DNA of 64,000 bases from positions 4,898,001 to 4,962,000 of the forward strand of contig JBLDXI010000042.1 of the NCBI GenBank assembly GCA_047495785.1. The letters are read 5' to 3'. Position 1 is the first letter of the stretch, and every line of letters starts with the position of its first letter. The stretch comes from Lepidodermella squamata (taxonomy: Eukaryota; Animalia; Gastrotricha). The notes under the pieces were generated by a model, which ran no database searches, had not been told where the DNA came from, and saw nothing but the letters and a program-made list of their open reading frames with translations. Both the position numbers and the translations under genes were made by a program. Positions 1 through 64,000 of the stretch are shown here, in pieces.

Positions 1-303
1 GGAAGCCGTGGCTCGTTTATGGGGTATGTGTTGGTGATATTCAAGTAATAGCCAGAACTTGTTAATTACGGGATTTTAGGTGAGTACAAGGCGAAACCAA
101 AGATGAATTATGAAAAAATGGCTCGGTCGATTCGAACGTACTACAGGCGCGAAGTAGTGAGGAAAAATAACAGCAAATCCGCGGCGCCTACAATCTATTT
201 CTTCGGTCCAGGATCTGAAGGGCCGATTGCCGAACTATTGGGCAGTGAAATGACATTCGATCGACTAATTAGCATTACGGGCGCCAATCCACATCGTGGC
301 TAG
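1..303 (+). CDS. ETS-domain transcription factor, 3' part (5' end outside window)
   Basis: Removing GT-AG intron 24-79 gives EAVARLWGEYKAKPKMNYEKMARSIRTYY...TIYFF, the ETS helix-2/helix-3 signature; stop at 303. Confidence 0.92.
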
Positions 304-537
304 CTAGCATCATGCGCCAATTGCACCACAATAACAAACCAGACGCAATAATTTACCCTTGTTGCAGTATTAACTGACACACACATTAGCGACTTCCAAT
401 CCCCATGGTCATGTAATGCCTATGGTCCTTTTTTATTCTTACAAGTTTCAAAAACTGAAGTTCATCTTATTCGGTAGTCTTTAGCTAAATTGTACAATAG
501 CTTTGGTTGGCTTAGTAAGATCAAATCCTACTATGTA

Positions 538-716
538 TCGTTAGCGGCGCGCCAAAACAACCACTTTACTATTTATAGATTTTATATGGATAGTACGATC
601 GAGAGTAGAAAAAAATCAGTGCTCAAATGGCCTATCGTACTTTATCATTACGTTCGGCGACTTCAAGTACGATCGAATGAATCATCTAAGTGGTTGTTTT
701 GGCGCGCCGCTAACGG
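538..716. mobile_element. MITE, Tc1/mariner(pogo)-type
   Basis: 29-bp terminal inverted repeat (t/c)cgttagcggcgcgccaaaacaaccactt with one mismatch, TA on both sides (536-537, 717-718), no coding capacity. Confidence 0.8.
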
Positions 717-1559
717 TATTAACTTTTCCTTTAGTTGAGCAGGAACAGTCTTAGGAACAATTTTATTGTTAGGAAATGTTATTTTCGAGCATTTTAATTA
801 TTTGGACGTCTGCTGAAATATGCATTTACTTATTGAAATGGGTGCTGTGAACAAAGTTCAATCGTTAATGCTCAACTAAATTGTCGCTTATTCATTGCGA
901 ATATAAAATAAAGCATTAAAATACAATTCCACCTAAATTTGGAGAACTATGCTAGTTGTGAATAGCTGGCAAGTTGGTCTCGCTACAATACTCATTGTAA
1001 GTTTTAATTGCCACGATATACAGGCGTCTTATTTCCTAATATATTTTCGCAGGATCCAACGAATCCGACGATTGGTTGGCTGCACGAAATCAGGGAAATG
1101 TCCTTACACAACAGCAATCTGAATGGCAGATAAATTTGGTAAAAAATATAACAGGCCTGATGACTTCGTTCAGTGGCGTTTCTTCTAAGAGCGTTTCTAA
1201 AAGTTCTAACAGCAAGAGTCAAGCAAATACTTGGTTTTTTTTGAATAGCCCGACTCCCTTGGAACCAATATGACAAATTATCGCTGAGAAAGAATTGTAC
1301 AGGTATTTGACTTTTTATTTACCATTTCCTCAGTTGATTCTCCAAAAATATGCAAGCTGCAAGCAATGTGATCCACCAAACACCCCCTGTGGCTATGTCC
1401 AAAACTTTTCATAGTCCCAAGGTGAAAAGTCAATCCAGTTCTTCTCGCGGAGCAAGAACTTTCTTTTTATTAATATCGTGAAAGAACGGGCTAAAACTTA
1501 TATTGAAAATGACGCCTATGAGTGATCGAAGCGAGCGTTGTGGGTTCTTCCTTTTGGGT

Positions 1560-1678
1560 CTGAGAAAATAGGGGCCTTGGGACATAAGGGCCCCCTGGGG
1601 ATTATTTTGGGAGGCCCACAAATCGAGGAGCCCCAAGGCATTTGCCTTGTTTGCCTAATGAAAAATCCAGAACTTGCT
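1560..1678 (-). mobile_element. Degenerate relic related to the hAT-type MITE at 16545-16716
   Basis: gagccccaaggcatttgccttgtttgcctaatg resembles the reverse complement of cattaggcaagtagggcagttgccttagggccc at 16560; GGGCCC-rich; left boundary unresolved. Confidence 0.45.
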
Positions 1679-2148
1679 TGCTATTTATTGTTATGATTAA
1701 GCTGTTATTTAGTTTCGAAAATAGCCGAACTATAGCTCTATATTGTATTGTATTATAAGTGTCACACGTTAGACTAACGTTGCACTGCATTAGCCTAAGG
1801 AGGTCACAACATTCATAAATTTTTCTCCAGTTATCACGGTTGGCAGCCACTTCTCTGGCCAGGTTGTTTGGGCATACGATAGTTTCAGGCAGACCCGGTC
1901 TTTCGATTGCCGGGATAAGACTGCCGGGATAGCAGCTATATAGCTCTCGAAACTTGGAATTGCCGCGGTGAAATCAAGACCTGATCGGAATCTAAAATAC
2001 ATAGTCGCATAAAATGACTGCAACTATTTATCGATGAGATTTGCCATGTGGATAAACGTTATACGACGTAAAGGGTTCGCAAATTCACACTGAAATCCAG
2101 GCGATGAAAAAACACATTGAGCCAAGAAAGAATATAAAACCGCGATTG

Positions 2149-2156
2149 TGACGTCA
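2149..2156. promoter_or_regulatory. CRE/ATF palindrome upstream of the second ETS gene
   Basis: Perfect TGACGTCA about 750 bp upstream of the ATG at 2908, with a GATAAG and an ETS-like TTTCCTGT within 25 bp; function inferred only. Confidence 0.35.
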
Positions 2157-2907
2157 TACGATAAGAGCTTCATTTCCTGTTATCATCCCACGATTTCGTG
2201 TGGTTTCCCAGGGTTATATTCCACGTGTATTCCAAGCGCATTATTATTATTTCAGCTTCAAGAGCTTGCCACAGGGTGTGCACTGCCTGGATTGCACCAG
2301 CTAGGTCTTTTCCGTACATCAGGTGCAACAATTTATCCGGCGGCCGTGTCGTGCGTCCGCAGTGTTCGCTTTTTTCCTTCTTTGTCGTCATTTTCGTTAT
2401 TCCTTCATACGCCTTTCCTGTATTTGTATATGCGTGTGTTGCGTTTTTTTCGTTGTTTAACGAAGCCAGCGGCGCCGCCAACAAGTTGGCACGGCTTGCA
2501 CGCGACCAAGCAGTGGCTTTGGTATTACGCGCTTTGTTTGTTATGTTGCTGGCTATGCAGCAGCGATTATCAAGTTTTAAGCCGCGACAACGGTGAGCAA
2601 GAACAAGAAGAAGAAGACGAAGTGAAGAAGAAGAAGAAGAGGCGTGCTTTTTTGCCTCGGCACAAAAACGTCATGAGTATATACCATGTACTGCTGGCCG
2701 CGTGCGCCGGTAGCGCAGGTCTACAAAGCTTTTTATTTTCCGTCGCGCTGCCGCCTCTGCTGCTGCTGCAACGTGCAACAAAAGGAACCAGGTACTCAAA
2801 AGCTGCTGCTGCTGCGACGCTTTTTGCCGCTCGCAGCTCATTAGCCAGCGCCATCCGCTGCCGAGGTTCCGTGTCTTTAGAGGCCTAGAATCCCACGTGA
2901 AACTTAG

Positions 2908-4930
2908 ATGGATTTAAGCGTCAAACATGTCGATCGCAGTTTCTCGGCCGATGACGCCCCGTCTCGATTACAACATCGCCGGAAAGCCACCCACGTTCGG
3001 CGCATCGTAACGAACCCAGGCGCCTCCGAAGAATCGAACAGTGAAGCGAAACGGTCGAAGACTTCATCGAATGAAGATTTAGAATCGGAAGTGCCACCGC
3101 CCACGCTGTCTCAGCCTGATCAACCCGGAAGTAATGCCGTAGCACTTCTTATGAACCTCGTCAATACTTACCAGCAAGGCCCAAACGCGTTATTGCTTCC
3201 ACAGCTGCTTGCTCAGCTGAATGCGTTGACAAGCAACCATCAAGCGTCATTCGAACAAAAGGTGAACAAGATTTCCTGCAAATACTTGGAGTTAAAATAT
3301 CGGCATGCATTTAGGCAGAAGAAAGCTTGAAGAATTAAGAATCGAGGATTTAATAAGAATTCCGCAGGCCTAGATTATCGCCTTTGTCATCGCGGATTTC
3401 ATGTTTTTTCAAAAATTATCATCGCCACTCGTTAAAGTTTTTTCGGAAAATTGCTGAATACTAAATCTCACTATTTTAAACTAGCGAAATATTGCAAGCT
3501 ATTCAATGCGATTTCTGTCGAATTATGGAAATTGTTTGGTTTAGATTTAAATTTTAACATGCGAATTTTTGTTGGGTCTTGGGAATGAACATACTGCTGC
3601 TCTAGTCGGTTTATTATCAAAAACTTCAGAGCCAATGCCAATAGCTAGCAATAATCTCTCATTCGTATGACAAGGAAACAGTAGCACAGTTTCGAGAACA
3701 ATAATAGAGAAATCCTTGGTCTTATGGCGATTCTTAAATCTCGTTTCATTAGGCCTGACGAATAACTTTTCCTGCACCTCTAGATCAAACCGCAAATCAA
3801 ACCATCAGATATTTCTATCGAAACCGGTGGCAGCAGCTCTAAGCCCATCCCAGTGCATAGCCAAAACTCTGCGAAATCCTTCGGCAAAACCTTCCTACCC
3901 CTGACGCCAGCTTCTGGGCACGAAGATGCGGACGACGCGTTGTCGGATGACAATTTAATTCCAACATTGTCGAACCCGGTAAGGGTTAGTTCCGGCGGCA
4001 CCTCAGCAGCTAGTTCATCCTGCTCTCCGGCTTCGATCGCTTCATCGGGTGGCAAGGGCGATGTCCCCCTCCATCGCATGGCTTCGCTGCCATCGAAACT
4101 CGCAGCTGGAGTACCGGAACGCCGCGCTTTTGCCATAGCAAATCGCTTCCGATCAGGGCCGCTGCGACTGTGGATGGTCGCTGGCGATACGCTGCAACTG
4201 TGGCAATTTTTACTACAGCTATTACTCGACACTCCTCTTCTAATTGCTTCACAGCAAGCCACGCCGCCGATTTGTAAGTTAAGGCGTTCATGAGATGAAA
4301 TCGGGTAGATTTTCTGCCGAAACATAGATTGGACTGGGCAGGGCTGGGAGTTCAAAATTGCCGATGCTGAAACTGTGGCGAAGCTGTGGGGCATGTACAA
4401 GAACTGCCCGAGAATGAATTACGCCAAGTTAGCCAGAGGTAAAATTTCAACTTTAAATCTGAAATTAACTAATTTCGTTTCTAGGTCTTCGATTTTACTA
4501 CGGCAAAAACATTGTGGAGAAAACACCTTCAGCGTTCGTCTACAGATTCTTCCATGAAAAAGTGACATCTCAGCCTATTGATGGCTGTCGCTTGAAGCAG
4601 TGCTATGATTACACAATAATGGCCGGGGGTGAACGCGCGCGTCAAGCCATGACTGGCGTAATTTCGGGTCTCGATAAACGACTAACTTTGGGCGATCTTC
4701 TGCACCGGTGTGCCGATGCTAGTTCAAACTCTGCTGTAGCAAGTGATTTGCCTGTCGATCTAACATCTGCTAGATCAGATGCAGAAAACGTAGCTGTGAA
4801 TCCCACCCGATTACTGGCAAATCTGATCACCAGGTAAGACTGCATTTATCATCTGTCTACCGCTTATTTCACGGATTTTCCCTCTTACAGCCTCGATGTG
4901 CCAGAGGAGAACTCACCGGACCGTTCTTGA
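2908..4930 (+). CDS. ETS-domain transcription factor, 5 exons
   Basis: Exons 2908-3261, 3784-4273, 4328-4438, 4485-4833, 4891-4930 join in frame through GT-AG introns; [11 protein letters not shown]...[51 protein letters not shown]...FVYRF is a complete ETS domain. Confidence 0.93.
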
Positions 4931-5200
4931 AGAAACATCGCTCCGTCTGCGGGAGTTTCCGTCTCCAAGTCGGGCCTTGCTCTACACCATCTCTGCGCCC
5001 GCACCATCATGATCTAATCTCCTATCTACAGTAGACGCCATCAGGATAAACTTTTCACTGCTCTCACGGTTCACGTTTCATTCCGCTTCGAAAAGACTTG
5101 CATATAAATTTGATTTTCAAGATTGAAAAATAGTAAAATCTAAGTTTTTCCAATAATAGTTTGAATTTTTATTTGGATAGAAACATGGCACCTTGATACG

Positions 5201-6153
5201 TTATGCCAAAAATAGAGCTCGGGGAATTTTCTTTGCTCTCGCTTTGTCCCGGAAGCGTTTCTTAGGCGAGCCATCATTAGATTGTGAATCACCTTCAGCA
5301 TCGAGGCTTGATCGCTTTCCAACTGCGGATTGGCTGATATCCTCACAAGCCGCAACAGCTTCGAGTGCGTCTTCAGTTCTTTGAGTTGAACAATCTAAAG
5401 GTTCATGCTCATTGAGACTAAAACTCTCTTTCCAATCTCCATTGGGATCAGCTGCTTCATTAGAAATTTGACCATTCACAGAACATTTTGGCTTGTGTAA
5501 CTTCACATGATTTTTCACGTAAGTTCGCAATTTATCGAGAAACAGGACCTGCACGAAAGATGATTAGAAGTTCCTGGAAAATATTGATTCTTATTCTGAC
5601 CTCTTGCCGATCGACGACAAAGAACCATCTGTATTCAGCTTTGATCGCTTTGACAACAGCGAGGAAATCTACGCGGCGGAAACATGTAAAATCCGGGTTG
5701 TTGGCAATCAAGGCCTGCCCACAAAGCTGGACGAATTCGTTGTAGCAATGTTGGCAACGTTCAAGTTCCTCTAGCTCCATTTTCAGGTCTTGCGAGTAAC
5801 ATCGAATAGGCAGCGCGAATTTCGCGTTGCTGACCTTTTTCTATGAATTGGAAGAGATTGTACAAGCTACAAGCCCTCTGAAATGGTTTAGGCCTACTTT
5901 TGGCTGTGGGGCAGACTTTTTGCTGCGAAGAATCAATTTGACTAGAGCGACTAGACCAGCATTGTCGAATACGCGCTCCAAGTCACTTTCATCGAAATTC
6001 TTCAGAATTTCGAAGGTTAAGAAGTTCTCTGGAAAAGATCTTGTTGCGAAACAATACCATGCATGGGATATTATACGAACCTGTTAATTTCTTTGAAATA
6101 GCAGCTTTTTGTACATCGTTTAGCAGCTCGCTATTCGCTACAACAGGATCCAT
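5201..6153 (-). CDS. Uncharacterised protein, 4 exons, with a SAM-like N-terminus and basic C-terminus
   Basis: ATG 6153; three short GT-AG introns (first 6080-6029) link MDPVVANSELL...ENFLTFEILKNFDESDLERVF to ORFs 5532-5780 and 5201-5554. The SAM resemblance is weak. Confidence 0.65.
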
Positions 6154-7486
6154 GTATTTTTACAACGTCAGATACTTATTATATGCAGTTGGCTGAAATA
6201 AGAGTTAGTTGCTAGCTTTTCATCCCCTCTATCGCAGCACTAATTAGCCAGCCGTCATTACATACAACCTTGTAATCGAGATTAGTATACATGTGCATTA
6301 AGCGCGCAGCTTGCTCGTGGATTAATAGCCCTTTCCCACACGGCACACGTAAATTACTAGCTGCTGATTAAGTATATGCTGAAGAATAATACGTTGGCTT
6401 CATGAAAGGAGGCTTATTAGCCCCTTGGGGCATTAGCCATGCGGAAACTCTAAGTTCGAGGTAGATTAGCCGCCTTTAGACTTCTATTGCAAAACCATTG
6501 ATCCTTGCGTTCTTGCCTGATCATGACGGAAAGGAATACATTTGAAAAACAGCTTGCACACGGTTTAATAGCTGGTTACGTTGAGTCCTTAGTAAAAAAT
6601 GAATCTGAGAGGAAAAATAAAGACGACGAAGTATAGACTCTGGCGTTCTCATTAATGCGAGGTAGACATTTATTGGGGCGACATATGATATAGCCTTTTT
6701 GAATTCATTGATTTCGTGATGATTTGGCATTCGGTAAAGTTTAAGAGTTCAGCTAAATAATGTTCACCTAGATATTATTGCAATTTTCGATCTGAAATAG
6801 TTAAAGCGAAACATTGTTAGCTTAACATCTTTCTAATTTCTTTCATTCCGCATTTCCTTTCCTTTTGTGTATTTTTGCGACGGATGAATAGTAGGAATAG
6901 CAAATGGGCCATTATAACACGTATTTTTCTGGACGGATGCCCATTTTTCACCTGATGACTTTGCTGATAGGAATATAAGCGATCCAACTACTATGCGAGC
7001 GGCGCTGAAAGATGAAGTAATACATACATGTATGTTGTGTTTACGAGCCGCGGTGAGCGATTTTGCAGCTTTCTGTCTGTCAATGCTCGTGTTGCCAGGG
7101 TGCGTTGCTAAGGGCGACGCGCATCGCGCACCTTCCATGCGCTACTTCACGTAGCTATATAGCAAAAACTCGTAATGGCGTACATTCGTAAAACTAATAC
7201 TAATACTATAATAACAGTAATAACATTATAAATCGCCCAGGACTGTCGTCGTTCTTTTTCCGATAATGCGAAAAAATGCAATTTGGCTTCTGGAAATTTC
7301 CACGTCGCGTTATTATCTACACTTTTGATCATGATTTGATTCATAATTGATCTCTGGCCCCTTCAAATTCCAAATGATCCTAATAAGATCTCGTATAGCA
7401 TTCGATCTGAGTTTGATCCGACTAATAAGATACAATTTGTTACTAGATTTTTAAATTGTGAATCCTCACTTCTTTTCTTTCAAGCA

Positions 7487-8571
7487 ATGTCGCCACATGG
7501 TCAGGTAAGGTTTTGTGGGCCTGGAGAAGGTTTTGCATTAAACGTTCATCCTATTCTAGGATCAAGGAGCTGTTTGCTCAGATGTCTTTATGCTAATTCG
7601 ATTTGATCGATCGATGCTTCAGGCATTCCGAAATTCGATGGTTAAATCGAAGTCAGTCTTAGGAAATTATGGTGGTCGGTGGTTGACCATTGCGAAGGAA
7701 GCTACCGTAGTCGATGGCGATTGGCCCATGCGTAAAACAATCGCTGTTTTGTCATTTCCCAACCGTGAACGCGCTCGTATGTGGTTCCAATCCGATCCCA
7801 GCTCGAAACAGCAAGATTGGCTCGGCGGCGTTGATGTCGTTATCGTCCCACTTCAGTACAACGCCCCGCGTGAGAAGGATACCTATGTCATGTTGGATGC
7901 AGGTGTTATGGATGAGGAGCGATTCTTGAATGACTACGTCAACGCGCAAATCGATACGCTGCGCCAAAATGGCGCATCGTGCTACGTCGTCGCAAGCAAG
8001 GTGCACGAAAATCTTCGCGGTCTGTGGGTGCCGCGATTCATCGTCATGCATCAGTTCCCATCGTACGAGGCTGCGCTTAGATACTACAGAAACGGTAATT
8101 ATTATAGCTGATTTGCCTAGTTATAATAGTTTGGAAAGCTTGATAACCTGACTCGACTTGATCCTAGTTTGATCCAGGTTTAATCCTGATTCACAAAATT
8201 CGAGTGTCGATGATTACATATTTGATCCAAACTTGAGTTAGTGATCAAATTATGCTTATCAAATTATTTGATCCCAAATTGATCCTGAGTGTTTCCCAGC
8301 TTTATTCCGATTTAAACGATATTAGAATGTGCGATGTTTACCTAATTTGAAGCCTGAATTTCCTAAAATCTTCGATCAAGAATTCGACCTAACTTTTTTC
8401 ACAGCAAAATGAAAAATCTCAACTCGAGTGATTTTACATGAGGCTATATTTTCTTCTTTTTTAGAATCTGGTGAATACGCTCCATTCGCAAACGCCCGTT
8501 ACGCCTCAGCAGCTTCGACCCTTGTCATCTTCCGCCACGAAGCATGCGATCTTTGCGAGCGAGCGGTCTAA
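7487..8571 (+). CDS. Protein with two tandem DUF1330-like (dimeric alpha-beta barrel) domains, 3 exons
   Basis: Exons 7487-7504, 7560-8094, 8465-8571. Two copies of the pattern (YGGRW..VVDGDW..VLSFPNRERARMWF; NGASC..LRGLW..MHQFPSYEAALRYY..EY..FANAR). Confidence 0.85.
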
Positions 8572-9366
8572 ACATTAACCCTTCTATAATTAAAATTTTC
8601 TCGACTGCGATTAGATCTTATGATACAAAATTGCATGGATTTCGGCCTCCTAAACTGTGTTTCTATCCCCTATCATCTTCATCGACATTTTTGGTATCGA
8701 GAATTTTCGTACTCGCCGTCATTCCGCCGGTTTTTCAGCTTTTATTTCTTTAGCAATTAATCATGTGATACTTCAACTTGTGATACGTATAGCCACGTTC
8801 AGCTTTCTATACACCGTGAATCAATAGATCTGCATTAAAAAATCGCATTATCAAGAAACACAGCTTGATCATGTTGATTTCTGCTGGATTTTTCATTTTT
8901 ATTACATACCTAGATAACATGTACAATTTTTGATGTGTTGTCGTTATATTATATAACATCATTTTTTGCTGGCATTTTATCCATATATAGGCAGTCATTT
9001 TTTCGGAAAGATTAGCATATTATAGCCGTTGTTGTGGCACAAACAAATGCTGACAGTTGTCGATGTGAATGATGATAAATGAGGCAAATATCAATAATAA
9101 AATTGCAAGAAAAGCATAAATTGGCTCTCCATTTGTCTCTAAAATAGCTCTTGATTTGGAAAATCGGGAAGTTCAAAAATCTAGCAAATCCTAGAAAAAT
9201 TAGCCACACAGCAATCGAAACTTGATCCGGATTTGATAATCACTGGCTTTGATTCCCATTTGATCCACTGATCCAAATTTGATCCGATCTTGATCGGAAT
9301 CAGATCTCAAGCCCTACTTCATTTATTTTTCCGGATTTTTACAATCAAGAGCTATTTGTTGGCGTT

Positions 9367-12300
9367 TCAAGGGTAAAGTATGCACCAGAGTGGGACCGGT
9401 TTAGCGATGAATGTGTATAGAACACCGCCGCTTTCAGCCGTATCATTGTAGACTTGTTTGCCCTGCGCTTTCCACGTCGCGATGGCCTTCATGTCGCGCT
9501 CGCTGAGCGTACCCGGCGCCGGCTTCTCTTCGCCCGTTAACCGGTGGAAAGTTTTGCGTATGTAAGAGCTTACGCACACGCCAGCATTGCCGCCTTTGAA
9601 CGATTTCGAATTCGGGTCAGTCGCGGCTATGTCTAACCGATAACCGGATTGGTGGGACCGCTTCCGGGCCTTGCCGCCTACTTCGTCCTGACCGAGCCGA
9701 TGATCATTGTTTTTCACCTCAGTGCCACCTTTATTAAAAAAATATTAGAAAATAGTTCACTTCAGAAGCTAATAGCTTAAGCAGGCATTATTTCAAAAAA
9801 AACGTTAAACAATGGAAAAAATATAATCGGATTGTGCTTTTTTCCAAAAAAATTCGCAAAAAATGCTATAATTTTGCCCGATGAATCTGGATTGACTGGG
9901 TTGACTGGAAAACTTTGAATCAAATTTTTAGCCCAGTCCATTCACAGGGCTTTCTGACTAATTGGACTTCGACGATTTTTAGAAAATTGAAACTTATTAA
10001 AATACCTATAGGAAAATTTGATATCGCTGAAAACCCCAAAAAGTGAATTATTTTTAGGTGGACACGGCAATTTATATCGGCTATGCACAAAGGGATTTTT
10101 AGGGCAAAAGCTCGAAATTTCCAAATAAAAAATGTAACAAATGAAAAATTCTACCAACTCGTTTTTAAATAGGAATTATGGAATTTTTCGAAAGAAATTT
10201 AAGATAGTTCAGAAAATTCAGTCTTGAAATTTCAATTTTTAATGAAAAGCTTAAAAATTATGGGAAGAAGCAAATAATCCAAGAAAATTGCATTTTTCAT
10301 GAATTAAAAATTAATTTACCGGTGATATAAATATCGTTGCAGCTGCTTTTCCTTTTCAGCGCAATTAAATGTCGAATATTTTTCAATCGAACACCTTCGA
10401 GCGAAACGCATTGTTTAGGCACTTGTTGCTTTCCGCTTTTCTTGTTATTCGCCTGCCGCGTTACCGGTTCAAAATCCGAATCAACATCCGCCACAGTCAA
10501 GCCTTTCGTATCGGCCTTACAGTTAGGCTGGTTAACAGCCGTAATTCCAGCTTTACTCAAAACTCGTAAAGCTACGGGTTGCGTCAATTTTTCGCTGCCT
10601 TTTTCAATCACCCTGCCTAAGGGTTCAACGTAAACAGTTCGATTGTCGATATCGCTCTGATAGCTGCATGAAAATTCGATTGTGGCGAAACGGCTGTAGC
10701 CAACAAACGGGTCGATTTGGCCCTTGGGCACCGGGCAGAAAGGCTCGGAGAATTGGTACTTGTGATCGACGAAAATCACACAGCCGTCACGTGACTCGGT
10801 GTAGCACTGCCGGCGCAAGTTTTCCAACTCGCTTCGCCAGCACGGTTTGAATTCGGGCAGCGTGAAATTAGGCGGGGATGTTGCCGCTTGTTTTTGGCTG
10901 TTATCGCCTTGATGGTGCCATTTCAGGCACGTTTTAGGATCTGTTCGGCCGTAAGCTGCGAAATTGATCTTCATCGTCGTGGCAGTTGGACATTTCAGCA
11001 CGATTATCGAGTTATCGCAGGCGAGCAGTTTTTCTAGATGAATTTAAAAAATAGGAATTAGGAAAAAAAAACAAGCTTATTCAAAGCGGAGGCCGTGTGA
11101 TTTTCGCAATGGAAATTGGCACCGCGACATTTGCGCAAATGACAAATGCGCGAGAAATTAAAAAAAGCTAGCATTCTTTTTAAATAAATTGAAAAATAAT
11201 TAAAAAATTGAAAATACCGCAGGTCCAGGTTCATATACAGACTCCACTCTATTTGGAATTTCGTCCAAGTGGGTATAGAATTTTGTAATTTCCTTCAAAA
11301 TTTGAACAGCCGGTCATTAAAATTCATTAATAACAAGAGTATTTGGCCATGAACAACTTGAAACCCACTGTTGTTCAATTTTCGAAAAATTCTCAAATTT
11401 CTTCAAGGGGTTTTCCTGTCCCTGTTTTCCTGTAACGGAACATGCCGTTGCGGAACCAAATTTCTGAATGATTATTGTGCCTGAAACCATTTTTCAGAAA
11501 AGATGTAAATATAGACGATCGTAATTTATATGAATTATTTTCAAATTCATGGAAAAATTTTAATTATCTCATTTTTCCAATTTTTTCGCTTTACAATTTT
11601 ACGAATTTTACGTGTCATTTTCGCGTGTCATGGGAAATTCAGCTGAGAAAATTGCTGTAGACTTACGCGATATTATGCCTTCAGGCTTTCGGACCAAAAA
11701 ACTACGCGATTGCCGCCGGTCGCCCACCGGAGCCAATTGCTTCAACCCACTAGCACCAACAAAATACGGCCTAACAACAGTCGTCGTTCTTTCAGCCGCC
11801 CTACTCGTCGACATCGCTTGCGTTGTAGTCGTAGTAGTAGTCGTTGGCCGCGTTGTAGTCTTCACCGTCGTGGTAGTAGTAGTAGTAGGCAGAGTAGTCC
11901 TAACTGTAGTCGAGGCCACAGTTGTCGTAGTACTTGGCCGAGAAGTGGTTGTAGTAGTCGTAGTAGTCGTTTTTCTAGTTGTAGTTGTTGTTTGGGCAGT
12001 GGTTGAAGGAGTGGTCGTAGTAGAAGTTGAGGGTGGCCTAACTGTCGTCGCCGTTCTCACCGCGGTTGTGCGAGCCGGGGTGGTCACGCTTGAAATATTC
12101 GTTAATCTCCCCACCGTAACAGCCGCAACCCTAACCGGCCTCGTCGTTGTAGTAATAATACTCCAAATATCCGTCTGGTTAAGGACGGCTACGTTGACGC
12201 CATCATCGTAAACTTTAGTCCTTTGCCCTTCAGTTACAGCGTACCTCCGAGTTGTAGTCACCCTAATAGCTCGAATTGTTGTATTGTTGTATAACTTAAC

Positions 12301-12513
12301 CGGGCGGGGAGTTACAATAACGGCTTTAACCGGTGTGGAATTATTCGCTCGAACAGCCCGAGGCGTTGTAGTAGGTCTCACGTACCGGCTAGTCGAATTC
12401 GTGGCGATGAATGTGAAATCAGTTTCATTCGACGGCCGTTCGATCCAGGTTATGTTAAACGACGTAGTGGATGCGACGAAATTAAGGCAGATCAACGCGA
12501 TGAGTTGCAACAT
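9367..12513 (-). CDS. Secreted protein: signal peptide, Thr-rich mucin region, SUEL/gal-rhamnose lectin domain, C-terminal Hedgehog/DD-peptidase(M15)-like domain
   Basis: Exons 12513-11667, 11033-10320, 9728-9367 join via phase-1 GT-AG introns. MLQLIALICLNFVAS signal; ACDNSIIVLKCP...INFAAYGRTDPKTC...FCP...IEFSC is SUEL-like; then CVSLEGVR...IYITGGTE...SHQSGYRLDI. Confidence 0.8.
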
Positions 12514-14313
12514 TTTAGGATGAGATATTATTGTTGTTGATAGTATCAAATTTTCGTTATTGTATATGTTTTGGGATATATTTCCGCGATATATGCCGTG
12601 AAAAATGGATTTTTCCTATTACAACAACACAATATAGCTGCCGTTGCTGTCGGTATATAATTGACGCGCCAAGTCAGTATAAATCGTAAAAATGCAGTGT
12701 CACAAATCTTCTCGCGCCGGCGTGTAATAAAAATTCGCCTCTTTTGTAAGTATACGCAGATGATATAGCATATAATTCAACTGCGCGTGCGCGCAGATGT
12801 CACATCGCGCGCGCTTCCCCTCGCCTCCCAATAAAATGAATCGCGAACATATTTTCCGACTTGTCATCCATATTATACTATAATATCCATCCGTCCGATG
12901 CATACGTCGTCCGATTATAGCAGGCGATCAATAGTGCTATTTCTGCGAATTTTGATGTGTTAAAACTTTTGTACTGCCTGCGATTGTCCTCGCGCGGGAG
13001 CAAGCGGACGGATATCCGGAATGATGATTCCACTTGCAAGAATGAAATCGCAGCAGAAAATAATATTTCTTGCTCCGGTTTCCTTAGAATTAGGGTTATT
13101 GCGCGTTACATAAGCCTTGCCCGAAATAGAAAGTGATGGCAAAATTGACATCCGGGATTTCTTCAGGAAATCCGGTTGCTTTTGCTTCCGGAGGAAAATC
13201 CCAGGTCCACGCATTCAAGAATTATTGGAAGAAAAGGAAAGTTTTGGAAAATAATTTGGAAAATACAAATAAAACAGATTTTCTGTTTCTTATGATAGAA
13301 ATTTATGATAAATCCTTAAACCTTAAAGCGGTCAAGGCCCGCTGCATCAAATTAACCAAGACCATTTTGGTTAATTCCTTCCCACTCCCGTCGAGTTCTC
13401 GCTATGCCACGACCAGTATCCCAGCTTAAAAACTTGAGTCTTGATCCCAGAGCTTTGGATTTGATTTGATTTGATTTACGGCTTGAATCACTGACCCCTT
13501 TCAATCAATCAAAACCAATCAATGTCCCACTTTCACGGAACTAAATCAATCAAATCAAATCATTGACACCGATAAAAGTTGATCACCAAAATTTTCTTTG
13601 AAGAGCTCATCCTGGGCCCAGGATCGTTGAGAAATGCCTCGCTTAGGACCACACAGGCATCCACATCATGTCAGATGTTTGCGTTTTGTTATGATTTCAT
13701 TAGTGTACCGGTCAATTTATGTTTATACCCATACCAGCAACCTGTTTTCTACTGGCTGGTATATGCGACAAGTTTCAACGTCTGGGCCGATTGCAAGCGC
13801 GAAGTAGGATCCTCGAACTAGGGGATATTTGCGCTGAAAAACGGAATTCAAGTTGAGTTATGAAAAAATGACTGAACTGCGCTCGGCAACTTCATGTATT
13901 TATCAATATTCTGTCAATCGATCTGATTATAATATCATGTCTGCTATTGGTCGTATGACATTTCGGCCCACGACTTTTCAGCCCCGACTTTTTAGTCCCG
14001 TCAATTGAGCCGGAGGACAATTCAGCCCGCGACTTAAGAGCCCATGTTCAAATAAAAATGAGCCCAAAATGTTTATTTCAAAGACGAAATTTCCACATTC
14101 GACATTTTAGCCGCATCTCCGGAGCTAATTGTTCGACATCTCAGCATTCCCTAGGATAGCTGTGCACATATAGAAGTAAAGAAAAACATCAACCTCGTTT
14201 ATTCATAACCACAATTCCATCTACGCATAGTCACATGCTTTGAATACGGCTCTACTCAAACTCTACTGAGCCAAGTCTTTACGATCATATCAATCATTCA
14301 CCTGAGAAGCTGA

Positions 14314-17300
14314 TCAGCTGATGCAAGCGAACGGAAATCGTTCAAATATTCCACGATTCGGATAGTAACATGGGTGTAGCTGCAGCTGACCATCGGCCAA
14401 CCAATAGCCTACAAATGTGACATAAAGCGCGCATAAAGCATTAAATTCGCAAAGATTGTCAACTCACAGTGCTGCTTAGGGTCCGGAGCAGGATTATTCT
14501 CTATGCTAATAAGTGCGCTGTCGAATTCCTCGCCTGATATCCACTTTTTCTCAGCTAGATCGATTCGCCTGCCGTCTAGCCACAGCGATGAGTCGAGCTC
14601 AGCAGCTTTATCGCTCACAAAGCTGTTTGTAGCGTCATCTTTCACCACAGGCAATGTCTTGTTCAGCGACTTGCACAGGTCCGAAGCAGCCGACCAATTA
14701 GCAGGTTGAGTTAGCATAGTGTAGTCTGACAAGTCCTGTATCATAGGTCCCATTTTCCCACGAGCTACTTTTTTCAAGTAAAAATGACTCACTTTGCCGA
14801 CGCACAGCACATTACTAAGGGTTTTCAAGCAGTTTTCACTAGAAATGCCATACTCCATAACAAGACCTGTCCGTCGAAAAACTCAAAATTATAGCGCAAC
14901 AAGATTACTGTAGACGTAGTAATTTTCGTGTGGATTAATTTTCGCGTTTTGACAAAACTTCCAAGTCAAATTTGCCGCCGATCAAAGGCAAAATGCCGAA
15001 ATCGATCGCCGCGAATTTAAAAATATCGCGCAAATAACTACTTTACGTTAGTCTCCTAAATCGTAAAAATAGTTAATAGTAATTTAGCAAAGCCAAATGG
15101 TGCATTTCTAAATTCCAACCTAGAAACTGCACCGCGTATCGCAATTGAAGTGCAAAATGGTTTGATGCTCTTCAAGACTTTTCTTACTTAGTACAATTTT
15201 CATATTCTGGAAAGGAAGAATTGAGCTTACAAGATCCGCTGGAGCCCGGGCCATTGCTATTCCAGTACGGTGACAACATGTCGACTATTGAGTTGTCTTG
15301 TTCCCAGCGGAAAACGTGTGTCAAGCCAACGGTAACGGAGGGGTTACTAGCAGCAACAAGCACGATTTTCAAAGCCGCCAAGTCAGCCGGGGTGGGGAAC
15401 GTAGCGAGACGGCCACCGTAATATGCGCACATGGAGTTTACATAGCCGTAAGGGCCGGAAACCTTCAGTAAGAAGTACGTTCTGTTTGAGCCCTGTGCGG
15501 GAATGTCCAGTTGGCATATGGCGTGATTAATTGCGAATGTCGATGCAGTAGTGAACGTTTTAACCTTCAACAATCAAAATTAAATAAGACGATTGACAAG
15601 CAAAATGTGGCTCACTCGGGTAGTTCCAGCAGGGCAGGTGTTGTAACACTTCTTGCCGGTTGGCGTGTTGCATTGCACAGCATACTGGTGATGAAATATA
15701 AGCTTATAGCACCTTGATAGTAGACAATAGTTTTACCCAAGACTCGCAGTTTTCCTTAGTGCGGAAGACACCAATCGAGTACTCGCCCGTTTCGTTTGCG
15801 AAGCAGCCGGTGCTGTTAAGACGGCAGGCCGTGAACCTGCCATCTGCCACATTGAAACACCGCTTGTGAGGCTGCCTGTTGTCAATCAGCGTAGCTGAAT
15901 TTACGGAAACAGGAACATGGTTTTTTACTGAAGCTCTCTTGTAAAACACTCACCGTCCTCAGTTTGAAGACAAGCTTCGAGACTTTTGAGTTTCGTTTTG
16001 CCCTTGACCTGGAAAAAAAATATATTTGAGAATTAGCAACATCAATGCAATAGGAACAAGCATAGTGTAATAATAGGTTTTCTTCGAAGCTTCATTGTAA
16101 TTTCAAATAGGTCGATCATACATCTTCCCCTTTGCATGGAATTCCGCTTGGCAGACACATGGTTAATCGACCTCCATCAGGTTCTACACAGGCGTCGAAG
16201 GTCTTGCTCTGCAAGATAACGAAAAATAAGCTGGCATGCTGGCATGCTGTAAAAAAAAGTATTTTCACCGTAAAATTTGTTTCAAAGGCCTTGCATTGCG
16301 CGAAATTGGATCGCAATCGGTACAAATTGTTGAAGGATCCGCTGACCTTTACGTAGATGAATAGAAGAAATAATTTCTCAGTCAAACTAAAAAGGCATTT
16401 GAAAATAACAGTTTGCTGTAGTCAGAGTCAGAACTATAACAGATCGAAAACTAACGATCTCTTCATAAGTGATAATGTTATTCACGGTCGGAGGTTTTTC
16501 ACTCCGACTATGTAAAATTAGACACGAAATTCGACTGCTCTCAACAGAGCCTGATCATCCATTAGGCAAGTAGGGCAGTTGCCTTAGGGCCCGATGAAAT
16601 TTTGGCAAATCAGTTAAAAACTAAAGGGGCCCCTTACCATCAAGGGCCTGCTTGGGCCAGATCTGCGATTTGCCTTAGGGCCCTTGGTAATTTTCAGGTG
16701 TCATGATCCGGCACTGGTTCTCAAGTAAGCTTTTATAAACCGCGTGTTTACTGGCAACACTGCCAACAAGCGCAAATTCTTCGAAAATGCTCGAAAAAAT
16801 AATAAACAATAATAATTAAAATTAAAATAAATTCGGAACATTTTATATTGTCGGATAGAGGACATTCTGACCGTTTACAGCATAATTTTCTTTGGTTATT
16901 TCAATTGTTATTTTGATACTTATTATCATCAGAACATTGATCGAGTGTCTAATCTATAACTTTGTTTTCTCCTACTACACATTTCCTGTCCTAAATCTGA
17001 ACTTGTCCTGCAATTATATGTTGTTTTCCCTAACATTGACAAGCTGCCCTCTCTTGGGCGTATGGGCTTTCAAATAAAAATAAAATAAATAAAAATAATT
17101 CGATATCCCTGAAATAATTCGAAACAGCTTTTGATTTGATTTGAAACGAAAGTGATTTCACGGCATCACTAAAGAATAATGTTAGAATTACCTGAATCTC
17201 ACCGTCTTTGCAGGCATGACTGCCCGTTCTACAGCGTGTCGTGAATGTCGACAATTTGTAACACAGCCTAGCCGTCTGTAATAGGGCAAATGATGAGTTG

Positions 17301-17581
17301 TAGGATGGTCGACTTGGAAAATAATGGCAAACCCACGGCTTTCATGCACATAGATCGGAAAAGGTACTTTCTACCATACTGAGCAACAGCAAAAATCAAT
17401 AGCCTGAAATGATAGCGCAATGGCTCACCGCATATTCTTTCAAAAGATTGCAGCCATTTGGCATCTTGCGACAATTTGTAAACGAGTCGTCGAACTGTGA
17501 GAAACAGCGAACCCAGACGCTGCATTGCGCCATGCCAATCAAAGTAGCCGTTAGGACGGCATATTTCAGATCAAAAAACAT
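14314..17581 (-). CDS. Secreted protein with about five 4-Cys modules and two C-type lectin-like domains, many small exons
   Basis: MFFDLKYAVLTATLIGMAQC signal; CTLD motifs MCAYYGGRLAT...VGLTHVFRWEQ and NWSAASDLCKSLNKTLPVV...LWLDG...HPCYY...FACIS*; exons bounded by GT-AG. Confidence 0.8.
16545..16716. mobile_element. hAT-type MITE in an intron of the lectin gene
   Basis: 14-bp TIR cagagcctgatcat / atgatccggcactg (2 mismatches); 8-bp TSD gctctcaa / gttctcaa; internal ttgccttagggccc twice. Confidence 0.8.
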
Positions 17582-18253
17582 TTATTTCCCCTTTTCGGAA
17601 AAATGAAAATTTATTAAATGATTCGTTCACCGGAAACAGACACAGTGGTTTCATTTACAAACACGTGATTCGGTCACGCGAGTTCTCTCTGAATGAAAAT
17701 CGCGTGAGCGACAGTTGTTGACTGCTTTTTCACGATAACGGACCGGGCTGGCGGGGTGCTAGTGATTTTGACCGAGAACCAAATGGACGGACGAAAAAAA
17801 TAATTTGGTTGAACGAAATTCTCTCAATGAAAATTCAAGATCGCGCGTGTGGCTGTTGTTGACTGTTTTTTTTCAACCAAGAAATTAGTATCTGACTTCA
17901 ATACAATCATTCAGCTATAGGGTCTTTCAGCTGCGTGCATTTTCTATAATTAGATAGCCACTGATTTATGATATAGGTATTTGATAATTACAAATCAGTC
18001 GTCGCCTCTTCATTTCCTCGTATCACAAGGTAAAGAAGTAGAAAATGAAAGCGGAGCACAAAAAATTGAAAGGGCGCATTATGCGCCTCCAACCGGTGAA
18101 CTTCGAGGATAGAAAACCCAATAACTCCCAGCTCAAGTTTACGATAAAGGCAAGAAAAAATATTGAATGCTAAGAAGCAAAACAAACCATTTCGCAAGTT
18201 TTATACCTGAGTTCCCGATAAATTTACCCAGATATCAATATCTTCCATCAGAT

Positions 18254-18336
18254 GACATGGTGGTGCAGTGGTCACTAGTGCGCTGATTGATGTCACCTTA
18301 CCAGGTTCTGTTCCTAGTCCAGCAGACCAACTTTTT
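18254..18336 (+). pseudogene. Degenerate tRNA-like / SINE-head fragment
   Basis: A-box-like TGGTGCAGTGG and B-box-like GGTTCTGTTCC at tRNA spacing, then TTTTT; no clean cloverleaf. Confidence 0.35.
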
Positions 18337-19368
18337 AACAGTTTTTCTGATTAGGCAAAACTTTGAATTATCGCGAAACAGCGGCCTCAAGCCGTTCGGC
18401 AGCACACCAGTCAATTGATAATTAATTGATTTAATCCGGGTAGCAGACGCTATGGTCGGAAAATTTGGAAGCTATATACATTAAACGTCATGCCTTAAGT
18501 GATCGATTTTTTCAAATGTTGTCTCATATTTCTCACGAAAAGAAATTATCAAGACTGAGCAGCAATTGCCCACCTCAAATCTTATACCACGTGAAAGAGC
18601 AGCTCGCGTTCTATAGGCATGCAAAATTTGGTAGAAAACGGAGATATCCGTTTTGAGAGCGCACTTCTATAATAATGGAGATCACTATTTCAGCTTGAGT
18701 GCTTACTCTGGTCATTTTTTTCTCTATGCGTTTACCATGATACCAGAATTTTGCGATAGAATATGATAGTCGTTGTTGCACGATGTTTCGAAATCGAGAA
18801 TCAGCTTTCGAGGAAAGCTATCTATAAATCGCATGGAAAATGTCTGCTCCGTCATTGTTTTTAGTTCATCCTATGCTGACAATTTCGTCGGAGAAAGTAT
18901 TTTTATTTGCTTTTGTATAATAATTATTAACGAGCCAATTGTATAGATTGGACAATGCCTCCACTCTAATCACAAAAATGATGAGATCTAGCAATTAAGG
19001 GTTTGTTGCATACAGCTACAAGCGTGCGTTTAAGCCGCCAGCGACAACCTACAGTGTTGCCAATGAGTGGAACAACAAACTAGCACGTCCCCATGAGATA
19101 TACCTATGCTAGATAAACGATTTTCTGCAGAAATACAAACTTCAGGATATGAGTTTTTTGTTGAAAATTTACTGCAGAGCACAAGCGTCAACTACATTCA
19201 GAAAATAGCAGATTATAAGTTATTCATTTCGCATCGCCAGACAGCTTTACTCCAGGACGGCAATTAGCAGCTATTAGCAAATAGCTTCCTTATCAGAGGG
19301 CGGATTAACGGATCATACACCACGCTTGAGAAACAAGTGACATCGCCGATTCCCCAATAACATTGAAA

Positions 19369-22300
19369 ATGGCGTTTCAGCATAACCTCGCGCTATGGTA
19401 CCTGCTTGCTTCAACAGCTGCTTCAGGTTTACAAAACTAAAAGAAGTCAGCTTTCTATGTAACTTGAGTCCTTTTGCAGTATTTGTTTGGACCCAGTTGA
19501 TTGAACCTATTCCGCTAACAGATTACGTCCCACTTCCTAGCGCTTTCGCAGGGAAACCGCGTTTGATTCGAAATCATTCGTTCGATAAAACCAACAGTAG
19601 CCTCAATGGCAACGCCGTCATGACAACTCTGTGGAACTACCCGATAACAACGGTAGCCGATGGATATCAGCTCAACTCGATGAATAACACCAGTCGTTCA
19701 TCGGGCATGGGTAGTTTTTTCGTCATGAGCCAGCGTATCGCCGATGATATGTACCCTATGCGCATTGAATTCGAAGTTGTGGCGCGGTACAAAACCGTCA
19801 ACTCCAGCGCTTGGTTTGGCTTCTTCATGAGTCATTACATGGCTGCAGATTTAGGTGACATTTACGTTCTGCTTCAGCCTAGAACATTCAGAGAAAATTA
19901 ATCGGACGCTAAGATTTTGAAGGGAAGAGATTAAGAAAGGACAACTCCAGCGAAAAACCATTTCTGTTTAAAATTTAGGTAAAACCAGCAGCCAAGCTAC
20001 AGACTTCGATACATTTTCGTCCTATGGCGTTGGCATATCGTTGTGGCAGAAACTGGAGATGGGAGGACGGCTTTATGCCAGCTTTAATGACAGCGTCTAC
20101 ACCGTGAAGACGAGAAATGCTTCGCTGCCATTCAAAAACACGTTCGCCTCACTACCCGGATGTGGCAGCAGCGCCATTCTTGACTCATCGGGTAGATCCA
20201 ACTACCGAATGGTACTACAGGCCGTGGGTTCAAAGCTGAACGTAAGCAAATTTGAATTCCGGTATTGAAATTCGGTTACACCTTTTCGGTAGGTTCCCTT
20301 TGTCTGGTGCGACGATTTTACCAGCCGCAACTTGCTTCACCGACCTGGATATCACCAACTTCCCAAAGCTGCTGTACCTGTGGTCAGCCCAAGCTGATTT
20401 TGCCGCAATCTACGGAGCCGATGGAGATGTTCTCATCAGGAAATTGTGAGTTGCTGAGAAACCAGAAAAATTCGTTTGATGAAAATTCTCGTCCCATAGT
20501 AATACGTGGCAACTTAAAGCAACCATAACACCAAATCCTGACTTCTACTCGCTTCAGCTTCCCGATGGCATGGGTGGCCCAACTCAGCATTCACCTATGG
20601 CAAGCTTTGATTCAAACATCCCTGACACGGTTGCTGCTTCGGTCTTCGACACAGCATGGCTTTCGAGTGGAGGATATGTTCTCACTAACGCCTCGAGTCC
20701 TAACGGCAGTAGAAAACTGAGGATTATGGTAGGAATTCAGAATGTGTTGACATCAGTTATGAGATTTGCTCGAGATTTATTCGGATGTAGCAGGCAGATA
20801 AAGCCTCTAAATACAACATAATATTGCATTGGATCTCCAAATGCTGCTATATACTAATATTGTGCCTGTTTTTTTGGCTTTGTGGCTATCAATGCTTGGG
20901 CATGCCAATGCGCATCGAGATTGATATAGAAGTTCGGTATAAAACCGACGGATCGCAAGCCTGGCTTGGAATAACCCCAACACTCGAAAACTATGGAGAA
21001 GATGCCCTAGATTGGCATAAATTAGGCAAGTGGATAATTTCTCCGTCTTTTAATCGCTGATTTCTTTTGTTTGAAGAGAGTGTACAAAATAACACAATTC
21101 ACGACGGCCTTTCCAATACGATTGGAACGTATTTCTGGCAGCGATTGGGCCTCAACGCCGGCGAGTTCTACGGCAGTCAAATATTCCCAAAGGTCTCTCA
21201 GAAAACAGCTGTCCCTCTTAGTTACACTGCTTCCTCAACCGCTGGTTGTGGAGACACCTCGCTGTTTGATACATCTGGCATAGCTCGCTATCGGCTTTAC
21301 ATTCAAGGTCCACAAACTCAAACAATAAGAGTAAGAAGACTTTGATAATGTAATGTCTTTTACAAGGATGGTTTCATACTTCCTATCCTAGCTATCAATA
21401 AGTCGCCTGCCAGCTGACAAAACTGCCAACGTCTGCTTTTACACTTCGCCCAACTTTACTTACGATGCCACGACGCATTTGTTCATCTATGGTTTAAATG
21501 GAGGAAACGCTTCAATCACGATTCTCAATCTGTAAGAGAGCAGCTGTATGACTCAGCGTAAAATAATGGTTTTTCCTGTTACACTAGAAACGTATGGTAT
21601 CTCACCGCTGGCTCCAACACCACAATGCAAAGACCTTCGACTTCTTCAACTACGTCAACTACAACGACGAGTACCACTACCACGACTAAACCAACCACTA
21701 GAACATCGTCAACGCCATCTACTCCTCCTCCAACTTCACCTACCACTACCACTGGAATCTTTACAACGACTAGGACCGCTTCCAGTTCTGCTTCCTCGAA
21801 GCCCCAATCAAGCGAGAGTGCGACTCAAGCTATGCCTATTGTCGATCCTCAGACCGGCTTCCCGATTCCAGCTGTGATTGAGGGAAATGTCCCACCGAAA
21901 GTACAAATTGAGGACATCATGCCATGCCCATTGATATCAATCCAACAGCGAGTCCCCGAGGTCGGCACCAAAATCTGGGCAACTTTTTCCATCGAGCGGC
22001 TTGTAGCCCTGGATCAATCTGAACAAAACATGGCTTTATGGGGTGCCTTATTGCTGCAATGGGTCGTCTCTTCCTGCGACAGTTCCTACACTGCCCCGAA
22101 TAGCGATGAAAAGGAGCGACTTGTTTCAACCAAGCGAACCGACATTTGGCGGCCATCTGTCATTTTCGCCAACTCGACAACCGATTTCTATCTGACCAAC
22201 CCCGTGTACGGTGATAAGATGGAAATCGTCTATACTATCCAACGGTGCCTAATCGAACGCTAATTTTCCACTGGAACCGAGTTGGCATGTTCCGAGCTGG

Positions 22301-23007
22301 TTGTAAACTTGATCTGACGCTGTTTCCTTTCGACGACCAGACCTGTGATTTCATGTTCCAACTTGATGAACCGGCGAGTTTTATCGCATTTGGAGGGATG
22401 GTTGTCGAAACTTCGACTAGTTTGTCTATGGGTGTGTGGAATCTCAAGTCGCAGAACATGACGCTTGGAACTTTCACGTGGCGAGCCATGCAACTCTCGT
22501 TTGCAAAGGTTTGCCAGCCATTTCATTACACAGGATTAGGACGAATGATTTATACTTCTCTTAGGTAACACTGAACTACAAACGAGATCCCGCTTATTAC
22601 ATGCTGAACCTTATCATTCCTTGATACATTCTGGTCGCCCTTGCCTTCGCCACTTTCCTCATGGACCCTGCTTCCAGCGACCGCCCAGCAATCTGCTGCA
22701 CCCTCCTGTTGTCTCTAACGGTGGCTCAGGCTAACGTCCTCGCCAGTGTGCCGCAAACCAGTCACCAAATTCTGTTTGCCAACTATGTGCTGTGCCTCGC
22801 TGGTCTCGCTGCAGCCATCTTCATTTACGAATTTGTGCTGTCTGCTGTAGCTTCACGTGACAAAACTGGTAAATTCGAGCAGATCGTCCCGCTGAAAGGC
22901 CTGCCACAACTTACGCTGGCTCGTGTCTGCGACGTGCTGGCTTTCATGGCGCCTTCTTCATCCTTCTCGCCATCAATCTCTACTTAATCTCGGCTGCCAA
23001 CCTGTAA
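19369..23007 (+). pseudogene. Cys-loop ligand-gated ion channel (nAChR/5-HT3-like) with large extra N-terminal region; reading frame disrupted
   Basis: Signal peptide at 19369; two related N-terminal domains; Thr stalk; DIWRPSV, Cys-loop CKLDLTLFPFDDQTC, KRDPAYYMLNLIIP (M1), M2 TLLLSLTV, VPQTS, M3, M4. Lesions: frameshift near 22232, in-frame TGA 22622-22624, frameshift near 22949. Confidence 0.8.
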
Positions 23008-26000
23008 TTATGGCTATTGTGCTTGATCCAATGAAAGAATTGGGCGAGCAAGTATGCAGAAATATCAGCGTTGGAAGCTTAGAAGCAGAGTGCGTTGGAA
23101 TTGCCGAAATCTTTGAACTTTGAATAAAGCTCTATTGCACTTCGTACAGCATTGACTCTGCAACACGCCACGGCCATCTTATAGTTGTCATACCATCATA
23201 TAGTTGTTTTGGCATGTTATTTAGTGCCAGGTTTCGAAATTCAAAATGCCGAGCATCTTGGTAACATTCCCTATGATTTAGCGTCGGTTTTAATATTAGC
23301 GATTATTCTTTTTTTGCTGAAGTGTCAATGAGAGATGAGATTATTTTGCCGTCAGAAAAAACTGTCGACCTCATATTCTCAAGCGGACATGTCTTTGTTT
23401 CGATTTAGAGCGATTAATTGACCTGATTAGATGCGGATGCTGGCAAACAAATGACAACAACGGAGGACACAGAGTTAAGCGCCTAATCATCAGCGCAAAT
23501 CATCATGAAGCAGCATTATGTACGTGGAGTCCAGCTATAGAAGGGATCCAAGGTCCAAGTATCAACAATCCGCATTTTAGCCGCGCCCTCAAACTCATAG
23601 CAATCGCGTCATGCTATGACTAAATGTCATGCTTGATTAACAACGGTGAATCTAATTTTTGATTGTGACACGATTGTTTGCCCGCGGTTAATTAACTGCG
23701 GGATAACTATCTGGTAGAGACATTAAGCGATGAGATCGAATGCTGTTGCGAATAATGAAATCAGATGAAAAAAAACAGGTCTTCTCGGATGAATAGATCA
23801 GTCCTTAAAATGAGTTTTTCAAATGTCCATGTCAAATCAACCAATCGGCCCATCATTCTTCAAAAAAATGTAACAATATTGGAATTTTGAATTTTTTTTT
23901 TGGTAAAAATACGTCCGTTTTACAGTTTTAATACCGTATCGGTATGGGAGTTAATTTTTGGTGGGTTTCTCTAAAAACCAAAAGTTAAAAACCACCAAAA
24001 TACATTAATGTACTCTTGTTAGCTAGAGCTCCAATCGCCTGTATTCAATTTTTCATCGAATCTGCTGAACTTGTCATCTTTTCTGGCTCAGTGTCGTGCT
24101 TTTACTTTTCCAACAACTTCGACTCAAAGTCAAGCTGGTTTCTTAGCTAACGTTGCGAGCGCGTTTCCTCAAATTTGTAGAAATTACCAGGCCGAATGAA
24201 AATAATCGATTAATTGATTCTCCCATGGGTGTGCGACGTAGTATTTTTTCTTGACAAACCATTGCCGCCGCCGCATCAGTTCAAAAGCTATAAACACAGC
24301 GATATAACAATAATAAAAAAATGAAAAGTTTATGAAAATAATAATAAAACGTATTTCAGTATAAGCCCGGAAATGGCTGCAATTTTTTTATTAACGATTT
24401 TTTCTCTATTTGCTTAATTTAATAGTGAGGTAAAATAAATTGTATGGTTAAATCGAAATTCTTTGGCATTGAAACTTCCAGATTCGAATTTTAGATCAGA
24501 GACTTCATTTTGGCGCGTTGCTTCAACTTCGTCTCAATTAGGGTGGCGTTGTGATTGATTTTAGTCATATTAGTTACATTCTCGTCCTAGAATGTCGTTG
24601 CTATTAAATTCACAGCAAAATAATTTTTCCTTAATTATAAGGACGCGAAAAATAGGCAAAGTTATTTTGCTGACGGCATTGCAAAACTACCGAAATTCTC
24701 TCATAAATTCCGATAATTCCCCTCATTTTCAGAAATCACCTCAGTTCTAGGGAAAAGGTTCCGCGATAAACTTCCCAATGGTAAGCTTAGAAAATGAGAG
24801 TGGAAGTTATATTTAATAATTTTACTCATTCGCGTACTTAATATATTCAAGTCTTAATTCGTAATTCCTTTCCTTATCTCAGACAAAAGATTATCTCATC
24901 CGAAAATTCATCGATACGATTCGCAGCGTGTGCGGTTCTAAGTTGTATCAATTTCCCCCCTCAAATAGCAAACCACATGGTGTTTTCTTTACATATACTT
25001 TGTAATCTTCTGTCGTGGTGAAGCGATCGCGTTTTCCCCTCTTGTGGGCCAGTTGTGTATGTATAGTTCAGGCTATTTCGCAAGAACAACGCATGATTTA
25101 TTATTACGATTTATACTGGAAAGAAAAATACAAAACCGCTTTATACATTAAACATGCGTCGTCTAATAGCCGAAATCGGTGTTTTACGGGCGCCTGGAAA
25201 ATAACAATAATAGATCGCGATTTTTTCCGCTCACGCGCGCGAAAACTAATCGCACCTATTACGCGTTATATATACCAATATTTCCCTACCCGAAGTTAAT
25301 ATTTCTTCGATTTTTTTTCTTACCATCGATTGCTGCGTATCACAGCTTTCCGGGACATTAGCAGCGCTTAAAGCGGCGGTTATCCCTCTATTATAATCAG
25401 CATCAGATGGGATATAGGAACCTTGCTACAAGATATCAGAATGTTTTGCGTTATTATATCAAAATATTCTAGATTTTTCGTAGAAAATCGCAAATTTAAT
25501 TGTAAATATATTTGTATTTTTTTCCTAATTTATTTTGACCGATTAAAAGTCCTAACCACTTGGCTATATAAGCGTGGATTCTCGAAAAGATAAAATAAAA
25601 CCGCGGATCGATTTTGCTGCGCCCATTTCGCCCTCGCTCCTTGAGTCTGAAATGTTTGCCAGGTATATTTAACAGATGTCTCGCTTCATCGATACCATCT
25701 GCCAGATATGACGAAAAAAATGTCACACTTGTAACAATATTTGAAGGCTAAATATTGAATGATTATACCACTTTTTTGACACTGGGCAAACAAAACAATT
25801 TTTCGTTGAGATGTATGTAGAAAATCAATCATTTTCTTCACAGCCACGATATAGATTTTGTTATTAATCTAAATTACTTATAATATACGTGTTTTTTGCA
25901 AATATATCGAGTGAGAGCGAGCGAAAGTGCGAGCGCGTGCGCGTTCTTTCAAGCGTGACGGCGCCCGACAACATAATTACAGGCGATTTAGTGCGACAAA

Positions 26001-27093
26001 AATTGACACCGGCGAACAATAGATCGACAAGGCTTAGCATCCAGGTCCAACCTCGGCACTGATAATCGATTTATAGCCATATCTATCTAGCCATGGCGAA
26101 ACTTTAAATATTGTTCAGCATTTTTTATTATTATATATAAATCATAACAAAAAAGAATTGCTCGTGCCGAGCAGTCTCATAATAAATGCAACCGGGCGAA
26201 AATCTATTCAACCAGCAAGTATATTACGGCGGGGCGAGTAGACAAGCAAAATTTCAAGCGAACACGCGCGGTCATCGCCGATTTGTGTGTGTGCGTGTGC
26301 TCTTCAGCTGCTATCATCATTCAGCCACTATCTATAGTTCTCTTTTTTCACCGCATTAATATATTAACAATGCTGTGTATTGTTATCCAGCGCGCTTTTT
26401 TCGCCAAAACAAATTACACTTTATATCGAATTTTTTTGTTTCGTTTCGCTTCGAGAGAAAAAACACAGCCTCTGGGTTTAAAGTATGTGTCACAGTGCTC
26501 GCTGCTTCTTGTAGGATATTTTTCATACCGTCACGCTCGACTGACCCTGTTGAAAATAGAAACATTCGGTTATGATAGCTGAAGTTCCAGTTTCTTTTTA
26601 ATTGAGCCGTACCAGAATTCTCTGACTAATATATTTATATCGATTTTTTAACAAAATTCAAATAATTTTTCAAGCGAACGATTAGATCCGAAAAATTGGC
26701 CCAGGTTTCGCGTTGATTTAATGAAAATGTTGGCTGTCGCGGGTTGATAACCACGCAACTTTTAGGACAGGTTGTCACTTTTCAGAAAATGCACAGATAA
26801 TTTTCAAGTTCTTTTTCTTTTGACCTACATAGGTCTTGAATTTTTGTATCACTTATATGGAGAAGCCCCTGTTTTCGGACAAAAAAAATAGCGCCCACAC
26901 TCAGTCGTTATTTCGCCGGGCTGGATTAAGTTTGGTCACTCTAAATTTAAAGAATTCCCTGTCTGCGAGTCGCACTGACGTAAAGCTAATTGCGCGCGGA
27001 CATTTTCTGGTAAGCAAAAATGACTTTTCGAGCGAGACTCACGAAATGAAGTCTGCTCACAAAATTAGCAATTATCAATGAATCAATGAAATA

Positions 27094-27418
27094 GGGGGCA
27101 CACAGTAGTTCAGTGGATAGCTGTCTGCTGTGTATTGAGCGTCAAGATCGATGGGCACGAGTTCGATCCCAACCCGGGTCGACCGTGGTTTATCAATGGC
27201 GCTCTACCCCGACGGTGGCCGACCACTCCATCGTGTTACAAAAGTGAAAAGTGGTAGATTAGGAGTGTCAGCGAGACTGCACTAATCGCTACCGAGCTGT
27301 CCCCGAGAGACCCCAACAAGCGACCCTAAGAGCGCTCATTCGGGACCCATGGCTTCGGCCCATCCATTCAACGAATGGGACGTCTCAATAATAAAAAGGA
27401 ATTTTCGAATTTTTTTTT
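27094..27418 (+). mobile_element. tRNA-derived SINE
   Basis: A box TAGTTCAGTGG (27106), B box GAGTTCGATCCC (27159), GC-richer body, AATAATAAAA tail; possible TSD tcaatgaaata / tcaatgaatta. Confidence 0.7.
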
Positions 27419-27843
27419 TCAATGAATTATATAAAAAAAATATATCTGCAGATCTTTTCTTGGCACAAGCAACTTTAATTTCAGGTTGATTTTTATTCCA
27501 ACTTTACAAATATTTTCTGGTGAATTAGAAAAATTAGTATCGAAAATAGCAAATTAATCGGGTTTACAAATCAGTGATTTTTCCGATATCAGTAATTTAG
27601 GGTGGCATAAATGACGGTTGTTTTTACCTCAAGGCACACATATTAGTAGCTAAGTGCGGTCGCAAATTGGATGGAAAAAACTTGAATTTTGGAGACGATG
27701 GAAATTTTGACCCAAAAATATCGAAAAAATTGTCTGATTTTTCAACTTAAAATTTGAGACAGTGTTGTTACTCTTAATTTTAATTAAATTGCGAGAAAAA
27801 CAGCCCGAAAATTGCGAAGCTCTACCACGAGACGCATCTGGCG

Positions 27844-30800
27844 ATGCTGAACGCATCGATGAGCACGATGGCGGCGTCGGTGTCGAGCGGGCTCAACGCG
27901 TCGCTAGGCCAGCTGATGGCGCAGCCGCCGCCGCTAGCCGCGAAGCCGCACCACGTGGCCGGGTTCGGGACAACGGGCGGCCTGGCGACGACGCTGGTGA
28001 TACTGAACGGCTACAGTTACGCGCTGATCACCATCGTGTGCCTCGTGCTCAACGCCATAACGATACCTGTCATGCTGCACCGCGACATTATCATTCCTAG
28101 CTACATTGTGCTCACTGCTATTACGGTAAAAGCCATCAGCTTAGGTTCAAGCTAATGAGAACAGTAAGGATTGAGGATCACACTTGCCAAAGGGGAAAAA
28201 ATCCGGGAAAATCAGGTCTAAACCGAAAATTACCAAACCAGTTACCATCGGGTTTTCCCGGGGTCTCTTTGATAAATTCCCGGATGAAGAAGTAAATCTT
28301 TCCGTTAGTCGTAATTCCAGAGAAATTTATAAATTTCCGGCGATATAGTACAACGCAATGTGCGAAGTACGGGAAAGGGGGGTAAAAAGGGAGGGGGTGG
28401 TTTGTACCCCTAACCTCGAGAGGTCCAAGCGAGAAAACCGCAAAAACCACGGGGGAACCTTTTTGGGCTGGAAATTCCCAAGCGTAGCCCCCCCTCGCAC
28501 CTCGAGGATCCTACTTCACCCACTGGTACAAAGGATGAGCAGCTTATCGGAGGATTCTTATTTCAGTTAAATTTAGGGTTTCCAAAATCAGCACTTAGTT
28601 TAAATCATTGGGAAAAATGTTAAACCTCAAATCAAATATTTTTATACCTTATAATCTTGATTTACCATTTGTAAACATGACTTCATTGGAAATTTCTCAA
28701 GGAAATGCTAAGCTTTAGATTTCAGCTTCTTGCTTGTTAATGGAAATTATTTTGTCTTTGAACAGCTTTCTGACATGTTCATGGCCTTGTCATCGCTGCC
28801 GTTCAACATTTACTTTTACCTGTTCGACGCCTACAAGTCTTTCGTGCCCTTCGACATGTGCTTCGCCCAGCGCACCTTCGGCGAAGTCGTCCCATCAGCC
28901 CTTCACACTATGTCAATATGGTAATAGTCAACAAAAAACTCTTTATTAATCTCCCTTTGATATCGATGCTCCAAAAATAGGTGTACAGTTTACCTAGCAG
29001 TGCATCGGTACCGGGAGGTGACTACAACAAATACGACGAAGCGAAAAATGTCCCTTTCAGGCGGTTCAGCGAGCCGTGGCGATTTTATAACTGTTGTCTT
29101 ACACGTGGCCCTAGTTGCCTTCTTCTCGTTTTTTATACAATGTTTCCGGTTCTTCGACACTGAAATCATACCCGTCAGAGTAAGTCCGAATTCCGCGTTT
29201 CCAACAACCTTTCAGCATTCAGCTTTCATAATTTGAGAAGAATGTGATTTTCTCCTAATTTTTCAAATATAATTTATCACTTTTTCCTATTCGTCAATCA
29301 GCCACATCCTAACTTTCCAGATATCATGGTAAGATTCGGCATCATCATAATAGAGTAATAACGCTTTGGAAACCCTGCTTAAAATAGCATCAGACCAGCT
29401 CAAAATATAGTCGCTTTTAAAAATTGAGATTATAATCAGTTCTATATTGTTCAAGTTGCACGGCGGAAGTCGCATTTTCATTTAGTTTACTTCATTTTTG
29501 TCGAATATGTTGTACTTTTTTATGAAACGTTTTCGAACAGATTGTTGCGCCTAAAGATTTGACCTTCAATCTGCTAAACACAACATCCGCCCCTCCTGTT
29601 GTATCGTGCTCGATGCGGTTGAAAAGCTTCATAACCGCCACAATCGGCAAAAACGCGTATTTCCTTACTTTTCTATGGTGCCGGACGATATGCGTTCAAA
29701 TCCTACCCTGTACCATACTCATATTCGTCAACGCTCTTTTGATACGCATTTTGAACGAGCGCATTGAAGTGCGCAAGAACATGATGTCGAAGCCGAGTCA
29801 AAAATCGCTGGACCAAAGCGCGTCGGCTGTACCGCTGGTTGATTCGAAGAGTCTGGCGTACAACAACTTGCCGGAGCAGAAGGCACTGGCGGTGACGCCG
29901 GTCAAGGCTCAACAGGTTGCGACGCCGGTTCGCGACCCGAATCGAGCGAACATTGCGCTGAAGAATTGGCGCCTCATCACGCGCATGTTGTGGCTCATTG
30001 TGCTGATAACGCTGATTGTCGAACTGCCCTTCGCCATCTGGTTCATTTATGTAAGTTGCATTATTTAGATTCAGTTGCTTCAGCCGTGAACTTCAGAAAA
30101 CGCAAAAACGTGGGACTCTTAAGTCTTTAGTATCTGAAGTGACTCTTAAGTTTAGCCAAAATAGTTCTCGCAGTTAGAGCGGCAGTATTCGAAGGACTAA
30201 TTCACGCGGCTTCGATTTCGAAATGGCTTGCAACCAAATGGTTCCATCAGAGGACTTAAGTTCTGCAATCAATCTTGATAAGCTAGCTTTTCCACTGGAA
30301 GCAGAGTTGACCTCTTCCGCAGTATTCCGCTGCTTGAAATCACGCGTTGTTTTAGATTCAGACAATACAGCGTGATTCATTAGTTAGGGGTTAGATTTAA
30401 CAATATTTGAGCTTTCATAGGTTTAAGGAGCCCTGCCCATATTCAATTTACCAGAAATGCGTCGCATCTCTTGTCAGCAATAAAACTGTGGAAAATCAGC
30501 AAAGTACCAAAGAGAACCCCAATGAGACCAAGGCAAAAGGGCAAAAAGTTGGTAATTTTCGCACTGGAGTTGGACGTCAGAATAGTCGGAATAGCTGAAT
30601 TTTGGCTTTTCAGCATATTCAGCACGTTTTGCTATGCCTATGCGATGTCTATGTCTAAGATACTTGAAATTTTCTCGACCCGTGGATCATAGCAGGCAAG
30701 GATGAGCTAAATTATGACTTATGACAAGAATTGTGGGGGCTGTGACAAAACTTCTTCGTGGGCATAACGAGAACAGCCCAAGTTGATTAGGAATAATTCG

Positions 30801-31657
30801 ATCTGACCTTATTGAAGACAGCGAACCTGTCTCCGAGTTGTTTGGACTACATAGAGACTCGACACCCTCAAGAAGTTGTTCCTGCGCAATCTTGCTAGCC
30901 CTGGTCGAAAGTGAGATCCATTCCAAGGATTAAGATAAAAAATGCGGCCTATTAAGAACTTGTTACTGATGGTACTGATGATGGTTTATCAAATTCTGAG
31001 GTGCTCTTAACAACTAAAGCTTCATAGAGCGTTTATCGCTTCTCTGACAGTCATTTTTTCTAACGTTGTGCTTTCTAGCTATGCGTCGACATAACAGCGT
31101 TCCACTTCCGCCTGCCGAGCTACGTCGTAAACATTGTATCTTCATCACTGAACGTCCTGCTCTTGCTCACAACGCCGCTCAAATTCATCATCTACTTTAC
31201 GATGATCCGGCCGTTCCGCGACAAGTTGAACGCAATGCAACACTCGATGACGGCTTGTTTCTGGAAGAACTCAGAACGCATAAGGCGGATAAGTAGCGCG
31301 GCTCGCGGCGGGCTGAGTGCGCCGGCTACGACGGCGGTCGAGCAGCAGCGCTTGGCCCCGCCATCGCCTAGTACTGTGCGGTCAACCGTGGCCGTTAACG
31401 AGGATCAGCTGCTAATCAGCCATGGCGGGGCGATGATTCGATTAAGCGAAGTCAAAACGCCGTCGCCAGACGCGACTGCCCCGCAGTTGGTCGTTACGAC
31501 GACGGACAGCTCGGCGAGTTTGAAGGCTAGCAAATCAAACGACGGTGAAGACTGCTGTGAGATCGATGAATCATCGATGAAAGCTCAGCTGGCTGAAATA
31601 AGCAATTTGACTACGACCGATGACGATGAGGATGACGAAGTTGTGCGCATGGTGTGA
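27844..31657 (+). CDS. Class A peptide GPCR, sex-peptide/MIP-receptor or myosuppressin/FMRFamide-receptor-like, 5 exons
   Basis: Exons 27844-28125, 28766-28920, 28981-29179, 29541-30050, 31079-31657. Motifs LTAITLSD, LHTMSIWCTVYLAVHRY, QILPCTILIFVNALLI, ITRML..IV..LIVELP, PLKFIIYFTM..PFR. Confidence 0.92.
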
Positions 31658-32102
31658 CGAGTTTTTGATACCTTTGCTTATATATAGATAGTTCAGCCGA
31701 TCGAAACTAGCAAATCGATTTGCTGTTATGCTACTTGACATGATTTATACAAATTTGATGAATCAACAGTTTGATAAAAGTTTTCTTTGCGTTTTTGAAA
31801 ATAAGAAAAATAAAATTGCGTATCGAATCAACAAGTTTTTCGCTATCCATCAACCGTTAAGACTTTGGAAAGTCCCTAACACCAGTTCAAGCTCGAATCA
31901 AGTATCAAAAATCAGTATTCAGCTTTTCCGCCTGTGAATCGCCTGTCGATCGTTTTCGACCGATTCGATTTGTGATTTGATGAGAACAAATTAAAATTTA
32001 ACCAAACATTTTGCAAGGATTTCAGCATATGGGTTCATTTTTATTAAGTTCCTGAAATATAATTTTTCCATACGAAGTGGCCTGCCTGTCTAGTATCAAT
32101 TC

Positions 32103-32640
32103 TTAACTTTGACGATCAGAGTACGAAGTAGGTCCTCGTGCCGGGGGGTACTTTCGAGGAGTATTTTTGACTCCGATGTTATCGGACCGAAGGATCGCCC
32201 ATGTGACATTTTTCGGGGTTTTATGCCTTGATCTCTCGAGCTGGGGAGGACGGTATCCACCGTATCCACCTGCACTTCGCACACTGTTGACAATATCATA
32301 ATTCATCAGAAGCCTGTTTCTGCCGATGATGGCACCAGGAACTGGGCTGGGATCTTGCGAAACTACGCTCGGCCGGTCGGTGGAAGTATTAGTGTTTGCA
32401 CTGACAGTCGCATTGTTGGGATTGTTAGAGTTTTCCACAACAGTTGAAAACTTCGCCCGATCGCGACCCCATGGATACATCGCAACTGGCGCTATACGCT
32501 GCCTTTTCCTGAAATGGGTGAAAATTGATATATTCAAGGGGTCATAATTACGAAACAAGAATAACTTACTCGGGTGAGACATTTTGCAGCGACGGTTCGA
32601 AAAATATTATAGAGGCGAAGAATGCCATTAATAAAAACAT
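32103..32640 (-). CDS. Small secreted protein, possible neuropeptide precursor, 2 exons
   Basis: Exons 32640-32570 and 32508-32103: MFLLMAFFASIIFFEPSLQNVSPE-KR-QRIAPVAMYPW-GR-... Confidence 0.6.
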
Positions 32641-32708
32641 CGAATATTGCATTTTCAAAAAATCTAAATAATTCATAAAATAATATGGTTATTTGCATCG
32701 CCTATTTA

Positions 32709-33239
32709 TTACATTTTGCTTGGTTGTTTAATTCTAAGCATTTCAAACGCTCGAAGCAGAGCTGAGTTCTGTTTGTTATCTTTATTCAGCCCTGTCGACG
32801 CAACATTTTCAACCGAGGTGTTCGGTCGAAGTAAGTTCACCTTCACAGGCGCTGAGATTTTCCGAGGCTTTCCACCATTCGATATCGAATTCAGAATTTG
32901 GCTTGCATCGCCGGTTTTGGTTTGACTTGACAGATCGACAATTTGGTCGTTTGACCAGCGATGCGGAACTGCTCGGTATTTTCTTTTCCTTTAAATTTTA
33001 ATTACAATTCTAATTTCAACAATTTCGATAACATTTACTTACTGTAAGACGTAGCTTTCGGCCGAATGACCAACGCGATTTTCGCCCGGTTCCAAGATAC
33101 CAAAATTTGCATATTGATACTCATTTGGCAGAAAAATACTGCTAGCCTCCGAAAAACTGGCGCTTTGCACAACTAAAGCTAAAATTATAACAAACGCCAG
33201 CGTGATTTTGTTTTTTAAAATCCCGAAATGATTATCCAA
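32709..33239 (-). CDS. Small secreted-type protein, 2 exons, start codon not found
   Basis: Hydrophobic ITLAFVIILALVVQSASFSEA; phase-2 intron 33042-32989 followed by KRKYRAVPHRW; no in-frame ATG (aaaATC sits where aaaATG would be expected). Confidence 0.5.
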
Positions 33240-33904
33240 GTGTTGTGTTCAGCCGTCAGCTAGAAACAGGGCGTTTTCCAACAAACCTTAAGTGCAGAAA
33301 AATTAATAAATAGTGGACACTATTTTCGGCAGATGTGGGAGGCCATATTATCCTGGTTCTGGGGGCTGGTCGATTTTTTCCAGGATTTTCAATGAATAAG
33401 TGAGAATCTTACGCCTAAATATGGCAAATTATCGCCCAGTTAAAATCGCCTCGAAGTAAATAAATCCGCCCACAATGCGTAATCCGCGCCCTCGTAATGC
33501 TAAATCTACCACTCAATAACGCTACCAACTCAACTGTGTAGCATATATATGTAGCATATCATAGCTGATTCAGACTTTGAGACTGTTGGTTCCAAATCAG
33601 ATGGTATCACGGCCTAAGTTAAAGCGGTTCGGGCGATACTCCTTCGAAAGCGGAAAACTCAGTGGAAATATGATTCATCGCCAGGCCAAAAACCTCAATA
33701 GCTGGGACTGGCAGTTGTCTCTTTGGTTTGTACTTCGTACTCGACTTGAGATGAGTATCTCAGGGTAGAGCATACAAAGGTGTATAATAAGGGGATTCTC
33801 AATTGATGAAAATTGCCACATCAGATTTATTACATGCATCATTCAACGCTCAAATCATATACAATACCTAATTCAATAATGATTGCGAAGAATTTTCCAA
33901 TGGT

Positions 33905-36217
33905 TCAAGAACTTTCACGGCTTCTGAAAATGGGATAATACCACGTGAGTGATGTGGTCATCGAGTAGATCAAACTTCCATAGGCTACAGCTATTCTTTG
34001 ATGAATAGAATTTTCGATCACAATTACAATCAGAAGAATTCCAAGCAACAGAGTGATTGCATTAGCCGTTCCTAACCTTATCCAAACGATCTCCCGTTTC
34101 CATGCATGCGACAATGAAACATGACCCAGTTGATAGTTGAACAGTAGGCCAGCAGTTAACATTACAACGTGGAGGAATGAAATCGATAGTGACCAATCGA
34201 TAGCATCCAGAGACATGCAACTCGTTGAAATTGTTTCAAATTCAGTATCGACCTCTTCGCTGTAAAGTGATTTACTGGAGATTTGACACCGTACACGATC
34301 GGAAATAAACCAAGCGGCTAGTAAGATAGCATTCCAGATTGAAAATGAAAAGCTTGCAAGCACGCAGTATTTGTCTAGAGTACTTTCGGCAAAGCCTAAC
34401 CTTGGGTTACGGCCATTTTGAATAGGCCTAGAGCCAGCTACCTCAGATATCAATCCGAAATTGCTTGTTAGCAATTGTGCGTGAGAAGGACCAGCACTCA
34501 GTCGAATCCTAGAAACGTTTGTTGCGATATTCCGCCGATTCTTGACAATGAGCCAAGGCCGAAATGTCAAAATTGAATTTATCAGTGATGATCCTAGAAT
34601 TAAGCAGATATACGATGCTGTTGTAATGCTCTGGTCAAAAAGCGTTACAGAAATTAGAACCGCGGAGATGTTGATCAACAAGCAGCCAAATGATCCTGAA
34701 ATCTTACTATATCGAAATAACAATGATCCGCCTTTTCTCCATACGATGTAGATGCATGCTGACAGCTGAGCAACGCAAGTAATACTGGATAAGACCAAGA
34801 TTGAAATGAATATTTCCGCTGCAATTTGTGGGTAGATCAATTTTAAGATTGATCTGTCTCTCGGAGCTCCCCAGTAGTTCTCGAGCTTGTCAACCCATCT
34901 CAAGAAGTAGCTGTTGTATTCAAACTCGGTCGTATTCGGAATCTGCTGAAAAGTTGCCACGGTCTTGAGTCCTTTACCAGGTAGCCAGAAGTCGATCTCT
35001 TGAATGTCATTGTCCGGATTGCCGTAGCTATTGAACGACATCGGATTAGGCTTACGAAGACCCATGATTTTGAGATTCAGAAGTGACTCATTAGCTACCT
35101 TAGATACATAACTCGGACTAAGGCGATAATCTCGTAGAGACATATTTTGCTGTAGCAACTTCTTCTCAGCTTCATCCAAAGCCACAATCGTCCTCAGAAC
35201 AGCGTCGTAGCAAAGAAACCGAGCTATCCAGTCAGCGGGTTCTGTTCCGTTCGTATGCTGCAATATCATTCGCTCAATCTGAACAGGCGTATGGCCGATG
35301 TACGACTTTTGACCGCTGCTCTCCGGCAGAGGGTTCAGCATATTACCGAACCAAATTGCGAATTTCATCTGTTCTATAATCATAGCCGTTGTACAACCAG
35401 GATAAAGGGAGTCGCCATTGACGGAAGGGTCAACGTATGACCCTATATCAGCTAAGAATGCGTACTTGGGACCGGTGATGCCTTGATTATATGCCTCGCA
35501 CAAAATTTGGTTCAATGCGAAGTCAGCAGACGTAACGATGGCAATTATCCGCAAATCCGAATCTTTGAGTAGCTTCATGTTTTGCGGATTTGCCTGAATG
35601 AACATATCAATCCAAGGAACGGAAACGCCAGCGGCTGTCGCTCTGTCCAACAAAAAGATTGCTGATTCGTAATTGCGAAAGTTCGCTACATTCGCAACTA
35701 TTGCAAATTGATGCCATTTACCGACTTCTTTGATGAATCTCACGTAAGTTACCATGATGATCTTTACAGTAGGATTCCCCAGATACATGTTAGGGATACG
35801 TTCTCGTTTTGATAGACCCGGGGCAGTACAGAATGTGCTAATCGCAGATGAGTGGATTTGCTTCAGCATCCGTCCCATAGTCAAACAGCCTGGTGAGTAT
35901 TGAGGTCCGATGATGAGCGGTGATTGCAAACTTTTGCTAATCACGTCGAAGTTTCTCACGTAGGCCATTACCTGCCTAACGGAGGCTACACCTGTTTCCT
36001 CGTCGACGTAAAGCATTTCGATGTCATAATCCGGTAGAATGTCCCTACGAGCGTTGACCTCTTGCACTGCTATATCGTTAGCTATCATACATGTCGTTCC
36101 GACGTTATACGCATCTTCTCCACTGGTTGGAACCAAATGCAGCATAGATAGTGTGTACGGTTTCTTGGCTTGAGTAGCACCGAATATGATTACAAAAGCA
36201 ATCGCTAAGGAGAACAT
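33905..36217 (-). CDS. GABA-B-receptor-like class C GPCR, intronless (paralog 1)
   Basis: 770 aa: signal peptide, Venus-flytrap motifs (VNARRDILPDY, IIGPQYS, LSKRERIPN, LCEAY..GITGPKY, CYDAV), no Cys-rich domain, seven hydrophobic segments. Confidence 0.9.
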   Translation of the reverse strand: MFSLAIAFVIIFGATQAKKPYTLSMLHLVPTSGEDAYNVGTTCMIANDIAVQEVNARRDILPDYDIEMLYVDEETGVASVRQVMAYVRNFDVISKSLQSPLIIGPQYSPGCLTMGRMLKQIHSSAISTFCTAPGLSKRERIPNMYLGNPTVKIIMVTYVRFIKEVGKWHQFAIVANVANFRNYESAIFLLDRATAAGVSVPWIDMFIQANPQNMKLLKDSDLRIIAIVTSADFALNQILCEAYNQGITGPKYAFLADIGSYVDPSVNGDSLYPGCTTAMIIEQMKFAIWFGNMLNPLPESSGQKSYIGHTPVQIERMILQHTNGTEPADWIARFLCYDAVLRTIVALDEAEKKLLQQNMSLRDYRLSPSYVSKVANESLLNLKIMGLRKPNPMSFNSYGNPDNDIQEIDFWLPGKGLKTVATFQQIPNTTEFEYNSYFLRWVDKLENYWGAPRDRSILKLIYPQIAAEIFISILVLSSITCVAQLSACIYIVWRKGGSLLFRYSKISGSFGCLLINISAVLISVTLFDQSITTASYICLILGSSLINSILTFRPWLIVKNRRNIATNVSRIRLSAGPSHAQLLTSNFGLISEVAGSRPIQNGRNPRLGFAESTLDKYCVLASFSFSIWNAILLAAWFISDRVRCQISSKSLYSEEVDTEFETISTSCMSLDAIDWSLSISFLHVVMLTAGLLFNYQLGHVSLSHAWKREIVWIRLGTANAITLLLGILLIVIVIENSIHQRIAVAYGSLIYSMTTSLTWYYPIFRSRESS

Positions 36218-36686
36218 TTTTCACCGGGAAAACGCAATGCATCAATATAAGTATGAAACACTTGGATCTGTCAGTAGTCTTCACTTGCGGGGCCATAGCT
36301 TTGTCGCGAATTTTGACAGGAAGCTCTTCAGCTTGCCAATTCGGCGGAAATATTACCGTTGAAAATATGCAAACTCCTCTGCTTTTTGTTAAAACTTTGT
36401 TCTCTGCATAGTTGTTGCTGGAAAATTGAAACTTCAGTGTCTACGAAAGAGTAACTCTACATTATTTGGATTAAGAGGAGGAGGAAGACGATGCTTTTCG
36501 AAAGTCCGCCCATGCGCGGCTGTTACCAAATAAAACGGATGGACGATTTTCCAGTTTTAGAAATAAACGAGATTAATTCATAGGTTTAATAATACTGCTG
36601 ATAACGGTTGATTTAGCGCAAAGCAAGGTCAAATTTGCAGACGATATGAATGCAATACGGCGAGAAAAGCATTCAACAGAGTTGCG

Positions 36687-37316
36687 CTAATTCAGTTTTT
36701 TGTAAAGCAAGGTGAAGTTTCCAGGGCAACCTTTGAAAGGTCCGCCGTAGTTGTCTAGATTGATCCTTGCCGCTACTGTGAAGCCGAGCTTATGCTCATA
36801 GATATGCTCCGTCGCCGGCGCGTCAGTCTCAACCATTATGTACTTACATCCTTTCGCTCGAGCATTTTCAACAACGAACCGTCGCAATTGCGTCGCTATT
36901 CCTTTACCACACATATCCTGGACTGTCGCGCCCATCCAAAGGTGGGCAACGCCCCCGTTTTTCTCTTCATCCACGATTTCAGACGGTAATGACTTGTGAA
37001 GTTCCTCCATTATCGGTAGCACAGGATTACGCGGGAGATACTCAAGATTTCCGTCGTCACCGGTTCCTGGAGCTTGACACTGAATAACTGCAATCATTCG
37101 ATCGCCTTCTTCCGCATAAACACTGTAGCCTTGATCGACACGGGAGGTTTCAAACAGCTCCTTAACAAGGTGGTAAAAATAGTCTTCGTTGAAGGAAGCA
37201 TCGCCTTTCCGGATGTGGAGCATTGTCGTGCTACTGTCGTGAAATTGTTTGGCAATCAAACGGGTTGCTTCTTCAACCCGATCTTGCGTTAAAACTTTAC
37301 ATGCTATGTTTGCCAT
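36687..37316 (-). CDS. GNAT acetyltransferase, arylalkylamine N-acetyltransferase-like, intronless
   Basis: Motif A HLWMGATVQDMCGKGIATQL and motif B IMVETDAPATEHIYEHKLGF. Confidence 0.85.
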   Translation of the reverse strand: MANIACKVLTQDRVEEATRLIAKQFHDSSTTMLHIRKGDASFNEDYFYHLVKELFETSRVDQGYSVYAEEGDRMIAVIQCQAPGTGDDGNLEYLPRNPVLPIMEELHKSLPSEIVDEEKNGGVAHLWMGATVQDMCGKGIATQLRRFVVENARAKGCKYIMVETDAPATEHIYEHKLGFTVAARINLDNYGGPFKGCPGNFTLLYKKLN

Positions 37317-37524
37317 TCTTAAAGAGCAATCACTATACGTTTCGGTTATAATGCTCTCACGCCGGCTAGTCTTGGACGCTGTTGAGCTGATAAGAAATTC
37401 AAAGATATAATCTTTTCAGCTCTGCGTTCTTATCAGCACTGCAAATTTAACATACATACTGTGATATGGCTAATTTCCTATCACCGCGTACCGGGTTCTA
37501 TTTTAGCGGTTAGTGAACAACACC

Positions 37525-38543
37525 CATAGACATAATTTAAGATAGACTGACTACTCACGAGAAAACAGCGGAACACCATGGGTCGCAGATGTTCAGCTGA
37601 ATCATGAAAAAAGGTCCGAATTTCGGTGGGAAAGTAAACAAAGAAGTTGATTTTTCTTCGATCGATTTCGTTTTATCAGCGCTGGTTCTCTCAATTTCGT
37701 TGTTGGAACCAGGAAGAGAATTATGAGAGGAACAAGATGGTTATTTTTTCGTGAAATTATGATTTTTTCAAATTGGTCGAAATGCATTTTATAGTTTTTG
37801 AGCCTGCAAATAAAATGGGAAATCGACAATAAGGAAAGTGAAATTGAATCGATTGTCGATGAATCTAAATGCGCCTATGCGTGAGCTTTATTTTGAGCCC
37901 AAGTTTGACCTTCAACGATTTTTTACTGGATTTTAACAATTTTTTGAAGTTTTTCGGTGGGAAAATCCATTACTTTTGCTTGTTAGCAAAACAGACACAA
38001 GCAAACGCGTGATTCATTCGTATGAATCTAAACCAGAAAAAAGCATGAACCTTGCGCATGAATCACATGTGTGGCCAAGATGTCCAAACCAAAAGTACTG
38101 CTGTTTCCCACCGAAAAACTTAAATAAATTGTTAAAATTCAGTAAAAAATCATTGAAGGCCAAGATTGGGCTCAGATAAAAGCTAACGCCAAGCCGCGTT
38201 TAGAACCGTCGGCAACTGCTTCAATTTCGCTTTTAATCCTGTCGATTTTCGATTTTATTTGCAAGCTCAAAAACTTTAAAATTAATTTTCACCCATTTAA
38301 AAAAATCCAAAACTAAAGAAAAAATAACCATCGTGTTCGTCGTAAAATTCTCTTCTAGGTACCATCAACAAACTTCAGGGAACCAGCGCTGATAAAACGA
38401 AATCGATCGAAGAAAAATCAACTTCTTTGTTTACTTTCCCACCGAAATTCGGACCTTTTTTCATGATTCAGCTGAACATCTGCGACCCATGGTGTTCCGC
38501 TGTTTTCTCGTGAGTAGTCAGTCTATCTTAAATTATGTCTATG
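37525..38543. mobile_element. Non-autonomous DNA transposon with long TIRs, P-element-like
   Basis: About 165 bp of apparently perfect TIR starting CATAGACATAAT, continuing imperfectly inward; exact 8-bp TSD ACAACACC (37517-37524, 38544-38551). Confidence 0.9.
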
Positions 38544-38913
38544 ACAACACCGGAACCAAAATTTTGCCGTGGCTTTATTCGCACACCAGCTAAGCTTCAA
38601 ATTATACGTTCTCTAATTCGTGTTCCTCACGGGTACATAATTAGATAGTTCAGATCATTAGGTATTCAACTTGGGCAGGAGTCACGAATCTCAAGTCACG
38701 GCGATCTCTTAATCGTGCGAAGGAAAATGTCTACTTATATCCTGATTTTATTCTACCATTCTAAATCGTCGGCCCTTTAGTTTCATTTGAAGATTCAAGA
38801 CAGGTCATTTAAGATTCCCTGAACGAAGCGTAAAACTGACACCTGATACTCACCAAATATAGGTTCTCTAGTTCTGTGGTCATTTTCAAAGGCTGACAGT
38901 ACACTGAGGTAGC

Positions 38914-41229
38914 TCAAGATGTTCTGCGGCGCTTCAAAAGAGGATAATACCACGTGAGAGATGTGGTAGATGAGTAAATCAAGCTCCCGTACGCCACAGC
39001 TATTCGTTGATAAATGGAATTTCCGAGTACAATCACAATGAGAAGGACGCCGAGTAACAGAGTTGTTGCATTAGCTGTTCCTATCCTGATCGCTGAAATT
39101 TCTTTTTTCGAGAATCCTGATGCCGAAACATGACCTAATTGATAGCTGAACAGAAGACCCACAAATAATACAACAACGTGTAGGAATAGAATCGATAGCG
39201 ACCAGTTTACTGCATTTGAAGACGAGCACTGCGTTGTGATGGTTTCAAATTCAGTGTCAAAAGCTTCATCGTAAAAGGATTTGTTTGAAATTACACACGT
39301 GACCGGATCACTCAAGAACCACGCGGCCAGCAAAATTGCGTTTACAAGCGAAAATATGAAACTTGAAATCACACATCTTTTATCCAACCTGCTTCCGTTT
39401 GAATCTAAATCCGGTACACCCACCGAGTTATTTGGACGACTTGTAGAGACAGCTGCACCGGAAGATCTCAAAGGATTACTAATGGATCGGCCAATGGAAC
39501 TTTTAGTGCTTCCCATCTGATTGGTAGGAGCAGCCTCTACCCGCCGAATCAGCCTTCTTTTGGCAACTAGCCAAGGTCTCACCGTCAAAGTAGAATTCAT
39601 CAATGATCCGCCTATGATCAAACATATTATCGAGGCCATTGTGATAGACGAATCAAGACTTGCAGCTGAGAAAAGTCCAGCTGCAACATTGACAAGCAAA
39701 CAGCCAGCGGAACCTAATAACTTGCTAGACGCAAATGAAGAATTCAGTTTTTTCCAGAGAATATAGCCACTGACTAAAATTTGAGAAGCTCCAATAAAGC
39801 TAGCCAGAACTACCACTGAAACAAAAATTTCGTTGGATATCTTCGGGTGGATCAATTCAAGAATCGATCTATCCCTCGGGGCCGTCCAGTAGCTGTCAAG
39901 CTTATCCACCCATCTCAGGAAGTAGCTGTCGTATTCAAACTCAGTTGTGTTCGGAATTTGCTGGAATGTAGCAAGTGTTTTGAGGCCCTTGCCGGGTATC
40001 CAAAAATCAACCTCCTGCACGTCGGAATCTACATTACCGTAGCTATTGAACGACATCACATTGGGAGTGCGAAGGCCCATGATTTTTAGGTTCAAAAGAG
40101 ATTCATTAGCTACTTTTGAGATGTAGCTGGGATTATGGCGATAATCTCGAAGGGACATATTTTGCTTCCGCAATTTCTTCTCAGTGTCATCCAATGCTAC
40201 AATCACCCTCAGAGCAGCATCGTAGCAGAGAAATCGAGCTAACCAGTCAGCTGGTACTGTGCCATTAGTTTGATTCAGTATCATTCGATCAACTTCAACA
40301 GGAGTATGACCTATGTAAGACCTTTGACCGCTGCTCTCTGGGAGTGGAGTCAACAAATCCCCGAACCAAATTGTATATTTCATCTGCTCCAGAATCATTG
40401 CTTTTGTGCAACCAGGATAAAGGACATCTCCAGCAAAAGCTGGATCGACAAAAGCTCCAATATCTCCTAAAAAGGCATACTTAGGACCTGTAATACCTTG
40501 CTTATGGGCCTCGCACAGAATCTGGTTGGTTGTACTGTCCGAAGATGTTACAATGGCAATGATGCGCAAGTCCGAATCTTTAAGAAGCTTCATGTTTTGA
40601 GGATTCGCTTGAATAAACATATCAATCCAAGGAACCGAAACGCCAGCGGCTGTTGCTCTGTCCAAAAGAAAGATTGCCGATTCGTAATTGCGAAAACTGC
40701 CAATATTTGCGACGATAGCAAACTGGCGCCACTTTCCTACCTCTTTTATGAATCTGAGGTACGCAGCCATAATGTTTTTCTCAGTAGTTTGACTAAGGTA
40801 CATGTTAGGAATGCGCTCTCGCTTCGACAGGCCCGGAGCCATGCAATAAGTACTGAGGGCAGATGAATGAATCTGCTTCAACATCCGCCCCATCGTTAAA
40901 CAGCCCATTGAATATTGAGGTCCGACGATTAGTGGGGATTGGAAACTTTGGGAAGTCTCTTCGAAGCTACGAACGTAAGCCATGGCTTGCTTCGCAGACC
41001 CTTCACCAGTTTCTTCGTCGATATAACGCATTTCAATTTCGTAATCGGGCAAGATATTACTTTGAGCATTAACTTTGCTCGCGACTATATCGTTGGCTAG
41101 TATACATGATGTTCCGACGTTGAACGCGTCTTCGCCGCTTGTTGGCACCAAATGCATTAAGGAGATTGAATAAGGTTTCTTGGCTTCAAAGCCTGTTACA
41201 AAAATGACAGTAATAAGTAAAATAAACAT
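38914..41229 (-). CDS. GABA-B-receptor-like class C GPCR, intronless (paralog 2)
   Basis: 771 aa, colinear with and highly similar to 33905-36217. Confidence 0.9.
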   Translation of the reverse strand: MFILLITVIFVTGFEAKKPYSISLMHLVPTSGEDAFNVGTSCILANDIVASKVNAQSNILPDYEIEMRYIDEETGEGSAKQAMAYVRSFEETSQSFQSPLIVGPQYSMGCLTMGRMLKQIHSSALSTYCMAPGLSKRERIPNMYLSQTTEKNIMAAYLRFIKEVGKWRQFAIVANIGSFRNYESAIFLLDRATAAGVSVPWIDMFIQANPQNMKLLKDSDLRIIAIVTSSDSTTNQILCEAHKQGITGPKYAFLGDIGAFVDPAFAGDVLYPGCTKAMILEQMKYTIWFGDLLTPLPESSGQRSYIGHTPVEVDRMILNQTNGTVPADWLARFLCYDAALRVIVALDDTEKKLRKQNMSLRDYRHNPSYISKVANESLLNLKIMGLRTPNVMSFNSYGNVDSDVQEVDFWIPGKGLKTLATFQQIPNTTEFEYDSYFLRWVDKLDSYWTAPRDRSILELIHPKISNEIFVSVVVLASFIGASQILVSGYILWKKLNSSFASSKLLGSAGCLLVNVAAGLFSAASLDSSITMASIICLIIGGSLMNSTLTVRPWLVAKRRLIRRVEAAPTNQMGSTKSSIGRSISNPLRSSGAAVSTSRPNNSVGVPDLDSNGSRLDKRCVISSFIFSLVNAILLAAWFLSDPVTCVISNKSFYDEAFDTEFETITTQCSSSNAVNWSLSILFLHVVVLFVGLLFSYQLGHVSASGFSKKEISAIRIGTANATTLLLGVLLIVIVLGNSIYQRIAVAYGSLIYSSTTSLTWYYPLLKRRRTS

Positions 41230-41916
41230 TTGTTATTTTGGTTTGATTTTAATCGAATTGCTATTGACTAGTAGTGTCGAGACGACTACGAGACCTATAT
41301 GCAATTATTTGGGTAGACGTTGAATTTCCTGTTTTTCTCTATTTTCCTAACAGGAAGCAATGCTGTTAAGGCACAGACCGGATTTTACTCCGCTCTGATG
41401 CAAAATATTGGCTATTATTTTTGTTCACGCAGACATTGCCAGGCTCGGCTCTCGCGTGAAATATGAAACACTCATGTGTCAAAAACCGACGCCTGTGAAA
41501 GATAACAGACTATCGAGCTTGGGGGAGCCCAATAATACTTGTTCAGCGGGGCTATCATGTGATCCGCTAAATGAATATATTGTCCATCTTGGTCCATCTT
41601 GGTACAAAATGTCTGACAAGACATCAGCCAACCGATGCTGACTGCGAGGCTGTTCATACTTTGAATATTATATATTATTTCTACTACTATTCTGCACAGT
41701 ATAGTTTCAGTGTTTTGTATCTCAAGATCTCTCTTCTGGGATGAGCGTTGTATTTGTATACACTTTAAATAGTAGGAACTTAAGTTTTTAATCCTGAAGA
41801 GCGTATTAGAGATCAGGTTGATCTTTATGCTGAAGAGTTACAATAATTTTATACATAATATATGTAGTGATCACTCCGTGACCTATTTTGACCGATTTCA
41901 GGATTCGAAAGTCCGA

Positions 41917-42437
41917 ATTATGTATAAATAAGGCCCTAGGGAAGGCTAGTTTCGAGGAAAAACTCACATAATAAGGCGAGGCGAAGCCGAGTCTTATTAT
42001 GCGATTTTTCCGAGGAACTAGCCGTACCGTGGGCCTTATTAGACATATTACTCAAGGCGAAGCGTTCACCGTTCACCGTTAAAACTGCAATTTAAATGGA
42101 AAAATGTGACATAATAGGTGATTTTCTGGTGTGAAATGCTATTTTAAAAAATCAACCTTAAAACTGTACGATGAAAACGGCATTTTTGAACGAATTTCAT
42201 GCTAAAACAAGAAAAGTGATCTCGCTTCGCTCGAAGAGTTTCAAGTGCTTTTTCTCGCTTCGCTCGATGAAATCAGCGTCTCCTCGCTTCGCTCGGACGA
42301 AAACCTTGCCCCGTGATGCTCGCTGCGCTCGCGTTTCACGGCGGGGCAAGGTTTTCGCACCTTCGGTGCTCACTGTAAGAATTAAAAAATCCCCCTTAAA
42401 TAAGCGGTTTCTTATTATGTTATTATGTTATTATGTA
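41917..42437. mobile_element. Non-coding palindromic repeat element, possibly Crypton-related
   Basis: 114-nt imperfect hairpin 41927-42040 centred on gcgaggcgaagccgag; second hairpin 42298-42357; three ctcgcttcgctcg copies; bounded by ATTATGTA direct repeats; no TIR. Confidence 0.55.
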
Positions 42438-43140
42438 AGCTTCGCCTAGAGTAATATGCACAAATGAGCTTGAAAACGGACAGAAGTCATGCAAAACCGA
42501 GTGTAATACGGTTTCATTAATTGATTGATATTCGATCACTAGTAAACTATAGGTTTCACATCAATCCCAATTCAGCCATCTCTTTCAGGGTGACAAAACC
42601 TAGGACTTTGGCACTAAGAAGCAATAATTTCAACATGCCACTATCTGGACTAATTCCCGGGCTCACGTAGTCCGGTTTATACAAAAATCACGGTGATTAG
42701 GTCTTCATTAGCACTAGACCATACAAACTGTAGAAGGAATCATTTTCCCTGTCATTTCAACATAATTAACGTTATTTACCTTGGGGCTAGTTAGTCTTGA
42801 AACTCTCAAAACTAGCTCTACTGCGTTTGCGCGTAGAATAGGCTTACAGCCATAGTTCGATTGAGCTCAGATTTCAGCAATAACTGATGACTCACTGCAA
42901 TAAGAAGGTCAACTTTCTGATGCTCCGTGAGACGAAAAATCATAGACTGCGTCCTTCTATCACATGATAGGCACGTGCAGGTCTTTTGTCGCTAAATCGA
43001 TGACAGCGGGCTGAACATAACTGAGCAAGAAGCAGCTCAAAGTACAAAAAATTAAGCAAATTATTTATTTGAAGCCTGTGATAGTGTGCAGCATTGGCTG
43101 CATTCGATCTTTGAGAACTGTTACAATGAGAAAGAAAAAC

Positions 43141-44532
43141 TCAAACTTTAGATGTAATAATAGAGTCTTTGACGACTTTATCGTAACTAGGCGGTAGGTC
43201 ATCGACAACTTGCGGCCCAGTGACATTGACTCGCGGCATTTGAGCCACGTATGGCGGTAACGTTTCCATAGCCACAGCAACAGGAACGGCCACAGGGGCC
43301 GGGTAGACAACAGCAGGTGCAGGCGGGTGCTGATACGCCATGAGCCATGACGCACCCATCTGCGCGATCATTTTACGCTTTCGCACAATAGCGGAAATCG
43401 CCATGACGACAAAAAAGCAGGGGCCGATCACTCTGATGATGCTCACCGGGTTGATCACGACAACTGTATTGCTGGTCAAATTTTGATAAGTGATCGGTGG
43501 GTTAGTAGTCGCGATAACTCTGGCCGTAGCTATGGCTTCGATCGAAGCTACGAACTTTCGAACTGGCGGCGGGTCTTCAAGCGAGATTTTGACTCCGAAA
43601 TTAGATCCGGAGCAATTGTTAGCAGTGATATCTAGCGAGAAGTAGGTGCCATCCAAGCCATCCAGCTGCAGCGAATTTTGCTGCCACGAGCAAGCACCGT
43701 CTGGCCGTGGGAAGTTGACGGCAAACATCAAACGACCCAAACTGCTGATGTCAACTCGACAGCCGGTGGATTCAGGCTGAGATGAGCACGGTGCATTGAT
43801 TATGTTGACGCCCAGGAAGGGAGGCGCGCCATTGATGAACACCATGTCGTATCTGCAGGACATGTACCTGTTTGTGTACTCGATTTGTCGTCGACTTGGG
43901 CTGAGATACATTGGGTTACCGTTGCACCGCGTATCCTGGGCCAGTTTCACTGTTACGGCTGTTGGAGATAAAATATGAGAATTATTTCATCAGGTGAGCA
44001 GACTCTAGAATCACGACTTGTGTTTGTCTAAGGTATGTAATATTCTAGTTTTGCGCTTTCTGAGCAATCCCATAAGTGCAAGGATTTGTGTCTAAGGTAT
44101 GTAACTTCTTTCGCGATAACTCGAGCTCAGCACCCATCAGCATTATGCTAGGATTTTGCCTAAATCAAAAACTTGCCTGGTTTCAACTTAGTTTCATTCC
44201 CGCATGGCTGTACTGCTAATCGGGTACCATTGCCCATTCCTGATATCTGCGTTACGTTGCAGTTCGTTCTGTTCGCTTCCAATGAGACATTTTTCAATAA
44301 ATTCAATGACTGATTAGCCTTAGCAACTGCGTAAGACGCTGACAAATTTGTGACCTGATTCTGCTTCGTTATGTTGTAGAGGATTTGATCAAGACCTGGG
44401 CAAATATATTGTTGACAAAATGAAATACCATTGAACCTTTAAAAATCAACCTATTGTATGGTTTCCTAGCGTGTTCGACTGGCTTTCTTGCACCACGTTC
44501 CATAACAGGATTAAAAAATATATCGTCGCCAT
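43141..44532 (-). CDS. Single-pass type I membrane protein with cytoplasmic PY motifs, 3 exons
   Basis: MATIYFLILLWNVVQES signal; GC-AG intron 44176-43959; Cys-containing ectodomain; TM VIGPCFFVVMAISAIV-RKRK; tail with LPPY and LPPSY. Confidence 0.8.
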
Positions 44533-45087
44533 CTCAAAAATTTGAAATAAAGATGAGGATGCTCTTACCTCGTAATACATACTCAACTGCTAAACGCTGA
44601 CACTTTATCGATTTTAACTCGTGGGATGATGGCAATGTTTATCACGCCTTTTCATAAGTGTCATTAACCTGCGTAGTGATGATTCATTATGAAGGGAAGA
44701 AATTGAGCTGAATGATACCTTGGCAACAAAGACGATTCAGTAGGTGTGTTCCTGTATTGTTTTATTTCAATTTTTCTTCTCAAAAAAATATTATTAAATT
44801 TTCAAAAAAATTATAAGTATAACAACGGTAAGCATCTATAGGGGAATTTTTATATGAAGGACACTCACAAATAAAACTGTATAAATTTGCCTAGAATTTA
44901 CAGCTCCGATAACTACGGCTGAATGTGATATAAAGCATGATGAAATCCATCAATATGACAATAAATCGTGATTCATCAATTTAATTGAGAAATTATAATA
45001 AGGCCATTATTTCCTAATAGCGATAATAATCGAAGATAAAACAGACACAGGCACTAACAAATGAGGAGATTTTTGCTGTTCGATTAC

Positions 45088-45707
45088 TCATTTCTCACGG
45101 TTCGCCGCTTTACCAGCCAACAGCTGTGTTAATATTTTCCGCACTGAATCGTACATTTCCTTTTCCTTGGCCTGGTTTCGCACTTCGTTCAACCTGGCAA
45201 TGAAAGAACAAATTAATGAGAATGTGTACAACAATTTCCTCTCCCACTTTTTAATTTAAAAAAATATTGAAAAAAATGTTTGAATCATTTTAAAAAGGAA
45301 ATTTAATTTTAGAATAATTTCTAATTTTTTTGCTAATTTACGGGTTTATACTTACCACATGAAAAACGTCAACGGCTGCTTGCACATTTCAACAGGCAAC
45401 GATTTAGGACACTCGCCAGATTTCGCCTTGACAAGATCAGCGATCATTTTGATCAGTTGCTGGCGGCGAGTCGACGATCCAGATCCTAATAAATAGAAAA
45501 ATGCAATTTATGCTACTATAAATTTGGTCGAATTATTTTACCTGCTAAAATTTCACGCATCTGCTCAGGAGTTAAGTCCGAAGGTTCGTTCATCTTCTTA
45601 CGCCTCGCGCTGTTAACAGGCGAGGCCGAGGCGAATTCGAGGCTGATAATGAGGCATGAAGCCATGGCCAGCATGGCGAAGAGCCCGAATTGACGAATTA
45701 CGGCCAT
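45088..45707 (-). CDS. Small secreted protein, C-x8-C-x8-W family member 1, 3 exons
   Basis: Exons 45707-45542, 45485-45356, 45193-45088; signal peptide, RRKK, then CPKSLPVEMCKQPLTFFMWLNEVRNQAKEKEMYDSVRKILTQLLAGK. Confidence 0.85.
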
Positions 45708-47573
45708 TTTTACTATAGAATTTGTTAAATCACTATTAAAACTGTAATAAAAAAATACTACAAATTAGTTATGATAAAAATCGGAATTTTTTCTCCGCTT
45801 CCGTCGTAATAATCACGACCTCGATGAACGTAATTTTTGGCGAAAATTATTCATCCCCCGAATATAAGATGCGGAAAAAATGCGTTACAGACGCGTCTCT
45901 TGGGCATTCGGTTTTTTTTCCTATCTAACATCGAAAAACCATGCCGATGGAAATAAAAAAAATTGAAAAATTCGAACTTCCGGAAAACAGCATGCAGCCG
46001 CACTCAACCCGGCTCGATTTCGGGTGCTGACAAGTAGTTGCGGAGGAAATTATGCGCCGAGTGAGTGACCTACAGCAAATTAGCGCCAACACCTGGCTAT
46101 TGTGCAGGAGCGAAAATCGCTACTGTATGTTTCCTTAATCCGACGGCGCGTTTTGTCTACGAAAATCCGCGTAAATCCGCTCGGGACATTACGCGTGATT
46201 TCTCTGAAGACCCTCGCGATTTCCGATGGGGTTGGCAATGGTGTAATGCAATATTATTATACCGCGCGCAATTTTGTGTCCGCGGCTGCGTCAACACACA
46301 TTTTTTTCGCGAAATACATCGCATCGTAATTTGCTGACGTTATTTTAAGACACCTGAGGGCATTCTTGTCACGCGACGAGGCGAGTATGCTATTTTTTTA
46401 CTAGGGTCGGTTCAGACTGGTAAAAAATGGCGCGGGGGTGGGGATGCTTACTTTAATGCCAATAAATTCGTACATCAATTGCGCGCTAGAAATAATATTC
46501 TGGAAAATTTCGCGTCATATAGGTCATAATATTGGCCTAAAAATTGATAAAAATTAAATTAAAAATAAATCGTCATTCATTACTAATATTTAAAAATAGT
46601 CGCGGAAGTGCGTTTGTATAGCATCTTCACATCATGAAGTGGGAATGTCCGCTTTTCCCAGTCAATTGTCTTAATAAGTATGCCAGTGAAGCGTGAAATA
46701 TTATTGAATCTCCGCTTCACCCTGGCTTTGTTCGTACTGTAGCCGATAAAAAGGTTTAAAAACTTGACTATAATATGAATTTCTATTGCGCGGAGCCTCT
46801 GGCGTCAGAATTTTAGGTGAGCACCTGAGCTTTGTTTTCAAGGCTGAAATTAATGGTGATGGAAATTAAATAATAATGAATTAGCTGTGTTTTCAGTCCA
46901 TTACGACGGTCGCCCGCATAATATGATGTTGAATAACACATTATCTGCTAATTGCGAGGGAATTCGAAAAAATAGGAATTATTTTGGTGAAAAAATGTGA
47001 CTGCTTCAGAAAAGTTGAAAAAAATTCACCTAACGCGGATAATCATCACGTGCGTCGCTGGGAAAAATTCAATTATCTCATAATATATCGGCAATTTCGT
47101 TTCGATTGCGCGTGCGTGGTTTGATTGCGAGGCCTAATTAAGTGGGCGCGCGCAGGCAATAAAACTTAGTGGCGGCTAATAATTCCATTGTATCGATACT
47201 AGGCATTGAGCATAACTTCCAGTGCATAACCCTTGAAAATCGGAACTATAAGCGATTTGTGGGTGTTCAGATCACTCAGCCGTGACGAGACTGCAATTTC
47301 CCCATACCTGAGTCACGGACTATAGAATGTCCCAGACTTTGAATGGCCCAAAAAAGTGACCTGAAAATATATTTTCCAGCAACCGAAATTTGTCCTTCAC
47401 GCTTGAAAAGACAGTTAATTAAATTAAAAATTAGTACGCAAAAAAGAGAATATCGAATTATTAATATCTTTATTACGAATGTTCCTATCATACACTGATA
47501 TTATCGGCAAATTATTTTTGAAAAATTAGGAAACAATGTGTCACAATATTTGTCCGTCGTATATGCCATGGAA

Positions 47574-48582
47574 TTACTTGCCGATAATCCAGCAAGCCAT
47601 GTTGCGGACGTGGTAAATAGCCGTCGGAAGTGACGATGGCGTAGGCAGGGTGAGCACACTGGCTAGATTTTGCATTTCGTCCCAAGACAGCTTCGACACA
47701 AATCGGTGATTGCCAATATCGATAACGGTTGTGTGCTGAAGGTCCTTGGTCAGCTCGCTGATTTTAGCATCAGACGCGCCATCGGTTACGATCACAGTGT
47801 AAATTGGCTTCGATGCCTCGGATCCACCCAAAACTATAAAAATCGATACATTGAAAATTAAAAATTTTTTTAAATTTTTTAAACTAATTTAGAATTTTTT
47901 TGAATATTGAAAATAATTTTGCAATTTTTTTTAAATTAAAATTGCTACCGGTTGGAAGGCCGTTGTCGCGGTTCCAAAGAGCCAGCTTGGTCATGCGGCC
48001 GAGATTATTTTTGACAACTTCGGACAGAGGCGAATCTTCTGGCTTCGAGTAGGTCGGAACCGGCCACATTGTCTTCAAATTTCGCTTCAAATCGAAAAAT
48101 TCACCATAAGTCTCCATAATTTCGGTCTTTTCAATATCGCGGCCTCGAAGGTAGAATTTGCGCGGCGTTCCGCTTGACTTGTCGAAAATCACCGAATGGC
48201 ACAGCTCGGGCTTCAAGTCAAGCGTGGAAGCATCGATGAACATCTGAACCGAGTCGAAGTAGGACTTGGACGGGCTGCGGTACCGGCCTGAGTATTCGAG
48301 GAAGTAGTCGAGCGGCGATTCAGCCAGCATGCGATCGACCTTGTCCTTGGACGGGCTTGGCGCGAGGTCGATGACGAAATCGATTGAATTGCCTGATTGG
48401 AGATTTTTGTAGCATTCGCGCTGCTTGATACGGGCCGGGTTCTTCATCCAGTAGTCGCGATTTTCCTCGAATAGAACGCGGATGTCCTTGTCCCTCAACA
48501 GCGCCTTCTTCTCACCGGAGCTGATTTTGTACTCGGAGGCCGAAACCAGGCCGAGCGTGACGAGGATAGCGAAGAAAATCAT
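47574..48582 (-). CDS. Secreted protein with degenerate VWA-like domain (paralog A), 2 exons
   Basis: Exons 48582-47949 and 47833-47574; signal peptide; SIDFVIDLAPS...TVIVTDGAS...VIDIGN follow the VWA strand order. Confidence 0.75.
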
Positions 48583-48813
48583 TGGAGCGTAACGAGAATG
48601 CGAAAAAATAATTGAATAATCGAATGATGATTTTGGTCATCGAAAATTCAGTCCTTTAAATAACCATAATTCTAGTTTATTGCGTAATGGGACAATGCGT
48701 TACGCTTGAATTGTTTCGAAACTCAGTGAGGTTGTGGTATAAAAAGTTGGGTTAAAATTAAATTTTTCATCATCAATCAATCGATTAATCAATATTATTT
48801 TCTGCTCATAAAA
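48583..48813. promoter_or_regulatory. Probable bidirectional promoter of the VWA-like pair
   Basis: 231 bp between divergent ATGs; TATAAAA at 48738 (+), TATTTAAA near 48655-48662 (-), central TTGCGTAA bZIP-like site. Confidence 0.55.
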
Positions 48814-50331
48814 ATGTTTTTCCGCCTCGTCACGCTTGGCTTGGTCCTCGGCGCCGTCACCTGTACCCGGGACAAGTTCGAACTAGATGAAGATACCAAG
48901 TTGGAGCTGATCGAAGACAAGAACGAGAAAGTTTTCTTCAAGGAAACGGCCAAATTCTACCACTTCGACCCGCTGACTAAAATCGAACGCGAGTGCTTTT
49001 CGAAAATCAAGCCCGGCCAATCAATCGATTTCGTCGTCGACCTGGCTCCGAGTCCTAGCCTGGACAAGGTCGACAAGCAGGTCTCAGAATCGCCGCTGGG
49101 TTTGTTCTTCGAACGTGAACAGCTATCGCCGAGCAAGGCCTTCTTCGGCGCCGTTCAGCTGCTCATCGACACGGTCACGCTTGACGTGAAACCGGAACTT
49201 ACGCATTCGATTATTTTCGAGCAAGACCGCAAGTTTTTCATCCGCGGCCGCGCTGTCGATGACGATGAGGTGGTTCGCAAGCAACAAAGCGGCGCCTTCG
49301 AGGATAAGGAACGCAATTTGAAGACGCTATGGCCGACCTGTACTAAGGAGGTCGTTTCCAAGTTGGAATCAATTGTCAAGAATAACCTCGGCCGCATGAC
49401 TAAATTGGCGCTCTGGAACAGGGACAACGGTCTCCCAACAGGTAGTGATAAATTTTGATTTGTTGTGAAACATTTTTCAGTTTGAAATTTGATTTTTGAG
49501 ATTTTTGAAATTTTAATTCAAAAAAAGCAATAAAATTTTGAAATTTTGAAATCAAATTTAATCATTTTATTTTCAATTTGTAAATTTTAATTTTTTAATT
49601 TCAACATTCGAAATTTAAATAGGCCAAAAATCTATTTTTTTTATTCAAGCCATTTTCCGGTTCTATGTCAATTGAGCAAACGAAAATTGAGCAACGAAAA
49701 TAGAGCAAGGGCTTTTGAGCAACGATATTAGAGCAAACGAAATTAGAGCAAAACGACTTCTGAGCAAACGAAATTAGAGCAAAACGACTTTTGAGCAAAA
49801 CGAGATTAGAGCAAAACGACACGAGAGCAAATTTAATAATTAATTGCAGCTGTTGTTTATTTTAAATAAAATTTGCTCCCGTGTCGTTTTGCTCTAATTT
49901 CGTTTGCTCAGAAGTCGTTTTGCTCTAATTTCGTTTGCTCTAATATCGTTGCTCAAAAGCCCTTGCTCTATTTTCGTTGCTCAATTTTCGTTTGCTCAAT
50001 TGACATAGAACCCATTTTCCCATTTTTTATTCAATTTTTTATTTTAATTTTGTCTTCAGTTATGTTCGGCGAGCGTCATTCGGAGCCTTTCCTGACTATT
50101 GTAATCAGCGATGGCGCCTCTGGCAACAAATTGTCCGACTTGAGCGACGATCTAAGCCGTACGATAGTCATCGATGTTGGCAACAATCGATTCGTCGACA
50201 AGCTGTCCTGGGACGAGGTGAAACAGGTCAAGGGTGGCGTGTTCACGGCCGCTGCCCCGCATCAATTGCCCGTTTTCTATGACACAATCCGCACTATGGC
50301 GTGCAAGTGGGTTGAAAATGAATCTGAATAA
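48814..50331 (+). CDS. Secreted protein with degenerate VWA-like domain (paralog B), 2 exons
   Basis: Exons 48814-49441 and 50060-50331; shares VKNNLGRMTKLALWNRDNGLPT and the same phase-1 intron with paralog A. Confidence 0.8.
49659..50012. mobile_element. Foldback-type non-autonomous element in the intron of paralog B
   Basis: Near-perfect inverted arms starting GGTTCTATGTCAATT, built of about 15-bp GAGCAAACGAAATTA subrepeats around a short AT-rich spacer; exact 8-bp TSD CATTTTCC. Confidence 0.9.
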
Positions 50332-50917
50332 GCCGTGTTTGAACGACATCATCATCATCATGATTATTTGACTGTAATTTTCCAATATGCCACTGATCAT
50401 AAAATGCAAAATGATATAGGCCTTTGTTAAAATTTCACACGGACCACAACATGCTTTTTCAATAAAATGATAACAATAATCTAGCTGCCATGTTATTTTC
50501 AAAAATTAGTATTTAATCTGATAAAAACACAAATTTCCTGATATTTCTCTAGGAAAATTCCGATCGTTGTGAACATTTAATTTTCATTTCTCCTTAAATT
50601 TTATACAATTGTTTAATTTTCGATCTTCAATTCTCTTCTAAATTAATTCGTAATAGGTATATCGCTGGAAAATTGTGTTTCCAGCCCTTTAGGATACATA
50701 TACTAGAATGAGAATAATATGTAACGTTACAAAAATTGGTTTACCTTCTTTGCCTAAGCTCAAGAGAGGTTAAACAGCCGTATAGCCAGCATATTAAACC
50801 ACACTCTTTTATTAATGTTTGTGCATTTAGTATGTAACCTTGTATTAAGTAGCGCGTAAACAAAGTGCGCGAGGTGAGCGAGACTAGAGACGTTATACGC
50901 GACAATAATATGTAGCA

Positions 50918-50988
50918 GCATCGGTGGTTCAGTGGTAGAATTCTCGCCTGCCACGCGGGAGGCCCGGGTTCGATTCCCGGCCGATGCA
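50918..50988 (+). tRNA. tRNA-Gly(GCC)
   Basis: GCATCGG/CCGATGC acceptor stem, TGGTTCAGTGGTAGA D arm, CTGCCAC anticodon loop, GGTTCGATTCC T arm, downstream T-run terminator. Confidence 0.98.
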
Positions 50989-51127
50989 ACGCTTCAATTT
51001 TTGAAACTTTTTTATTTCAAGGCTTGGGTGGCACATTATACATAGGTATTCATAACATATTTTTTCCGGAGATAAAATAGTTGTTTTTCTAAAAATATGG
51101 GGAGAATACCTGAAATTGGAAATATTT

Positions 51128-51462
51128 TAGCGGAACCAAATATACGGCGAGCGGAACCTAATTTGCTGTAGCGGAACCAAATTAGCATTTTGCGGAACCG
51201 AAGTCGAAATATGTCAAGAGTAATTTCTTGAATAATTCTACGAATTTAAGGTGAAGCGTGAGTTCCGAATTGAACAGTTTGTCTTGAAGAGAATGCTACG
51301 CTGAATTTACTGGTGATTTTTCTAGAATTATTGTGGTCAATCTTGCCCCCCACCCAAGATATTTCCGAAAAAGGATTTCAGGCCACCAGAAAATTGCAAA
51401 ATTTGGTTCTGCTTACAGCAGATTCCGCTACAGCAAATTAGGTTCCGCTCACCGTAAATTTG
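51128..51462. repeat. Degenerate inverted repeat built of GCGGAACCAAAT subunits
   Basis: ccaaatatacggcgagcggaacctaatttgctgtagcggaa (51137-51177) recurs inverted near 51423-51462; a related motif occurs at about 11450. Confidence 0.55.
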
Positions 51463-52487
51463 GCTAAGAGGAAGACCCATACCTGAAACCTTTCGCCACC
51501 ACACTTGAACACACTTGTACCTTGCGATTAAATGCAAACAAATCATTAAAATGGTTAAAATTTGACCTGAAAAAATTAATAAAGCCCAATTAACGTTTTG
51601 ACGCTCATCTAGGAAGACTAGCGAAAATTCCTTGGCCATTGGCCATTCGGGATTAGCTGGAAAAATAAGAAGCACTTGGAAACTATTTGCTAGAAAAAAC
51701 AAGTATTGTTCCTATAAACACTGTGCAATTTTCATAAAATCGATAATTCTCTCGGAATATTTGGAAAATCTGAAAAGTTTTCTAGTTTTAACTCGAACAA
51801 ATACTCGGAAACCAAATTCTTGGGCGTCTCTTTCAATACAATCATCGGCGATATCGGCTTTGGTTCAGTCATCAATTGGAAGAGTCCAAAAGTATCTATA
51901 TTGCCCCATCTAGCTTTGTGAATTGAGGCTAGTTGCAATTTTTGTAAAAATGTTCACGTCGATGTGGAATTTTTTGCCCGAGAGGTGTGTCATAATTTGA
52001 AGGATTTTTTTTATCAAGGGTTTATATCGAGTCCTCGCACCTGATATGTCCAAATTAAGAACCGTTACGGTAATCTGACCTTTTCGATAAGTTCAAAGAT
52101 ATGATTCAGCGCGAAGCAGACCTTTCCTATTTTACATCTTCATGCAGCGTGTCCAGGCTAAAACCAGCAGTGAAATGATCAATACACATTCCACAGCCTG
52201 CGCAATTCGATGAAATGTCCTAGAAAAAGTGTCGCCTAACAAAAACGGGTCGATAGATACTATACAACTAATTTAAACGCACAATAAACATTATTATAGG
52301 CACATCATTTCCAGCCATATCCGATAATCACAGGATAAGTGCAGCTCAGGCTCGAGTTGACGAACACTGAAATTACAACCCACTTGAAAAATGTGTCTCT
52401 AATCGACTTTTTTTTACATCAAAATTGTATGTTGAAATTATTTCAAAACATTACTTAACAGCTTTCTCAAATTGTAGTACCATACAT

Positions 52488-52944
52488 ATGGTTCGCATCT
52501 TTTTCGCATCTATCATAGTCCTATTCGCCGCTACTTCGATAGAGGCACTGGATGGCCGCAGCATTCTTCGCTCCTCCCCCCAACAAAGCAATGTCAATCG
52601 CCCTGGTCGACCTTCGAAAGCTAAGGCGACTGTTATGTTTAAAGATATGGTCTTCAAATTCATCAATACCAACAACGATTGCCCGGTTGGCTTTCCTAAG
52701 GAGCTTTGCAACTTGGTGAGACTAACGCAACATTTGAGATTCGATCCTCTTTAACACATGATTTTTTGAATTGCAGCCCTCTTCGTTTTACTTGTGGCTT
52801 CACAAGTCTAAGAAGCAGCAACAGGAGATGAATCAGCTCATGTTCCAGAAAATGCTGCTTTACATCATTAGCAACGGCCGCGAAGGCATACCCCCTCCGC
52901 CTGGGCTGTTGAATGGTGCTTCAAAAGGAGCCAGGAGCTCTTAA
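52488..52944 (+). CDS. Small secreted protein, C-x8-C-x8-W family member 2, 2 exons
   Basis: Exons 52488-52715 and 52777-52944; MVRIFFASIIVLFAATSIEA signal; CPVGFPKELCNLPSSFYLW. Confidence 0.85.
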
Positions 52945-54300
52945 ACACTGATCTTCAGCCATGCGTGTAGTTTTATCTAGTTGATTTTCCGGAAGAATCA
53001 TAGCATTTCGCTGATGAATAAAAAGATGGAGCCATAAATTGATTCAACATGAGAAGCATTAGCTAGCGTGCCCAAACACAATTAGTTTTAGGTGATAACA
53101 CAAAGGAAAGGCTTTAAGGACATCGCTACTCTATCAATTGACTGCAACCATAATCCTAACACTAGCAGCAGACTTAACCATTTCTGAGCCTTGAGCCTTG
53201 TAAATGAGGGCAAGACCCCGTAAAGAACCACTTTGGGCCCTTCCTTTTACTATACCTCTGGCTTATTCTGGGTCCATGTTCTGCCAAGCAGCCTCTCGAA
53301 AAGACCACAAAAAATGTAGGCGTTTGTACTACAACCAAAGTAATCTCGGTGAACGAGCGGAAGTCTCGGAGCATGTCCGGCTTTCTGGTGTTAATAGCAT
53401 TGCAACTCGAAACCCTTTTATAATAAGATCTCTCACGCCTCTGTCCATTAGTGGTCCTTTTTCTATTCCAGCATAGCCTGATCCGCTCACTATGCCGCCT
53501 CTGATCCGGCATAACATCGGTTTCAAATGTTTCGAGTTGTTTGTCGTTGGAATACCTGGAAATAAGTTCAACAACATCGCGAGTGATTCACGCGGGTTGT
53601 TATTGTTGACGGGAAGTTGCAACACAGACGTATTTACCACTTTTAGCCCCGTCAGCGTGGAAAAACTTCCGGGAGCTGCTGCCCTGGTGAATGATGTCAA
53701 ATTCGGAAAACATCCATAAGCTTTTACGACCGAAGGGAAATGACAGTTACTCCGACAGCTTTCTTGAAACTTGTTACAAGGTTTCCAACCATTCAAACTG
53801 CAAAGGGAAAGCACAAGGTTATCAAATGAGCTTACATTTCAATTTCCTTCGAACAAATGTCATGAAAACGCATGCGAGATCTGCTCTTAAAATAGCTAGA
53901 ATCGGCCAAACTCAATTCTAATTCAACCCCAGCACCAGCAAGGATATCCTCTCAACGAGCATAAAGATGATACGGCGGCCTCCATCTCCAGCTATGAATC
54001 GTCAGATTATGAAATGCATTGCCTTCTGATTTTTATCACTCCGAGCCTTTCATTCAATAAAATCGGGAATTAAAAGGTAATTTTTGCATTCCTATCACCG
54101 AAAAAATCAGTTCGTTGCTCTCAGCTTTTAATTGAGTGAAAAATTGAATCAGCAGCTGGCATCGGGCTGGGGATAAATTTAGGTTGAGTAATTATATTCT
54201 GAGATGTGTATCTTCAGGAATCTGGCGGTTAGCGAAACCTTTAACCGGCTAGTCTTCATTGAGAGCAGAATCGAGGACAGAATCGAGGACGGGAGTTAAC

Positions 54301-54962
54301 ATGCTATGTAAACCATGCTACCTGCTTTTACCCTTCTTACTCAACACATGTGACGCCGGGAAGCTAAGCGAGCATGTTTTTAACAGCGGCCTTCAAGCTT
54401 TGATTTCAAAGCAAGCCAATGATATGATATTAGTTCTCATGAATGGAACTTTCAGCAAGTCCTATTGCTATGAAAATGGGTCGAAAGCAAAACTGCCCTG
54501 GGCTGAGTTACGAGGATGGCTTGCCAAGTTCATTTTCAGCCGTATTATTCAAAAGTTGCACTCGGCTCGTTTGGATCAGTGGTGCCCGCCGAATTATCCT
54601 CAAGACATTTGCAACGACAGAGTTGCTTTTTTTATTTGGACGAAAATTCTACTCGATAAAGCTAGGGACAAGGAGGCTAGTAATAGTAAGTTTCATCGCT
54701 TGTTTCGAATGAACTTTTCAATCTAGTTCTCTATACTACAGTAATAACTAAAGTTCTAACGCAAGTCGCAAAAGAGATCACAGAATTTCGGCAAAAGCAC
54801 AAATTGGTCGAATCAATAATTCCAGGTGGGACAATTCCTTGTTCGCAGGTCGAAACTAACAAGGCAAATCTCGGAAGAAAGCTTCGGCGCCTGATTCTCA
54901 AACCAAACTTGCAACATACAGTGGAGCGTAGTCTCATCCGATCTTTCAGATCTTACGCATAA
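54301..54962 (+). CDS. Small secreted protein, C-x8-C-x8-W family member 3, 2 exons
   Basis: Signal-like MLCKPCYLLLPFLLNTCDA; WCPPNYPQDICNDRVAFFIW; short phase-1 intron 54686-54726, then ILYTTVITKVLTQVAKE. Confidence 0.8.
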
Positions 54963-55153
54963 TTTTCTCAACTCCCCCTTGAAATTGAGAATCATGCATT
55001 CATGTGCAATAAAGCGTGAGATGATTTTATATCCGGTATAATTAAAGCGGAAACGTCCACGTGGGTACATATTTTCAGATTGAAGTTGCGCGCAAACACG
55101 TCCGCTCCTTTTCATTCTCACATACTCCGCTCTTTGAAAACAAAACTCCAGCG

Positions 55154-55882
55154 ATGAAATACTTGAGCCTAGGAGAATTTATCGTTTACTTTCTTGGAAT
55201 TCCAAGCCTTTTCTTGTTAAAAGCTGATTCCAGACTCATTTCACCTCGAGTTGCAGATGCCGTATTGAGATTTTCGGGTACAACTACCTCCGAAACCCCG
55301 GCTCGAAATGCGGCAGATGCGGTCCTTAGATTCCCGAATAACCTAGCGCCGCCAGAAAAGGCAATCTTCCTACCTTTGACCATGTTATACGACAAAATCA
55401 GCCAGCAGATAATCGGCAGCCTGAAAGATCGCATTGAAAAGACGCAAAGTGACGACTGGTGCCCGAGGCACTTCTCAAAAGCCATGTGCGCTAAGCGAAG
55501 TTCATTCTTTCTATGGGTCGGACCTTTGCTCGAGAAAGAGAGACAGAAGGAGCTAAATAACTGTAAGGCGCTACTTGATTAATTACTTGATACTCTAATT
55601 TCTCTCATTTCTCGGACAGTGTTCGGCGAAGTGGTTCAAGAAACTGCTAAAGCCAGGAGTATGCGAGTACAGCTTGAAAAAGAACTTCTAAACAAACCTC
55701 CTCGGAGTTTGGCAGGAATGCTCAGAACTGGAGGTCTTACAAAGCAGGTCAAGCAAGTGGCCACTGAAGTGCCTAAGAAAATCTCAGTAAACCGGAAAAC
55801 CAAAACAGGAATGTCGAATGCTAAACACATCACAACTACGGAATCCGCTTGGTTGGCTGAGCTAACCGCAAATTTTATCTAA
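55154..55882 (+). CDS. Small secreted protein, C-x8-C-x8-W family member 4, 2 exons
   Basis: MKYLSLGEFIVYFLGIPSLFLLKADS signal-like; WCPRHFSKAMCAKRSSFFLW; phase-1 intron 55563-55619 at the same position as in member 3. Confidence 0.8.
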
Positions 55883-56328
55883 TAAGTGGTGAAATATATG
55901 ACGATCTATGACACAGTGATAGATTGTTTGACAATAGGCAGGTCCTACTACTGCTTCGAGACACGGATAGGAATTGAATAAAGTCAGAAGTGAAACCAAG
56001 TAATTATCCTTTCTCCTGAATCCCCCATCTGTAACAGAATGTTTGATTCAGCCTGAAAAAAAACACACGTGTGAACATGACGAATTGCATCACAGGACGC
56101 GTTTCTATGTTTAAAAGCACTTTTCACACTGACTCAAATTCTCACAATGGCTCATTTGCACCACCCACGTCATGCCTAGTGTACGCATACATGTACAGTA
56201 GTAACGCATTTGACTAAAATATATCAAGGGAAAAGAACACTATAGCTTATTTAACTTCAGCCAACATTTCTTCTTAGCATCATCCTTTTTACTGAACGAG
56301 CTAACATTTCCAATTCTCGGTTGGTAGA

Positions 56329-57487
56329 ATGTTAAGAATAAATGTGGGAAATATCATCGGATCTGCACTACTAATATTCGGCTTCTTACCACATGCTTCA
56401 GCGGCCGTCGATTGCAGCCGTGTATCTTCGTGTTTGGTCGATAATTTAGGCACCCTTACTTCATTGCTGAAAGAAGCTCAGTCTCTGCAACAAAGTCCTG
56501 ATAGAAACGACGCAGATGCATCGGATGCTCAGCTGAAAAAGGTAAGGTATCTAATATTCATTCACAGTTGTTGCTAATTTAGTTTTCACAATTCAGATAT
56601 GCTCATCATTCGACCCTATAATAGCTTGCACAGGTCGAGACGCAGCTCGATTATGCGAATTCAAATTTGGGAAACGTGGACAGGTTTTCCGCCTCAGTTA
56701 TCTGGTCATTCTCTGCGATTTCACTGTGAAACTTCGCCAATGTTCCAGCGATTTCAATGACACGTCAGGGTTCACAGTTCCGCCACCAAAGCCTTGCCCA
56801 GGCCAAACTTTACCACCAACTACACCAGCGATACTGACCACGACTCTACCAGGGCAAAAAGCACCGCTAAATCTTTGCTCCCAACAGTTCCCAGACGTTG
56901 AAAACGAAGCGAAGGAGTTTAACAATAGCACAACAACGCCAGCTCAATCACTGGACGACTGCGATGATCCGTACAACTGTGATGACGGATCGGACTCGAA
57001 TGCGTATGAAGTTCACGCGGTTAGGAATTGCACGCGGCTGAAGCAGTACATCGGCTGTTGGTTGTTTTTTGCGAAGACGAAGTGTCAAGGCCGCGCTGAG
57101 GGCATGATTCAGCAGATGTACAACATTTACAACGATCTATCTGGCCGTAAGTGCGACCAAATTTCGCCGGATCTTATCAACTACGGCGATATGGAGTACA
57201 GTTATGTGAGCGAATTTCTGCCGAAGGAGCAGCTATGCCCAACAACTACGCGCCGAACAACGCTTCGCGCCGGGGAGACTGCGGCAAAAACAATGCGCAC
57301 CGAATCTATACCAACTACCGTTGTGAGGCAGTTGCAAAAACAAACCGATGCCTCAAGGCGGCGGAAGGTGACACCTATCTCGCGGCCTGAGGATGAAGAT
57401 GATTACAGCGGTTTCGTACCTTTGTCGCCAACTTTTTGTCTTATGGTTGCCAGCGGCATTATAGCTGCGCTAAACGTGTTGCAATAA
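56329..57487 (+). CDS. Cys-rich secreted, probably GPI-anchored surface protein, 2 exons
   Basis: Exons 56329-56541 and 56597-57487; signal peptide, two Cys-helical regions (ICSSFDPIIAC...LC; NCTRLKQYIGC...KC), Thr/Pro linkers, hydrophobic C-terminus with no cytoplasmic tail. Confidence 0.8.
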
Positions 57488-57983
57488 CAAACTTTTTCAC
57501 AAAGTAAAGCTGATAGCGCATGTTTTGAGAAATCGTCTGATACAAAATAAGATGTTGCCCTATGCCAACAAGAGGAAGAAAATTTAACTGCGCAGTTCGA
57601 CATCAGATTCAAGTTTCGAATCCAAAACTCATGATATTTCCGGAATCGGACAAGAGACGTACGATAGGACGCCGCAGCACGCGGAAAATCAGAAATAATG
57701 CGATTTTTTAATGAGGTGCAGAGTCCAACTTAAGTGTTCACATGGGAAGTTGACTAGATGACGCACTCACCACTCACACCGGTGATCTGGTAAGCAACCG
57801 TTGGTCAACAGTCATGAAATTGCAACTCAAATTTTATTTGTGATGCCACAACCGTCATGCTTTTTCATCAGTTCAGTACGAACGTCATTCATGGCAGCGC
57901 TCGGCGCCGAGCATGATACAATAAATAATTTATCAAATGAAAACCATCACCGGAAAATACTGTTTTTGTTTTCTATATAATGC

Positions 57984-60900
57984 TTAAGCTACCACCGTTT
58001 CCTCCCACTTCGTTTCGATGACTGGGCCTTCTACCACCGTTTCGATGACTGGGCCCTGTTCTACCGTTTCGATGACCGGACCCTGTTCAACCGTTTCGAT
58101 GACTGGGCCCTCTTCGGTCCATTCTTGGTATTGAGTTTCAGAGCTGCCTTCAGACGCAGATCCACTCGAATGGGATGAGCTAGAAGCCGATCTGGATTTC
58201 ACGCGGGATGAGCGAGAAACCGATCTCGACTTTCTGGACTTCACACGGGACGAGCGAGATGCTGATCGGGATTTCACGCGGGATGAGCGGGAAGCTGATC
58301 TAGATCTCACGCGAGATGAGCGAGAAACAGAACGGGATTTCACACGGGATGAGCGAGAAACAGATCTCGATTTTGCGCGGGATGAACTAGATGACTTGCT
58401 CACTTTACGGCCAGAATCGCTCGTAGACTTGCTAGTTCTATGGTGTGTAGTGCGCTTTACAACGCCGGATCTGTGAGAGCTGGAGCTTGCTGAGCCACTG
58501 GAACGCGCTTTCGAGCGCTTGGTTATTTCTCCGCTTGATTCTTTCTCTGAAGATGACGACCGGTTAGAGGATGATAGTACAGACCGGCTATGATTTTCTT
58601 GGTGGGATGAACGATGAATAGAGGGGCGCGGGGTAGATCCTGCCTGGTAGCTGCGCGATGACCTAACACGATGGCTCCTCGATAAACCAGCTGATCGCTT
58701 TCGACGAATTACCCGACGAGAACGGCGGGAACCCTTTTTACGAATCGTAACTCTACGCTTAGCGTGACGCCTTCGCGATCTGCGGACCTTGCGCTTGATC
58801 GTACGCCTGGAGCGGCGCGACTTCGAAGACGAGGTTTTGCTAAGTGATTCTTTACGAGATCTATGTCGGGAGGAAGAACGAGTTAATTTTCCGATGCTAG
58901 ACGTCATATGGTTTCGTTTCGTTGAGTGTTTCGAAGACCGTTTACGACGGATAACACGACGACGGCGCTGCGAATGCCGCGACCGAGAAACAACTTTACG
59001 GCGTGATTGACGACGATGGGAACGACGAACCTTCCGCTTTATAGTACGACGAGACTTACGTGCCGACTTCCTGGACGAGCCATGACGGTGGGTCTTGCGA
59101 GTGACCTTCGTCGAAGAGCGACGATGACGCTTGGTCGAGCGGGTCTTGCGGCTCACCTTCCTGGAAGTGCGGTGACGGCGAGTCGAGCGAGTCTTGCGTT
59201 GGGTACGACGGACCGAGCGCTTGGTGTGCTTGCGGCGATGGACCCTCTTGCTGCGATGATGGCGCTTAACCTTCTTCACAGAGCGACGATGACGCTTGGT
59301 CGAGCGGGTCTTGCGGCTCACCTTCCTGGAAGTGCGGTGACGGCGAGTCGAGCGAGTCTTGCGTTGGGTACGACGGACCGAGCGCTGGGTGTGCTTGCGG
59401 CGATGGACCCTCTTGCTGCGATGATGGCGCTTAACCTTCTTCACAGAGCGACGATGACGCTTGGTCGAGCGGGTCTTGCGGCTCACCTTCCTGGAAGTGC
59501 GGTGACGGCGAGTCGAGCGAGTCTTGCGTTGGGTACGACGGACCGAGCGCTGGGTGTGCTTGCGGCGATGGACCCTCTTGCTGCGATGATGGCGCTTAAC
59601 CTTCTTCACAGAGCGACGATGACGCTTGGTCGAGCGGGTCTTGCGGCTCACCTTCCTGGAAGTGCGGTGACGGCGAGTCGAGCGAGTCTTGCGTTGGGTA
59701 CGACGGACCGAGCGCTTGGTGTGCTTGCGGCGATGGACCCTCTTGCTGCGATGATGGCGCTTAACCTTCTTCACAGAGCGACGATGACGCTTGGTCGAGC
59801 GGGTCTTGCGGCTCACCTTCCTGGAAGTGCGGTGACGGCGAGTCGAGCGAGTCTTGCGTTGGGTACGACGGACCGAGCGCTTGGTGTGCTTGCGGCGATG
59901 GACCCTCTTGCTGCGATGATGGCGCTTAACCTTCTTCACAGAGCGACGATGACGCTTGGTCGAGCGGGTCTTGCGGCTCACCTTCCTGGAAGTGCGGTGA
60001 CGGCGAGTCGAGCGAGTCTTGCGTTGGGTACGACGGACCGAGCGCTGGGTGTGCTTGCGGCGATGGACCCTCTTGCTGCGATGATGGCGCTTAACCTTCT
60101 TCACAGAGCGACGATGACGCTTGGTCGAGCGGGTCTTGCGGCTCACCTTCCTGGAAGTGCGGTGACGGCGAGTCGAGCGAGTCTTGCGTTGGGTACGACG
60201 GACCGAGCGCTTGGTGTGCTTGCGGCGATGGACCCTCTTGCTGCGATGATGGCGCTTAACCTTCTTCACAGAGCGACGATGACGCTTGGTCGAGCGGGTC
60301 TTGCGGCTCACCTTCCTGGAAGTGCGGTGACGGCGAGTCGAGCGAGTCTTGCGTTGGGTACGACGGACCGAGCGCTGGGTGTGCTTGCGGCGATGGACCC
60401 TCTTGCTGCGATGATGGCGCTTAACCTTCTTCACAGAGCGACGATGACGCTTGGTCGAGCGGGTCTTGCGGCTCACCTTCCTGGAAGTGCGGTGACGGCG
60501 AGTCGAGCGAGTCTTGCGTTGGGTACGACGGACCGAGCGCTTGGTGTGCTTGCGGCGATGGACCCTCTTGCTGCGATGATGGCGCTTAACCTTCTTCACA
60601 GAGCGACGATGACGCTTGGTCGAGCGGGTCTTGCGGCTCACCTTCCTGGAAGTGCGGTGACGGCGAGTCGAGCGAGTCTTGCGTTGGGTACGACGGACCG
60701 AGCGCTTGGTGTGCTTGCGGCGATGGACCCTCTTGCTGCGATGATGGCGCTTAACCTTCTTCACAGAGCGACGATGACGCTTGGTCGAGCGGGTCTTGCG
60801 GCTCACCTTCCTGGAAGTGCGGTGACGGCGAGTCGAGCGAGTCTTGCGTTGGGTACGACGGACCGAGCGCTGGGTGTGCTTGCGGCGATGGACCCTCTTG

Positions 60901-63900
60901 CTGCGATGATGGCGCTTAACCTTCTTCACAGAGCGACGATGACGCTTGGTCGAGCGGGTCTTGCGGCTCACCTTCCTGGAAGTGCGGTGACGGCGAGTCG
61001 AGCGAGTCTTGCGTTGGGTACGACGGACCGAGCGCTTGGTGTGCTTGCGGCGATGGACCCTCTTGCTGCGATGATGGCGCTTAACCTTCTTCACAGAGCG
61101 ACGATGACGCTTGGTCGAGCGGGTCTTGCGGCTCACCTTCCTGGAAGTGCGGTGACGGCGAGTCGAGCGAGTCTTGCGTTGGGTACGACGGACCGAGCGC
61201 TGGGTGTGCTTGCGGCGATGGACCCTCTTGCTGCGATGATGGCGCTTAACCTTCTTCACAGAGCGACGATGACGCTTGGTCGAGCGGGTCTTGCGGCTCA
61301 CCTTCCTGGAAGTGCGGTGACGGCGAGTCGAGCGAGTCTTGCGTTGGGTACGACGGACCGAGCGCTTGGTGTGCTTGCGGCGATGGACCCTCTTGCTGCG
61401 ATGATGGCGCTTAACCTTCTTCACAGAGCGACGATGACGCTTGGTCGAGCGGGTCTTGCGGCTCACCTTCCTGGAAGTGCGGTGACGGCGAGTCGAGCGA
61501 GTCTTGCGTTGGGTACGACGGACCGAGCGCTGGGTGTGCTTGCGGCGATGGACCCTCTTGCTGCGATGATGGCGCTTAACCTTCTTCACAGAGCGACGAT
61601 GACGCTTGGTCGAGCGGGTCTTGCGGCTCACCTTCCTGGAAGTGCGGTGACGGCGAGTCGAGCGAGTCTTGCGTTGGGTACGACGGACCGAGCGCTTGGT
61701 GTGCTTGCGGCGATGGACCCTCTTGCTGCGATGATGGCGCTTAACCTTCTTCACAGAGCGACGATGACGCTTGGTCGAGCGGGTCTTGCGGCTCACCTTC
61801 CTGGAAGTGCGGTGACGGCGAGTCGAGCGAGTCTTGCGTTGGGTACGACGGACCGAGCGCTGGGTGTGCTTGCGGCGATGGACCCTCTTGCTGCGATGAT
61901 GGCGCTTAACCTTCTTCACAGAGCGACGATGACGCTTGGTCGAGCGGGTCTTGCGGCTCACCTTCCTGGAAGTGCGGTGACGGCGAGTCGAGCGAGTCTT
62001 GCGTTGGGTACGACGGACCGAGCGCTTGGTGTGCTTGCGGCGATGGACCCTCTTGCTGCGATGATGGCGCTTAACCTTCTTCACAGAGCGACGATGACGC
62101 TTGGTCGAGCGGGTCTTGCGGCTCACCTTCCTGGAAGTGCGGTGACGGCGAGTCGAGCGAGTCTTGCGTTGGGTACGACGGACCGAGCGCTGGGTGTGCT
62201 TGCGGCGATGGACCCTCTTGCTGCGATGATGGCGCTTAACCTTCTTCACAGAGCGACGATGACGCTTGGTCGAGCGGGTCTTGCGGCTCACCTTCCTGGA
62301 AGTGCGGTGACGGCGAGTCGAGCGAGTCTTGCGTTGGGTACGACGGACCGAGCGCTTGGTGTGCTTGCGGCGATGGACCCTCTTGCTGCGATGATGGCGC
62401 TTAACCTTCTTCACAGAGCGACGATGACGCTTGGTCGAGCGGGTCTTGCGGCTCACCTTCCTGGAAGTGCGGTGACGGCGAGTCGAGCGAGTCTTGCGTT
62501 GGGTACGACGGACCGAGCGCTGGGTGTGCTTGCGGCGATGGACCCTCTTGCTGCGATGATGGCGCTTAACCTTCTTCACAGAGCGACGATGACGCTTGGT
62601 CGAGCGGGTCTTGCGGCTCACCTTCCTGGAAGTGCGGTGACGGCGAGTCGAGCGAGTCTTGCGTTGGGTACGACGGACCGAGCGCTTGGTGTGCTTGCGG
62701 CGATGGACCCTCTTGCTGCGATGATGGCGCTTAACCTTCTTCACAGAGCGACGATGACGACGAGTTGTGCTCTTACGCTGGCGACGGGTTACATTCTTCG
62801 AACGAGAGCGGCGGGTCGAGCGCTTGCTGGTGTGCTTGCGTTGAACCTTTCTGCTCTTGCGAGACCTGTGGGTCTTGCGTTGACGGCGGACCGACTTCTT
62901 GGAGCGGGTATGACGAGTGCGCTTGCGTTGGACCTTCCTGCTCTTGCGAGACCTGTGGGTCTTGCGTTGACGGCGGACCGACTTCTTGGAGCGGGTACGA
63001 CGAGTTGTGCTCTTACGCTGGCGACGGGTAACCTTCTTCGAACGAGAGCGGCGGGTCGAGCGCTTGCTGGTGTGCTTGCGTTGAACCTTCCTGCTCTTGC
63101 GAGACCTGTGGGTCTTGCGTTGACGGCGGACCGACTTCTTGGAGCGGGTACGACGAGTGTGCTTGCGTTGGACCTTCCTGCTCTTGCGAGACCTGTGGGT
63201 CTTGCGTTGACGGCGGACCGACTTCTTGGAGCGGGTACGACGAGTTGTGCTCTTACGCTGGCGACGGGTAACCTTCTTCGAACGAGAGCGGCGGGTCGAG
63301 CGCTTGCTGGTGTGCTTGCGTTGAACCTTCCTGCTCTTGCGAGACCTGTGGGTCTTGCGTTGACGGCGGACCGACTTCTTGGAGCGGGTACGACGAGTGT
63401 GCTTGCGTTGGACCTTCCTGCTCTTGCGAGACCTGTGGGTCTTGCGTTGACGGCGGACCGACTTCTTGGAGCGGGTACGACGAGTTGTGCTCTTACGCTG
63501 GCGACGGGTTACCTTCTTCGAACGAGAGCGGCGGGTCGAGCGCTTGCTGGTGTGCTTGCGTTGGACCTTCCTGCTCTTGCGAGACCTGTGGGTCTTGCGT
63601 TGACGGCGGACCGACTTCTTGGAGCGGGTACGACGAGTGCGCTTGCGTTGGACCTTCCTGCTCTTGCGAGACCTGTGGGTCTTGCGTTGACGGCGGACCG
63701 ACTTCTTGGAGCGGGTACGACGAGTTGTGCTCTTACGCTGGCGACGGGTTACCTTCTTCGAACGAGAGCGGCGGGTCGAGCGCTTGCTGGTGTGCTTGCG
63801 TTGAACCTTTCTGCTCTTGCGAGACCTGTGGGTCTTGCGTTGACGGCGGACCGACTTCTTGGAGCGGGTACGACGAGTGCGCTTGCGTTGGACCTTCCTG

Positions 63901-64000
63901 CTCTTGCGAGACCTGTGGGTCTTGCGTTGACGGCGGACCGACTTCTTGGAGCGGGTACGACGAGTTGTGCTCTTACGCTGGCGACGGGTTACCTTCTTCG
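57984..64000 (-). CDS. Giant Arg/Lys/Ser/His/Thr-rich tandem-repeat protein, C-terminal about 2000 aa (start outside window)
   Basis: The frame of ORF 57984-62744 stays open through the 240-bp array to position 64000; ends in Ser/Arg repeats and acidic (EQGPVIETV)-type repeats. Confidence 0.85.
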   Translation of the reverse strand, partial: KKVTRRQRKSTTRRTRSKKSVRRQRKTHRSRKSRKVQRKRTRRTRSKKSVRRQRKTHRSRKSRKVQRKHTSKRSTRRSRSKKVTRRQRKSTTRRTRSKKSVRRQRKTHRSRKSRKVQRKRTRRTRSKKSVRRQRKTHRSRKSRKVQRKHTSKRSTRRSRSKKVTRRQRKSTTRRTRSKKSVRRQRKTHRSRKSRKVQRKHTRRTRSKKSVRRQRKTHRSRKSRKVQRKHTSKRSTRRSRSKKVTRRQRKSTTRRTRSKKSVRRQRKTHRSRKSRKVQRKHTRRTRSKKSVRRQRKTHRSRKSRKVQRKHTSKRSTRRSRSKKVTRRQRKSTTRRTRSKKSVRRQRKTHRSRKSRKVQRKRTRHTRSKKSVRRQRKTHRSRKSRKVQRKHTSKRSTRRSRSKNVTRRQRKSTTRRHRRSVKKVKRHHRSKRVHRRKHTKRSVRRTQRKTRSTRRHRTSRKVSRKTRSTKRHRRSVKKVKRHHRSKRVHRRKHTQRSVRRTQRKTRSTRRHRTSRKVSRKTRSTKRHRRSVKKVKRHHRSKRVHRRKHTKRSVRRTQRKTRSTRRHRTSRKVSRKTRSTKRHRRSVKKVKRHHRSKRVHRRKHTQRSVRRTQRKTRSTRRHRTSRKVSRKTRSTKRHRRSVKKVKRHHRSKRVHRRKHTKRSVRRTQRKTRSTRRHRTSRKVSRKTRSTKRHRRSVKKVKRHHRSKRVHRRKHTQRSVRRTQRKTRSTRRHRTSRKVSRKTRSTKRHRRSVKKVKRHHRSKRVHRRKHTKRSVRRTQRKTRSTRRHRTSRKVSRKTRSTKRHRRSVKKVKRHHRSKRVHRRKHTQRSVRRTQRKTRSTRRHRTSRKVSRKTRSTKRHRRSVKKVKRHHRSKRVHRRKHTKRSVRRTQRKTRSTRRHRTSRKVSRKTRSTKRHRRSVKKVKRHHRSKRVHRRKHTQRSVRRTQRKTRSTRRHRTSRKVSRKTRSTKRHRRSVKKVKRHHRSKRVHRRKHTKRSVRRTQRKTRSTRRHRTSRKVSRKTRSTKRHRRSVKKVKRHHRSKRVHRRKHTQRSVRRTQRKTRSTRRHRTSRKVSRKTRSTKRHRRSVKKVKRHHRSKRVHRRKHTKRSVRRTQRKTRSTRRHRTSRKVSRKTRSTKRHRRSVKKVKRHHRSKRVHRRKHTKRSVRRTQRKTRSTRRHRTSRKVSRKTRSTKRHRRSVKKVKRHHRSKRVHRRKHTQRSVRRTQRKTRSTRRHRTSRKVSRKTRSTKRHRRSVKKVKRHHRSKRVHRRKHTKRSVRRTQRKTRSTRRHRTSRKVSRKTRSTKRHRRSVKKVKRHHRSKRVHRRKHTQRSVRRTQRKTRSTRRHRTSRKVSRKTRSTKRHRRSVKKVKRHHRSKRVHRRKHTKRSVRRTQRKTRSTRRHRTSRKVSRKTRSTKRHRRSVKKVKRHHRSKRVHRRKHTKRSVRRTQRKTRSTRRHRTSRKVSRKTRSTKRHRRSVKKVKRHHRSKRVHRRKHTQRSVRRTQRKTRSTRRHRTSRKVSRKTRSTKRHRRSVKKVKRHHRSKRVHRRKHTQRSVRRTQRKTRSTRRHRTSRKVSRKTRSTKRHRRSVKKVKRHHRSKRVHRRKHTKRSVRRTQRKTRSTRRHRTSRKVSRKTRSTKRHRRSSTKVTRKTHRHGSSRKSARKSRRTIKRKVRRSHRRQSRRKVVSRSRHSQRRRRVIRRKRSSKHSTKRNHMTSSIGKLTRSSSRHRSRKESLSKTSSSKSRRSRRTIKRKVRRSRRRHAKRRVTIRKKGSRRSRRVIRRKRSAGLSRSHRVRSSRSYQAGSTPRPSIHRSSHQENHSRSVLSSSNRSSSSEKESSGEITKRSKARSSGSASSSSHRSGVVKRTTHHRTSKSTSDSGRKVSKSSSSSRAKSRSVSRSSRVKSRSVSRSSRVRSRSASRSSRVKSRSASRSSRVKSRKSRSVSRSSRVKSRSASSSSHSSGSASEGSSETQYQEWTEEGPVIETVEQGPVIETVEQGPVIETVVEGPVIETKWEETVVA
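59116..62745. repeat. Coding tandem array, 22 x 165 bp (55 aa)
   Basis: Unit start recurs every 165 bp; units differ only at one T/G site on the + strand (Lys AAG / Gln CAG on the coding strand). Confidence 0.95.
62761..64000. repeat. Coding tandem array, more than 5 x 240 bp (80 aa), each with an internal duplicated subunit
   Basis: cgagttgtgc recurs at 62761, 63001, 63241, 63481, 63721, 63961. Confidence 0.95.

Follow-up and report, generated by a model that had tools for sequence, protein, structure and literature searches.

Rusticalin and rusticalin-like proteins are known from ascidians, placozoans and coral (PMC6339383), and rusticalin is the closest precedent for the gastrotrich gene described here. 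Both are secreted animal proteins that end in an MD-clan cell-wall peptidase domain (M15-type, Hedgehog/DD-peptidase fold) of proposed horizontal origin, joined in each case to animal Cys-rich N-terminal modules (PMC6339383). Further likenesses are found in the S. rustica rusticalin member, which is missing part of the active site and has been proposed to be non-enzymatic (PMC6339383), and in Drosophila Hh, whose fold survives although its zinc motif is gone, and which works through binding (PMC6027127). However, the partner modules differ, being defensin-like repeats in rusticalin and a mucin-like stretch plus a SUEL lectin here, and whereas the rusticalin domain is M15 by sequence (L-Ala-D-Glu peptidase, phage A500 type), the gastrotrich domain has no Pfam match. 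When we looked for this phage A500/L-Ala-D-Glu peptidase (M15C) type, no M15 or PHROG match was obtained, and Ply500 reached a Z of only 4.5 against the model of the bacterial family introduced below. Unlike the M15C domain of rusticalin, the gastrotrich domain belongs to an Actinomycetota-type subfamily, which is marked by four Cys and the signature GGTE..GH..SH.NGYK.D..HWD.

The gene lies on the minus strand of a 64-kb window (the whole stretch of 64,000 nucleotides that was analysed) and has three exons that encode a secreted protein of 640 aa, the spliced CDS of 1923 nt having zero internal stops. The protein is made up, in order, of a putative signal peptide, a Thr-rich mucin-like region, a SUEL/rhamnose-binding lectin and a C-terminal domain of ~210 aa. 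The features are as follows, where X1 is an RNA-type run, P0001 the orthologue in a related species, and A4 and A6 are alignments.

9367..12513, minus strand: whole gene, based on ORFs, splice sites, the uninterrupted 1923-nt CDS and exon-shaped RNA coverage
12513-11667, minus strand: exon 1, an ORF with signal peptide and mucin-like region
About 12513-12460, minus strand: putative signal peptide MLQLIALICLNFVAS, from hydrophobicity
Within 11667..12513, minus strand: mucin-like region of exon 1, rich in Thr, Pro, Arg and Val, with 7 N-glycosylation sequons
11034..11666, minus strand: intron 1, 633 nt, GT..AG, phase 1, with its joint in X1 contigs
11033-10320, minus strand: exon 2, an ORF with the SUEL-type lectin and the first half of the LAS-like domain
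10666..11031, minus strand: SUEL/rhamnose-binding-type lectin with an insertion; 8 Cys, AAYGRTD, EPFC
10320..10590, minus strand: first half of the LAS-like domain (ALRVLSKAGI..NC, CVSLEGVRLKNIRHLIALKRKSSCNDIYITG), from the family HMM over residues 484-584 and alignments A4 and A6
9729..10319, minus strand: intron 2, 591 nt, GT..AG, phase 1, from the X1 overhang at 9729 and the intact orthologue ORF
9728-9367, minus strand: exon 3 (stop TGA at 9369-9367), an ORF with the second half of the LAS-like domain in 9370..9728
9370..9728, minus strand: second half of the LAS-like domain (GTE, NDH, RKRSHQSGYRLDI, CVSSYIRKTF, VYNDTAESGGVLY, LWCILYP), with 55% identity to P0001 and a family HMM match
9631..9654, minus strand: H546-x6-D553 (HQSGYRLD), equivalent to the bacterial SH.NGYK.D and to the LAS zinc motif
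9382..9390, minus strand: L634-W635-C636, aligned to the invariant bacterial H-W-D

A reading made earlier from the sequence only had joined three separate ORFs into one protein and placed an intron inside its ITGGTE motif, and both proposals are borne out. All three ORFs are present on the minus strand and join into a clean CDS. The strings that had been quoted from the translation (LSKAGI, CVSLEGVR, LIALKRKSSC, SHQSGYRLDI, CVSSYIRKTF and LWCILYP) were likewise found. In X1, coverage is confined to the exons; neither the introns nor the sequence upstream of the gene has any (depth 0). The joint of intron 1, 11033->11667 (CT..AC on the plus strand), is seen in X1 contigs. For intron 2, a contig ends at 9729 and runs on for an overhang of 15 nt with GGTGATATAAATATC, the reverse complement of the exon 2 end. 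The resulting junction reads DIYITG|GTEVKNNDH, intron 2 falling in the codon of Gly521 and thereby splitting ITGGTE. This animal gene is real, expressed and spliced, and we found no paralogues of it within the 64-kb window.

The X1 contig over 8464-9632 has a depth of 337 as against 7-22 over exons 1-2, which might suggest that exon 3 is chiefly part of another transcript and that transcripts joining it to exons 1-2 are minor or an artefact. We consider this extremely improbable and rejected the deep contig as a separate exon-3 transcript, as it is explained by a convergent plus-strand DUF1330 gene, exon 1 of which ends at 8093 and is spliced to 8465, and the 3′ end of which overlaps the exon 3 region. 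Moreover, the depth given for a contig is a flat mean, exon 3 is linked to exon 2 by the overhang at 9729, and the orthologue has both halves of the domain within a single ORF.

Upstream of the C-terminal domain, the earlier reading had seen a mucin followed by a SUEL lectin. The lectin region shares the 8-Cys frame and the YGR and (D/E)P.C motifs (DPC-type) with SUEL/rhamnose-binding lectins such as CSL and the latrophilin RBL, and differs from them in having 25-40 aa inserted behind its third Cys. A two-sequence profile (A7) matched the rhamnose-binding lectin 5h4s of the PDB with an E-value of 5.6e-7 and the latrophilin RBL at about 2e-4, and with the motifs these matches place the region in this lectin family. 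The Pfam SUEL_Lectin match of the lectin region (E 3.9e-4, 21.2 bits) falls below the gathering cut-off of 31.4. The mucin-like stretch that follows the signal peptide contains 31% Thr, with poly-Thr runs, and is not kept in the relative P0001, whose exon 1 consists of only 62 aa.

Standard collections were silent on the C-terminal domain: neither the window pieces nor P0001 had a match for it in Pfam, NCBIfam or PHROGs. Pfam M15_x, VanY and HH_signal gave none even at E-values up to 10 when the Streptomyces protein was searched as well, and neither the animal nor the bacterial domain matched PDB sequences by phmmer or profile. Given exon 3 and 1.84 billion representatives, phmmer returned one relative, P0001 (55% identity, E 2.7e-30), and beyond it only four repeat-protein false positives; the bacterial family was missed because its best-conserved half is in exon 2. 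P0001 was also the only hit of a word-indexed homologue search bound to a length window and exact 5-mers. Nothing was found with P0001 in a scan of JGI metagenomes or by tblastn against phages. The ESM Atlas, queried with exon 3 and P0001, gave uninformative results.

The actinobacterial family that the earlier reading had pointed to proved to be real. By tblastn, the P0001 domain found 33 plasmid records with the ITGGTE.GH..SH.NGYK.D pattern, 31 from Streptomyces, one from Nonomuraea and one from Deinococcus, a Streptomyces plasmid at an E-value of 1e-5, and the S. clavuligerus protein used as query found 39. The bacterial proteins read CTS..I...ITGGTE.GH..SH.NGYK.D...HWDITYY. JGI metagenomes hold at least 450 relatives of the bacterial domain, and ESM Atlas clusters of 392, 66, 62 and 50 members are all Actinomycetota and belong to no Pfam family. 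Against a family HMM built from 81 bacterial and metagenomic domains, the spliced window protein reached 32.7 bits, while P0001 reached 27.8 bits with its best domain and 31.2 bits over its whole sequence. These scores and the shared motifs show that the animal C-terminal domain is homologous to this unnamed Actinomycetota GGTE..GH..SH.NGYK.D..HWD family.

In bacteria, the domain is ~130 aa long and either follows a signal peptide as the sole domain or is joined to PG_binding_1 and GH25 lysozyme; the fusions found are GH25 with two PG_binding_1 units and the domain, and PG_binding_1 with the domain (P0031, P0033, P0035, P0050). In Deinococcus its gene adjoins one for an N-acetylmuramoyl-L-alanine amidase. 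The bacterial domain is a secreted cell-wall module, as the earlier reading had suggested in linking it to the cell wall, and apart from the animal pair it is nearly confined to cell-wall proteins of the Streptomyces type. Each bacterial member that we saw is annotated as "hypothetical" or takes its name from other domains of the protein. Compared with S. clavuligerus WP_003953110.1 (P0006) and with the PG_binding_1/GH25 fusions, the animal proteins have the four Cys (Cys454, Cys491, Cys514 and Cys572 here) and the motif order in common, and all are secreted, but the animal copies add three insertions of about 14, 13 and 13 aa and an extended linker behind the first Cys.

Both animal proteins retain GGTE, H-x6-D, the four Cys and the Trp. 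The H-x6-D zinc motif, noted in the earlier reading, is present as H546/D553 and is invariant in the bacterial family; it reads HQSGYRLD here and HQNGYRID in P0001, and an M15 HMM and hhalign both map it onto S.H..G.A.D. A PLD-type HKD motif was rejected for HQSGYRLD, which has no Lys and no GSxN. Of seven polar residues invariant in bacteria (E, H, H, D and the H-W-D triad), E524, H546, D553 and W635 are retained, while the equivalence of H530 to the invariant His is uncertain, being shifted by a 3-aa insertion. The last His, invariant in 34/34 bacterial rows of A6, is replaced by Leu (L634) here and by Met in P0001 (PLWCILYP and PMWDILYP), in agreement with the earlier observation of LWC at this position. 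The family HMM aligns MWDILY of P0001 with hWDity; the loss of the third His is read across a 13-aa insertion, and P0001 has another His-Trp 30 residues upstream. The Asp next to the last His is Cys (C636) here and is kept in P0001 (M-W-D).

These residues bear on whether the domain could still be an active metallopeptidase or amidase, which would make the protein a secreted enzyme that lyses bacteria and is anchored to mucus through its lectin, the third ligand or catalytic group being supplied by the NDH His (H530), by Glu524 or by a residue of an inserted loop. E524, H546, D553, W635 and the NDH His are conserved in both animals, the gene is under purifying selection, and rusticalin-like proteins that retain full M15 sites have been proposed to be active (PMC6339383). 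Against this stand the replacement of a His that no bacterial row lacks and the change of the adjacent invariant Asp to Cys. LAS enzymes require H, D and H for zinc, and Drosophila Hh, without the zinc motif, is regarded as peptidase-dead (PMC6027127). We therefore regard an active enzyme as unlikely, and from the substituted ligand we infer instead a loss of catalysis and a binding role.

The fold was approached through the bacterial homologue, as an AF2 model of the animal domain from a three-row alignment (pLDDT 36) was unusable. The AF2 model of P0006:38-169 has a pLDDT of 93, and its top Foldseek matches were Hedgehog N domains followed by 1lbu, VldE, MepA and LysB4, with E-values to PDB of only 0.02-0.1. 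VIA-align gave Z-scores of 7.3 for ShhN (over 100 residues), 6.2 for VldE, 5.4 for MepA and 5.3 for 1lbu; the best 46 rows are all LAS-fold proteins, from Z 7.3 down to 4.3 and thus all below 8, and the first unrelated fold follows at 3.7. Language-model neighbours were Peptidase_M15_3 and HH_signal, and close AFDB cluster members carry the automatic UniProt names M15A and M15B. The model thus supports for the bacterial member a LAS/Hedgehog-DD-peptidase fold, which in ShhN, 1lbu and MepA consists of a central antiparallel beta-sheet lying against helices, while for the animal domain this fold is predicted by homology to that member only. The Hedgehog/DD-peptidase-like assignment of the earlier reading accordingly holds for the bacterial model but finds no sequence match in the Pfam M15 and HH_signal families.

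M15A, M15_2 and M15_3 peptidases (MepK, the Streptomyces albus Zn DD-peptidase 1lbu, VldE) are alike in fold class (Z 5.3-6.2; TM 0.55-0.60 to Peptidase_M15_3, M15_2 and VanY clusters) and share the H-x6-D motif and the cell-wall context. However, they have SGYR in place of GGTE, and the substrate-carboxylate Arg is consequently absent from the gastrotrich domain. Scores against a MepK-type M15 profile (E. coli MepK, 80 enterobacterial loci, and Microviridae and Rhodobacter-phage peptidases) were at noise level: in hhalign and hmmsearch the animal pair reached a Prob of 0.2%, with 69-123/500 shuffles scoring as high, and the family profile a non-significant Prob of 0.1%, with the alignment register as expected. 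With the Hedgehog N domain, the order and spacing of a TE..GH..S.H..G...D motif are alike, but sequence homology is not detectable, there is no Hint/autoprocessing domain and there are no lipid-modification signals; the Cys pattern differs, and the conserved calcium-site acidic residues are absent here.

P0001, the only other animal copy found, has the same order of SUEL lectin and domain. Its locus is syntenic and has the DUF1330 gene in tail-to-tail orientation, exon 1 of which shows 92% aa identity. Intron 1 is in the same codon and phase and is 55 nt long, while intron 2 is lacking and the ORF reads straight through that point. With a pN/pS of 0.39-0.43 at saturated pS, the gene is constrained but fast-evolving. 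In the tree, the animal pair forms a long branch outside all sampled bacterial sequences and is not nested in a bacterial clade, so that the direction of transfer is read from distribution alone. The domain was likely acquired horizontally from microbes, of which the tree does not single out a donor. Alternatively, there was no transfer, and the domain is an old eukaryotic Hedgehog/DD-peptidase branch, passed down vertically but, in most animals, lost or no longer recognisable. The position of the pair outside the bacteria fits such a history, as do the animal Hedgehog N domains as closest solved structures and some AFDB and Atlas family clusters that appear to contain eukaryotic (fungal) members. 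Judged by accession ranges, candidates are A0A226D8K3, A0A814K0J6, A0A1Y1Y282 and A0A2C9KIF9, which represent AFDB clusters, and an Atlas cluster with Zoopagomycota members. Yet the exon 3 search found a single relative, Pfam HH_signal is silent, and the four Cys, CxSLxGxR, LKxKSxC, GGTE and WDIxY are common with Actinomycetota and not with Hedgehog, all of which makes vertical descent, to our judgement, unlikely.

Under horizontal acquisition, the domain would have been joined to the lectin in the animal lineage before the split of the two known host species. Three insertions would have come later, as would the gain of a spliceosomal intron in this genome and the loss of the last metal-binding His, this copy also being without the neighbouring Asp. 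The protein would sit in a secreted or mucus layer, where the lectin would bind microbial or self glycans of the rhamnose/galactose type and the degenerate peptidase cleft would hold peptidoglycan peptide stems without cutting them, lectin and cleft together allowing two-site capture or agglutination of bacteria. Taken as a whole, a horizontally gained cell-wall domain set on a lectin, with its last His lost and serving in non-catalytic binding of microbial walls, seems to us a likely account of this gene, one that upholds most of the earlier interpretation. The more specific proposal, that a bacterial wall peptidase domain was disarmed by zinc-ligand loss and re-used for peptidoglycan recognition, sharing a mucin stalk with a rhamnose-type lectin, is put forward tentatively, as a possibility we would still doubt.

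Here a microbial cell-wall domain sits cleanly in a transcribed, intron-bearing animal gene together with lectin and mucin-like modules, and after rusticalin this would be a second, independent case in which an MD-clan peptidase domain has entered immunity-like proteins of animals. The gene brings to light a large LAS-fold family of actinobacteria, with hundreds of members outside Pfam and NCBIfam, whose closest solved structures are Hedgehog ligands. Since one of the two related species is without the intron, it also offers a dated intron gain or loss in a probably transferred domain. The natural loss of a zinc ligand gives a handle on how a peptidase cleft may become a binding site, the same question that is debated for Hedgehog. 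If the peptidoglycan-recognition proposal is true, the protein would represent a new class of secreted pattern-recognition protein derived from a dead LAS enzyme, and a parallel, smaller and much more recent, to the proposed route from a bacterial DD-peptidase to the Hedgehog ligand.

Three separate open reading frames on the minus strand of the window were found to splice, as the sequence-only reading had proposed, into a 1923-nt coding sequence for a protein of 640 amino acids with zero internal stops. Both introns are canonical (GT..AG) and lie in phase 1. The exons, placed from the ORFs and splice sites, and the domain of main concern here are as follows.

12513-11667, minus strand: exon 1
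11033-10320, minus strand: exon 2
9728-9367, minus strand: exon 3
Residues ~431-640 of the protein: C-terminal domain

Contigs of the RNA-type run X1 were confined to the exons; neither intron, nor the sequence upstream of the gene, had any coverage (depth 0). The joint of intron 1 (11033 to 11667; CT..AC when read on the plus strand) is carried by these contigs, and for intron 2 an X1 contig ending at 9729 has a 15-letter overhang that matches the final 15 letters of exon 2 in reverse complement, so that the junction reads DIYITG/GTEVKNNDH and the intron splits Gly521 inside the ITGGTE motif, where the earlier reading had put it. In the DNA run X2, a contig of about 7 kb crosses the whole locus at even depth. 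A separate exon 3 transcript was considered from the much higher depth over 8464-9632 and rejected, since that depth comes from a DUF1330 gene running convergently on the plus strand.

The DUF1330 gene (window 7590-8093 and 8465-8571; Pfam E 2.6e-14) has a very high RNA depth (337), and an RNA contig confirms its 371-nt intron, exon 1 ending at 8093 and being spliced to 8465. DUF1330 is a domain typical of bacteria, and this gene may itself be an old transfer. Upstream of the three-exon gene, in a short stretch at window 13447-13830, DNA contigs reach depths of 600-6500, compared with about 83 elsewhere, and many divergent contigs end within it; this stretch resembles a high-copy repeat or a piece of a transposon. 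At 57984-64000, minus strand, lies a 1586-amino-acid ORF made of 22 copies of a 165-bp unit (99% identity), followed up to the window end by 240-bp/87-bp repeats, with a GC of 0.57-0.62 and strong GC and AT skew; the whole has the look of a repetitive coding array that expanded very recently. A single tRNA gene is present at 50918-50988 on the plus strand (Rfam 66.7 bits).

The protein opens with a predicted hydrophobic signal peptide (residues 1 to ~18), followed at residues ~20-282 by a mucin-like region in which Thr makes up 31% of the residues, with stretches of poly-Thr, and which contains seven N-x-S/T sequons. Residues 284-405 show the features of a SUEL/rhamnose-binding lectin (8-Cys frame, AAYGRTD, EPFC). 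The Pfam score of this region is under threshold (E 3.9e-4); a profile built from it and its orthologue matched rhamnose-binding lectins of known structure (5h4s, E 5.6e-7) and the RBL domains of latrophilins (~2e-4), with no other matches at E < 0.2.

That orthologue, P0001, is encoded on eukaryote-like metagenome contigs and was the sole true relative of exon 3 in a phmmer search of 1.84 billion representatives, at 55% identity and E 2.7e-30; the remaining four matches were repeat proteins. Its locus is syntenic with the window, with the DUF1330 gene tail to tail (exon 1 at 92% amino acid identity), and its intron 1 falls at the same codon and phase but spans only 55 nt. The first exon of P0001 encodes a 62-amino-acid signal peptide and linker without the mucin, and the SUEL-like part and C-terminal domain share one unbroken ORF; the related species thus lacks intron 2. 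Introns are tiny at this locus, L001 (7900-8000 and 10100-10170), with 55 nt in the lectin gene and some tens of nt in the DUF1330 gene, against 370-630 nt at the matching places in the window, and intron size is greatly altered between the two genomes. The gene is evolving fast, the two proteins sharing 47-53% amino acid identity (pN 0.33-0.38, against 0.06 for the neighbouring DUF1330 gene); with a pN/pS of about 0.4 at saturated synonymous sites, it is still constrained.

The C-terminal domain of the animal proteins had no match in Pfam, NCBIfam, PHROGs or PDB sequences. Nor did it rise above shuffled controls against a MepK-type M15 profile (E. coli, enterobacterial and phage sequences), where the best local alignment of the window protein placed exactly VGGKARKRSHQSGYRLDIA on vgG.AkkSqHlkgtAaDis. 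When residues 205-370 of P0001 were searched by tblastn against plasmids, 33 records were found, 31 of them from Streptomyces and one each from Nonomuraea and Deinococcus; the top match had E 1e-5 and 39% identity. The family of small secreted actinobacterial/fungal proteins that the earlier reading had described does exist, for the Streptomyces plasmid proteins carry its motif string, with the consensus ..AGI..SSGNC....CTS...I.......LK.AS.C...(V/I)TGGTE.GH...YSH.NGYK.D....C..(Y/H)I....(Y/F)..E..HWD(I/V)... An HMM built on 81 domains from bacteria and metagenomes hit the spliced window protein at residues 484-584 (32.7 bits, conditional E 7e-12) and P0001 (best domain 27.8 bits), and all four cysteines are common to the bacterial domains and the animal proteins. 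JGI metagenomes contain no fewer than 450 relatives, and in the ESM Atlas the family forms clusters with 392, 66, 62 and 50 members, all of them Actinomycetota. Despite hundreds of members it has no Pfam or NCBIfam model, and those examined are labelled 'hypothetical protein' or named after their other domains. The sequence-level points of the earlier reading were all borne out.

In bacteria the domain stands alone behind a signal peptide (P0006, which is S. clavuligerus WP_003953110.1, P0008 and P0013), follows one or two PG_binding_1 domains, or ends a 571-amino-acid GH25 lysozyme with two PG_binding_1 domains. On Streptomyces plasmids (L197 175-1890, L204, L198) it ends GH25 and PG_binding_1 proteins or adjoins a GH25 gene, and in Deinococcus its gene adjoins and follows an N-acetylmuramoyl-L-alanine amidase gene. 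These fusions and the amidase neighbour indicate that the family belongs to cell-wall biology, as had been suggested.

The proposed Hedgehog/DD-peptidase-like (LAS) fold was approached through the S. clavuligerus domain, whose model, from an alignment of 35 rows, reached pLDDT 93 and pTM 0.86; the AlphaFold model of the animal domain itself had a pLDDT of 36. In the PDB, Foldseek paired the bacterial model almost exclusively with Hedgehog N-terminal domains, at E 0.02-0.1 and with probabilities reaching 0.87; next in rank came 1lbu (the zinc DD-peptidase of Streptomyces), VldE, MepA, LysB4 and the RB49 peptidase. VIA-align gave Z scores of 7.3 for ShhN (100 residues, 3.2 A), 6.2 for VldE, 5.4 for MepA, 5.3 for 1lbu, 4.9 for LdcB, 4.8 for VanX and 4.5 for Ply500, the top unrelated fold being at 3.7. 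The nearest ESM Atlas clusters outside the family were Peptidase_M15_3, M15_2 and VanY (TM 0.55-0.60), language-model features pointed to Peptidase_M15_3 and HH_signal, and near AFDB cluster representatives have been named automatically, for example as 'Peptidase M15A C-terminal domain'. The motif register (helix; ITGGT on ISGYR; SH.NGYK.D on S.H..G.A.D) agrees with these results. Every single score is modest, all are unanimous and the register fits, so we accept LAS as the predicted fold of the bacterial family and, by homology, as the putative fold of the animal domain.

Invariant in the bacterial domains are the E of GGTE, the H of GH, the H and D of H-x6-D, and H-W-D. Both animal copies have E524, W635 and the anticipated zinc motif, H546-x6-D553; the bacterial GH histidine possibly corresponds to their conserved NDH (H530), shifted by a 3-amino-acid insertion. 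The last histidine, expected where the window protein reads LWC, is indeed lost, being Leu634 here and Met in P0001, and the Asp after it is Cys636 here and retained in P0001. Zinc in LAS enzymes is bound via His, Asp and His (PMC6027127), and by alignment two of the three ligands are left in the animal copies, which makes a non-catalytic or altered site the likelier. Such loss has precedents in Drosophila Hedgehog (PMC6027127) and rusticalin of S. rustica (PMC6339383).

Contamination is ruled out by the introns, spliced RNA, flanking animal genes and conserved synteny. Rusticalin is the closest precedent for the window protein, which differs from it in domain subfamily, in partners and in its degenerate site. 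Horizontal acquisition of the domain, as first proposed, is favoured by the distribution. The tree points to no particular donor: the two animal sequences group together with support 100, and their very long branch joins an unresolved bacterial base. The known distribution, with hundreds of members in Actinomycetota, some apparently fungal ones and two related animals, argues for transfer of the domain into the animal lineage and then its fusion to a lectin before the two species split.

Follow-up and report, generated by a model that had tools for sequence, protein, structure and literature searches.

Can more than 6 kb of DNA that specifies, in a single frame, little other than seven amino acids be part of a genuine gene, and if so, what would such a protein be made for? 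This question is raised by one end of the 64,000-nucleotide stretch of the Lepidodermella squamata genome analysed here (the window), for which the original prediction proposed a giant polycationic repeat protein, either adhesive or protamine-like. As predicted, one frame is open for more than 6 kb: on the minus strand it runs from position 63998 to 57987, giving 2,004 codons, and continues off the window edge. The in-window residues are 32% Arg, 16% Lys, 16% Ser, 11.5% Thr, 8% His, 8% Val and 3% Gln, and a net charge of about +948 over these 2,004 residues bears out the description as a giant polycation. Cys and Phe are absent throughout, the few Tyr (2), Asp (1), Trp (2) and Glu (19) residues all lie in the non-array C-terminus, and every one of the 15 Gly residues falls within the C-terminal 376 amino acids. 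Judged by its composition, the protein is presumably intrinsically disordered. The single Met sits at about residue 1697, so that translation has to begin at a codon beyond position 64000, in line with the predicted location of the N-terminus outside the window.

From the N-terminus to the C-terminus, the protein consists of two tandem arrays, a basic linker, a Ser-rich stretch, Arg/Ser (RS) repeats and an acidic tail, all encoded on the minus strand. The 240-bp array (62757-64000; 5.2 copies with 99% matches according to Tandem Repeats Finder, TRF) runs past the window end and encodes 80-residue units, each composed of two 29-residue sub-repeats plus 22 residues (TRF also detects an internal 87-bp sub-repeat), with 54% Arg+Lys. 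It is joined in frame to the 165-bp array (59104-62759; TRF, 22.2 copies with 99% matches and no indels), which encodes 55-residue units with 52% Arg+Lys and 11% His; both periods are divisible by three, and the copy numbers agree with the predicted 22 units of 55 and more than five units of 80 residues. In the DNA run X1, words of the 165-bp unit have a depth of 726 compared with 35 in the flank, giving about 20.6 copies and matching the assembly. Together, the arrays span 1,628 residues and draw on R, K, S, T, H, V and Q, with one Asn as the sole addition to the predicted alphabet; they lack Tyr, Cys and acidic residues, as had been claimed, and are Gly-free. Arg+Lys make up 52-54%, and no run without Lys or Arg is longer than three residues. 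The unique C-terminus that follows is about 371-376 residues long. Translation and composition define a very basic linker (58629-59114; residues 1629-1790), within which a 41-codon segment is duplicated in diverged form (59054-58932 and 58811-58689), and a moderately basic stretch with 37.5% Ser (58389-58628; residues 1791-1870). Next comes the Arg/Ser domain (58164-58388; residues 1871-1945; 49% Ser, 25% Arg), built from five 11-residue repeats of the form K-S-R-S-V/A-S-R-S-S-R-V and detected by TRF as a 33-bp repeat. The acidic tail (57987-58163; pI of about 4, net charge -13) contains four 9-residue GPVIET-based repeats, (GPVIETVEQ)x4, found by TRF as a 27-bp repeat; its single-sequence AlphaFold model (pTM 0.19) has one beta-hairpin and is too poor for fold searches. 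A TAA stop codon (57984-57986) is followed by the 3′ UTR (57823-57983), with an AATAAA signal at 57838-57833.

Several lines of evidence indicate that this frame is translated. It is the sole frame open through the 1.1-kb non-repeat part, where one out-of-frame translation had 22 stops. A further open frame, Ala/Leu-rich and on the plus strand (59007-63998), is confined to the arrays and closed outside them, and was set aside as a by-product of repeat composition. The original prediction had drawn support for translation from synonymous variants in the 240-bp array, and these are real: three of its five variable sites are synonymous (GTA/GTT, AGG/AGA and GTT/GTC), the other two being Arg-to-His changes. 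In the 165-bp array there is one variable site, K/Q, which mostly alternates between units to give a 330-bp higher-order unit. With six sites in total (three synonymous and three not), the sample is too small to prove translation, and this argument was dropped. Better coding evidence is provided by the older, diverged repeats of the C-terminus, which show selection on the peptide. In the coding frame, the two copies of the linker duplication differ by 20 synonymous and 15 non-synonymous codon changes (p=0.0004), whereas each of the other same-strand frames has one synonymous difference and the antisense frames are not significant. Pairwise comparison of the RS repeats gives 45 synonymous and 10 non-synonymous codon differences; third positions account for 46 of the 62 base differences, and Arg codons switch between AGA and CGN. 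The frame control for these repeats returned a synonymous excess of 12 to 6 in the coding frame (p=0.001) and a weaker one of 8 to 6 in one antisense frame (p=0.005, RS repeats only); across both repeat sets, the other two same-strand frames have 0-1 synonymous differences. Present-day constraint on the unique linker is weak, as all four single-nucleotide differences seen there between the window and the sequencing runs are non-synonymous. The two arrays are young and homogenised, and the basic linker is older. Codon choice in the array units is strongly biased: Lys is encoded by AAG in 26 of 26 cases (29 of 62 in two other open reading frames of the window) and Arg by CGY in 41 of 47 (19 of 73), GC3 is 0.72 compared with 0.44, and AAA and CGA are absent. 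Runs of AAA and CGA stall ribosomes, and the bias is consistent with selection for translating a polybasic chain at high levels.

The locus is also transcribed. The original prediction had proposed long-read cDNA as a check. RNA and cDNA contigs cover the 3′ part of the gene down to 57823. Run X3 can be identified as RNA by the removal of a 55-nt GT..AG intron in the neighbouring gene, and a contig end of run X2 carries a T7-type adapter, as expected of a cDNA library. Contigs from X2 and X3 span 57823/57868-59250 and thus cross into the 165-bp array, and cDNA contigs from X2 and X4 (two runs from one sample) stop at 57823, 10 nt past the AATAAA signal. Beyond this end, both X2 and X3 have zero depth at 57516-57641, X3 is also empty at 56004-56507, and from there up to the 3′ end of the gene at 57823 X2 is empty and X3 near zero; the DNA run X1 is even at 35x, save at 57642-57767, where a repeat produces a spike. 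Over the final 1.28 kb, cDNA contigs are colinear with genomic ones, the remainder being backed by the continuous open frame. In whole-sample RNA/cDNA runs, the depth over this gene is comparable to that over the neighbouring gene. RNA depth on the array unit is just 1.2-5.5 times that of the flank, compared with the roughly 22-fold expected from copy number; this is best explained by 3′ bias, and full-length transcription stays unproven. The predicted translated gene is thus upheld by the transcript contigs, the synonymous excess in diverged repeats and the codon bias, and the locus is very probably the 3′ terminal part (at least 6 kb) of an expressed, polyadenylated minus-strand coding gene for an orphan protein of at least 2,004 residues.

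Database searches found no relative of this protein. The C-terminal 371 residues and array residues 1-700 had no homologue among 5.8 billion proteins, and a 426-residue piece had none among 1.84 billion cluster representatives; its two matches there were confined to a short PV(I/L)ETV(E/Q) repeat in unrelated-looking proteins and were judged convergent. Pfam reported no domain in residues 1-666 and 1579-2004, including no H1-type globular domain, the top ESM Atlas score of 0.66 was not meaningful, and metagenome contigs gave no match in a protein scan or an exact 27-mer scan. No sequence relative was thus detected in these searches, flatworm adhesion proteins included, although such blanks are weak given low-complexity and composition filters, length limits and the fast evolution of low-complexity sequence. 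As regards other features of the window, an adjacent class-C GPCR open reading frame had no homologue at E<=1e-20 and led only to broad eukaryotic GPCR clusters in the ESM Atlas, and the sole Rfam match was a tRNA. Exact-protein look-ups with a neighbouring open reading frame and with the terminal 150 residues returned no record.

What, then, could such a polycation do? By analogy with the KR regions of the flatworm adhesion protein Mlig-ap1 and with the flatworm ap3 proteins, we tentatively favour a bulk electrostatic binder, used for secretion or granule packing. In the proposed model, a specialised secretory cell would make the protein in bulk, and the multivalent chain would condense or bridge a polyanion (sulphated or acidic glycans, glycocalyx or a phosphoprotein) in a purely electrostatic manner, giving a secreted material its dense core or its cohesive phase; the KR/GRK regions of Mlig-ap1, Mile-ap3 and Tmed-ap3 serve as models for this cohesive role. 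The lack of Tyr and Cys in the arrays argues against curing by DOPA or disulphides and for reversible, charge-based binding. His, at 8-11%, could act as a pH switch, and phosphorylation or glycosylation of Ser+Thr (28%) could be a further switch, keeping the charge in check while the protein is stored. Long arrays of near-identical units with biased codon use are commonly seen in structural proteins that are secreted in bulk. Several points speak against this role: in a regulated secretory pathway, the 53 R-x-K/R-R motifs would present convertases with cleavage sites, RS repeats occur more typically in nuclear SR proteins and in protamines, the searches described above found no sequence relative (a weak negative), and the arrays are Gly-free, whereas the flatworm regions are rich in GRK/GRKHS.

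The second function originally considered, a protamine-like one, is unlikely. The protein would then be a sperm nuclear basic protein, acting either as a giant single-chain condenser or as a polyprotein cut into protamine-sized units of 55 and 80 residues, and its Ser and Thr would be phosphorylated after synthesis and dephosphorylated as the DNA compacts. Its composition (48-54% Arg+Lys, Ser/Thr and no acidic residues) is that of protamines and protamine-like proteins, the RS repeats resemble SRPK-type sites, and the units match protamines in size and carry RX[KR]R motifs at their boundaries. In addition, most nuclei and the cytoplasm would be poisoned by a polycation of this kind, yet this would be its intended activity in spermatids. 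The likeness holds for composition and fails on size: known sperm basic proteins have tens to a few hundred residues and none is known to be an array of more than 2,000, whereas the chain described here has at least 2,004. Neither an H1-type globular domain (in the residues covered by Pfam) nor a homologue was found, and the whole-sample RNA depth, being similar to that of the neighbouring gene, is neutral on testis restriction.

The RS repeats also raise a different nuclear role, that of a nuclear or nucleolar RNA-binding scaffold in the manner of SRRM2, in which phosphorylated, disordered Arg/Ser-rich arrays organise condensates. The 278 RS/SR dipeptides, the purifying selection on the RS-repeat domain and the Ser-rich stretches are consistent with such a scaffold, and polybasic tracts serve as nuclear and nucleolar targeting signals. 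We consider it quite improbable, however, as R, K, H, T and V predominate in the arrays, and not RS/SR dipeptides or Pro, housekeeping nuclear proteins do not usually have arrays of 99% identity or such extreme codon bias, and no homologue was found, though SR-related proteins are widely conserved. The 53 furin-type motifs, two per 55-residue unit at fixed positions, could instead mark a polyprotein precursor, cleaved by convertases at R-x-K/R-R sites into short cationic peptides with antimicrobial or signalling activity. This is very unlikely, since basic residues are too dense (gaps of at most three) for a defined peptide to survive convertase and carboxypeptidase trimming, and the chain lacks both hydrophobic or amphipathic segments of the antimicrobial type and acidic spacer pro-regions between units. 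Least probable is a non-protein origin as a transcribed GC-rich satellite, with a frame open by chance in a repeat unit without stops, for although the arrays are open on both strands, have too few variants for a selection test and adjoin a linker with exclusively non-synonymous SNPs, the frame stays open on one strand only for 371 further codons of unique sequence, has a highly significant synonymous excess in two independent diverged repeat sets, ends in a stop codon followed by AATAAA and the mapped transcript end, and joins in frame two arrays with periods that are multiples of three and strongly non-random codon choice.

Natural polycations this large and charge-dense are rare, and studies have covered only the KR/GRK adhesion proteins of flatworms, the basis of a glue that works under water, is reversible and is non-toxic. 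It is possible, though rather doubtful, that an animal lineage whose proteins lack close relatives in the searched databases evolved this Gly-free giant polycation independently of the flatworm GRK proteins, as either a charge-switchable coacervate or cohesive material or, more radically, a polyprotamine for sperm chromatin, and in both cases as a new class of natural polyelectrolyte material protein. The protein combines a seven-letter alphabet and a charge of about +0.5 per residue, sustained through more than 1,600 residues, with codons that avoid AAA and CGA, and its C-terminal cap may consist of an RS phospho-switch domain and a small acidic beta-repeat tail. If true, a sequence-unrelated, Gly-free second solution would separate essential features (charge density, His, Ser/Thr, no Tyr or Cys) from incidental ones, and would offer a new template for charge-switchable biomimetic adhesives and coacervates. 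The locus is also a natural case of how kilobases of polybasic sequence are translated and stored, with full avoidance of AAA and CGA; should it encode a sperm chromatin protein, this would be by far the largest known.

How does the protein compare with known systems? Profilaggrin-type polyproteins and the polybasic cements of tube worms have large, basic, His-containing repeats, are stored in neutralised form (phosphorylated or complexed) and act by charge or coacervation with polyanionic partners. Filaggrin, however, cannot do without its N-terminal S100 domain and its proteolytic processing, and the cements of worms rely on Gly, Tyr and DOPA; these features are not visible here, and both lineages and sequences are unrelated. 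With SRRM2-like SR-related proteins it shares a domain rich in RS/SR dipeptides (residues 1871-1945); Pfam reported no RRM or cwf21 domain in residues 1-666 and 1579-2004 of the in-window chain, and no orthologue was found. Protamines and protamine-like proteins have in common with it the Arg/Lys/Ser/Thr composition, the near absence of acidic and aromatic residues, RS motifs and the length of the units, but it exceeds them in size by one to two orders of magnitude, is arranged in tandem arrays and has no H1-like domain that could be found. The original prediction had pointed to Mlig-ap1 of Macrostomum lignano, which has KR regions A-C, totalling more than 3,600 residues, at the protein ends with a pI above 14, and for which electrostatic cohesion, reversed by polyanion, has been proposed (PMC6410801). 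Both proteins carry extremely basic Lys/Arg repeats, which in Mlig-ap1 also occupy the C-terminal end, and the likeness holds for composition and architecture; membership of the flatworm family is not established, and the long K/R-dominated region found here lacks the GRK/GRKHS motif composition of the flatworm proteins. The Cys-rich core of Mlig-ap1 (C-type lectin, vWD, C8, TIL and 17 EGF domains) is not among the 2,004 residues and could lie upstream, its published epitope contains Pro and Asn, reported lacking from the arrays here save for one Asn, and an RS domain and acidic tail have not been described for it. The stand-alone ap3 proteins of Minona and Theama, which the original prediction did not mention, are, by analogy, closer. 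In flatworms, the adhesive vesicles have an electron-dense core that is formed by ap3 proteins and is lost upon their knock-down; charge is the presumed basis of their binding (PMC9229212, PMC6745481). Tmed-ap3 of Theama mediterranea has 3,700 residues, 88% of them K, R, G, H and S (581 Gly, about 16%), and a signal peptide (PMC9229212). The flatworm proteins are Gly-rich with at least as much Lys as Arg and have a short, degenerate motif, whereas here Thr and Val take the place of Gly, Arg is twice as frequent as Lys and units of 55 and 80 residues are nearly identical; no sequence similarity was detected by database searches, and the likeness is compositional only. Within these limits, the protein described here resembles Tmed-ap3 and the Mile-ap3a/b proteins of Minona ileanae in being a giant, stand-alone, low-complexity polycation free of Tyr/DOPA chemistry, in its His content (near 12% in Tmed-ap3 and 11% in the 165-bp array) and in being encoded by a long, repetitive gene that breaks short-read assemblies.

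The right end of the window is occupied by a minus-strand gene (57984-64000) that very probably is translated and encodes a giant polycationic repeat protein. In a six-frame analysis, its frame is open from 63998 to 57987 (2,004 codons), crosses two adjoining tandem arrays and 1.1 kb of non-repeated sequence, and ends at a TAA codon (57986-57984). Tandem Repeats Finder places 22.2 copies of a 165-bp unit (99% matches, 0 indels) at 59104-62759 and 5.2 copies of a 240-bp unit (99%), truncated by the window end, at 62757-64000, which bears out the original prediction of 22 55-aa and more than five 80-aa units in one frame of more than 6 kb. Since the frame continues through the non-repeat part to the stop codon, the gene is read leftward, with its N-terminus outside the window past position 64000, as predicted: the frame is still open at that end, and the sole Met among the 2,004 residues (numbered from the first one in the window) is near residue 1697. 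GC content is 57-62% over this region, compared with ~42% in the remaining window. A plus-strand frame (59007-63998; 1,664 codons, rich in Ala, Leu, Thr and Gly) is also open and could mislead gene finders; it is confined to the arrays and was rejected as a gene, being a by-product of repeat composition.

The in-window product begins with the 80-aa units (residues 1-413; 54% R+K), each composed of two 29-aa sub-repeats plus 22 aa, followed by the 55-aa units (residues 414-1628; 52% R+K, 11% His), in which a single K/Q site mostly alternates, indicating that expansion of this array proceeded mostly by a 330-bp double unit. Next come a unique basic linker (residues 1629-1790), which holds a diverged 41-residue internal duplication, a Ser-rich stretch (residues 1791-1870; 37.5% Ser), an RS domain of five 11-aa RS repeats (residues 1871-1945) and an acidic tail (residues 1946-2004; pI ~4) with four 9-aa GPVIET-based repeats, of which a single-sequence AlphaFold model has low confidence. 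The units had been described as made almost only of R, K, S, T, H, V and Q, and one Asn is indeed the sole exception within the arrays, where the longest run free of K and R is three residues. The protein is devoid of Cys and almost devoid of hydrophobic residues except Val, and its net charge (K+R minus D+E) is +948 over the 2,004 residues.

Transcription was assessed in one DNA run (X1), which behaves as genomic DNA with ~35x even depth over genes and spacers, and in RNA or cDNA runs: X2, which carries a T7-type adapter at one contig end, as expected of a cDNA library, X3, identified as RNA because the plus-strand neighbour is spliced in it at a 55-nt GT..AG intron, and X4, from the same sample as X2. 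Coverage by X2 and X3 is confined to two blocks, the neighbouring gene (56595-57491) and the polycation gene, in which it begins at 57823 (X2, X4) or 57868 (X3) and reaches into the first 165-bp unit. Depth over 57516-57641 is zero in both, X3 is also empty over 56004-56507, and up to the 3' end at 57823 X2 is still empty and X3 has trace depth only. The X2 and X4 contigs terminate at 57823, 10 bases past an AATAAA (57838-57833) that is the only such signal in the 3' flank. Over 57823-59103 the cDNA contigs run colinear with the genomic ones, so the last 1.28 kb of the gene contains no intron. Word depth in X1 (726 versus 35 in the flank) gives ~20.6 copies of the 165-bp unit, in agreement with the 22 assembled, whereas RNA depth over this unit is just 1.2-5.5x that of the flank, compared with ~22x expected from copy number; 3' bias in library construction is the simplest explanation, with full-length transcription only presumed.

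Synonymous variants in the array had been put forward as support for translation; three such sites are real, but with only six variable sites (the others being two R>H and one K/Q) the arrays are too uniform for a test of selection, and the older C-terminal repeats are informative instead. Pairwise codon differences among the five RS repeats are 45 synonymous and 10 non-synonymous, with 46 of the 62 base differences at third positions and Arg alternating between AGA and CGN, and the 41-codon linker duplication has 20 synonymous versus 13 non-synonymous changes. In a column-wise codon count that includes flanking codons, with a neutral expectation of 29% synonymous, the excess in the reading frame is significant for both the RS repeats (p=0.001) and the duplication (p=0.0004); the other two same-strand frames have 0-1 synonymous differences, and the wobble-matched antisense frame, the sole other frame with any excess, has a weaker one. 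Codon usage in the array units also departs from that of two long ORFs from the same window: Lys is encoded by AAG in 26/26 cases (29/62 in the two ORFs), Arg by CGT or CGC in 41/47 (19/73), and GC3 is 0.72 (0.44). AAA and CGA, codons that stall or slip ribosomes within polybasic tracts, do not occur in the units, which fits selection for efficient translation. Transcript, selection and codon evidence thus uphold the claim of a translated gene. Counting against it, the four SNPs (58576, 58684, 58884 and 59066) by which the unique linker differs between the window and public runs are non-synonymous without exception (L>P, L>S, L>F and S>P) and remove three of the four Leu residues in the protein, so present-day constraint on the linker is weak. 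Evidence that selection has long acted at the peptide level is limited to the acidic tail and RS domain, which are good candidates for docking, sorting or regulatory sites.

No matches to the C-terminal 371 aa or to array residues 1-700 were found among 5.8 billion proteins, and Pfam, ESM Atlas and metagenome contigs likewise returned nothing. Among 1.84 billion cluster representatives, a 426-aa piece had two matches, limited to the PV(I/L)ETV(E/Q) repeat; these were rejected as relatives, as the proteins otherwise look unrelated. By sequence searches the gene is at present an orphan, the unique C-terminus being a fair query and blanks being weak for low-complexity sequence. The surrounding genes are animal-type (C-type and SUEL lectins, class-C and rhodopsin-like GPCRs) and intron-poor, the single intron seen being 55 nt. 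Two tandem minus-strand single-exon ORFs of ~770 aa (33908-36220 and 38917-41232) match ANF_receptor (E 2e-19 and 2e-17) and show class-C GPCR-like features in ESM Atlas; a search of 5.8 billion proteins with the first (33908-36217) returned no homologue at E<=1e-20, which suggests a highly divergent family and a lineage poorly represented in the searched collections. Also present are minus-strand ORFs for a GNAT acetyltransferase (36690-37415) and a C-type lectin (14412-14882), a weak minus-strand SUEL-lectin match (10300-11043), one plus-strand tRNA gene (50918-50988) and a plus-strand DUF1330 ORF (7560-8108; E 4e-15), which, as this family is mainly bacterial and the contig animal-type, may be horizontally acquired. 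The convergent plus-strand neighbour (56539-57491; GT..AG intron at 56540-56594) is expressed (word depth 94 in X3) and ends ~330 bp from the polycation gene's 3' end; it encodes a Cys/Thr/Pro-rich protein of no Pfam family, the C-terminus of which is hydrophobic and GPI-anchor-like. At 57642-57767, X1 depth climbs to 362 from its usual 35, loose ends occur at 57693-57731, and X3 has opposite-strand joints at 57675/57789 and 57733/57837, a pattern suggesting that a short dispersed element, possibly an inverted repeat, lies immediately 3' of the poly(A) site.

From its composition, the polycation chain is presumably unable to adopt an ordinary fold; with no Cys, no Tyr in the arrays and few hydrophobics bar Val, it has charge alone as a source of activity. 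It would have to meet a polyanion, and two settings would tolerate or require it: a secretory granule, within its lumen, and the nucleus of a spermatid. We tentatively favour the secretory setting, on the grounds that near-identical arrays of thousands of residues with extreme codon bias are a signature of bulk material proteins, that known precedents of like composition and size are secreted, that 8-11% His would give a granule-to-outside pH switch, and that 28% Ser+Thr could bear phosphate or O-glycans, which could mask the charge during storage. The spermatid nucleus would house a sperm basic protein or polyprotamine, a rather unlikely reading that suits the composition, though sperm basic proteins are known only at far smaller sizes. 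The 278 RS/SR dipeptides would fit a nuclear RS-like scaffold, an improbable reading given that such uniform, codon-biased arrays are unusual in housekeeping nuclear proteins, and the 53 R-x-K/R-R motifs a polyprotein of cationic peptides, which we regard as more doubtful still. A non-coding satellite is very unlikely given the mapped transcript end and the synonymous excess. Of the original interpretation, the gene and its giant polycation are real, and a glue or granule protein is favoured only tentatively over a chromatin role.

Within the favoured secretory reading, the comparison is with flatworm adhesion proteins. Mlig-ap1 of Macrostomum lignano has >3,600 aa of KR regions with a pI above 14; heparin prevents its adhesion, and added cations prevent its release (PMC6410801). 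Tmed-ap3 of Theama mediterranea (3,700 aa) has a signal peptide and 88% K+R+G+H+S, and adhesive vesicles lose their electron-dense core when ap3 is knocked down (PMC6745481, PMC9229212). The closest analogues are the stand-alone ap3 proteins of Minona ileanae and T. mediterranea. The predicted likeness to Mlig-ap1 holds for giant, very basic, low-complexity composition and fails for family: the ap1 and ap3 regions are defined by Gly-Arg-Lys motifs, whereas the arrays described here contain no Gly. The resemblance is thus one of kind, and what is new is a giant polycationic low-complexity protein apparently unrelated in sequence to the known members of that kind.
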